57,208 nt of DNA from Phoronis australis (Eukaryota; Animalia; Phoronida), in contig NMRA01000390.1 in assembly GCA_002633005.1 (NCBI GenBank), positions 1 through 57,208 on the forward strand, given 5' to 3'. Shown piece after piece: positions 1 to 57,208 of the stretch. The notes under the pieces were generated by a model that saw only the letters and a list, made by a program, of their open reading frames with translations, searched no databases and had not been told where the DNA came from. Made by a program: the position numbers and the translations under genes. Every line of letters begins with the position of its first letter. Positions within the stretch are counted from its first letter, which is position 1.

Positions 1-954
1 GTGATGGAGCCCTCAGCACAATTTTGAAGCTGGCTAAGGCAAGTAATAGATGTTGGAAGTGCTTGCTGCACATATTAGTGGAAATGGACGAAAAATGTGC
101 CAATGGAGAAAAATGCAATGTTTCTGTAAGTTAATTTAAGTTGTAATAGCACCCTTCTTTTGCTTGTGTTGAGCTGACTGTAGGTATAGCCCAACTGAAT
201 TGAACAGTCTTGTTGAGAGGAATCTGATAAGAACAGTATTTGATGACGCAACTAAGCAAATTTAAAGGATTGCCTCTGCAATCAGATACCTGTTACAACA
301 ACGTTTTAATTCAGTTTGAATTGACCTCAGAAATGTAAAAAGCCAATTGATTCCTAAAATTGTATTAATGAAAAATTAAACATATTAAATTTAATGTGGC
401 AATTTCGGCTCAGAAAACATAAATACCAAGCTAAAGTGAAGGCACCAATATTTTTGAAGGCTTTAGCATGTTTAATTAACTTCATTATCGCAACAAATCA
501 TTGTTAGACAAAACATACTCCCTAGTCAGTCTCTAAAAGTAGTTCATGGGCAGAAGTCATGTTACACATTTGGTGGTTGTTATGAAAAGTTATGATGACT
601 ACCTATCTCTATGCCAATGTATACATGTTGCATAAACATCAACACATTTGAATAAGATATGATTAAGGCCCAAGTTATAAGCAATCACGGTGTGTCAACA
701 AAGTATTTTTGCATGAATGACATGCTTCTAAAAATATTCCTCAGGGTCAGACCCTGGAGTTTAGTGATTCCTACCTGAGCTCACACGAAGCAGGCCGTTG
801 AACCTTGACTTAACGTCTTTGGTCATTTTTCAGACCTCTATCAGATTTCTCCTCTAGTGTGCAGTGGATGTTCTAAGTGTCTTTGGCGACGCCAATATAT
901 CTCGAGTGTTGTAACGATGATTCGGTTAAGTGGCCTCGACGCTATGAAAATCGG

Positions 955-1143
955 CAGGTCGCATTTTGCGACCTGGCCAAAATCCCAGGTCGCATTTTCA
1001 AAATCCAGCTCGCATTCACAAATTCCAGGTCGCAAAAATTTCCCGCCATTTTTACGCGCCTTAATACATTTTTAGTCGTCAGAAAAACATGCAAATTATG
1101 CACTTACCGTAGGCGTTCAATAATAGCAAATTCTAGGTCGCTA
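955..1143. repeat. hAT subterminal repeat cluster, left end (CAGGTCGCA / CAGCTCGCA)
   Basis: About five copies plus the palindrome CAGGTCGCATTTTGCGACCTG; likely transposase-binding sites. Confidence 0.8.
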
Positions 1144-2705
1144 AATAGAGATTTTTTTACAAGCGTTTGGTGCGTTACCGTTCTTCTCGACCGACACTAA
1201 AATGCACGCACGTGCTTGCGAATTTAATCATGATATCACGAGATCGCGCTCAGGCTGTTTGTTACTATTTTTCGCACAAATTTATTAACAATGAAGTCAG
1301 GGCCGCGTGATGCGAATGTAACGAAATCATAGTGGCGGCAGGGGGTGAAAAGATCAGTGGCGACCGGAGACAGCAGATTGAAGTCTTCGAATTTTGAGAC
1401 AACCCGGAGGGGGCGAATAGTAGGAATTTCGTTACTCCTATAGCGGAGTTTGTTTACTCTCCTACCAATTTGTACATACAAAGATAATTAGTTTAAAGGC
1501 TCAGGTAAGCTTTCTCTAACAACATGAGGGGATCGCAGTCCTTTTCCAAACCGATGGAACTTATTTTTGCCGCCCGTGATGACGAGCATGTTTTTTTTTA
1601 CATTCTTGATCCCTGATTTCAAGCTCACCATGAACGTGTATTTGCTTTTTAAAATGGCCGGATTGATGTGCGCAATACTTGCGACGTCCATGCACGTCGC
1701 ATGGTTAGTACCTACGTGGGCCACTACGATTGTTTTCCTTTGTTGAGTTTTTATTAGATTTAACAATGAACGGAAGGTCGCATGGATATCTTACCTTGGG
1801 CACACTTTAGCCGGTTACCGATAGATGCTTTTCTTTATATTTATCTTAACAAATGAACAATGGATGCACCGATTCACCGATCTCTCTTGTAACCTACATT
1901 CCCAAGGGGTGTTATTCGACTGGAACCCGTTCTATTTACCTGCTTACTTCGACGCTTCCATTCCATAGCAAAAATCACCAAAGTTCAGCAAAAATATTTG
2001 TTGTTTAAGCTATTAAGATCCCGCCGTCTTTGTGCGTGCAAAAAAACACTTGATTGCCATACTTCGTCTGACAGCAATTAACTGAACACCTAATTACGAT
2101 GCATAACAGCAACAACACGAACTCTCTTTTATTTCAAAGAGTAGCCAAAACAGAACACTTAATTATTCAAGGGGACTTCGACATGTCTCGAGCGGCCTTA
2201 ACGCTAGGTTCGCATTCTGTTCCCGGCGGCCACGGCAGTCACGTACATGTAAGCTAACATAGGATGTGTACGTGAGACATCATCGGGGGAAAAGATAGGC
2301 AATCGCGTCACGCAGTGATCATCATGAATCCAAAAGTTTCAACAGCGAAATAAGTTATCAAAATCCCTCGACAAACTACATTTCCGGCAAGCTGGGCTGC
2401 CGCGGCCGTAAGGAATATAATGCAAGCGAGATATATCGATGACTAAAACAACGTTTATCTGAACTCGTCAAACTACACATTTTTATCATCAGAAATCGAT
2501 AACGTGGAAGTTGACATATCCCGACAATTGATTTGTATATCAATTTAAGTTTATTTCCAAACATAGTCTTTACATGCAACTCATCACTCGGAGAAGTCGT
2601 CACTTTTTCGCTGTCCCCAAAGCCACGAGTTAAGCAAAGTCGCTAGTATAAACCTAGCTTTAGGGCTACAGATTAAGACTACGCATTAGGGCTACGGTTG
2701 TAGTT

Positions 2706-5700
2706 TTATTCTCCGTCAGTGTCGTCTTCTGCGAATACTGTGAGAACAGCGTCGTCGACCCATTCCGTGTACGTGCACCGTCTTGGCTTCCCGGCTTCTC
2801 TCACCCACTTCTCCACTGCCGGTCGTGGGTCAAAGAGCTCCAACGTCGGACCTTCCAAGGCAATTCTAATCAGATCAGTTGTAGTGGAAGTTGACAGACT
2901 GGACCTTGTTTTGTTCTTGATTCTTCTTTGTGCTGAAAACCCCCGCTCACATTGCGCTGTTGAAACGGGCAACACCAGCATGATCTGGACCAGGTGAAGG
3001 ATATTCTGAAACAAATTACCAAAATTTTGAGTGATCAAATAGAGCATTCGTTCAGTTGTCAGCTTTCTAGGTCCGTTTGCATGACATACCTGATAATCGC
3101 GAGCGTACTGTTCATGGGTGAGTACCACTTGCCACAACTCCAGAAACTGTTGATCCCGGTATTCGGCCCGCACCAGAAACTTCAATCGCCTCCACTCGTT
3201 CAAAACCTCGCTACTGTCACATCCGTTTCTGTAATCAAAAGCAAAATACGCAATGCTCATTTCTTATACGTACCGACATCAACGCAAGGGAAAAAAAAGT
3301 GTTTGGTTGGTCACGACAAATTTTCCAGTATTACTAACGACACCGCTGAGACTGTTGTTTTTATCCACGTTTAACCCGATATAAAACAATCAAGAAATTG
3401 AAATTTGCGATTCACATTGCTTTACATTTGCTCCTTGATAAAGGTACAAGGAACTCTTAATTCATGTGTGATTTTAACGTGAGTCGAACTGTTACCTTAC
3501 TAGCGTGTCCTGGTAATGACGGAGTAAAACCTTGATATCATCGACACCAAAAGCGGAGAGATCTCCGAGTGACTGGGGCCACTTTGTGTGGTCGAAGACT
3601 AAAAATGACCTCAAAACCTGCGCTCTGGGCTGCTTGTCGTCACCAATTAAGTTGCTGAAGCGTCTGTCAAGCTCGTTTACTGTGGTCTCCACCGTTGAGA
3701 TTACTTGTCGACGAACTACTCCTTGCGCTGCTGCGTTCCCTACTGTGTCCACGTCACTTTTAAAGGCAATGCCTTGGAAGTTGAACTGTTAATAAAGTCA
3801 GATACATTATAGTTATTTCGTTAGTCATACATTGTGTACTCTGAGCCTGTCCGACATGATTATAAAAATCATGTGAAAAGGGCATGGCTTACACATTAAA
3901 TCTATATTTAAATCATTAGCTTTCCATGTTTAAAAGCATTACCACGTGATCTTCGTCTATAGTATGCTGCTGAAGACGTTCCAGGGCACCTCCAGGGAGC
4001 GGAGTGGTCTTGAGACTTTCAACGGACATACGGCAAACCCGCAGTGCAGCAACAGCAACAGGCAGCGTGGTGGTGTTTGCTTGTAGTTTCAAGCTCAATT
4101 CAGTTAAGAGTTGAAACACGTCCAGCAAGAAGTGTAAAAACACTAGCAGATCGAAGTTTTCCATATCTTTCACTACCTGAATGTCAATAACAGAGCTTAT
4201 AAACGCACTATTGCGTCTCCTATATTGCGTGCGTTCGAACATTTCAATTGTAAAACTGACTAATAAAAATACATGGCGTGATCTTTTAACACAGTCTATA
4301 ACGAAATTATTTACCATTGACAGATTGCATTTACCTTCCTACATCGCCCCGACACGCTTGCATCCTTGGACGTGGATGAAACATGTCCCATGTGGGCATG
4401 TATCGCTGCATACTGTGAAGGTAATGCTGAATCACCGTACTGGTCAGATTTCAGCAACACTGCTAGAGCGCGGTGCACGTGTGGTGCCCACCGTGTTCCC
4501 TTCACGTTTCCTATTATTAGTGTTTTGGCATCAAGTTGCTCACCGATCTCCTGAAATAGATGAAACTTTGAGGAAGTTAAATTCACAGAACTTGTATGGA
4601 AGATTGTGGGATGTTTAGTAATTTTGATTTTGAAAACGTCACATCATGTTTACCTTTAACTCACGTCTACTTTTGGGGCTGTAATGGTAAGTCTTCCATA
4701 TAGAGTAGAGCATATCGTATGCCAAAGTGACGAAAGGCACATGGCGCTGCGATAAGAGCAAGGACAACTCGAGTCTGAAATAAGAAAAGCACGTCGATCA
4801 TTTAATAACAGTAACGTATAATTGTATAAAGACAAACTTTGTAACATTTATACCTGTTATTTCTTACCTGTGCGCCATGCAGTGAAAGGTGATGAGGTGC
4901 GAGACCTCTAGCTGTAGAAGTGCACCGATACCACCTTTAACACCGATATTAACTGCAGCTCCGTCAGCGGCAAAATGAGTAAGTTTCTGCTTCCACTCTG
5001 GATCAAACTGGAAGGATCGTTCTATGCAGGCCTTTAGTCCTACAAAATGCAATAATAGATACATGTACATAAGTGTGAGTCACGACACTGTAGTTTTTGT
5101 CATTTAGGCAAAGGTTGTTCCAAAGGCAACATTAAGGCGATTCTTAAAATTCTTAAAATCCGTGTTTCATTAATTGTACCTTCAGCGTGGCTGTGTTCTG
5201 TTTCTTCTTGAGATACCAGTTTAGTTACCACAACACCGTCAAGGATGTACCTCGCGTAAACCATCATACACTCTTTTACACTGACGTCAGTGTCGCAGTC
5301 CACTAAAATACCAATGTATTTGCTGTTTCTGATCTCACTCCGTATTTCGTCTGCGAGAACGTCTGCTATGGTCGCTACAATTTCAGCACATCTCTTGTCG
5401 TTGTTGTAAGAAGCTGATATTTGCTCTCCATTCTTTTTTGCCAGCACACATAAAGCGTTCATGTTCGTAAATGGCATTTCCTGCTTTGCTATGCAATAAG
5501 CAATGTTAAACTTGGCGCATAAATCTTTTTTCGTTTGCTCATCCATGTGAGACGCCATCTTCTGAAAACTTTCGGTGATGGGTAACGTTAGTGTTTTCCC
5601 TTTCTTGTCTTTTGATGTCTGGAGGCAAGCTATGTGGGACGCAGACATGTCATGTGCGGCTAATGTCTCTTTCTTAGTGGGTTTACATCCAGCCACCAAC

Positions 5701-7046
5701 GAACTGCGCTTGGCTCTAAGTGGGTGGTTCCTGCATACACCGCAAAACATTAGCCCGGTGTCGTTATCAACTTGCAACCAAGAATACGTGTTGAACCATT
5801 GTTTATTTTTTATCTGCAGAGAAGTTCGTTTTGGTTCCGCGCTTTGGGATCGTTTCGGTTGAACGTTTGTAGATGTTGATGCTTTAGGTTTATGATCCTT
5901 ATCTGTTTTGATTTCTGGAAAAGTAAATGCTGAATCTGCGCTTTGATATGCCTTCGCTTGGACGTATGTGGATTCTGTTGCTTTGCGTTTACGAGTCACG
6001 TCATCTGGATAAACGACCAATGGAACAAAGTGGTTTGGTTGGAACACGGAATTTGGTGCCGAATCCAAACTCCCGTCACGCGTCCACATAATATACAGAG
6101 GCGAGTTACAGGACATTGTCGTCCGTGGTTCCACTCGACCGTGAAGCAATCCGCGCACTAGATCACACTTGTCCATGGCAGGATACACGGAGAACACAGG
6201 TCGCTCCAAGACGGATGACAAAGCCATGATGTGGACAAAACTGCTCCAGTTCTTGTCTGTTAGAGTAAGGCTTGCCTCGCTCTTTATTTTATCCACCGGT
6301 GCCTCCCCTGAAACGTTTTGAGAAAGGGACATGTTTAGGAATGTCAATTCGCTAAAAGAATTTGGGAGACTTGCGGCAGACTGTATTCTTCTGTGGTTTG
6401 CATAGAACTCCGGGTGTTCGTGTAATTCGGCCGCCGTTAGAGAACGCAACGCCTTAGAGAGCTTGTAGTCTTGGCCATAGGCCATAGAAACTGCATTATA
6501 CAAACAGTTACCGTCTCCTAAAGTCTTGACGGGTTTCAGGTTCGCCGGTATGTCACCTGGCAGTAGTGCATAGGACAAGGAGTCGACCTCAAGTTGTCCC
6601 TGAGAACATGGGATGGACAATAATGACTTGACGGACCGGGTTAGTTCTTGGCACGCCTCTGCCACACCGGAGTTACTGTGTATCGCTCCATCTACAATTG
6701 CACAATAAAGTTATGTGATTAAATAATTTTCATAATTTGGAAAAATGGGAAACCAAAATTGTTCCGCCCTTTTCCGTGCGCCACCTAAAAAAAGAAGAAA
6801 AGGCGAAGTTCTCTCGTTGAACGGTCTAAGATGCCTTAAGCAAGCAATGTCAAGTGACTGATTATTCGAACAGTGAACAGCCTGACTTAATGTTCTCGTA
6901 TGATGCTTCAAAAAAACATGGTTAAGTAAAATTTTGCCAATGTTGTTTCTTAGTTAACAGTTGTAAAAAGGAAACTGCAGTTGCTTTACTCAGTATGCTA
7001 TATCATTTATTGTTTACTTACTGAGAGTTTGTATTAACTGGTCCAT
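2706..7046 (-). CDS. OTU (vertnin-like) + zinc finger + hAT (ZNF862-like) transposase, ~1030 aa, 8 coding exons
   Basis: GT-AG exons 7046-7022, 6691-5180, 5039-4868, 4774-4654, 4550-4335, 4176-3943, 3785-3496, 3228-2706 join phase-compatibly (3093 nt) with no internal stop; start acaATGg (MDQLIQTLN...). Motifs: LGDGNCLYNAVS...NHFVPLV (OTU), WLQ..MFCGVC..HDMSASH (Zn finger), ILVDCDTD, FAADGAAVN, HCMAHRLEL, GTRW, LPVSTAQCERGFS (hAT catalytic core and dimerisation domain). Confidence 0.9.
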
Positions 7047-7198
7047 TGTCTGGTTACAGTTAAATGCTCGATCTGAAATATTGGAACGAAAAAAATATGA
7101 CAAACGGTTATAACAGCGAATCTTTCTTAATTTTTAGCAATCGAACTGGCCTTCATTTCTAAATTAGGGTCAGCGCTTGCAAGTAACTAGCAGTGCAT

Positions 7199-7708
7199 TC
7201 CTTCAAAGATTATATGCTTGCCAGTGGCCAGTATCGGTCACCCTGTACCCCTGGGTCAAAACGGATGAACGTCTGAGAAATGATAACAACACCAGTTGAT
7301 TATCGATCTTTAGAACAATGCTGCGTTTCCATTATCTGTTTAGAGCTTAACTTTTTTAAAACTCGAGAAAAGCACGTAGCAGCCAATGTCACGTTTCCTC
7401 GCACTGACTAAGTGACTCATTTGCCTATGAAATTGACGGTGAACTTCTTAACACGTTTCTTATGACAATGACGTGGAAACTGGATCATCAAATAATTCAA
7501 ACAATGCAATTTAAGAATTATTTAATCGCATAGTTACGAAAATTTCGCCGGAAACAAATTAAAATTACAACATCACTTTAAATATTTCCAGACCAACGCC
7601 TTATGCCAAAGCAGTGAAGAAACTGGTTTGATAATATTTGTGAGTCAAAATCAACCTCAGTCACTCCTTCAAAGATTGTATGCTTGCCAGTAGCCAGTAT
7701 CTGTCACC
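7199..7708. repeat. 44-bp direct repeat pair inside the hAT 5' region (7199-7242, 7665-7708)
   Basis: TCCTTCAAAGATT(A/G)TATGCTTGCCAGT(G/A)GCCAGTATC(G/T)GTCACC occurs twice. Confidence 0.8.
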
Positions 7709-7866
7709 AGTGATCCTAATTAGTCTATGTTCCCCTAGTTTGAACAGCAGCCGGCTTGGGAGGGGCTACACGAACGTGCGAACTAAGTTTTTAATACGTT
7801 ATTTGCATGCCATCAATAAAAAGTACACAACAGAGTTACATTCAGAAAAACAACTAAAAACGTTAC

Positions 7867-8075
7867 CTTAAAGATCGTTCTTGAATCTCGCAAGCTAGAA
7901 AGCGAGGCGGAAGTGAAAGTTTGCCACCTTGTTCAGTTCGTTGAAGTAGTTGCAATAGGCAACTGACCACTAATTGGCTTGTTAAAATGGACTGAACAAT
8001 AACCAGCAAGAATCTCTTGGCACTGAAATGATTTAAAGCAAAGATAAGCACTGGATTTTGTTTCGCAATAGCCAT
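7867..8075 (-). other. Probable 5'-UTR exon of the transposase transcript
   Basis: attag| acceptor and AAG|gtaacg donor upstream of the ATG-containing micro-exon (7072-7022); another donor CAG|gtaaga at 8326. Confidence 0.4.
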
Positions 8076-9785
8076 CTAATATTTCGCGTACGCTTGTCAC
8101 ATCAGTATTTCAATTAAAGAGTTACGATTACGATTACGCATTAATCACTGTGCTAGTGGGCTTTCGCTTCCACTTGTCTTTTACAAAAGAAAGAATCGAC
8201 AGATGATCACTACAAGTTGGGGCTACCACTTCAGTTTTTTATAACGTCATTTTTTGTATTATTTTTTTATCGTCCTAAACATCGTGCGCAAGTTATTATT
8301 ACGATTCATTTTTTAGTTGTCTTACCTGACAATCGCGTGCAAGTTTCCTGCTACTCCTCATGTTGTTGCGTCAGATAGTCGAGGTGAACCATCCCTTGAG
8401 AGACCATACGTTCGTTGTCCAGCACGTCATTGTCGGATGTCACATGGCGGCAACCAAAATTTTTAAAGGACTTTGCGGTCGTCGTAAAGTCTCTTTATAA
8501 CGGCATGCGCCTTTTTTTCTTTTTTCGTTGTGTGTCAAAGGGGGACAAGGGGAGGCTTGGAATCTCTGCCAGGCTTCTCCTAAAATCGCCCGTATGCCTG
8601 CGCGCGCAGTACGAGACAACCCATGCAATTGTTCCAAATCAGTTATACTTCATTATAACATTTTTTTGTGTGAAAAGTTATCACCTGGACTTTTATTAAA
8701 AGTTGTATTTGGCAACAGCTTAGTTCAATCGCCGGCTGCACATTCCACTATGATCCAGGCCATCACACTACCACACGCGGCGACTGACCATAAAATGCTT
8801 CTCTAAATGATTTATTGGGATTCTGACGGAAGAGTTATTTTTTCAGTTTAAAAACGACGCATTGTTGCAACATAAAAATATACGCGCTCGTACAACGGAA
8901 AAGAGAATAAATGAAATATTTAACCACCTAACGCGGCCTGTGAACGATTGAAAACCAACATCTTCTGAGAAAATGAGTCAATTCTAGTGTAGTCTCTCGG
9001 TTAGTTGGGGGAGTTGGCGGATGAAAACGCGATTCGTGCATGCATGGTGACTGCAATTACGTAAAATAAGTAAAATTAGACTGCAATCGCGGCAAGGTCA
9101 ACTTGACGGTAGTTTCTGAACAACAAAAAAGCCGTTTAACGAACGACAGAGATGTTGCTTCGCGAACAGCAAAGATGTCGTTGCAGGGTTCAGGAATGTG
9201 GAAGCCCTTCTCTCCGTTGTTGATTGACACTGCCAGTGTTCGTGGGAGACTCTCGCCAAGTAGACTGAAACCCTGATATCCTATGTTAATTTGCCACTCT
9301 CGTCACAGAAAAAAGACTACATGAAATTGTCTTTTATTTTGACAGCTCTTATTTCTAGGAATCAATAAAGACAAAGGCTTGAAATGCAGATTGTATATTT
9401 TTAGCACATGATCACACCATATTAACATAACTGTGCTGAGGTAGGCTTACTTCGGCGTATCCGGAAATTTGCAAACGTAACCGAAAATACTAGCCAATGA
9501 AACGCGTCAATGATCGATTCTGCAATTATCCCATGTTCACGCCACAGGCGCTCGAATTTCCCGATGACTCCTAACCACAGTACTCCAAGTAGTGAGTGAC
9601 GTCAGTCGCGATCGAGGAACAGATAAACTCAAGCGCCTGTGGTTCACGCGACATGTTGACAAGTAATCGAGAGTGATCAAGACGACTGTTCACTGTTAGT
9701 ATTCTTTTGAAATTTGGCGACTGTTGTTCACAAAATAAAGTTTGCAATTACGTTTTTACCAGTTTTGCTGAGAAGTGAAAAAATT

Positions 9786-9889
9786 GAGCTCGCATATGTC
9801 GGAAATCCCAGGTCGCATTTTGCGACTTGAGACGAGTTGGCCAAAATCTCAGCTCGCATTTCCGAATTTCAGGTCGCAAATGCGACCTG
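9786..9889. repeat. hAT subterminal repeat cluster, right end
   Basis: Same CAG(G/C)TCGCA motif repeated, plus palindrome CAGGTCGCAAATGCGACCTG next to the terminal repeat. Confidence 0.8.
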
Positions 9890-11909
9890 CAGCTCGTTAT
9901 GTCGAGCCCTGGTTAAGTGAATCTAATACGGTAGATAATGTAGCTCCTGCACACCTGCCTCCGAGGCAGACACTGACAGACTACTTCTCAGGAGGACACG
10001 TTCCACCTCCACATCAGCTCCACGTACTCTTATAAGGTGCTCAAATGTCTCGCTCTATACCTTGTGCATTTCCCAAGAGTTTCCAAAGTTGTCTCTCACC
10101 GCAATTTGTAGAAATACCACATTCGATGCGACTGGCAGTGCCACATAAATAAATAAATTCGCAAACCCACACTTTAGGTCAGCCATCATTCAACTAACGC
10201 ATTGTAAGCTTTAGTTTGGTATTCAGACGAATGAACAAATTTAGTATAATTTCATATTTTATTGGGAAATTCTAGTGTCCTTAAAATTAATTAAAAACAT
10301 TTAAGCAAACCAATTGCTTTAATTGTTGTATTATTACACGGTATATTAATGCGTAGAAACGGCGCACAACTAGTGACTGGTTTATCATGACAAATACACA
10401 TACGCGGTCTGAAAATAGTGAAATTCAGACACCTATTACCAAGCCTGCCTGAAGGGCTGACAAAGTTTTTATTGTATTAATTTCAAGGGCATGGAGTCTT
10501 CTACATGTCCATGTTATTATTTTTAGTTTTCTCGCGGGGGCAGCTTCACTATAAGGGTACAGCTTACTGCTGGTTTTTCACAAGACGGAAACGTACCTCC
10601 ACGGAAACAGTTCCAGTGTTACCATGGTAACCGATATTGCAGTGTCGGTGCCGTTTTTACTGTTATTGGTCATGAAACTATCATGTGATATCAAAATTGT
10701 TCAGAAACGATTCTGTTTGAAGCAGAAACTGGAGTAGAAATTTTGGTCAAAAATGACTCATTCCACACCAAGAAATTGCCTCATTTTGCACCCCAGAACA
10801 CTTCCCTTGTATCTCCTAAACCACCAAACTTTGTGGTGTCATACTTCACCCATTTTCTCCCATCCCTAATGTGATTTATCAGACTAAACATGGATCTGAA
10901 TGGCTGACCCCCCACCTTGCCGCTTGTTGGCTGTACAGTGGTCGGTGGATCGGTGGACTGACACTTAATCACCCTTTTGATCTCACTTTACCTTAAGATA
11001 ACATCTGTCAAACTCAAGCTAATAACGGACCCTGTTTTGGCTGTAAAACAGTTGATCTGAATAAGTTCATGTTCCCCAAAAACATGGCAAAGATTCCCGG
11101 GGTCTTTTCCACAGAATGCACAGAGTGGTGAGTTAACCATACCTATTTTATATAAAAATTTATTAAGAGCTCTGTAAGTAAGTCTAATTTAGAATCATTT
11201 ATTCAAGACCACAATGTTTAAGTTTGAAAGGACTGTCAACACTTGAAGAATACTAAATAGACCACGCTATAGAGATTCAAAGTTGAAACAATGGATGCAA
11301 AACAAATGTAAGAACGGCTGGTGAGAATGGGAGAAAAATTATCAAGTCTGTTCAGCAAATAATTAAACAAGAAATGCTGGAAATCAACACTGAGTTAGAA
11401 AAGATCAAAAAAGAAAAAAAAGTACTCTAGGAAGAGATTAGTAAACTAAATCAATACTCACGGAGAAACAGCATAAGAACACATGGAGTGAAACAAGACA
11501 AAAAGAATAGTTTGGAAGTGGCAACAGACTTTGTAGAGAAAGCATTGAATATCAAGATTGACCCATCGCTGACTGATAGAGCCCACCGGTCACTACATAT
11601 TGGACGACCTAACTTCAGACAACTACCAAATTCCTAATACGGCTTGTAATGACACAAGAGTTCTATCCAGTTGGTCCAGTGGTGCAACGAAAGTTATCTT
11701 GCGTGATGTCGGAATTACGCACATGGTTGACGACTTTTGAACTTCTATACAATTGAAGAACGAAGACGGACATGAACTTCAAGGGCATTTTACGTTTTGT
11801 TTTGTAGTTACATTGTATAAAAGTGTGAGTGCATGTGTCAATTACTGGTGCAGTGTATACATGAATTGTTATAATTAGTTTTGGAAATATCATAGTGTTT
11901 TACTTCAGC

Positions 11910-12176
11910 TTGTACTATCAAGTAGATAAGGGTTTCTTGTTAGATAATGGTTAAATTAAACTGTATTACCTTAAATTGTACTGTCAAGTAGATAAGGGTT
12001 TCCTGTTAGATAATGGTTAAATTAAACTGTATTACATTAAATAGTACTGTCAAGTAGAGAAGGGTTTCTTGTTAGATAATGGTTAAGTTAAACTGTATTA
12101 CCTTAAATTGTACTATCAAGTAGATAAGGGTTCCTTGTTAGATGATGGTTAAATTAAACTGTATTACCTTAAATTG
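11910..12176 (+). repeat. 4 x 66-bp tandem repeat overlapping the LINE ORF2 start
   Basis: Units start at 11910, 11976, 12042 and 12108; each contains ATGGTTAA(A/G)TTAAACTGTATTAC. Confidence 0.92.
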
Positions 12177-12969
12177 CAGGGGTTGAACAATCAAACAAAG
12201 AATCATCCACTGTTTGACTTCTTAAAAACAAAAAGATTGATGTAGCCTTCTTACAGGAAACCTGTAGTTTGGATGTGTCTTTATCTAAATGGTGTTTAGA
12301 ATGGGATGGTTACATTTTTGCTTCTCATAGTTCCCACATAGTAGGGGAGTTGCTATCCTCTGCTCCAGAGCCATAGATTTTAAATATATTGGCCAAGATC
12401 CAGCTGGTAAATATGTGTATGTGGAGGCCATTGTACACAATATCATAATTATTTTTCTTAAATATTTACTGTCCGAACGAAAATGTTGCTCAATTATCTT
12501 TTCTAGATCAAATAGATTCAGTTTTATCCAAATATGGAACAAGTAAAAATATCTTCTGTGCAGAGGATTTTAACTGTCCCTTGAAAACAAACAGGGTCTG
12601 AGGGGCACAAGCTCCAAGCAAGTTGTTATAGCCCGTACATGTATAAGTAGTTTATCTAAAAAGTATACTGTTTTTGACGTTCGGAGGTATCAACATCCTG
12701 GGAAGAAACAATTTACATGGCATGATAAGTATTTTAATTCCTTAAGTAGAATTGGTTACTGACTTCGTTGTTCCAAGTTTTTAAGGACCACATTAAAAGT
12801 GGTATTCTTAACTATTTTATATATTTTGACCATGCTGCTGTTTAAATCGCAATTACATTAAATGATCTTTGTGTCAGAGGCCCTGTTTTTTGGAAACTTG
12901 ATATCAGCCTTTTAGAAAATGATGTCTATGTATAGAATTTGAAAGAAGTTATTACAAAACTGGTGGAGG

Positions 12970-13023
12970 AATATGTAGACTTAGCCAATATGTAGACTTA
13001 ACCAATATGTAGACTTAACCAAT
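12970..13023. repeat. 3 x 17-bp tandem repeat
   Basis: AATATGTAGACTTA(G/A)CC x3. Confidence 0.9.
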
Positions 13024-15959
13024 AAACATACCAAATGGGAAATGATAAACATGAAAATCAAGGAGCACACAGTGCTTTTTAAAAACAAAAATGACAACTC
13101 ATAAGAACAGAGAAGAACTCGTTAGTTTGGTAAATAATTTGACATTTGAATTACAAACGAGTAACTCAAACAATGAATCTATGGAAGGCATGAACGGAGC
13201 CAGAGCAGAATTAAAATTATTGCAGACCCTAAAAAGTAAAAGGAGAGATGATCAGAAGTAGAACTCAATTGATAGAAAATGCAGAAACTCAAAATATTAT
13301 TCTAACTTAGAAGAAAGAAACAACAAGAAAAATTTATTAAAGAGCTTAGAAATAATAATGGACGATTAATTAGATGTCAGGGCTTAATAAGAAGGAAATA
13401 TATGATTATTTCTCCAAGTTGTATAGCAATTTGGGAACAAACTTAAATTTTCTCAATCTGTTTGAATTGCCTGACACTATCACTTGTGATGCTAAAGACA
13501 ACTGCGAATTACAGTCATTAGATTTCTGGAGACCAATAACATTGTCAAATATTGATTACAATTTGTTTACCAAAGTTACGACGTCATGTATAAGTACCCG
13601 TATGCAGCATTTGATACATACTAATAAAAGACAGTGCTGTTAAAGGGAGATTTATTGGTTACAATATAAGAATATTAGAAGATGTTATTGCATACACAAA
13701 CTTTAATAAAGTTCAAGGTCATATCCTAGTTTTGGACTTCAAAAAATCGAATGGGAATTTATACATAAGCTTTTGCATGCCTTTAATTTTGGACCCAATT
13801 TAAAAAATTTCTTTAACATTCTCTATAACAACCTCACTTCATGTGTGACTAACAATGGCCTGTCCACTGACTACATGTATGTTAAGCTTAAAAGATGCGT
13901 CATGCAAGGAGACTCATTGTCAGATCAGTTATTTTGTTTATGTGTCGAAGTAATAAAGAATTGTATTAGAAATAATTATTTAATTAGAGGTATTGCAGTA
14001 CGCTGACGAAAGAACAATATTACTCCAAGAACAGACATCGGGTTTCAATTTATTAGATTTTCTTCAAAGTTTTGGGGCAGTGTCTGCATCAAAGATCAAT
14101 TCAAATAACTGTGAATGCAACGAAATTTTGTATCAGTTTAAATGGTCTGGAAAGCCAATCAAATGTTTAGGCAAATATTTTGGACACAATAAGGAAATAA
14201 AATCAATGCCCGTGATTATGATGACAAAATTAAAACTTTTCAAAAAACGTTACACATATGAAAAAGGGGAAATATTTCTTTAATTTGAAGAACTTAGGTG
14301 ATCATAATGTATGTTATGAATACCTTAGATATGCCTGCTAACAAAACACAGAAGATAAATAATATTACCCAGGGTTTCATCTGGCAAAATAGATCCCCAT
14401 GAGTTAGAAGAGATTTTGCTCTAAATAATAGGGAAAGTGGGGGCTTAGCTGTTCCAGATGTCAACATTTTGTATAAGTCCTTGTTATTTAAATGGAATAA
14501 ACGTTTTTAGAAGGAACAAAGTAAAGAACGGGATATATCACCTAAATGTGTTTAAAGAAAGTACCGAGGTTGTTTAATCTTAAAATTCAATTATGCTTAT
14601 AAAAGTTACTCATAGAAATTGTCAGTTTATTGCACTCTGATATGTTATGGTCCTGGGAGCATATAACAGACTACTTACATAAGAATTTTGGTTTGAAAAA
14701 TCGAGTTGTATGGAATAATATTTTGATAAATGGAAAAACTGTGTTCTACATCAGCTACATGTACATGTGTACTACAATCCTAGAATTGCTTTTATTTAGG
14801 ACTTACATGTGTCAAAAATAAATAGATATCTTGGGAGGTTTTGAAGGAAATCTATAAACTAAGCAATTGGATAAAGTGCGAAGCTCTGCCCAAGGCAATG
14901 AAAATTTCAGATAGCCCGGTTAATGATAGACCTAGCAGCATGCAGGACATTACACCGGATCAGATTGTTACGCAATGAACAAAAGATGTATTACTTTCCA
15001 GAGAGATATCAGTTCCTGATGCGGAACACAGTTTTTTAGCATTTTTGCCGACTAGCAAATTAAATAGATTTTATGTTGTGCCTTTTAAACTGTTGCTCCA
15101 CATTTATAAAAAAGTTTACACAAACTATACTTTAAAGAAGACTAAAGTAATCGAAAACGACAAATGCTCATTTTGTGGACTAAACAGAAACTTTTAATCC
15201 CGTTTTTTGGATTGTGAGCATGTACTTTCGTTTTGGAATGAATTGCCAACTTGGAGTTCAAACGTTATTGGAGCTAACGTTCACTGGCTGAAAAGCGTGT
15301 TCAGCTATTTGCATACTTTGGGGATCATTGTTTTGACATTAATCATTTATTAACTTTGTCTCAGTATTTAATATACACTTGTTCCAAGTCTTCGTGTATT
15401 CCTGTACTTAAGAGATTTTACCCAATTTTATTTGACATTGAAAAGACATGGAAAAGTATATAATCTTGAGAATCAACCCCTGACTTAGAAGGATTTTTGA
15501 AAACCTTATACATTCAGTATAAATTAGCGCAGAGCTGGAATGTGCAAATGTGAGAGTGAATGTGTTTTTGTTTTCGCGCGTTTTCTTTCCTTTCTTCTCT
15601 ATTCCATTGTTAATTTCGGTTTTTACAAATAAACTTATTGAAAAACAGAGTAATTTAATATTTGTATCTTTAGGGAACGAAGAATTTGATCTATAGACAG
15701 TTCTCCCCCATTCACCTAAATGTTCTCTATTAGAACAATCTCCCCAATTATTCTGAACTTTTGTTTTTTTGTGTTGGCAAGTAACAAACTTATTATACAC
15801 GTTGCGTGAAAGTACACAGCAAGTGATTTGTAGAAATTAAAAATTTCTTCCAGGTCCTCTCGTCAATCTTCTGAAACACGAAATTTTAAGGGATTTAATG
15901 AATGACTTCAGATGAACCATTTTGCACCCTCCCAGCGAAAAAAAAGTTTAAGTTCAATA

Positions 15960-16149
15960 AATTTTGTTTAGTTTTTTACTCCGGCTGGGATCGAAAATTT
16001 TCCGCTTTATCAGCCGCAGCCACAATCATTTAAAGTGGATTCTTCTCCCCAGTGGGAAATGTATGGAACATGATGTCCTTGTTCATCCATTGATACTTCA
16101 AAAGCTTTCCTTTCTTGCATGAGGCCTTAGTACATCCCGCCACACAGCA
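15960..16149 (-). pseudogene. Degenerate THAP-domain fragment (DNA transposon relic)
   Basis: CCVAGCTKASC...IMFHTFPTGEKNPL*, then by frameshift WLRLIKRKIFDPS. Confidence 0.6.
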
Positions 16150-16948
16150 GAAGAAATTTGGAAAGGTTTTATCTGTTTATATCAGGTTGAAAGCTCCCGT
16201 TCGCATTACATGAACGCCTGTCCATCAAAGACCTGATCGCCGTCTAGCGTGGCTTTTTCAGAAATCAGCTAATTGATCATGTTCCGTTTAGCTCTGTCTC
16301 GGCTTTGGCTAATTTTCGGCTACGATGTAAGTGGTGTACAGATTGGCTCAGCAAGGAGTATTTCCGTTCATTAAAGAATCCACGAAATTGCTTTGTTAAC
16401 TCTTTTTATTCCATCTTTTCAGCATCATATTCCAATTATCTAGAATTAGCTGAAACAGAAGGTCTTGGATAACATGAATCAGAATACTTAATTAAAATAA
16501 TGCGATATCTGCAGCTTCCGATTATCAAATTTCCTGAATTACACATTGAAAGCATTATGCCTTCCGCGATTATACTCTTAGTTTTCGCCAAGTTAGACCA
16601 TAAAATGTGTCTCACGTATGCGTTTTCACGCCCAAAATTACATTAAAGTTCTTACATGAGTGAAGATCAATGGCGTGCCATGCACTGTGGTGGCCATTTT
16701 GGTAACATGCTTTCAAAATTGAAAATTTTTCTCGTACTCTTTTCGATGTCCTTCATTTAAGAACTGTAGTTAAAAGAGTATCGTTTGCGAGTACGCTTGG
16801 ACTAAAGTGGCTTACGTTACAATACGCTTTGTGATNAACCAAACATTCATAATCACGTTTGAACTTCATTCCACTTTGATTGTGCACATGTGTGTACGCA
16901 CAAGGACATAGCCCCAAGAAGGAAAATTCAGCAAGGATAATAGCTTAC

Positions 16949-17080
16949 AGATGGTCCATCCATGTGTAAAGTCCTTGTGCATGCAATGTAGTGCCTTTTC
17001 CAGGCACCGTACTCTGTATCGGTGGGAGAATAGGGCAGAGACCAGCCAAACTTCATGCACTTTGGCATCCAGAGCATGTC
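16949..17080 (-). CDS. ECT2L: ECT2L-like protein, coding exon 4
   Basis: ttttag|[44 protein letters not shown]|gtaagc; very close to the post-F-box segment of ECT2L as I recall it. Confidence 0.9.
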
Positions 17081-17559
17081 CTAAAACATTTTTTATTGTT
17101 CATAACTATTCAACTATTTACTGAATAGGCAAACATGTAACAAAGATGTAATACAGAAACAAAATCTTGCAATAACATGACATCTAAATATCTGTAACTA
17201 TTAATGGACTGACAAGACATTCAACTCATAAGCATGCAAAACTATATTTATTAACCAATAACAATGCCAGAGAATTGTTACTAAGCACCTGCAATTCATT
17301 TTCAAAATATTCTTTGTTTCTATTTTCATGAAAATATATTTAAGCTTTTTGAAATAATGAGCTAATTCAACTTCATAGTTGGAAATGGGTTCTGCATTCG
17401 ACGGGAAAAATAAGTCTTTTAGCTATAGTGACCTTGTAACACCAATTGTGAAAATGCAAAAGTGAGAAAAATAACAAACAATACAGATTAGTGTGCACAG
17501 TAAACAACTTGGAATTTTTTGTGTTTTGAACATAATGGTTTACCCACTCGTTGTTAACT

Positions 17560-17776
17560 AACCCCCACAACATCACACCAATATAACCCACAACATCACA
17601 CCAATGTAACCCACAACATCNCTCTTACTGTTTTATTTTTTTGCGGCAGTCAAGGGGGGGGCCGGGCCCCCCCCTAAATCCGCCTATGTAACCCACAACA
17701 TCACACCAATATAACCCACAACATCACACCAATATAACCCACATCACACCAATATAACCCACAACATCACACCAAT
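17560..17776. repeat. ~23-bp minisatellite, interrupted by a MITE end and an N
   Basis: AACCCACAACATCACACCAATAT repeated; insert 17621-17688 ends GGGCCCCCCCCTAAATCCGCCTATG. Confidence 0.85.
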
Positions 17777-17973
17777 AATTGCTATCACCCGCTCATCTTC
17801 AGAAAGCATGACCAGCACAAAATATTGATGGTAAAAGACACAAATTGACAAATTACAAAACACATGCCCTGAAAAATATATCAAAGCAAACGATAACATC
17901 CAATTCTTAAGAAAATGTTTCAGCGCACTGTTCTTGTTCAGTTTACAAGTCGACATTTCAACATATTAGTTAC

Positions 17974-18213
17974 CTGTTCTGTTAAGAACCTCCAGTGCCA
18001 ACAGACTGTTGATGCCCTACAGAGACTACGAGCGTCCAGGAAAGAAAAGATATAGAGTGCAAGGAAGCGAGGTAAACAGGCGGTGAAGTCCATGTGGCGT
18101 ATTGGTATTCTTTCTTGGAACCAGTTTTGCATGAACAGCAGCTGAGTTCTTCTACATTTCTTCAAGATAGCATCTATGAACCGTTTACGTTGAGAGTCAT
18201 TCCAAAGATCAAA
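17974..18213 (-). CDS. ECT2L: ECT2L-like protein, coding exon 3 (F-box)
   Basis: ttgtag|FDLWNDSQRKRFIDAILKKCRRTQLLFMQNWFQERIPIRHMDFTACLPRFLALYIFSFLDARSLCRASTVCWHWRFLTEQ|gtaact. Confidence 0.9.
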
Positions 18214-18249
18214 CTACAAAAAAGATGGATTTCAGATGAAAATGTGATG

Positions 18250-19610
18250 TCGTATTAGCCCTAATAACTTGAGACCCGGTCTCCGAAACAGGTGAAATCG
18301 GAAGCTAAGATTCATCATATTTACGCCCTGTGACGTGTCTGTAACCAATGACAGACTAATTTCTACAAAATTGTGGTGCATTGCTATCAAACTTAATTGC
18401 TGTTAAATTATGATCATTTTACAGAAAATTTGCATAAATCTCAGGGCGAAAACTCGCCGACTGACTGCCTCTCAATCGTCGATATGGCAACTTGAATGCC
18501 TGAATAAAAATACAGTTTCAACTCAAGCAAATTACCTGAAATCCTCCTTAAGTTTTCCAGATAGCGTCCCTAAGATTTTTAAGTTCTCGTAAAGTTGGGA
18601 TTAACAACAGGTGAAGTGCAAATCTGTGCTAGATCGTGCCGTCTATGATCATAAGCCTACCCGGTAACACCAGAAAATAATCTCTGGACATGTTGTTGTC
18701 ACGTGCTTTAAAGTTCGTCTGCATGTGTGAGTAAGTGAGCGCATGCGTGTCACTAGAGTAAACGCAATCTAACGAGCTACATGTGCACTGTACACAAGCA
18801 GAAAGCAGAATGTCTTTCACTCAGCACTTGGCGGTCTCATCTGCTAAAAAACGTTCAACAATTGTCTCGGTAAGGCCCATATTAGTCGCCGTGTGGCTGG
18901 ATGTGTACGTGACTGTCTGACAGTGAAAGGATGAGTAATCAGTGACTGTCAGTAGTCATTTTATTGGATATATTTGGCTTTAAAAACACCAATTATGATT
19001 AATCAAACAATCCCTCTTAAAGATAACACAAAATTTTTCATGGTATTAGAAACTGTCGGAAATAAGTGCCAATATTTATTTCTTGCCGATGCTATACAAC
19101 CCGTTTTATGAATGGATAGTTTCTGACTGTCTTTGATGACAGCCAGTACATGTATGTAGCGCGCGCTTCCTGCACACACGTGCACTGGTCGAGTTTTTTT
19201 ATTAGTCTTCGATTCGCAGTTTTCACATGTACGAAGAAATTTGGATTCCTGTTGACGGCAGGAAATATCTACAATACAATCCCGTTGACAAGTACACTGT
19301 GTCTGTTCTTAAAGGCCAGACCGTGGTACGACACAATCCTCGCAAGATCAGCAAAACTTTTGTGTTCTTTCTGAGGCACGGCAGAAGTTTGAAGTGTAGA
19401 GTCACAGCTAAATACCGACATAGCGATGAGGCTCGTGGTCTACAAATTCCGCGCACAATGAATTTTTTTTTAGGTCTGTTGGATATTGAAGACTGTAGGT
19501 AAGGCATTTTTCGCACTGACACGTTCATGGACTGGGCGCTTATTTTAGCAAAGTCTGAAAACACGTGGGGGCGCTTCTAGCGGCATGGGCAGTTATTAGG
19601 GCGAATATGG
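18250..19610. mobile_element. Non-autonomous pogo/mariner-like TIR element in ECT2L intron 2
   Basis: Imperfect TIRs TCGTATTAGCCCTAATAACT and AGTTATTAGGGCGAATATGG followed by TA; GGGCGCTT subterminal motifs. Confidence 0.65.
19210..19470 (+). pseudogene. HIRAN-like domain ORF remnant carried by the TIR element
   Basis: SIRSFHMYEEIWIPVDG...YNPVDKYTVSVLKGQTVVRHNPRKISKTFVFFLRHG..LKCRVT..RHS...GLQIP matches the RGxHxY...NPxDxxAVxV...VGHxP pattern with several key residues decayed. Confidence 0.65.
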
Positions 19611-19854
19611 TATGTGACATTTGGGTATGACATATAGTCATATAAAGCCTCTCAAATAGCTTGCCAATTAATTGTCTCTTGGCGAAATGGTTTAGACATT
19701 CGACTCTGCCACGCCACCAACCCGAGTTCAATACCCGCTGTCGGCATGTGGAATTCTCTACAAAAATATGTCAGAATGTCACATTTTTGTATGTACCATT
19801 TACTGGACTTTCAAATCTGTCTTATAAATGGCCGCTAAGCAAAGCAATTCTTAC

Positions 19855-19890
19855 CCAGTTCATAATAAGTTCTCGTCTTTCCTTGTATAT
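19855..19890 (-). CDS. ECT2L: ECT2L-like protein, 36-bp coding exon 2
   Basis: tttcag|IYKERRELIMNW|gtaaga; phase 0/0; links exons 1 and 3. Confidence 0.82.
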
Positions 19891-20855
19891 CTGAAATCAA
19901 AAAATCCTAATCAATTGAAAGTCTTTGCAATGTTACGATCTGACTAATCGCACAGTAAATGAAATTTGTACAAAATACTCCTTGAACCTTCATGGCATTG
20001 CAGATTCCATTTTGTTTCCTCACAATGTTCAGATAATTAGGCACGTATATGAGTTGACTTGCAGACCCTTTAGCGTTTGTGTAAAGCTATATAAATATAA
20101 TGTTAGTGTCTTTTGGAGGACCTATGATAGATATGATTTGGGGCCCCTTTCACTACACACTGTTTTCACGTACTAGTAAGGGTGTCCCTTAGCCAACAAC
20201 ATATTGTAACTTTGTATTTCGTCTGTAACAGGGCAGTATCTACGACCTAGGTGCCCCGACTTTACAAGCTCTGTGCACACAGTAGATGAAAACTACTAGG
20301 AATTGGTGAATAATAGATAGGTTTATATTAGGAATATTATATATAAGTACAAAGTGTCACACTTACAATCACTCTAGTTGATATCTACATGAGCTAGTAT
20401 GCGGGTCTATCTCAACGTTGTTATTTTTCTGAGGATTACAATACTCCGGCAGACCAGTCAGAAAGAAATGGGGGCAATTTAGTTATTGTTTCAAAATATG
20501 CACAGCAATCAAGCTCAGAAAGAGCCCAAGAATTGCTGGGGACTAAATTATAGGAAATCAAGTATGGGAGATTAGCGGGAAAGCTGCACAAATTGGGAAT
20601 TGGTATGAGTTATGGAGTGGATGTTAACTCTGCGATTCGACTCTCAATTTCAACCGACGAGACATGATCTGAAGGGGCGAGAACCACATTCCTAGAATCT
20701 GGCAAAATATGGTCACGTCCAGAGGAACACAGTGACAGTGTCTATTGTAGTGATCAGTCACTCGCTTATGACTTTTTTATGTCGCCTAGTAATATTAGTA
20801 GATGAACTCACCCTGGCAACAGTGCACTTATCACTATGATATGGAAATGAAATAC

Positions 20856-21062
20856 CTGCTCATTCGACGGCTTATTGACCATAGGAGTCCAATTACTGGC
20901 ATAGGTTTTAAAGTTGCGAGACTGGAATTGAGTGGAAGGCGAGCTTTTCTCACGCCGTCTCTGCGTGATAGTACCGAGCACTTTATCATCGTTTTCAGTG
21001 ATTTTCATCCTGCGACCCTTGTCCCTTCCTGGGGGAGCTGAGTTTGGACGGGACACTGACAT
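20856..21062 (-). CDS. ECT2L: ECT2L-like F-box protein, coding exon 1
   Basis: MSVSRPNSAPPG...ASNWTPMVNKPSNEQ|gtattt; the end resembles the SAWTP..NK..N.Q N-terminus of ECT2L/FBXO16. Confidence 0.78.
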
Positions 21063-22168
21063 CGTCAACTTTTATCGCATCACTTGTGGCTTCCTACAGA
21101 CTATACCGCACCTAGGCAACACGCAGCCCCTCGCTGGGCATCCAAGGCGATGTAATTGCATGTTTTTGCACAGCCACAGCTCTCCATTTTGAAAACATGC
21201 CGTATACGCATGCGTTTACACGCTGTAACGACGACAACAGCCAAAAGATGGCCCTCAACACAGTTACCGCAAAACCTCTAATACCCAACGATTATTAAGT
21301 TATTTATCTTTGGGAAAATTTCACAACGAACGCTTCGAATAAGGACAGTCGTTATTTTTTTATAGTGTATTCTACTCATTAGTTATGACTACAACTGTAA
21401 GTACTGTCAAAGATAATAAAAAACATTGCTTTTAGCTGAAACTGAACCACGGGGCCGATATCACTATGACACTGCCGAGGGGGCCGGCGCAGACGGCGGA
21501 GCTCAGTACGGAGGCCGGCCCACTCAGTTCTGCTATGAATAGTGAAAAAAAGCCTCTACTTTCAATACCAAAACTAAAAATATACACTCATTTCAGTAGT
21601 GCGGTTCAAAAGTGACCATTTCAACTATACTTAGACAATCGACGAACCCGCTCAGAAGGGCCCTGTTGTCTCGCGGCCGGCCGGGCTCCGAGGCTCGAGC
21701 GCCGGGCCGGGAACTGGCCTACATCATTGGGCCAATACAGAAGACATTTCAGGGCCAGTATTGGCCCAGTACCTGCATGTTTACTGGGATCTAGTGGCCA
21801 TTTTAATGCACAAGTAAACAACCCTAAAAGCACACCATTTGCGATGCATTCGTGGTCGTATTTCAATGCTCTGCGTTGCTCTTGTCTTCATAAACGCAAC
21901 AGTCAGCTAGCAAGTTTTGTAAAGCGCATATGTTACCTCACCCTTTTGAGATTAGGTATGTGTTGTGCTGGCTCGGGCGCATATAACAATTCTCTTGGTT
22001 TAAAATAAAGAACAGCAGTGAGCGAATTTTAATTTCGATTTTGAAATATAATCCAAGGAACTATCAGCATATTACTGTTTGGTTATAATGGAACACTGTA
22101 TTTTCCTTCTTCAGTAGTTGACGTACAAGGAGTACAGGAAGCGACGGAGCTGAGTGACATGAGCAGTA

Positions 22169-25100
22169 TCAAAGAAGTTCTAGCTCGACGATTGGGTAAT
22201 GGTCGCTGACGTCTTTAGCCTGAAATGAACAATTTGTCATAATTTTCGCATCTGCAGCTGTATATACTACGCCCCTCGCAAGATCACAGTTTGCAAGTCT
22301 ATTCCAATTCACTTGACTAGACATCAGGTGGACGGATTCAACTACCGCTGTGCCTTCTAGTGGTCATTTTTTTATGCCTGCCTCTGTATATTTGGAGTTC
22401 TTTTGTAGATTTTCATGGAATTTGACGGACAGTTTTCAAATGAGGGAGAGACGACGACGCTTTCCCAATTTTGGACGAAATTGGCGTATTCTGCACCATT
22501 AGAAGCAAAACATTTGCGTTGCTGTCGTGGGCGTATTGCAACGCTCCGCGTTGCTCTCGTTTACTAGCAAGCCGGGCTTGCGGGCAAGATTTAGTTAACT
22601 TCAGTTACGTGAAGGATCGCACAGAGGCAACCTGCCACACAGACATCATTCTACACCGTGCAATAATTAAAAGTAAAAAATAGACAGTAATACATGTAGT
22701 TGCATGAATAAATTCTCAAGTTCATGTCTGTAGTGACTTCCTTATTAGGGAAGACGCTGAATGCGTCGACAAACCGATATGGTTAATTCACGTGGTGAAC
22801 ATGACCTTTAAAGGAGAATCCTTCATCACAATTGGTTTTATTCACATTCTGTTAGGCACAGCTTCTATTATGAGTCAGTGATGCTGGAAACTATTTTCTA
22901 ATGAAGCGTCGAGCTCAAGCCTTGGGACTTAGTTGACCACAAAAGCATTATTACTTGACCAGTTTTGAAAATTCAAGAACCCATTACAGTGGCGGATCTA
23001 CGGGGGGGTTCAGGGGGTTTAAACCTCCNNNNNNNNNNNNNNNNNNNNNNNNNNNNNNNNNNNNNNNNNNNNNNNNNNNNNNNNNNNNNNNNNNNNNNNN
23101 NNNNNNNNNNNNNNNNNNNNNNNNNNNNNNNNNNNNNNNNNNNNNNNNNNNNNNNNNNNNNNNNNNNNNNNNNNNNNNNNNNNNNNNNNNNNNNNNNNNN
23201 NNNNNNNNNNNNNNNNNNNNNNNNNNNNNNNNNNNNNNNNNNNNNNNNNNNNNNNNNNNNNNNNNNNNNNNNNNNNNNNNNNNNNNNNNNNNNNNNNNNN
23301 NNNNNNNNNNNNNNNNNNNNNNNNNNNNNNNNNNNNNNNNNNNNNNNNNNNNNNNNNNNNNNNNNNNNNNNNNNNNNNNNNNNNNNNNNNNNNNNNNNNN
23401 NNNNNNNNNNNNNNNNNNNNNNNNNNNNNNNNNNNNNNNNNNNNNNNNNNNNNNNNNNNNNNNNNNNNNNNNNNNNNNNNNNNNNNNNNNNNNNNNNNNN
23501 NNNNNNNNNNNNNNNNNNNNNNNNNNNNNNNNNNNNNNNNNNNNNNNNNNNNNNNNNNNNNNNNNNNNNNNNNNNNNNNNNNNNNNNNNNNNNNNNNNNN
23601 NNNNNNNNNNNNNNNNNNNNNNNNNNNNNNNNNNNNNNNNNNNNNNNNNNNNNNNNNNNNNNNNNNNNNNNNNNNNNNNNNNNNNNNNNNNNNNNNNNNN
23701 NNNNNNNNNNNNNNNNNNNNNNNNNNNNNNNNNNNNNNNNNNNNNNNNNNNNNNNNNNNNNNNNNNNNNNNNNNGTCACGACAATTCGCGACAACCAAAG
23801 AAATTGCCGGGCTACCGTAACGGTGAGCCACAGAAGTTACGATTATTTCATGGCAGTGGGCGGGGGGAGGGGTGTTGGTGTGGGCAGAAAAGTCTCGCGT
23901 CAATATTTTTGTATGATAGCCAAGTACTGCGGGTTCACCTTGTCAGGAACACAAACTTGCCCCCTTCTCTGGAATCATTCGGATGATGGCTGCGGACCCG
24001 CGCTGCATGGAACAGTGGACCCTATAGCCCTGGCTTGTCCCCCGGAAAATAATTCGCCGCAGGTCAAACAGGATAGTTCACTCAACACTGAATCCATATA
24101 CGATACAGACACTATTTGACATGGGCGGCGCAGCACTGAAAAAGTGGGGGGCGGAGCTACAGACCCCCCTTTAGCTCCCTATGGTGCGCTACCTGTTTGA
24201 CGCTCTTGTATAATTCACGATTTCACCAGAAATGCCAATGTCTTTACCACTGCAAACGAACAATATAGTTATGATCATTTACGAAAAACACAGAAAATCA
24301 TTAAAATAGTAATTCTGCAATCACTGAAATGTTATTCCACAGACATGGGACATTTAGACTGAGGTTGAGATCGGGGCTGAGAATTACCTATTGACGATCC
24401 GATATTTTTGTTTGCTTGTAGATAGGCAGTTGTTTTTGTCAAATGAGAGTATATATTAATTTTATAGAGCTGTATTCACGATGGAATTTTTGATCGACTG
24501 TTGAGTATGTGAAACAGTTATCACTACACGGTACTGATATTCATGATGTCAACTAACTTGATTTTATCAGCTTTATTTTTATCTAAACATCATTCAACAA
24601 AGAATGGACTCACCGGAGACGGCCCAAGAGTTGTTATCTCTGCGGCGAAAGATGNGACGTTTTTCAATTGTTGTCAACGTGATTCAGCTTAATAAAGTGA
24701 TACCTAATTATTTATTGTCGCTTTTAATTATCTAAACATCATTCAACAAAGAATGGACTCACCGGAGACGGCCCAAGAGTTGTTATCTCTGCGGCGAAAG
24801 ATGTTAAAGTTGAGTCCCGATGAGTTGCCAGCAGTCACTGGTACGGTGCGCGGCTTTAGACAGAACACATGTTTATTCCCGGACTAACAGTACAGGTCTT
24901 CGTTCTTAAACAACTTGAGGCTGCTGTTACGCGATCATCTGATATTCAAGTTTTTAGCCCCGTCGGTGCTCCTTAATTATGCTCTTGAGTATTTGGAAAT
25001 TGTCTAAACCCCTGTGAACACACCACACTTTTTTGTATACGACTTTTCGTAAGCTAAAAAAGGTGTGTGTAAGCAGATGTTCCAACAAAAATTTTTGCTG

Positions 25101-28100
25101 GTGGCGTGACTCATACCCAGATGTGCACTATATGGTTTCACGAAACTTATGTACCAAGTTCATGTGACGAAATCGAGAAGGGTTTTTGATTATCTTAAGA
25201 AAAACTCCAGAGACATGTTAAGTGCCAGAAACTTACCAGGATGTATGGAAATTGTACTATTTGGCTACAAAAACAAAAAATATCTTACACGGGAGGGGAA
25301 ACCCCCCTTACGACCTCCCCTGCTCGGCGCCACGCGCCTAGGATTCTACCTTGGCGGGAATCCTAAAACCCCCTTGCTGAAAACGTAGATCCGCCACTGC
25401 ATTAAACCTTTATTCAGGTTTTATGGTTTTCATGTCCCAAAAAGAAAATAAAAACACAGAGCCTGGATGCTTTCAAGCCCTTTGTTTAGATATGGTCTAA
25501 TAATAAACAGTAATTACTCTCCCTACGTGATCTAGTAAATACAGGTACTCTATTGATGAATAGCCCGCCCTCTAGTGAGACCGGGATGTGGATGGAACCA
25601 GTGGGGCAGTCCACGTGACATTCGAAAAATTCAACAGATTTTTCCAAATTGGTTCTTATCTCGTTTAAAGGTGATGTTTACAGCATCGTCACATTTAATA
25701 AAGAATGCAGATAATACATATCGTTTGTTTGTAATATTATTCAGTACATGATGAATTATTTTAAGTATGCTAGGAGCGGCAGACTATAATACCGGGAGAC
25801 AAGTGTACAGTCTGCAGGATGAGCTGATAAAGGTGCTGATGATACGGAGTGGACATCAACGCTAAGTAACAAATTGTATTGTAGAGGAGGCAAATCTGCG
25901 CCTTTATTTAGAGGGCCAGGCTTCGTTGCTAAGTTACACGAAGTCAAGATGACCAATCACGATTCAGGGTAGATCGGTTTATATCTGTTTCTTAGAAGTT
26001 ACAAATCTAAGCCATTTCGTTTGTATAGTGGAATTGCCTGAGAACAGTGGAAAAAAAACAACTGTGTAGACTTAACCTTTTCCAAAATATGAAAAGTAAA
26101 TTTTCACCAAAAACTGATAGTCAATTGGAAACAAGGGGTTGTGTTCATTATAATGTCTCTGAATGATACTAAAATGATTGAAATTGGGTATACACCTTGT
26201 TGCCACTGCCAGAGGAGAGGTTACTGCTTTTAAAATTATACTTAGGATTTGCCCGTTAGTTCTTGGACCATTCACCTCGTCATAGGACAGACCATACTCT
26301 TCGTCAAAACGGAAGACACGGACGCTTGAAGGATGTATGTTGTCGTTTAAGTGGTGCCCAGTTGCCACAAATCTACAAAAAAAAACAGAGCATGACATTG
26401 ACACTTAGACAATTACGTTCTATGCAAAAAAATCAGTTTAGTTCCACAATTTGTGTTAGGTATAAATTTACACGTTAGGTGACATTCACTAATAACTAAA
26501 TATGTTTTTCTTTTTACCTATCGTACGCACAGTCGGTATTTCCCGAAACAGTTGTGTCTGCATCATCGTCTATTAACCAGTGAAAACCTTCGTCTGTTTT
26601 AAGACCGATGTGTTTCCAGTCAGATGATCCAACGTAGGAGCAGTCGGCATTCAGGTCTCCCAGAATCATAATGTCTTCCATGCGCCATATTTGTTTTGTG
26701 GTGTCATGTACGTCCACGAGGTGGTCGATTTCTGCGACGGCATCTGACGGTTTAACGTGAATGGCGACCAACGCTACATCGGAGACCACTAAAGAACATG
26801 TAACGAGTTGGACAGTGGAATGTGTGGTAAAAAGTAGCAAGGCCAAATTTACGTAATATTTTCTATAACTTTTAGACAAAAAGTGGAGTGCCACTCAATG
26901 ATATTCTCGTTTTCCCAGCCGTGTATACCTCGTTAACAGTCTTTCAGTCAAAAATGCAGATTTGAAAACCAGTGACGCTTGTAATGCACTCTAGTTAATT
27001 TATGGAATGGTTGGAGTTTGATCCCCACTGTAACTGAGTAAAGCAATCAAGATCGTTGTATTAGACAAATTTCCGGCCCTCAAACCTACGTTTGTTCATA
27101 TAGTTTAGGACCGTATTTTTGCCGCGGACAATGCACAGACACAGGTTCGAAAAACAAAAATAAACCCGAGTTGGGTAGGGCTTGAATCAACAAGTCTGTG
27201 TACTTAGACGAATGTATGAAAAGCTATAGATTTTGACTGACTCAGCAAAATATAGATTTTATGAAAGTAGAAGGCGCGCAAAATTGGATTTTGCCTTATA
27301 TCGATTTGACATTTGTAAGATCACGTGAGCGTATCTTTTTAACAAGATTTTGTAAAAAAGAAAGGCACTTTGATAGAAATCCCATGGCATTGACAACATG
27401 ACCAAATTTCATCTAATACAAATGTTCAAGATAAACTCTCAAAAATTTTGTAAACAGTTTTCTTAATTTTTGTTCCATTTTAGTTTGATTTTTCATCCTG
27501 TGTTTGATAGCCCCTCATAGAAAGTGGAGCATTTTGAGAATACCTCCTACCGGAATTTTGGAGAACAATGCATAAATATAGATTATACCACGATATTAGG
27601 CTCAAATGGCAGATACAACCGTGTAATAACCCATAAAGTTGTCTCACTAGTCGAGATAACATTTTGGCGGGAAACCGAGGCCGGATTCGAACCAGAGCCT
27701 CAAGAGTTTCGAGTCGCCGACTTTACCACTACACCACTCAGCAGCTGACGTCATCGAACTTGAAAATACAATACTTAAATGAGCACGCGCAACAATCGCA
27801 TGTTCAGCGAAGGTCATTGCACCGACGTTTATACGCTATGAAAAATAAGACGCATAATTTGCATAAAAACGATATCGCCATGTAAATATAGATTATTACA
27901 TGGCGAAGTCGTTATCCCCCGTTATCTAGAGTCCGAGTGGATTTTGGAGAATTATCGCCCGAGGGGCGTTAGCCCCGAGGGTGATAACTCTCCAAAATCC
28001 TCGAGAGCTCTAGATAAGGGGGATAACGGCTGAGAACATGTAATAATCTATTTATACCACATACTAAACGAGAAACATTGCAATGAATGGATTTACCTTT

Positions 28101-31100
28101 TCTGACTCTCCACGGCTTTGTAACTACTTTCTATGTCAGAGGCCCCGGCGAGGTCGGAGGTCGTGACCTTTTAAGAAAAGCCGAGCTATTTTTGTCAAAT
28201 AGTGCTTTTACTCAAAACCAATTGAAAAATCAAAACAAAATAGAAATAAAATGAATCTAGCAACAATTATAGCTTACTACACAATTTATCACGCTAAGCT
28301 TCGACCGGGAAAATATCGTATGCTAAAGTAGGTTACCACATGTAACTGACTATAATGCTCAAGTCAAAGGATCCCGACGACACGATACCCGCATTCAAAT
28401 TGGATATCGGTGATTTACAAGTGAGAGAACACGAGAGAAAAATTTCACTGAATTAAAATATAGTTTTCATGGAAATTATGCGCCTTATTTTTCATAGTGT
28501 ATAAATGTCGGTGCAATGCCCTTTGCTGTACATGCGATTGTTGAGCGTGCTCATTATATTAAGTATTATATTTTCACGTATGATGACGTCAGCCGCTGAG
28601 TGGGGCAGTGGTGAAGTCGGTGACTCGAAACTTTTGAGGCCCGGGTTCGAATCCGGCCTCGGTTTCCCGCCAAAATGATATCTCACCAGTCAGATAATTT
28701 TATGGGTTATGACACGGTTGTATCTGCCATTCGAGGCTAATATTGTGGTATAATATGTTTTATACCACAATATTAGCGTCAAATGGCAGATACAACCGTG
28801 TAATAACCCATAAAGTTATCTCACTAGTGAGATAACGATTTGGCGGGAAACCGAGGACGGAGTCGAACCCGGGACCCTGGCATTGCTGGTCGCCGATTTT
28901 ACCACTACACCATGTAGCAACGGACGTCATCAAGAGTGAAAATACAATACTTAAATGAGCACGCGCAATAATCGCATGTTCATTAAACCGCATTGTACTG
29001 CATTCATACGCTACAAAAAATAAGACACATAATTTCCATAAAAATGATATCTTAATTCAGTGAAATTTTTCTCTCATGTCCTCTTACTAGTAAATCACCG
29101 ATCTCCAGTTTGAATGCGGGTATCGTGTAGTCACGATCTTTGACTTGAGAATTATATTCAGTTACCAGTGGTAACCTACTTTAGCAGACGATAATTTCCC
29201 GGTCGAAGCTTAGCGTGAAAAAAAAACGTGTTTTAAGCTATAATAGTTGGTAAACCTTAATTTATAAATTCAGTTTATTTCTTTTATATTTAAGTTTTCA
29301 ATTGGTTTTGAGTAAAAGCATTATTTAATAAAAATAGCCCGGCTTTTCTTAAAATGTCACGACCTCCCACCCCGAGCCTCTGACATAGAAAGTAGTTACA
29401 AAGCCGTGGAGAGTCAGTAAAGGTAAATCGATTCATTGCAATGTTTCTCGTTTAGTATGCGGTATAAATAGATTATTACATGTTCTCAACCGTTATCCCC
29501 CTTATCTAGAGCCCTCGTGGATTTTGGAGAAATCTCCAAAATCCACTCGGGCTCTAGAGAACGGGGGATGACGATTTCGCCATGTAATGATCTATATGTA
29601 TCTGACAGTTTCGTGTTAATCCTGTCCGTCATTTCTAAGATGTGATGTTCATAGGTTTGCCAGATTTGGAAATTTTTATGGTCTTTCATGACCTGAACAC
29701 TCAGACGTTGACCTAATTGTAATGTTGGTTGATTTTTGGATGAAACAACAATCACGTGGTTTTACTGCGTCACTACCGGTGTATTCGAAGGATTGGGGGA
29801 GATTGAAGGCAATGCATCTTGACAGAGTTACAATAGCGCAAGTATACTGAAAGGTGTTTGTGCCTCATTCGAAACTAAGCAACAGTTATTTCTTTATTCA
29901 CGGCAGCAAGAATAAAGATTAGTGAAAAAAAAACTAAATGTGCTCACTCTAGACGATAGACGAAATTTTCTTCACCAGTCCGTGTAATCTTACCATTGTA
30001 AGGAAGATGGAATCGTACAACGTAAGGTTCTCTCTCGAACGTATCCTCGCCTTCACTCTCGTCACCATCGTCATATTCATACGTGTCTTGAACTCTGATT
30101 CCAGAACTCGCTCTGAGGAACAATGGTACCGTGTCAAAGATGTGTAAGGGGGTTGCATAGTTATGGTGGACATCCCTGTTATGCTGGACACCACTGTTAT
30201 GGTGGACAATACTGCTGTGGTGGACACCACTGTTATGCTGCACACCACTGTTATGGTGGACACCACTGTTATATGTTGGACACCACTGCTATATGGTAGA
30301 CACCACTGTTATGTGTTGGACACCACTGTTATGGTGGACACCACTGTTATATGTTGGACACCACTGTTATATGGTAGACACCACTGTTATGTGTTGGACA
30401 CCACTGTTATGTGTTGGACACCACTGTTGTGGTGGACACCACTGTTATGGTGGACACCACTGTCAGTTATATGGTGGACACCACTGCTATGGTAGACATC
30501 ACTACCGATATACATATAGGCTAGAGGCCCACTTGATGTTTCGGGAACGAATAGCGAGTGTAGAATTGCACGGATGAGTTAAACATGCTAAATAAAACAA
30601 GAAAATTAGGAGACTCTTGCAATACATTCTTGTCTGGAGGCACCATCTCAGAGCCAAATTACAAGACAAAGTAATGTAGTGAAGTTAAACCTAGGTCCAA
30701 AATAGTATCGTCCTAAACAGGTAGTGCTGCTGTTAGGTAGAATTTTTTTCCACGAGAAGCGACATCTGCCGGAATATGGTCTTTCCTTATTACCTCCTCC
30801 GCGAGTAGTCCATATTTCAGCCCATATAGCCGTCTCACGACAAGAATTTTCCAAAATACGTTAATTTAGGAGTCTCAAGTCAAATATCAAAACGACAATC
30901 AGATATGGCATATTTCGAACTTAACGAAATAGGCACCCGTTTGCTAAAAGCGTACCAAACCCGGTTTTGCCCTATTAACAGACATTAAAAACAACCTTCC
31001 TATCCAGTTCTCTGAAACAAAGCAATGAACTATAACCCTCGACAACCCTCAAACGTTTTGAGGAAAATTTGAAAACTCCTCTCAAAGTCTGCTAAACGGG

Positions 31101-33058
31101 CAAGCGAATTACACAGCAACTCTGGAAAAGGGCAACCCTATCGTATTTGTGAAATAGAGGGCATGCATTCTTAGTTAACTCCTGCTTTTGTCTTTCAACA
31201 TTGACACCAATGATGCATTAACAGGTGACAGAACGAGGATTGGTTAAAATCATCAAAACAAGATTTAGTATCCTTTTAAGATGACAATGATCTAGTCCGT
31301 CAACTCACGGCTCAACCAATAGATGACGCTTCTGTCTCACAGATAGCAATTAGTAATTATGCAAGACCCTAGAAAAATGTCCAAATTTGGCCAACTTCGG
31401 AGCATCACAATAAAAGGCGATCGGATTCATATGAAACTCTCAAATACTATGTTTTACAAACTGCCATTCTAAACATTGTTAGGAACTGTTTGTAAAATGT
31501 TCCACTTTTACATGTGTGGTTATCAAAGTATAGGATTTTTATGATTTTCATAAAAAACTCAAAAGTCGAAGAAAACGATAACGAAATGACAGTTTGGAAA
31601 AGTGTCAGGGTGGTTTGAGATTTCATCTTGAATATTTATATAAAACAAAGTTTGGTCATGTTATTGGTACCGATTGCTATCAATACATGTATATATTTCT
31701 TTCTTTGCTAAATTTTACTAGAAAGACATAATCACGTGACCCAATTAATGATCAAGTTTCACAGGCTTTCTACCTGTAGAAAATATATAATTTTACTTAG
31801 TTAAAATCTATAGTTTTGCACAAAATCTTAAAATGAAGCTCATTGACGTGTTGATCGATTCAGTTTGGACAGCTATAAAACAGGTATACGTCAGAGACAT
31901 TGCTTGAAGTATTTCATGCATCTCATTAAGTGAAAACTGCAGATAACAAATCTTCCAAAAGTATTCATAATTTTTTAATTTAGTGGGAAAATTAGCTGCG
32001 AGTGTGTACCCACGAACGGTCATACATGACCTGGTGTGTCATGAAAATGAGGTCAAATGAATATTGCCGAGAACAGGTGCTAAAACTGAGTTTTGCCTGA
32101 GATGCTGCGAGTGTCTGGTTGTACGTTTACTCTGAGCCAGTATCGAATTGTAATGAATAGTAATACTTAGCTGATGAATGTTCTTCATGAAAAGAAAGCA
32201 TTTCAAAACTAACAAATAGCTTAGCTCTAACTTTCTGAATTAAGAGTGCGCATGTCAACGTAACAGTGATTCTCCACTTTTTTGTACATAAAGGCTAACT
32301 GTAAAACAATGCATTTAAAACGTCCAAGAAGTGAGCTTTTAGACTTCTTGCTGTTATAAAATTGGTCTTAACTTGTACCTTATTCATACAAGAAATGATT
32401 TCTGGGTTTACAAAGAACTGGCAATTCGTGATGGAGACAACGGTCTCAAGTAACAGCATCACGACGAGATGATGTCGACAAGTCTCAAGTAACAGCAACA
32501 TGGCACTGCTTTCCAAGACGTCACGTGATTAGGGAACAATTTGAGACCATTTTCATAACAGTTAGTGCTCTAAATCATATTTTTTCCGTGGTAGAAGGCG
32601 AATTTATATGCCATTTAGTATTGAAAAATACGCATGACGTTAGAAAAAAAGGAAATTAGTGGACATAGAATTACATCCATTTTAAGATAAGGTGATTGAA
32701 AAATGCTTACAATTGATCAGCACGTGACAGATTAGGTGAAGCAGAGGACAGTTTTACAGCTTAAGTTCCACCTGAGCAGATTTTCGGTGGGCTAATATTC
32801 GTCAAAATATTGAACTCAATTTTTGTGTATACTAAAACGCTCACCTGTAGATGAAGGCATACTGTTCCTTATAAGACGTCCTGCCCACCCTGCTACCCAT
32901 GGTTAATTCGTACCTGTCGTCGTTTGCGACAGTTCTGTAAGGTGAAACATAGCACGTATTGCTTTAAACCAAGTCTGAACTTTAACAGTGCGAATAATTT
33001 TCAAAGAAAAATCGGCATGAGTAGTCACAGCAAAACCGACATAGTTGGCTATGATTAA

Positions 33059-33100
<42 letters not shown>

Positions 33101-34507
33101 GAGGGATGTATTGTATACTTGAGCAGGTACAGATCTGGTGTAAAGATGAAAATCTGTTATCAATTAGGTCATTAAGCAATGTGGCACACCAAAAAATTGC
33201 ATAAGATATCTGTGCACGGAATAAATGTATTACAATATTAATATATAAATTAATAACGTTACCTCTGATCAGAATTCACTTCGTCTACTAGCTCTCGAAT
33301 GGCGGTTTCAGTGGAATCTCGAATTTCTTGAATAAGTAGTATGTCATATCGCCGCACAATCTCAAATATACCACATGAACAAAACATGAGATAACTATAC
33401 AGTACACTGCAAATGTATTCACATTTCAAACCAAAATTTACAGAACTCCCAAAACATCCGGACAGAAGCCTTTAAATGAAAAATAACCGTAGTTATAACT
33501 CTGCTAAAGAAGAACACAATAGTATTGTCCAAGGTACAAGACAAAGCTATGAAGGAAGTCACGTACAGTGAGGTAAAGGTCGAATTCAATAACTGTCTCT
33601 TGGCGAGAAAATCCAGCCAAAATCACGTGTCTCGCGTAACATCGCAAGAACTTGCTTTCACGGCGAGACACTAGCGCTACCGAACTCTATACAGGCTGTA
33701 CCATTCCATTTCAATCTCATAATGATTAAACCAAGTAGAAATCCACAGTTAATGTTGTGTTAGGACCATTGACAAGTCCATGTATTAAAACAAATATCAG
33801 CAAAACCATAAGTTTTGACTCAGTACAGCTGTATTAGTAAAAATATCTAAACTTAGAAAACCTGTAGAGTTTGATTTTTTACTTTTTATCAATCGTCAGT
33901 TGATTCATGTGATCCGCCTTTTCAATACATTTTAGTAAAAAATAAAAGTACATTGATAGCATAACAGAACATGACAAAATTTCGCTTCATAAAAATGTTC
34001 AAGACGAAATCTCAAAAACAGTATGAAAGTCTTTTTAATATCACTTCGTTTTCGTTTTATCCAGCTTTTGATTTTTTCCATTGAAATCATAAAAGTCCGA
34101 TTTCCTGATAGACCGTTATCAAACTTGGAATATTTTGAAAACAAATCCTATTAGCGTTTTGGAGCACAGTGACTAAAGCAAAGTATCTCAAAGTTTCATA
34201 CGAATCCGAACAACCATTTCTGAGATATGATGTTGCGAAGTTGGCCAAATTTGGAATTTTTTCTAGAATCCTAGATAGGCTTAACCTCAGATCAAAATAA
34301 TGCAACAAGTTCAATGTTGGAATGACGAAAATAAAATTACTATAATGATTTTACACTCACATCAACAAGAACTTCGACAACTTCTGGCTTTGACATTTTC
34401 GAGCGTCCAAACCATTTCACATTGAACGCTCCTATCTTCGTGCTTGACGAAACAGCAGTAAACGAGAAAACGAATAGCCAACACAGAGTGGACCAAACAA
34501 GCTTCAT
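22169..34507 (-). CDS. DNASE1: Deoxyribonuclease I family protein, 7 exons, 290 aa, secreted
   Basis: Exons 34507-34361 (signal peptide + KIGAFNVKWFG), 33360-33263 (RYDILLIQEIRD), 32934-32845 (GRTSYKEQYAFIY), 30112-29994 (DTFEREPYVVRF), 26788-26518 (AIHVKP..GDLNADCSY..TDCAYDR), 26372-26276, 22219-22169 (VSDHYPIVELELL*). All GT-AG, phase-compatible, catalytic residues present. The symbol denotes the family, not proven orthology. Confidence 0.95.
23029..23774. other. Assembly gap (746 N)
   Basis: Run of N. Confidence 1.
24120..24195. mobile_element. 76-bp miniature TIR element with 5-bp TSD
   Basis: CA(T)GGGCGGCGCAGCA...TGGTGCGCTACCTG flanked by TTTGA on both sides. Confidence 0.5.
24580..24862. 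repeat. Dispersed repeat, two local copies; also at 57000-57135
   Basis: TAAACATCATTCAACAAAGAATGGACTCACCGGAGAC(G/A)GCCCAAGAGTTGTTATCTCTGCGGCGAA at ~24585, ~24734 and ~57006. Confidence 0.85.
27573..27882 (-). mobile_element. Palindrome/tRNA repeat family, copy 1 (partial, tRNA end)
   Basis: Reverse complement of 28460-28753; bounded by the direct repeat TAAATATAGATTAT (27573, 27883). Confidence 0.85.
27673..27742 (-). ncRNA. tRNA-derived cassette (copy 1)
   Basis: rc GCTGAGTGGTGTAGTGG...GGTTCGAATCCGGCCTCGGTT. Confidence 0.55.
27883..28753 (+). mobile_element. Palindrome/tRNA repeat family, copy 2 (full length, Crypton-like non-autonomous)
   Basis: ~170-bp palindrome 27883-28056, internal TTATACCACA, tRNA-like cassette 28595-28664, terminal TGTGGTATAA. 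Superfamily assignment is inference. Confidence 0.8.
28595..28664 (+). ncRNA. tRNA-derived pseudo-tRNA cassette within the repeat
   Basis: A box TGGGGCAGTGG, B box GGTTCGAATCC, acceptor-like pairing GCTGAG/CTCGGT; anticodon stem does not pair. Confidence 0.6.
28760..29597 (-). mobile_element. Palindrome/tRNA repeat family, copy 3 (inverted, hairpin apex deleted)
   Basis: Reverse complement of copy 2, 6 bp away from it; its palindrome at 29465-29597 lacks the central CCCGAGGGGCGTTAGCCCCGAGGG. Confidence 0.85.
28849..28918 (-). ncRNA. tRNA-derived cassette (copy 3, variant anticodon arm)
   Basis: rc TGGTGTAGTGG...GGCGACCAGCAATGCC...GGTTCGACTCC. Confidence 0.55.
30160..30500. repeat. 18-20-bp minisatellite in DNase I intron 3
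   Basis: GGACACCACTGTTAT(GGT/ATGTT/GTGTT) repeated many times. Confidence 0.92.
31365..31800 (+). repeat. Dispersed repeat; inverted partner at 33850-34268
   Basis: CCAAATTTGGCCAACTTCG...TCGGATTC(A/G)TATGAAACT shared with the reverse complement of 34190-34260. Confidence 0.65.
33063..33097. repeat. (TG)17 microsatellite
   Basis: Perfect dinucleotide run. Confidence 0.98.
33850..34268 (-). repeat. Dispersed repeat; inverted partner of 31365-31800
   Basis: Diverged reverse-complement match to 31365-31800. Confidence 0.65.
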
Positions 34508-34769
34508 TGTTCTCGTTTGATAGTCTTCAGCACTGGCAATGTGTCACCGACTTCTAGCTATATAAATGTATATGTCTTTAGCAGGCGTGGTGATATCACT
34601 TCATATCAAGATAACGGAGCTTTATAAGTAAGTTCTCCTAACTTAAATAACCTCTTGAATACGCCGTAATTGCAACTTAGAGTAGTATATCAAAATCTCC
34701 AGCTGAAAACTTTCACACGTATGTAAACCACGATGCATTAGTCGAACGGAATATATCTTAGAGATGCAT

Positions 34770-35630
34770 TGATGTAATTTTACATCACATCACAAAGAAA
34801 TTATCAAAGAAAATCGGTGTCTAGGCAAATTTCTTAATGTCAATACTCTTAAGACACTTAGCCATTCTATTATTCAGCCACATATTGATTATTGTTTACA
34901 GGTTTGGGGGGCATACCAGTGACACACTTGTCAGCAAAGTCCAAGTAATCCAAAATAGAGCCGCCAGGGCTATCCTGGAACTAGAATTAGGGACACCAGG
35001 GTCGATGACTTGTATTCCAAGCTGGAATTTATGAAAGTGAAACAAAGAAATAAATATCTCTCTGCCTGTTGTATGTACAGATGTATCAATGGTTTGGCTC
35101 CAGCATATCTCAGCCGAAAATTCAATAGCAGTCAAGCTGTATATTCTACACGTTCTTCTGTTGCTGGAAATGTGTCTTTAAAAAAAATGAAACCGAGACC
35201 GGCAGGAGATCTTTTATCTATGCTGCTGCTACAATATGGAATTCTCTTAACCCAGAAATTAAACGGTCCGATTCAATTGATATTTTCAAACGTAATATTA
35301 AAAAGTGGCTGTAGTTTACCTAACCTTTTTTACCCTACCTGTCTCAATCATGTCATTCTTTCCATTATCGTAAATACTCTCACTGTAATCTCTTTATTTC
35401 TTTCATCTCTCTTAGTATATTTTCACCATTTTTCGTCATTTAATTTTTGTGTAATTCTCAACCTGTTTTAATTGTATCTTTTATGCATACTTAAATGTTG
35501 TTTTATTACTTAATTGTATTATATTACTATTTTTGTTGTACAGGGCCCTCTTGGAAAGCAGTGCTATCACTGAAGAGGCCACCCTCATTTTAAATATCAC
35601 CATAAATAAAATAAATAAAATAAAAATAAA
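34770..35630 (+). mobile_element. 5'-truncated L2/Crack-type LINE 3' end
   Basis: KKLSKKIG, IIQPHIDYC, KVQVIQNRAARAIL, MYRCINGLAPAYLS; 3' UTR stem CAGGGCCCTCTT...AAGAGGCCACCCT; AAAT/AAAAT tail. Confidence 0.85.
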
Positions 35631-36626
35631 CATGAAAACAATATTGTTAACACTAGTTTCGCTCAATGAACATTACATTTAAGAACGTTTCCCTTTAAAG
35701 CTGTTATTCGAACTGTTTAGCAGGTTAAAATGAAAATCGAATCAGGTCTTTTACAATTCGGTCTCGTAGTATTCTTCATCATGATAGGACTCTGTTTTCC
35801 TTATCAAAATCAAGACATAGGCAATGCATACGTAAGCCATTTTTAAATTCGCAATCTTGAGATTGGCCTATCCCACTAATTTCTGAAGCGTCTTCTTGGG
35901 TTGCTGACGCTTTCGATGTTTTATTGGCGATGGAAATAGAATTCTAATACAGTAAGGAATAATATGAAACTGATTTTATGAGAGCAAAATGTCTAATTCT
36001 ATTTTCGTTTTTAGCTGAACAGGGCAAAAAGCAGTTTTAAATTGTCCAGTTTCCACTTAGTGTAACCAGTTACTTTATCACCTACATGTATCGGATATCA
36101 TAAGAAATAACACTATAATAATCATTAATCAAATTGCGCTTATATTTCGTGTACAGCTTTGTGGTGTTTTTGGGTTGCACTAGCAGGCAAGAAGGGTTTA
36201 TACCTGAATAATATACATATATAACGCACACGGCAGACATGCTCTATTTTAATAATTTTGACTTATTTATTGGACCAGGAGATATAAACGTGATTAAAGG
36301 TTAAAGGTTAAAAATTATAACGATTTTTTCAAGGCTTCTCAATATTTTACGATCCCTCACGTCCATCTAAATTATAGACGCAATAAAATTTCTGACTCCA
36401 TTATACACTCAGATATATGCCGGTTTCACACAGTATCACATCTTATGATGGCTTGACTGAAGGGAATACCAAATGGGTCTCAGTTTCAACTACATGGTAT
36501 ATCGAAGAACTGTTTAAGAGGTTCATCACCACTTGGCAACTAGAGGAGAGCGTGACGCTACCTACACAGTCGTATTCAACAATTCCCCAGTGTTCACGAC
36601 TTGATTAATATATGCCTGCTGCAGGT

Positions 36627-37322
36627 CTACACATAATATACTGTAGGTTCAAACTGTTTTAACACCTCCACCTGGTTTATGTCTGCAAGGCTGCCAGTAA
36701 TTGAAGCCTCATCCTTTTTTATTTGCCTGCGTTCACAACCCTTATCCTTCGCTCCACTATTTTTAGTGAGAATGTTTGATGAAGAAGTTTCAACGCAGGG
36801 GTTGCAATCAATGGCGCTTTGGTGGCTAAGTTGTTCCGATAAGATCGATTCAACTTCTTGACTGTTTGGGCGGCTAACAGTGCGTTTAGGTGGAATTGGT
36901 TTCACTTTGGATCTTTTTCTGGATCTCTCATCAGTCACGTCATTTTGCAGTCCGTTGACGAATTCACGGGAACGTCCGGCATCCCCGCAATCAGTACTGT
37001 TGATCCGTTCTGTTGTTTGATGCATTGACAAGTCCATCTCCTGCTTTGTAGGCCACATGTTACCACAACCGTCAAGACTGGTTTTAAAGGAAGATATGTT
37101 TCTGTCACCAACAGGCATTAGTTTATCAATTCCCGAACTCCTAATATCACACGCTTCAGAATTGTCACCAAACCGAGCTTCTGCGTCGGTGGTCCACGTC
37201 TGAGAAGTGCGCATGGGACTCTCCTGTCTTGAAACCCAAACTTGGCTTCCACTGTCTTCTGATTGAGTTAATTCCGATTTGTACAGTAACGATATCTCTG
37301 GCCCGCAAAATAATTCGTCAGG
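36627..37322 (-). CDS. Probable terminal coding exon of an uncharacterised, likely disordered protein
   Basis: ttttcag acceptor; 231 open codons rich in S/D/E with RSRKRSKVKPIPPKRT, then a stop. Confidence 0.6.
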   Translation of the reverse strand, partial: PDELFCGPEISLLYKSELTQSEDSGSQVWVSRQESPMRTSQTWTTDAEARFGDNSEACDIRSSGIDKLMPVGDRNISSFKTSLDGCGNMWPTKQEMDLSMHQTTERINSTDCGDAGRSREFVNGLQNDVTDERSRKRSKVKPIPPKRTVSRPNSQEVESILSEQLSHQSAIDCNPCVETSSSNILTKNSGAKDKGCERRQIKKDEASITGSLADINQVEVLKQFEPTVYYV

Positions 37323-38049
37323 CTGAAAATGTAACATCAATGATTAACCCCAGCCCTCAGCTGATTGGACTTGCGAGGACGTAACTTAACAGAGTCGTAT
37401 CTGCTCCTTGTTAGAGTTATTCAAAAACTCCAAACTTTGTTTTGCCTAAATGTATGACCAACTAGACCAGTTAAATCTTGCATACAACGTGTGTCAACAC
37501 TCAAATATATTTTGGAACAGGCTTTGAAAATCATTGCAAAGTTTGTAAAAGGAGCAAGCATGACTTGGGCTATGGACAAGTCACTGAACGATTGTCAAGA
37601 CCGTCCACCTCGAGCAGCAGCATTTCTTTGACACAGCAAGGGGGTCAGGAAAACCATTAAGTTTCAATATAGCATTGTTGGAGGTGCGTGAGCTATAAGG
37701 AGAGATGCTAGTTATGCTATACTACGCCGGACAAAACAAATTTTATGCGTGACCAACAAAACAGAGTTTCGAAGAGTTTTCTGTTGCAATGTTTTTACAA
37801 CTATGTACTTTGTCAATAGATGTTATGCTAAGAGGCACAATTACAAACAACGACATGATTAAAAAAGGAAAAAGATAACATTTTGATAAAACGTCTTTTA
37901 AAGGAGCGTTGGACCCGTTACGGTCTCTTAAAAACAATTTTTCATTTAAATTTTATAAAGTTATAAAATAAGTCCCAAATTATTTAATCAACTTTGAAGT
38001 GATGGTCTTCGAAATAGTTGATAATTCGTTATTGCTTGCTGATAACATT

Positions 38050-38695
38050 TCAGGTCACCCCGGCCGTGTTGTGAACAAGCAACCAACAGTCGGGTCACCC
38101 CGTGGTATGAAATAACAATCACTAATGTCAGGTCACTCCGTTATATGAACAAACAAATAACTGCCAGGTAACCCCGTGGCATGAGCAAAAAACCAACGGA
38201 CAGGTCACCTCGTAATATGAACAAACAAACAATGTCAGGTCACCCCGTTTGGTATGAACAAACAACCAACAGTAAGGTCACCCCGTGTTATGAAGAAACA
38301 ACCAACTGTCAGGTCACCTCGTGTTATGAACTAACAACCGTCAGGTAACCCCGAGGTATAAACAAACTAAGACCTGTAAGGTCAGCCCGTGGTGTAAACA
38401 AACAACTGTCAGGTCACCCCGTGTTATGAACAAACGAACTGTCAGGTTACCCCGTGTTATGAAATAACAACCAACTGTAAGGTCACCCCGTGGAATGAAT
38501 AAACAACCAACTGTCAGGTCAGTATGTGGTATGAACAAACAACCAACTGCCAGGTAACCCCGTGGCATGAGCAAAAAACCAACTGTCAGGTCACCCCATG
38601 GTATAAACAAATATCCAACTGTAAGGACACATCGTGGTATAAACAAACATCCAACTGTAAGGACACCTCGTGGGATAAACAAACAAACAACTATC
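38050..38695. repeat. ~36-bp minisatellite
   Basis: CAACTGTCAGGTCACCCCGTGGTATGAACAAACAAC-like unit, about 18 diverged copies. Confidence 0.92.
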
Positions 38696-40296
38696 AGTCC
38701 TTCCCAAGCCCAGACATCCCTTCTAAACTGAGAAAAAACAAGATACGATCGATTTTATAACCTTTAATGACCTAATGAAAATCTTATTTTTGACAGAAAG
38801 CAAGGCTTATTGCCATTTTGAAAAGCAGCGTCTGACGGAGTGAAACATCAAATGGCAGGACATTACATGACATGTCGGACAAGCAAATAAGGGTGACTTG
38901 GAAGTTGATAAAACGACTCAACAGAGGAAATGAAGAATTTTACATACACAGACTGTAGATAAAATTCAAATCTGATAATATTCAATTTGAAAATATTCAA
39001 CATATTTATAAAAGTAAAGAAATAAAAGTGAAAATAAAACTTACATGGTTCAAAACCAAGATCCACGAAACTATTGAAACAAAAATAAAAATAATACAGT
39101 TAATAAAATTATCAAAATAAGAATCGTGCAAACAAAAATTAACGGTTTTACTTTCAAAGCAAAAACGGAGTGCATTTGGGCCTAAGTTGCCTCTAGTGCA
39201 TGGAATTAAAATTAGTTTCCATCCACAACTATCCACAAAATGTCTCTTGACAAATTAAGATAATTACTAACGAATATATTTCAATTCAATATTGATTGGG
39301 ATTCGTTCACTTTAAACACTCCTAAAGGGATAAGCAAACGCTTGTCATTTTACCTTTACTAAAATACAGATCGTTGGCTATTTTGGAGAACCATTTTGTC
39401 GTGTTACCCACAGCTCTCACGGCTCTTACTCACTATCCACGCAAAACTAATGAGACTGACGGAAATAGTTACAGCCCAGCTAAATGTCCGAATCTGGAGC
39501 CAGTTGCACTGCGTACGTGCCCAAACAGAAGCATTATGTTGTATTCATAACCTTCCTGGAGAATTGGTGGTCGTTTTGTTGTTACATTTTATAACGCACG
39601 GACAATCGTAGGGTGTAGTCGTAAGCCGTGTCGTATATGTTAGCCTAACGATGCTTTACTAAGACTACATGTAGTTGTCACAGAATGGGAGACGCTGAAG
39701 TAGATTGTAATTTTTCAAAATTGAAGTTGACACTGGATTTGACATACAGTAGGTCAAAAACTAAAGACAAAGGGGAAATTATACAGACGATCATGTTATT
39801 AGAGTGACCACTATGTACACTATGGCAGGGCTAGCCCTCGTTGCCATTTTGTTTGACGATATTTGTGCCGAATCACCAATCTTAATCTTATAAGTAACGC
39901 TGTTAAATAAATGTCTTTCCCAAATAACAATTAAAGGTACCATCATAAACGATTTTCATTTAGCAACAATTAATTTTGGTCCAGGAATTACTGACAGCGG
40001 GTCTAGCCACTTTCTGAGCTGTAGACACACGTAACGGCATAAAGCACAATTAATTACATCTAATGTCGTGCTAGGCTCGCAAATATGAGCTACAGGCTCA
40101 TCTGAACTCAAATAGTATTTGTGTTTATATTCGATACGAAAATAGACCGGCAGGTGTCTTAGAATATTTCCGTTTTATCCAAGAAAAAAAATTTTAAGAG
40201 TGTAATACAAATGGAATTAATGGATGCAATAAGATATTGTGAATAACATATTAGGACATGACTAACAACTCTTGAAAGGTCTACACCTCTACTTAC

Positions 40297-40437
40297 TGTT
40301 TTTGCAGGACTGCTATACGTTCTTTGTATTTTCTGTTTGGCACCGCCCACATATTGAGTGTCGTCTACAGAGCAAGAACGATGATCTCTGTCATAGCCGT
40401 CTGCTTGCATGTATACAGCAGTCTTTCCACCGGGGCC
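40297..40437 (-). CDS. Putative internal exon of the same uncharacterised gene
   Basis: caaag|GPGGKTAVYMQADGYDRD...TYSSPAKT|gtaagt; phase 0, compatible with the acceptor at 37322. Confidence 0.45.
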
Positions 40438-41390
40438 CTTTGAAACAGATACGACATCGAAGGATATTCAAACGACATTAAATGGAGTCAGTTTTAATCT
40501 TTTGTTGCTTCGGTGGTTTCCTGTCAAGATCGATTCGTGATCAAATAGACAGCGACTTTTAAGAACTAGAAAATATCGCTGCTAAGATAATGGTTCGGAA
40601 AATGCAGTTTTTTGAACCAACTCCGTGATATTTAAATGAAACGTCTTTAATTAGTCAGTTAGAAATTGTAATTGGCGTGGGGAAGACGGGAGGGGGGCAG
40701 GACGTCGGACTCTCAGGAGGATCAGGAGTGTACGTGACTCCCAATAATTTGCAGGCGTACTGGCTAGAGGCAGCCGAAAAAAGAAAGACACAGTGAAAAC
40801 AATAGAGGTCATTTGCAAATTATCTGTATCGGATTCACCTTTTAGGAGCTCCGGCAAGGACATTTGTGCTAGGGAGTCTCACACTTAAACATTTACAGCA
40901 TGGATCGTCTATGCCATAGACATCTTAATAATGTCTATGGTCTATGCTTATTTCAAAACGTATTCATACACACTCAAAAAGTCAGAGAAAACTTTATTTG
41001 CACAGATTTTCCAGAGCAAATTAACTCAGATTTTTAAATTGAGGAAGACATTTTTTAGGAAATACAGAACTGTACCACTCTAGGGACCCTCTCTGACAGG
41101 AGATAGTAGAGTAGTCACATGTCGCTCCCTGTTTCGGTTTTTCCTTGAAATTATATATTATTTCATATAAATCCCACCTCTTGGAGGGGATCCGCCGACG
41201 GCCTCCATATCTAACTTCTTCTGTTTTTTTCTTATTTTCTCCTCTCAAGGAGGAAACCACAACGATGGAATCAATAAGTTCTCTTTTCCTGTTTTGGTCG
41301 GGAAATTGAACAATATTTTATGTTACGCAAGGCGACTCCATGATGGAATGAACTGTTGCTCCTTTCAACTGCTTTTTAAAAAATCTATAC

Positions 41391-41487
41391 CTTTCTTATT
41401 AGTCAGTATTTGAGGAACTCTCCCTTTCGCATACATATATAATCCTCTCGTGGATGGGCGGCTTGACTCTAGTGCGTGATTTGCAAC
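41391..41487 (-). CDS. Putative exon
   Basis: ttgtag|VANHALESSRPSTRGLYMYAKGRVPQILTNKK|gtatag; phase-0 start fits the donor at 53345. Confidence 0.3.
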
Positions 41488-41704
41488 CTACAAGTACCGC
41501 ACAGTCACCAATTCAGAAGGGGAAGTCATGAAAACTATGCGAAGCACAACGGCATCAAGACACGCGGCCCAACCAACCAAAAACGTGAGACTGTATTTAA
41601 GAACCTAAAATATTAAAACAATAGCACTGACAGAGGAATTTGAATACCTCTATTTCTGTGATTTTTTGACTGCAAGCTTCACCCATAAATCGTGATAGGC
41701 TTAA

Positions 41705-43387
41705 AGGAGAATGCCACCCAAAAAACACAACCTATTTTGTATCAATTTAGATCGAGTAGTTCTCACTCGATAATGGTAGGTTCGGTTGCGTTACCTGACA
41801 CCTGACGGCAGACGGAGGTGTTGAAATTATCCAATGACGTAATTGGTTTCACATGCAGTCTGTTCAGCAGTTCACAACAAGGGTTAATGGTGTCAGCTTA
41901 TCGCTTAAATTCATCGTTTAACACCAATAAATCATCAAACTTCGATGTAAAACCCTTAAAAATACACCGAGTTTTTATAAAAACGTGTTGTTTTATTTTA
42001 CTGTTACGGATTTACTGGTATTTGGACACACCGTAGCCTACTCGGCAGGCCAATTTACCAAGGTCGAGTCCGTAGCAGGAGTTTGGGGCTGTTCGAAGAT
42101 AAATTCGAATTATTCTTCCGTACAATACAGACAGGAGAACCTAGATCTGTGTTGTTTATACTTGTGATTTTTTAAATTCTAAACACACAAAACGCTTGTT
42201 ATCCCGGCCAGTGGTTCGGAACCCCATTAGGCCCGTCGCGGCCGCCGGGACTGGCACGAACATAAACCAGCTCAGTTGAGTTGAAAACTAAACCTCCAGT
42301 CACGAAAAGACGGAGCCAAAGAAATAATGTGCACGTAGTTTATGTGAATTAGCCCGTGACGAAACTGAAAATCTACTCGTCGGGGGCCGCGAATTCGGGT
42401 TCCCCTTCCACAGACCGTCAGGGCAAAGGTTGTACAGTAACAATGATTTGAATAATGCATTTGTATTTCTAGTAAATAAAGATTCCCCTAACATGTTACA
42501 GTAGCATATAAAATCGAGTAATTGTTTCACAACAGCTTTCTGTCAGCAGTTAGTATGCCGCGCTCACACGACCTCGGTGCCCGGTCAATTAGGCCTACCT
42601 TTGTTGCCGGCACTAAAAGCAGGTAACGCAGTGGTTTATTCCTTGCTGGCTTCTCAAAACATTTGCACTCACAAGCACTCCAAGGCCGATTACAAATTGT
42701 GTTTAATGAGACAGGCTTTGTTTCAGTTTCATATAAGCTGCATTGGTCAGGATCATTTTAGGATGAGAATAATTCATTTTGAAACAGAACGCAGAATAAT
42801 AAACGTGTACATTGCACTCGCCGGGGCCAATTAAATCCCGACTTAGCCAAGAGCTCATCCGACGAAAACTTCAAAGATGGATCGTTAGGTTTCACAGGCT
42901 ATCAGTTCGAACCGGAATACACTGATCAAGCAATACTGGAGAGGCGCCGTGAACATGCACAGGCAACGGAACGTATGGATAGTTCTTTGGTATGCCGGAA
43001 TTCGTCAGAGAAATCACTGTCGACGTAATGCTGGCCACAGACACGGAGATGTTTCACGTCCTCATACTAGCTATTAACAGCATACCTTTCATTCTTCACT
43101 ACCGCGAGTCACTTCCTCAGCATTTTGGGCTCTCGAGGAAGTCGAAAAAAACGATATACCCGCTTTCTTCGCAGCTTCATAGTTCGGACAAACGGGAACC
43201 GATGCACCGCAATGTAGCGGCATTCACTCTGCAGACGAACCACTGACGTCGCTGCGTCGCTTCTCACCTTCCTCGCAGGTTAACGCGACACCTCTCGGCA
43301 AGTAGAGGTCGACCATATAAGAGGCAATGTGGATATAGACCGATTAAAACGGTAATAAAGACTAATTAAATAGCGTGGCATTCACCT
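41705..43387. mobile_element. Kolobok-type element (internally deleted)
   Basis: TTAA|AGGAGAATGCCAC...GTGGCATTCACCT|TTCA. Minus-strand THAP relic MPLHCGA..CPN..KKAGISFFRLPREPKMLRK*L (~43222-43095); plus-strand GYQFEPEYTD relic (~42895-42980). Confidence 0.75.
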
Positions 43388-44217
43388 TTCATATGAATAA
43401 ATTGTTTTACCAAATTTAAAAATTTTACGCCCGTGTGATACCCGTCTCCTGCTCTATCCCAGCTACACTTAAAGCACATGTCCTGTCTCTGCGCCCAACC
43501 CTTTGGCAATTTCTTTAAGATTTTGTAATCTTAACCATGGTCTTGAAAAAAGTTGTGCAACTTAATAAATCAAAATGTGCCCTGTGTGTGAGTTTTCACA
43601 GTGTGTTGCCATGTAACTACCAACTTGTCATGTTTACTTTCTTCTGATAACTTGCACGAGTTCTGATTTACATGATATTGTGTTTACAAAAATCGACTAA
43701 TCCATAAACTAATCTTGTAACAATTTGGTGATGCTTCATCTGAAATAACCCTCTAAGAAATTGGTGTTTCAATCAATGAATTTTGACTTAGAAATTCGAG
43801 AAGTCAATATTATTTACCTACCCCCGAGCGACAGCCACGTGACAAGAAATTCAGTTTTTCAATGCATGAACCTAATGAAGTGAGCTTTTCCCAAACGGAA
43901 CCGTGTTAAAGTTATATTAGGCCTCATAGTAAATAGACGAAACTATGACCGACATAATGTGTTGATTTCCATGTGATAATGTTTCTCCACGAAGCCCGCG
44001 GGTTCTTACGTTACTTTTATACCCCTTAAGAAAGATTTTTGGCAATAGCTACATGTGTTTTAGCACCCTAATAAAGTAAAATTCATAAAAGATATTACTC
44101 AAAGGTCAAAATTGTATCCTAATCGCGTAAGCGCGTAACGTGTTCAGGGGCAGGGATATAATATTTTCATTCGAAATCGAAGTCGAAGTTATTTTTGGCA
44201 TTTGCCATTCTACCTAT

Positions 44218-44371
44218 GTGTAAACTCAGGCTGAGTGTCTAATAATCTCCGCTCGTGTAAACTCAGAATGAGTGTCTAATAATCTCTGATCGTGTAAACT
44301 CTGACTGAGTGTCTAATAATCTCTGCTCGTGTAAACTCAAGACTGAGTGTCTAATAACCTCTGCTCGTGTA
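44218..44371. repeat. 4 x ~38-39-bp tandem repeat, with an inverted copy at ~44566-44590
   Basis: GTGTAAACTCAGGCTGAGTGTCTAATAATCTC(C/T)GCTC. Confidence 0.88.
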
Positions 44372-44730
44372 CATTACGGTTCATGCAAATGAATTTCTAG
44401 TCCAAGTTCGCACTTGATGACCCTTAGATTTAAACTAAGAACTCGAGTATATACTCGACATTTCGAGCTCATATTCGAACTTTTAGACTTTTAATAGAGT
44501 CATTAAGTGCAGACTAGGAGAAGACTGGTATCCACATGAGCCATCATGTACTCGATCATAGAATGATAGACACTCAACCTGAGTTTACACAAAAGCAGAA
44601 CAAATAATGCTAAACATAATTGCAAGTGCTATTTCGGGAGAACATATAAAAACACGGGCTCATGTCTAAATGACTTTTTCTCGCGAAATTTTGTTGAAGC
44701 ATGGGTATCCAAGTTTCTGGTTGCTGCCTT

Positions 44731-44820
44731 CACGGGCTTAACCTCGAAACAGCACGGGCTTAACCTCGAAACAGCACGGGCTTAACCTCGAAACAACACG
44801 GGCTTAACCTCGAGACAACA
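44731..44820. repeat. 4 x 22-bp tandem repeat
   Basis: CACGGGCTTAACCTCGAAACA(G/A). Confidence 0.92.
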
Positions 44821-45870
44821 GAATTCGCATATGTGTGGTGAGGGCGTTACGAAATTGGAACAGTTACCAATTGATTAAGACACAAAAATAAAACAATAAG
44901 AAATTCAGCCCGAAAAACGCAGTGAGCATTACGTCAGGGCTTTAGGCAATAAACACACAATGATAAATATAGATTATTACATGGCGAAGTCGTTATCCCC
45001 CATTATCTAGAGCCCGAGTGGATTTTGGAAAATTATCGCCCGAGCTCAATTAAATTTGGCGCTGCACACGCGAATTTACTCGACAAGGAGACTGTTCACC
45101 AACCGTGAAATACGGCGTCCTACCGTTGAATACGGCCTCTACCGTGGTATACGGATTAACTCTACTTTCCCGTATTTCATAGTTGATAAATATACATTAT
45201 TACATGGCGAATTCGTTTTCCCCCGTTATCTAGAGCCCGAGGGGATTTTGGAGAATTATCGCCCGAGGGGCGTTAGCCCCGAGGGTGATAATTCTACAAA
45301 ATCCATGAGGGCTCTAGATAAGGGTGGTAACGACTGAGAACATGTAATAATCTATTTATACCATATACTGAACGAGAAACATTGCAATGAATCGATCTAC
45401 CTTTCTCGACTCGCCTCGGCTTTGTAACTACTTTCTATGTCAGAGGCCGCGGTCGGAGGTCGTGACCTTTTTAGAAAAGCCGAGAAATTTTTGTAAAATA
45501 ACGCTTTCACTCAAAACCAATTGAAAAACCAAACAAAATGGAAATAAAGTGAATCTATAAATTAAGGTTTAGCAACTGTTATAGCTTACTACACATTTTA
45601 TCACGCTAAGCTTCGACCGGGAATAAATCGTCTGCTAAAGTAGGTTACCACTAGTAACTGACTATACTGCTCAAGTCAAAGGATCCCGACCACACGACAC
45701 CTGCATTCAAATTGGAGATCGGTAATTTACAAGTGAGAGAACACGAGAGAAAAATTTCACTGAATAAAAATATCATTTTTATGGAAATTATGCGTCTTAT
45801 TTTTCATAGCGTATAATTGTCGGTGCAATGCCCTTTGCTGAACATGCGATTGTTGCGCGTGCTCATTTAA

Positions 45871-47547
45871 AGTCCTTCTTGCAAACTGCCCATGTGGTTC
45901 CAGTATCCGAAAATACTTACTACATAAATTCTTATTTTCGACACCCTTTCTTTATATTCTTTTCGCCTTTCTTGCCAAAAGCGATTTTTAACAGTATTTG
46001 ACCCTTCTCTCTGAGCGTATGATTACCGGTTGTCATCGGTTATTTCCGTACCCACATTTCCGGCTCATCAGTTCAGGAACTTGTTCTGAACGCCGCCATT
46101 TTTTCCTTGTAACTGAATGTGCTATGGCTTGCTCGAAAATTCTTCATTATTTTGTTTTATTAGTAATATATCGTGATTCGTTTGCATATGTAGTGTATTT
46201 ATAGTTTGTAGTTAGTGGTCGTTGATTTTTTTGGAATGTTACGCGTACTTAGTATGTTAAAATAGCATTGGTGTTTAGTTCCTTACGTAGGCCGGTCGAA
46301 CCTAGGAACCAATATGGGTCGAACCAATTTTTTTTCGGTTTTATTTTTTTCCTCGTTTTGAAAAAGTACTTTGCTATCATCGGAAAGGTAGTACATTCTA
46401 CTCAGTAAAAATCGAAAAAGTATCAAAATCGGGGCAAGCACTGTAAAGTTATTGCAAGTTTTGTGGCGAAATTTGGGTCACTTTGTTTGGATCGCGTCGG
46501 CCATATTGGAGGACAGCGGGATAAGTTACGAGTTTAAAACTTTGTGTAAATTGTTTTCGCCAACAAATTACGGTGAAATTTAGTTAGACATATCTTTACT
46601 TACTATTCTGCACGATTTAACAGTGTTCACCAAATTTCAGCCTCGCAGTTGTTACTCATTAAGTGATAAATGTGCTCACAATTCCCGTTGGACTTCGTCT
46701 CATTTCTGGCGGCACCGACAACATGGCGACTTTTGCTGAACTGAAAGGCATGTTCAATCGGCTACTTTGTAATTTGTGAAGATTTAACGTTGATACATTT
46801 TGACAAACGTTGCTACAAAAAAGAAACTTTGTTCAATTTTCGTGTTTTTTGTGTTTGTGGCCAGCGACCAGTTAGGCCTAAGGGTAGTCTTGGCGCAAAG
46901 CTGTCTAGGCCTACTAACAAGCTGTATTTTGACTATAGTCTTCACTGGTAGCTGGTGACTGAGGCTAACTAAGGTCTGCCGCGGCAGTGTGACACAGGAC
47001 TAACCAGCCCGTAATTTCATGCAAGTGTCTGAAACTACCCTTGAATATATGCAGCATTTATCATTTGACCGTTTTACTTCGACAAAACAGCTTGCAACCG
47101 CACGCATTTACCGTTCGCCAGTGTCTGGTCTCGATCCGCACCGGGTCCGATAGGCTGCGGTCCCGAGTCTGGCAAAATAATTTCTTTCAAAATTTATTCG
47201 CCACATTTCTTCAGCAAATTCCATAAAATTGTCCGTAGTTTGACTTTATCAAAATTAAGGCGCGCTGTCGATTTTTTATCCCCGTTTTCTGGCTGGTAAC
47301 AGTACATGCACTGCTCCAGTCGCACTGACGGCGTTTTCTCGGCCTGGGTTCCTGAATGAATTGTACTTCCGGGTTCGCGGCAAGTTCAAAATGGCGGTGT
47401 TTCTTCGGGTGCGAATCGTGAGTGGCGCATTCATTTAAACTTTTTTCGAGTACGAATTGTGTATTAGTTATGGGGTAGGTACTTCTTGGATCCTTATAAC
47501 ATCTTCTAACCATGTAATAAGGGTTAACAACGCGTGAGAGAAGGACT
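45871..47547. mobile_element. Non-autonomous Kolobok-type element
   Basis: TTAA|AGTCCTTCT...AGAAGGACT|TTAA, interrupting an otherwise colinear repeat. Confidence 0.85.
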
Positions 47548-47583
47548 TTAATTATTCTGTTTTCACGTTCGATGACGTCAGCC

Positions 47584-47653
47584 GCTGAGTGGTGTAGTGG
47601 TAAAGTCGGCGACTCGCAACTCTTGAGACCCGGGTTCGAATCCGGCCTCGGTT
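47584..47653 (+). ncRNA. tRNA-derived cassette (copy 4)
   Basis: GCTGAGTGGTGTAGTGG...CCCGGGTTCGAATCCGGCCTCGGTT. Confidence 0.55.
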
Positions 47654-48112
47654 TCCCGCCAAAATGTTATCTCACTAGTGAGATAACTTTATGGGTTGTT
47701 ACACGGTTATATCTGCCATATTGTGGTATAAATGAAAAAAGTGACATTGACTTACAACGCATCAATACAATAGTAGACTGGTATAAACAAATGATGCGAC
47801 AGATTAGTTTCTACACTGAAGTTACTTGAAACATTAATAAGGATATTGACTTTTTGAAGCAAATTACGGGTGTAAAGAACACATCAGATGATCTGGAAGA
47901 GTCCCTGTCTTTGTTGAAAATTAATTGGATAGTCCAACAGAAAGTGAATTTTAGTCTGAACTTGTCCACAATTGCACAACGGAGAGGCGTCTTTGAAGTT
48001 GTGTCGAAATTTATCAGAGATATCTCGTGAGCTCTAATAATAGTAAGAAGAAATGGTAGATTGGCATGACAGAAATGGTTTTTAAAGCTGTTTCTTAAAT
48101 TTGAAAGCAGTG

Positions 48113-49012
48113 TGTTAGAATAAATATAGATTAAGTAATTAGTAAGAATAGCTCCATTTTAAGTAGCCCAAAATTTGTGCATATATAATTTGAAATCATG
48201 GGGTCAAACTTGTTGACATGTACTTTAACGTCAAAGTCTATTTTTAAATGGTGTTTACAACTTTGGGTACTAGGGTCAAAGTACTCTAGAGATTCTAGAA
48301 AATTCTGAGAACAAACTGTAACAGCCAATGATATGATTGGATATGATCATGTGGTTTTTATTAACCAATCACTAAATAAGTAGAATATTATAATATGGGC
48401 TTAAGTCAACAAGATATTCAGATGAGCTATAGTAGTTGAAGCATAAAGACTTGCTACAGTGTACAGCGGAGGAAACTGTACGACAGAGCCATTTCGTGGA
48501 AGATTCTAGAAAGGATCTTGGCAAGGGCAAGGAATAACAAACAGGAAGTTAACTAAGAGCTTGTCACTCAGTGCGTCGTTGGTAGTAAGATAGTACCTGA
48601 AGTGTTGCGTCACCAGCCAGAGACTGTGACCAGCAAGAAAAATCGCGGGTAGAAGAAATTGCCTGCAAGTGTTGCATCACCAGAGACGGTGACCAGCAAG
48701 TACACTCGCTATACAGTGTGTGTAGTTCGAAGATTCACCAACAGGACAGTCATCCAACAAGTGGAGAGTCCTAGCTTGGATAGCAGACAAGACATTTGAT
48801 TTTTTTGGTTGTTTGATTGAAGTAATCTTTAAAGAGGGCGCTAGCGTAGTTACTCCTCTTTGTAGTTGATTACTTAATTAACAACAGGTTTCACTTGTCT
48901 AATTAGGGGTTATCATATAATAAATTAATTAATGGATTTGATTATTCACTCTCCATCTACGCACAATCTCAAAGCATAGCTACCTTTTAAACAAAGGGAC
49001 AATCGCCTGACA
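48113..49012. mobile_element. Solo LTR (900 bp)
   Basis: TGTTAG...CTGACA termini with 5-bp TSD CAGTG (48108-48112, 49013-49017). Confidence 0.75.
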
Positions 49013-49186
49013 CAGTGTATTCCAAATGTCTATACACACAGGAATTGTTGATCTGCAAGTTGCCCTGGTGTATAACGGAGGACTGTGAAAATAAGGGCAC
49101 TCTTCAGGCCAGGCCTGCGGCATTCTCTTTTATGTTTGCTAAATATAAGCTTATCAGACGTATTTTTATGTTATTGAGAACTTTAA

Positions 49187-50148
49187 AGTGTACACAACAT
49201 GACTCTAGTACATCAAAATAAATTTTATTATTATATCTTACCAGATTTCAGTGCCTTTAGTGCACAGCTCATAAAGAAACACGCAAAAATTGAAAAAATA
49301 ACAATTCTGTACAACGTCATGGGTTGAACCCAAGTCGTTCGCCATACTGTTCGGATCAGAGACAAAGTGTATAGAGTGAACAGAAAGCAAAGTGCATTTA
49401 GCGTCGAGAAGGTTCGTAGAGGGATCAAAAGATGTGTTTCCGGAGGCTGCAGCAACAGCAGCCAGGCGGAGAACGTCCTGGTGTTCCGAAGGACACCAAA
49501 GTTGCGCAGAAGTGGCATCGCTTCGTGCGCCGAACGAGAGTGTGGTACGTCATCGTGGACCAAGCGATTCGGTCCGGGGCCACTCTGTGTTCTGCCCACT
49601 TTGAGGACTCGTGTTTCGACTCCAGTCACAGGAGACGTTACGATGAAGGCCTGGTTCAATAAGGGACAATATTTATCATTCAGAAACATCAGCTCTTAAT
49701 TCAGGATCGTCTGTTGGATGACTGCGTTGACTCGCCGAGCCCGAGGCCGCTTCTCTCGCGGGAGGATCCAGTTCGTAAGGCTCAAAGTAGAAAAGTACGC
49801 TGCCGGAAGCCCATTAATCTTGTTCTCGCTTTCGTGCAACCCCATTTCCTCATCCTGGCCACCATTCCCGTACGTTTCTTCATAGTATTCGTTCAATTCT
49901 TGCTCATAATCGTCGTCGCTTTCAAATTCCCTGCTCTCCGCCATAGTTCAATGCTAGTCACCGATCTCTTGTGTTCAACCCATGACTTCACATGGCGGGA
50001 AATGTGAAAATTGGCAAAATTGAAAGACAAATCAAAATTTCGAGCTAATTACACAAAATAAACATGGGTTTAGCTAAATTTTACGTCATACATTTAGTTT
50101 GTGGCCGGCGGTAATTCAAAATGTGCAAAAATCCATGGTGTGTACTGT
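49187..50148. mobile_element. Kolobok-type element (internally deleted) with THAP and second-ORF relics
   Basis: TTAA|AGTGTACACAACATG...CATGGTGTGTACTGT|TTAA. Plus-strand THAP RCVSGGCSNS../KWHRFVRRTR..LCSAHFEDSCF (49430-49625); convergent acidic ORF from 49944 with frameshifted YFEPY. Confidence 0.75.
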
Positions 50149-50714
50149 TTAAATGTGTACATGTTTGTGTGTAGCTTTCTTCTTTCGAAAGTGTAGACCA
50201 ATTCAGGCTATTGAGAACTTTATTTTTTTTCTGAATCTTTAAATGATCCCTTGATTGAAAGTGCAACTTGATACAACGAAATTGGTGATTGAAGTGATGG
50301 TGATAGAGCGGAATTTAAATTTGGGAACACGGTGGCAAAAGTCGGATTAGTTTTTCCCCCCTACCCAATAATTTTTACCTACCTACGGACCCGCTTAATG
50401 CTAAAGTAACCAAAGAGAGGCGACTGAGGTATTGTTGGGGGAGATAGAATAACTAATGTGGGCGAGGATAGGGGTTGGAAAACTGATGTCAACCCTCCCC
50501 CGGTCCACCAAAGCAAACTTCCCTTCTCCGAATGTTCTGGTGCTCCAATCTTGTCGTACAGGCGCAAGAACCTCGCGAAAAGCGCAAGATCACGGAACAC
50601 CACGCAAGACCACGCGAGTGAAATGAGAGTATTTCGTGTATGCTCGAAATCTTATAACCTAGCAAAATGCCAGCCACTGATGAAGTGATTTGTCGGTGAC
50701 TCGGAGGTTGGACT

Positions 50715-50900
50715 GTTAGGATAGGGGATTGACTTCATTGATTCCATAACACGTTGTCGCCGTACGTGCTTTGCGTGTATTTTGGGTTGATTTAAACATT
50801 GTTCGTTCTACTCACCATAGACGTCTTTCGTTTGCTGCCGCCGTTGCCTTGGAGAACTACACTGTAACCCCTGAAGTTAGGTCTCTGTGCCTGACGCGCT
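50715..50900 (-). pseudogene. Possible degenerate THAP fragment
   Basis: NERRLW*VERTMFKSTQNTR...NPYP resembles the THAP W..R..F.PS..R...NPYP segment; Cys/His ligands not seen. Confidence 0.3.
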
Positions 50901-52249
50901 TCTTCTCTTACGCGCTTTACATAATTGCTGACAGGAAGAAAACTTTCATTAGCACCGTGTGCATCTCAAACGCACCAAGTTCATGAGATATTAAGATGAA
51001 ACATTGGCAGCAAAATTATCATGATCTTCAATGGCCACTATGATTATGAAATGCTGTCATTTTGCAGGTTTAAATCATCAACAAGCGTCGCACGTTAAGA
51101 CGTTGAGAGGGACGTTCACTGAACCATGTCGATGCCGACCAGAATAACAAAACGGATGTACGTAAGTATACACACAACTAAGGGCACATGACGTTAATGG
51201 GGAGATGTTTCGTGTTTGATTTTGAAATTGTATCCACCATAAATTATATTAAAGGTGCGTCACCTTAAAGCGGTGTTACAAAGTCTACGAACCGTAGTCG
51301 TATGACGAAAGCAACGATGAAGAAGACACCGATAACAGCGGAGCACGTGCTGATGACGACAAGCTGAGTATGCGTCAACCCTGTAACAAAACGTCGGACA
51401 GGTATAGATGACAGACATGCAAACGCATCTCCTGGAAACGCATCTCCTGGTTTTCAGTTTTCTCGAGAGAATTCTGATTTTTCAAATAGAATACATGCCA
51501 TGGGTGTTTCTTAACCTCCCAGATCATCCGAATTTTAAATCTCACTGACGTCATTCATTAGAAAAATAGGGGTCCTGTTAGATGGACTATTACAAAAGTA
51601 AAACCTAGGTGTTGGCTTACAGGCAGTACACAAAATGGAGTGAATTTTAATTAAGTTGGAGCCCGATTTACCGCGCTGTTAAGGCGGGTCTTTTAGGTGC
51701 AACATGCAGTTCAATGTCATGGCGCAAAAGGCTCGAGGACGTTGTAGCTCTTTTGTTCACGTGCTATAAGTTCTGAGCTACCATAACTCACATGTGTGGT
51801 GGCAGACTCGTGAGAGTCGGATCGAGACACATGTTTATTGAGTCTAATACTTATGAGAGCAGAGATGAAATAATAATGTTCAATCAATGAACTGACGCGT
51901 TAATGCCAAGATTTCTTTCTTATATCTTCTTAATACGGTGTACTAATATATAAATAAATAAAGTCTCCAGTGCCGCAACTGCAGTTAACTATATCTCATT
52001 ACCGGGTTACATCAACTGATAAGGCAAAAACACATATTTGGATCTATCGAAAGATCTCGCACTGACGAACACAAGTAAAGTCTGAATAATAACAATTTTT
52101 ACAAGCTTTATTCAGAGACTGGATGCCAGGATGGCTTCAGGAACAATATTCAGAAAATTCCCAAAACACGCAAAAATACCAGAACAGTATTGGCTAGGGA
52201 TCAGCAAATCACATCTCATTGTAACAGTAAGGTGTGTACGTAGAATTGT

Positions 52250-52650
52250 ACTACACTCCTTGGTAACAGTGTCAACGATTCGTGGGAAACCAGTGCATTG
52301 ATGAGTGGGGACGTTTCCGAACATCGAATTTGAATGGCTTCACGCAGTTACAAGCGGTAGCGATTAGCATCACTGCCAATCTTCGTAAACCTGTGTTCCC
52401 CAGCGTCCTCTCTACAAGCAGCATTGTTTTTCAAGTGTCTAAAGATACTGGAATTCTTATATCTAACTAGGTGTTCCTTCATCCTTGTAGCGAAGTGGAG
52501 AGTTGCCTCAGCACTATACGTTTATTGACAACTACAATTAAATTCATAAACTACATTGGATTTTAGAGCGAAAAGGATCTCATCTTTAACAACAAGTAAA
52601 CATGAAACCTCGCACGACTTGAATACAAACTGAACAACCGTCGTTTTGCA
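52250..52650 (-). mobile_element. Penelope-like retroelement relic (GIY-YIG endonuclease end)
   Basis: VKDEILFALKSNVVYEFNCSCQ*TYSAEATLHFATRMKEHL...SSIFRHL...L*LREAIQI..SPLIN. Confidence 0.75.
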
Positions 52651-52784
52651 ACACCTCATTGACCATGATTTCAATTTACGCTATGCTATTTTGGAGTAAA
52701 AACCCGCATAACGCACACTGAAATTAAAATAACAAAACCAATCCTGGTCTGGTATTTTGCGTGTTTTTTGGAAATTTCTGTATG

Positions 52785-52931
52785 TTGTACATATAGCCAT
52801 CCTTGCATCCATTCTGTGTATATTGTACATATAGCCATCCAGGCATCCATTCTCTGTATATAATACATATAGCCATCCAGGCATCCATTCTCTGTATATA
52901 ATAAATATAGCCATCCTGTCATTCATTCTCT
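52785..52931. repeat. 4 x ~39-bp tandem repeat
   Basis: ACATATAGCCATCCAGGCATCCATTCTCTGTATATAAT-like unit. Confidence 0.9.
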
Positions 52932-53344
52932 GAATAAAGCTTGACAATGGTAGCTGTTTTACTGCCGAAAAATGTCGCAACATTTTAGAAAAGGTTTGTC
53001 TTTATTCATTGTATATTTGGGTCTATTTTATATCCCATCAGATTTTGATGCCTACGCTCATCGACTATAAAAGACTTGCCCGCATAAAATTCTGCCAAAG
53101 TAGGATTTTTTTAAAAGGTGCTCAAAGTCACGTAAGCGAAAGTAAGTAAGATTTGAAATGCCATGATTTGCGAAGAGGTGAGAAAAATACCGCATTATTT
53201 TTCCTCGGCTCAAGTGGACTTTTTTGAAAAATAAGAAGTTAAAAATACCGCATAATTAACTCGATTTTCAAAAAAGGAGAGCCCAAAACCAAGCAGGTAT
53301 TTTGCCTCACGTAAATGACATGTCTCAACTTCATGCCTCTAAAC

Positions 53345-53958
53345 CTTTTGGTTGAGCTCACCTTTGGTGTTGAGTGGTAACGCCTCGTCTCTGCCATGAC
53401 TTCCATTCACCACCGGCGCCAGGCTAACTAGTGATGTTATATTTTCAATATACTTTACTCCCTGACTGTTAATAATTGGAAGACACGGCTGTTTGTTTTC
53501 TCTATTGACATTACCGGAACCTGTCTCGTTAAAGGATTTTTCTTTACTTTGTGGTCGTATTTTCTTTGTCGAGTTCCCATCTATTTCGTGATTTTGAGGC
53601 TCCTGGAATTGCAGAATTACCTCAGTTAAAATTCGCCCGTTTTCTGATCTCTCAACTTTCGTCACGTTTGCAAGTTGCTGACAATTGTGACGTAAAATGG
53701 ATAAAGAACGCAACGCATCGATGATAGTTTTAACTTCACCGCCGAATGATTGTGGCTGGAATGTAAAGGTATCTGACGCAGGTTCTTTGCCAAACTTTTC
53801 ATTTAGCGAAGGAATGGCCATTCCTTGTATGCAAGATGTTCCCGAAATGCAAATAAAGGCCAACAACACTCCTCTGTCAAGTATCATCTCAACTGTGCTT
53901 CCGCCGGTCTGCGATTGAGGAATGTGGATTGTCTCTATGGTTGTGACGTCACTCCAGT
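53345..53958 (-). CDS. Large exon of an uncharacterised, possibly secreted protein (candidate ATG at 53887)
   Basis: ttttcag acceptor and AAG|gtttag donor, open throughout; MILDRGVLLAFICISGTSCIQG looks like a signal peptide; several N-x-S/T sequons. Confidence 0.6.
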
Positions 53959-54388
53959 CTGAAAATGAGCATAGAATATTGTAAATGTAGGTCATTCACA
54001 TCGTCTACGAATGTACCCTACCATACAGTTCTGGTAAACATCATGATTTGACGCCCCGTGGTTGACAATAAGTCACGAACATTTCGCCACTTACAATGTA
54101 ACTTTTTGTAGAAGCTGTGTCCATTCGTGTAGCCTATTTTGAATTTACGTTCTTTCAAAAGAACATTTTATTATGTGTTATCGTTGTTTGTAGCTATTGC
54201 CGGATCGAACTTGTATGGACAGTTCTAACAAACGTGGCCATACGTCACACCTGGCACCATAGTTACTCAGTTGTGACGGTACACCGGCGCAAACCGTATT
54301 GCGGCAACATACTTTCTACAACGTACGTGGCTTTGACCATATTTCCCTAAAACTATCAACATTATGTGCCGCGCACACCATATGAGAC

Positions 54389-54547
54389 CAGGGCCCAGTT
54401 GCGTAAAAGTAATACGCCGTATAGCAACAATGACATTGCGTTATCAAGAGTCACGTTGTTATTGTTGAACAATTGTTGAACCTAACGTCATGCAACAATC
54501 AAACTTATCCAGCGGATAATTTTGAAGTTTTATGCAACCCAGCCCTG
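54389..54547. mobile_element. 159-bp MITE
   Basis: CAGGGCCCAGTTGCGTAAAA...TTTTATGCAACCCAGCCCTG imperfect TIRs. Confidence 0.65.
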
Positions 54548-56819
54548 GGGAAACAAGGAATAGTTGTACACTGCAGAATATCCACGATAACAAGAATTTA
54601 AAGCAATTCATAGTTTACGCCAGTGATCGCTGATCTTGAAGTCTGATACACGCTTCCATCAGCGACAGTCATCTTTCCTCTTTCGTTATCCCCGGTGCAT
54701 CTTTAATCTGCAGTGCAAGTGCTCGGAGCGCATTGTTTAGACCAGCAGCTCTACGCTTTCGTTTTGCAGCCAATGCTTCTGAGACAAATAAGCGGACTAT
54801 CGCTGCGTTAGTAAATATCCGCGCCCTGATTGGTACGAAATATGGTTCACTTGTCGGGACTATCCATTATGGGGTTGCTTTTTAGATCTTCGTTCCTTAA
54901 ACATTTATAGCTCTCAAATTATAATACTTTGAGGAATATAGTTCAATTCCGAGCCTGAAAGGCGAGTTTCGTCAATATTTACTCTACCAGTTTTGAATTC
55001 TTATCCGATGCTCTTGAGAGTTCAAAAACATTACCACACCCCGATCTTATGTTGTTGCAACATCAGTGCTATTGCAGTTCTAGGGGGCTAGAGTTGCGAC
55101 GTGCGTCATTTTCGAAATCGTAATTTTAGTTGGTCAAATCCAATAAACTCTTGAAGTGTTTTCTTGACTCGCTGATGGTTTCGTTGTTTTTATTGGCTAC
55201 TGAAATAGCTTGAATAAAAAACTACGAAAGGTAATTTTAACCATCTAGACAAGGCGAAAAGCAGCTTTACCTTGATAATCTGTGTTACTGTAATCCTCTT
55301 GTTCTCAAAACATTATTTCAGAAAAGGCTTTGACGGACCAGGTGCTTGAAAGTTAATTAGTTTTCCTTAGTAAACCTTTCTGTTGTAGCTATGATTACCT
55401 GGCGATCATAATGGTACCAAGCCCAGTTTTTATAAGCATATCGTAATTGACTAGTGCCCCAATTTTCAATAATTTTGGTCCTTAGCTGCTTCACTAGAAA
55501 CATTTTGACAATTTAGATGTCAATATCATTCTTTAAATATACCGATTGTGTCAATACAGAAGCACATGTCGATTCCGTTATAGTACAAACAACTAAAGCG
55601 CAGAGGCGCACGATGAATGGTTCGTCGGGATGATTGATAAGCATGCAAGTCATTTGAAAACTTGGGCAACTGTCACTCCAAGCTCAGGCAGCAACCAGGC
55701 CATGTTGCAGATATTATTATACATAATTATACGTACCTTACATTTATTTCTTGCAAACCAAGCAAACTTACATTGTAAGTGGTTGAGGTTTGCTTATTTT
55801 CTTTATAAAAGGCGGGTTGCACTGTCGAAGAAAATTGAATCAAATCATTTGTGGCAATTTTGTAACCGTGTATAAAATGCATATTTCTCATGTACTTCAT
55901 GAATAGTGGTCCTCAAATTTGCCAAACTTTCCTCTGTCTAATTCTCTTCAATCTTATTGCATGGTTTTTCTACTTCGCAGCTGGAATAGTTATATGTAAC
56001 ACAAGTATTCAACTTTTTTTTCTGTTCTCCTCCGTCTTCTTATCAGGCTCGATGCAGCTTCTGCGATATTCCCCCCGTGTTTTTCAATTGTATGTACGCT
56101 GGCCGATTTTTCATTCACTTTCCGAAGTTTCCGTGACGTAGTCTTTTTTCAAAACGTGAGGCTAATTGCCCCCCGCTCCCCGCCTAATACGCCTATGGAT
56201 GCAGCCAAGAAGCTTTAGAATACAGAAAGCTATATAATTCTTGTTTGAACTGGTGATTTGATAGTCACAAGGAGGTGTTTATGAAGAAAGATCCCTCCTT
56301 TTCAACATCTGAATAGACTGCGATCAGACACCAGTTATTCGTCATGGGGCGTCGGTGGGATAAGGGTCTCACGCCACTAACGATAATGTATTCCGTAGAC
56401 GGCAGAAACTCGAGCAAGCGTAAGATCACGCAAAACTTCGCGAGATAACGCCATACAACTGAAACATGTGATCAAACTAGCTTTGCTTGCTAGTGTCTTG
56501 CGTCTCCGGGACGTAGCCCAGAATACAGGCATTTCTACGGGTAGGACCCTAGTTACTATGAAGGGTTCTTAAAAACGAATACCTTTCTGGGCGTTGACAT
56601 GAGTTTAATCAACGCGTACTTTTAGTTCTTAAACAATTTCGTTCAGCTCTTATTCAGCATGCACTTTTTGCGCTATCGCTTATTCAACGCGTACATATGT
56701 AATTGTAGTCAGTTCATATTGTACAACCACGCCCGTGCTGTCGAATCTCAAAATGACGGAAGATTTTATAAACAGAGTGCAAAGCAACACATTTAGTTAT
56801 CCCATAGATTGTACTATAG

Positions 56820-57135
56820 TCTATGGTTATTCATAACATTTTGGCGGGAAACCGAGGCCTGTTCCACAAGAGTTTCGAGTCGTCGACTTTACCACTGCAC
56901 CACTCAGCAGCTGATGCCATCGAACGTGAAAATAAAAAGAGCACGCGCAACCATCGCATGTTCAACAAACGACATTGTACCGCAATTTATACGCTGTTTT
57001 TACCTAAACATCATTCAACAAAGAATGGACTCACCGGAGACAGCCCAAGAGTTGTTATCTCTGCGGCGAAGGATGTTAAAGTTGAGTCTCCGATGAGTTG
57101 CCAGCAGTCACTGGTACGGTGCGCGGCTTTAGACG
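56820..57135 (-). mobile_element. Palindrome/tRNA family variant (B box deleted) joined to the 24.6-kb repeat body
   Basis: ATAACATTTTGGCGGGAAACCGAGGCC...CACCACTCAGCAGCTGA...GAGCACGCGCAA as in copy 1, then sequence shared with 24730-24862. Confidence 0.75.
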
Positions 57136-57208
57136 CTCTGCGGCTGGGTTAAAGGTCTTTTATAGGCCTAACTATCCCCAATTCCCGTACCAGGATGAAT
57201 TTCAAAAA

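Follow-up and report, generated by a model that had tools for sequence, protein, structure and literature searches.

A hAT transposon of Phoronis australis with a predicted vertnin-related OTU deubiquitinase at the N-terminus of its transposase

The window analysed was the whole 57,208-nucleotide stretch of Phoronis australis contig NMRA01000390.1. A hAT element with a minus-strand gene spans positions 933-9911 (8,979 bp); its features are collected in Table 1. The element is flanked by an 8-bp target-site duplication, which is a feature of the hAT superfamily, and RNA reads from the empty site join both flanks and skip 8,987 nt, corresponding to 8,979 plus 8. Short terminal inverted repeats (TIRs, one of them damaged) and subterminal repeats were also present, with (G/C)TCGCA on either strand occurring five times at 958-1029 and six times at 9789-9881, out of 41 in the window. 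Other copies show CAGGG ahead of position 935, where the 933 end has lost its CAG. The original prediction, made from the sequence, had placed a fusion gene between element termini bounded by TIRs and 8-bp duplications. The placement was borne out by the duplication and the empty-site joints, and the duplication and the TIR at 9911 were found whole, the 933 TIR being the damaged one. The joints show past insertion of the element. Because one TIR is without its terminal CAG, this copy is perhaps unable to move itself; its gene could serve other copies in trans. Among 39 loci scanned (mostly short contigs), no hAT locus had a pair of TIR and target-site duplication, and a single family-type end was seen in L022. 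Rfam gave no matches in positions 1-12000, and the viral contigs searched gave only two weak matches (25%).

Table 1. Coordinates of the hAT element and of its predicted gene in the window.
Feature	Position	Strand or size	Content	Basis
Target-site duplication GTTAAGTG	925-932 (left), 9912-9919 (right)	8 bp		Repeat pair and empty-site reads
3' end of element	933..1036	-	TIR starts GCCTCGAC, terminal CAG gone; subterminal (G/C)TCGCA repeats, ~20-nt spacing	
Exon 9	2706..3005	-	hAT dimerisation region, catalytic Glu923 (2948-2946), stop	
Exon 8 (predicted)	3090..3228	-		Gene model and Porites alignment
Exon 7 (predicted)	3496..3785	-	Insertion domain	Gene model and Porites alignment
Exon 6 (predicted)	3943..4176	-	Insertion domain	Gene model and Porites alignment
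Exon 5 (predicted)	4335..4550	-	RW motif R630-W631	
Exon 4 (predicted)	4654..4774	-		Gene model and Porites alignment
Exon 3 (predicted)	4868..5039	-	Second catalytic Asp538 and C566xxH569	
Exon 2	5180..6691	-	N-terminal helices, OTU, linker, zinc finger, DNA-binding region, first Asp473 (5300-5298)	
C17orf113-type zinc finger	5604..5807	-	C325, C328, H355, H361	PF25431
Low-complexity linker	5808..6011	-	Basic stretch RKRK; without PIP-box-like motif	
OTU domain (residues 43-235)	6012..6590	-	Asp45 (6584-6582), Cys71 (6506-6504), His229 (6032-6030)	
First coding exon (predicted)	7022..7046	-	ATG 7046, donor 7021	Gene model
5' end of element	9780..9911	-	Intact TIR CAGGGCTCGAC at 9911-9901; subterminal (G/C)TCGCA repeats	

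The gene was modelled with nine exons and eight GT-AG introns, giving a stop-free frame of 3,009 nt and a protein of 1,002 residues; an unbroken fusion of about 1030 residues had been proposed, of which the open frame stood and the length was revised. Exon 2 is a single open frame within ORF 5100-6710 and runs, as first read, from the OTU domain through the first catalytic Asp, and the intron that follows it has identical position and phase in loci L003 and L004. The model is colinear with a Porites evermanni protein (CAH3019449.1; 36.7% over 1,019 columns). The order of domains is OTU, linker, C17orf113-type zinc finger and hAT transposase, the splice pattern being predicted.

In the transposase part, the DDE triad (D473, D538, E923), C566xxH569 and R630W631 align with five relatives. 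A DDE triad split by an insertion domain, CxxH and a conserved RW are hallmarks of hATs (excerpt of PMC4763223). The zinc finger matched Pfam zf-C17orf113 (PF25431, E=4.8e-8) and is of this type rather than BED, and the last ORF matched Dimer_Tnp_hAT (PF05699, E=1.2e-6), both above cut-off. The PF25431 match and the motif LVDCDTD (5306-5286) correspond to the zinc finger and the first catalytic Asp expected in the long exon. The element resembles hATs with a C17orf113-type finger in its TIRs, 8-bp duplication, subterminal repeats, DDE, CxxH and RW motifs and dimerisation region. It differs from the canonical hATs described in excerpts of PMC3285750 and PMC4763223, which have no N-terminal protease.

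The OTU domain contains the motifs GDGNCLY (6518-6498), WSSFVH (6248-6231), LYIMW (6098-6084) and FQPNHFVP (6044-6021), and matched Pfam OTU (PF02338) with E=1.3e-6, scoring 29.3 bits where the cut-off is 23.3. An AlphaFold model of the domain had a pLDDT of 89.9. The top rows of a PDB fold search with this model were all OTU-domain entries, including OTUD3 (Z 13.8, rmsd 3.1, 137 aligned), VCPIP1 (Z 13.5, rmsd 2.9, 159 aligned), A20 (Z 12.8, rmsd 3.0, 160 aligned) and TRABID (Z 12.7, rmsd 3.3, 168 aligned). The A20 class (A20/TNFAIP3, Cezanne, TRABID and VCPIP1) shares with the Phoronis OTU its fold (Z 12-13.5), GDGNCL-type and HF-type motifs and an acidic residue ahead of the Cys, at 22-24% identity as against 12-18% for viral OTUs; these are host genes without a transposase, unlike the Phoronis element. 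Alignments to this class were longer (156-172 residues) and of higher identity than that to OTUD3, but OTUD3 scores equally well by Z, so that the domain may belong to either subclass (A20/Cezanne/TRABID/VCPIP1 or OTUD-type).

The catalytic triad of A20 is Asp70-Cys103-His256 (excerpt of PMC11311569). The fold alignment opens with model residue 1 at A20 residue 68, so that Asp45 takes the position of A20 Asp70, provided that the first three positions are ungapped; placed by the aligned range only, it is likely the third residue of an A20-type Asp-Cys-His triad. Of 58 non-redundant OTU rows, 55 retained both Cys and His (the remaining three were gapped at one site), and the Asp was present in 47 of the 48 with a letter there. 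Among the best 150 of 1,344 representatives, rows with a letter kept the Cys in 98/98, the His in 128/130 and the Asp in 64/64 cases. The domain is likely a deubiquitinase with conserved catalytic residues, as predicted from sequence and model. The Pfam score, the OTU fold matches and the retention of Cys71 and His229 agree with the OTU-type domain and apparently intact motifs first noticed, for which a fold comparison had been suggested.

OTU folds can also cleave ubiquitin-like proteins or polyproteins, and some viral OTU-fold proteases process themselves or cut non-ubiquitin substrates. A self-processing protease that frees itself from the transposase, or a cutter of some other non-ubiquitin substrate, would fit the long, poorly conserved linker between the domains and the viral OTUs among the fold matches. 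It is nevertheless very improbable: [LR]xGG was absent from the 110 residues after the OTU in all 41 rows printed, identity is higher to the cellular A20-class enzymes than to viral OTUs, and members of the OTU subfamily also lie C-terminally in other elements.

Translation of the OTU would begin in a micro-exon (7046-7022), a plausible first coding exon from its sequence and probably the translated portion of a 51-nt exon (7072-7022) with an acceptor at 7073. Its start context is strong (ACAATGG), and its donor is the sole GTAAGT donor in 6700-9900 (3.2 kb). It is one of 38 possible ATG/GT phase-1 combinations; a 7-site donor matrix placed it 69th among 192, and a profile built from homologs barely separated the micro-exon from the alternatives (46.4 against 46.0 bits). 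With it the catalytic Cys becomes residue 71, and the range in 13 homologs is 68-89. Because the earliest in-frame Met in exon 2, Met78, follows Cys71, OTU activity in this copy hinges on the predicted first exon. In three raw RNA runs, each sampled to about 18-19%, there were no splice junctions, 7022/6691 included, and no reads from the coding region of this copy. The mapped reads came from a diverged (mostly 80-95%), frameshifted and unspliced copy, on one strand. The two copies differ by 14 synonymous and 22 non-synonymous codons, counted at 40 of 42 listed places that lie partly near indels, and this count is uninformative. The micro-exon might remain unspliced and translation start at Met78, leaving the OTU dead or not made in a silent relic of an otherwise active family. 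Met78 as the first Met of exon 2, the junction without reads, the splice matrix and profile that do not pick the micro-exon and the damaged TIR point in this direction, but the stop-free frame throughout, a Cys position within the homolog range, and the sole GTAAGT with a strong start context make it improbable.

Fusions of OTU and hAT were sought in other genomes, as had been suggested, and full-length proteins were found in Porites (P0041, P0043, P0099). Coral proteins CAH3019449.1, KAM7430194.1 and CAH3017283.1 (Porites) and XP_074612257.1 (Acropora palmata) have the OTU-linker-zinc finger order of Phoronis, and the three Porites proteins extend to the hAT C-terminus; the coral records bear automatic names only. 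In a second hAT group, full-length OTU-hAT proteins are P0001, P0081 and an ORF of locus L058. The OTU subfamily was also found on Mutator, piggyBac, Helitron (two Helitron-like proteins, P0037 and P0324), Zator-like and other elements. By sequence comparison, the predicted OTU is a cassette common to several DNA-transposon superfamilies and is not peculiar to hAT. A hAT family with its own OTU-fold domain, as first proposed, is upheld.

Of seven locus pairs, six had unsaturated dS, and in these the dN/dS of the OTU was 0.07-0.22 (pairs share loci); where computable, the linker gave 0.36-0.40 and the hAT part 0.08-0.12. The OTU in related copies is under purifying selection. Most described hAT transposases, such as Ac and Hermes, work without an OTU, and the domain could be captured host sequence, a passenger without a role in transposition. 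This is scarcely probable at all, given purifying selection on the OTU comparable to that on the transposase, a near-invariant triad and in-frame fusions to several unrelated transposases. An OTU tree was built from 58 of 87 rows, with near-duplicates removed and without vertnin (VRTN); its backbone was unresolved, and the Phoronis row lay outside every supported clade. The AU tests were run without the 13 rows that had no partner and without 3-4 rows that were long or gappy. A single hAT clade was rejected when L060 was included (p=0.0006) and not when it was left out (p=0.57); two separate OTU captures within hAT are not claimed because the L060 OTU lies ~1.9 kb from its transposase match.

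VRTN (C14orf115) is a vertebral-number gene described as outside any known family (PMC3024977). Supplement table 1 of PMC10318531 groups it with OTU and A20/Cezanne, and the supplement gives the role of its OTU-like domain as unknown. This N-terminal domain is homologous to the Phoronis OTU: identity to pig VRTN, counted by eye in gap-free blocks of the published alignment, was 26/64 (residues 42-105) and 11/23 (157-179), and 41-48% to vertebrate VRTN over such blocks. The Asp is kept in VRTN; unlike in the Phoronis protein, the catalytic Cys is replaced by Leu or Arg and the His by Tyr, Lys or Asn, in line with the degenerate motifs named in the original prediction. The Phoronis OTU is likely a working form of the dead domain of VRTN and of the same subfamily. 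The C-terminal part of VRTN consists of HTH repeats, where the Phoronis protein has its zinc finger and hAT transposase. A VRTN-type HTH motif was found in none of 82 loci and in none of the best 150 of 1,344 representatives, among which VRTN itself was also absent. A vertnin cluster in the Atlas at 0.82 for a relative (P0014) serves as a lead only. Kinship to a mobile source of VRTN had been suggested; the domains are homologous, but because VRTN carries HTH repeats there is no sign that its donor was specifically a hAT element.

Among known systems, Ginger1 (Bao, Kapitonov and Jurka, 2010; excerpt of PMC2836005) also joins a cut-and-paste transposase to an OTU or Ulp1 domain, for which the same link to ubiquitin and a DNA repair-related role were proposed; by its description there it is set apart by an integrase-type transposase and a C-terminal OTU. 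Helitron and Helentron elements carry deubiquitinase folds as the Phoronis element does, but are rolling-circle elements, and their VTD is of another deubiquitinase class (excerpts of PMC9741609, PMC11417382). VTD domains on transposons are active deubiquitinases proposed to shield transposition proteins against the proteasome, and transposon OTUs had no assay at the time of that report (excerpt of PMC9741609). The term OTU is absent from the main text of PMC6446971, and its supplements may list Mutator OTUs. No paper on a hAT-OTU fusion was found in the literature searched, with Repbase, Dfam and subscription papers outside the search. OTU cargo is already published for Ginger1 and Helitrons.

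On balance, the evidence leans towards a hAT transposase with a tethered N-terminal OTU, predicted to be an active deubiquitinase, acting on the transposase and on chromatin or repair proteins at the cut site. The predicted spliced transposase would open with the OTU, likely a tethered deubiquitinase. With ubiquitin as its presumed substrate, the OTU would work in cis at the transpososome, clearing it off the transposase that carries the domain as well as off chromatin or repair proteins where the element cuts. The element might gain a longer transposase life and less host interference at the break.

A more specific target was considered in PCNA. The PIP-box consensus has the strict form Q-x-x-h-x-x-FF. 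Within 110 residues after the OTU, this form was found in 4 of 12 rows of the Phoronis hAT group (0.02 expected from shuffles), and a loose motif (hydrophobic-x-x-aromatic-aromatic) in 10 of 12 (0.31 expected), judged on sequence alone; because the rows are related, these are not ten independent events. The strict form occurs in P0041, P0043 and P0084, and the loose one in P0099, P0112 and P0071. A full-length AlphaFold model of P0041 had low confidence (pLDDT 42.6) and was left out. The linker motif could dock on the clamp and the OTU deubiquitinate PCNA or its partners, steering gap repair or coupling transposition to replication, and the pogo transposase provides a precedent for a PIP box (excerpt of PMC4103810). 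This reading is unlikely: the Phoronis protein is without the motif, which is rare in the same span of other carriers (1/5 second-group hAT, 1/11 Zator-like, 0/6 Mutator), and it may be the transposase, not the OTU, that makes use of a PIP box. A wider proposal, which may hold but is on the doubtful side, is that one deubiquitinase cassette of vertnin type, whose Asp-Cys-His triad resembles that of A20, has spread by transfer between hAT, Mutator, piggyBac, Helitron, Zator-like and other DNA transposons, that in the Phoronis hAT family a PCNA-docking motif lets it edit clamp ubiquitin at the element's own excision and insertion sites, and that VRTN is a domesticated dead descendant.

With the tethered OTU as the favoured reading, the hAT superfamily, which ranks among the largest of eukaryotic transposons and has yielded gene-transfer tools, joins the carriers of predicted ubiquitin-editing enzymes. 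Intact, well-folding candidates are now on hand for assaying an OTU borne by a transposon, and the linker motif resembling a PIP box hints at a specific substrate. VRTN gains a large family of relatives with intact catalytic residues, most of them transposon-borne, so that a transposon origin of VRTN and a role as a ubiquitin-binding pseudo-enzyme become testable.

The minus-strand frame open over 536 codons at 5100-6710 contained all the motifs originally listed for it (OTU, zinc finger and first catalytic Asp). Two of the six frames scanned had Pfam matches: this one to OTU (29.3 bits where the cut-off is 23.3, E=1.3e-6) and zf-C17orf113 (E=4.8e-8), the one at 2706-3263 to Dimer_Tnp_hAT (E=1.2e-6). 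The remaining four gave no match. The nine predicted exons, with every intron GT-AG, were joined into 3,009 nt without an internal stop. The unbroken OTU-hAT fusion of the original prediction stands on this frame, but at 1,002 aa and not the ~1030 claimed. Proteins from Porites evermanni (CAH3019449.1, P0041; 36.7%) and P. harrisoni (KAM7430194.1, P0043; 36.5%) were aligned with the model end to end over 1,019 columns, which supports its internal exon junctions and places the fusion in independent gene models. Split by region, agreement with P0041 was 41% for the OTU, 24% for the linker and 48% for the catalytic core. The hAT residues D473, D538, E923, C566xxH569 and R630W631 are all intact.

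Exons of the predicted 9-exon OTU-hAT model
Feature	Position	Strand
Exon 1 (candidate)	7046-7022	-
Exon 2	6691-5180	-
Exon 3	5039-4868	-
Exon 4	4774-4654	-
Exon 5	4550-4335	-
Exon 6	4176-3943	-
Exon 7	3785-3496	-
Exon 8	3228-3090	-
Exon 9	3005-2706	-

The OTU was modelled with AlphaFold from a 27-row alignment (pLDDT 89.9, pTM 0.88). The matches listed by Foldseek were OTU-domain entries and the top ones of VIA-align were OTUs, so the predicted structure agrees with the fold first proposed. VIA-align gave OTUD3 (Z 13.8, rmsd 3.1, 137 aligned), VCPIP1 (Z 13.5, rmsd 2.9, 159 aligned), A20 (Z 12.8, rmsd 3.0, 160 aligned), DUBA (Z 12.8), TRABID (Z 12.7) and Cezanne (Z 12.0). Cezanne Glu157 was taken to be the equivalent of A20 Asp70. 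The aligned range opens with model residue 1 (protein residue 43) at A20 residue 68 and Cezanne 153-155, which would place Asp45 at A20 Asp70, part of the triad Asp70-Cys103-His256 in the accessible text of PMC11311569. Asp45 is conserved in 47 of the 48 OTU rows having a letter there, and Cys and His together in 55/58. A search with the OTU stretch yielded 1,344 representatives at E<=0.001 (298 at 1e-10); among rows with a letter in the best 150, many of them fragments, Asp was kept in 64/64, Cys in 98/98 and His in 128/130. Between related loci, dN/dS was 0.07-0.22 for the OTU (six of seven pairs computable, with loci common to several pairs), 0.36-0.40 for the linker and 0.08-0.12 for the hAT part. 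That the OTU serves self-processing is quite improbable, and that it is a passenger is slightly more improbable still.

The earliest in-frame Met of exon 2, Met78, lies downstream of Cys71, so an active OTU requires an upstream coding exon. Candidate exon 1 has the sole GTAAGT in 6700-9900 and the start context ACAATGG, and sets the catalytic Cys at residue 71 (68-89 in 13 homologs). It is one among 38 possible combinations, its donor ranks 69/192 (matrix from seven internal donors), and the homolog profile favours it only barely over the alternatives. No RNA reads were seen over the exon 1/exon 2 junction (7022/6691). With stringency set at 80%, 19 reads from raw RNA run X1 and 15 from X2 aligned to 5174-6510. 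Every one was a first mate and lay on the same strand; most were 80-95% similar to the window, and they showed frameshifts and an intron end that had not been spliced out. By their sequence these reads are from a decayed second copy with both OTU and hAT sequence, presumably a single one and probably transcribed in antisense. That the window copy itself does not make the OTU is unlikely.

The gene lies within the element 933-9911, flanked on both sides by GTTAAGTG. RNA reads of the same species label joined the flanks, skipping 8,987 nt, the element length plus one target duplication; 17, 2 and 8 reads in X1, X2 and X3 joined 923 to 9911, and 28, 21 and 31 joined 927 to 9915. The proposed insertion with an 8-bp target duplication is borne out by the two flanks and these empty-site joints. 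The host DNA (780-924 and 9920-10100) is another repeat with dense RNA reads on both strands, so the joint reads may derive from paralogous empty sites. Numerous RNA reads stop matching at 935 and 9911 and continue into unrelated DNA, with CAGGG ahead of 935; the family thus has many ends, most of them probably of short non-autonomous copies. The 933 end of the window copy has lost its terminal CAG, and (G/C)TCGCA repeats are clustered subterminally at each end. Two strong donors, at 7866 and 8325, hint at first exons without coding sequence. The 5' non-coding region holds a 47-nt direct repeat (7196-7242 and 7662-7708; 91%, 466 nt apart). Elsewhere, the window contains an unrelated interspersed, partly inverted family (27572-29602, 44960-45870, 47547-47719, 56833-57134; units up to 690 nt, 80-89% identical) and minisatellite-like tandem arrays at 11882-12211 (66-nt unit), 30160-30503 and 38047-38697.

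The OTU-hAT fusion itself is real, and proteins of this kind are already deposited in public databases under automatic names; its named hosts are the stony corals Porites and Acropora. The 82 loci examined were the best 80 of at least 164 metagenome relatives plus two viral ones, near-duplicates included. Downstream of the OTU, 17 loci matched the hAT group of the window protein, five matched a second hAT group (DUF4371), 20 a large SAP-domain element, three Mutator and two piggyBac; 35 of the 82, many of them short, had no downstream match. The SAP-domain element, which may be Zator-like by its motifs, was observed as OTU + DDE-like + SAP-domain proteins of 1.5-2 k aa in cnidarian-type data (P0002, P0003, P0039, P0154 and 20 loci). 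Single proteins joined the OTU to hAT-DUF4371 (P0001, P0081, L058), piggyBac (P0004), Mutator (P0005, P0038, L062), Helitron (P0037, P0324) and DUF7869 (P0196). OTU cargo on transposons was already known, being published for Ginger1 (PMC2836005, accessible text) and Helitrons (PMC9741609 and PMC11417382, likewise). Literature searches, with Repbase, Dfam and subscription papers beyond their reach, found neither a published hAT-OTU fusion nor a published transposon origin of the OTU of vertnin (VRTN).

Between the window and the second hAT group the OTU is 30-43% identical and the transposase about 21-26% (long alignments), as would be expected if modules were exchanged, or simply if the OTU evolved more slowly. 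In the OTU tree the window row fell in no supported clade and the backbone had no resolution; a single OTU origin within hAT was rejected only if locus L060 was included. An AT-rich element (L078:21-4673; also L061, L064, L077) has ~190-bp inverted ends (arms 97% and 89%), an OTU of this subfamily in front and a transposase-like ORF set without Pfam match; the four OTUs group in a supported clade of their own. Protein P0218 (991 aa) has the OTU C-terminal and, by eye, CxxH- and RW-like motifs N-terminally; when its profile was compared with the hAT alignment, the match was limited to the OTU. Long proteins P0254, P0318, P0280 and P0260 carry a C-terminal OTU of this subfamily behind a probably transposase-like region. 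The top representative-search match, P0185 (1,221 aa), carries three OTU domains in tandem, then an LRAT-like domain, and may be a domesticated host gene. On a giant-virus contig, a 1,522-codon ORF (L081:4962-9527) opens with a distant OTU (25% identity).

The accessible part of PMC10318531 describes an OTU-like domain newly found in VRTN, without any catalytic residue and followed by five HTH domains, and its table 1 places it in the OTU/A20/Cezanne group; no word beginning 'transpos' occurs in the main text. An HTH of IS3/IS911 type is noted in PMC3024977 (accessible text). Against pig VRTN (PMC3024977 supplement 9, in part), window residues 42-105 gave 26/64 and 157-179 gave 11/23 identities without gaps, upper-end estimates since the blocks were picked by eye. 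Within the part of the source available, VRTN shares the conserved Asp with the window OTU; the catalytic Cys is replaced by Leu, or by Arg in opossum and in zebra finch, and the His by Tyr, or by Lys in zebrafish and Asn in Tetraodon. Relative P0014 has the automatic UniRef name 'Vertnin', and Atlas gave it a vertnin cluster (0.82, rank 13) as a lead only. On this showing, the domain of VRTN probably belongs to this OTU subfamily as a dead member. The VRTN-type HTH motif occurred in 0 of the 82 loci and 0 of the best 150 of the 1,344 representatives, so the donor need not be hAT. The family distribution suggests a transposon-to-host direction.

Among the 12 rows belonging to this hAT group, 10 had a PIP-box-like linker motif 20-46 residues past the OTU (expected 0.31) and four had its strict form (expected 0.02); none was found in the linker of the window protein. 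A PIP box is described for pogo (PMC4103810, accessible text). PCNA-directed ubiquitin editing is a possible, though rather doubtful, role for the OTU. We infer for every functional step, with slightly better than even confidence, that the OTU would work as a tethered deubiquitinase whose targets are its own transposase and, where the DNA is cut, proteins of chromatin or repair.
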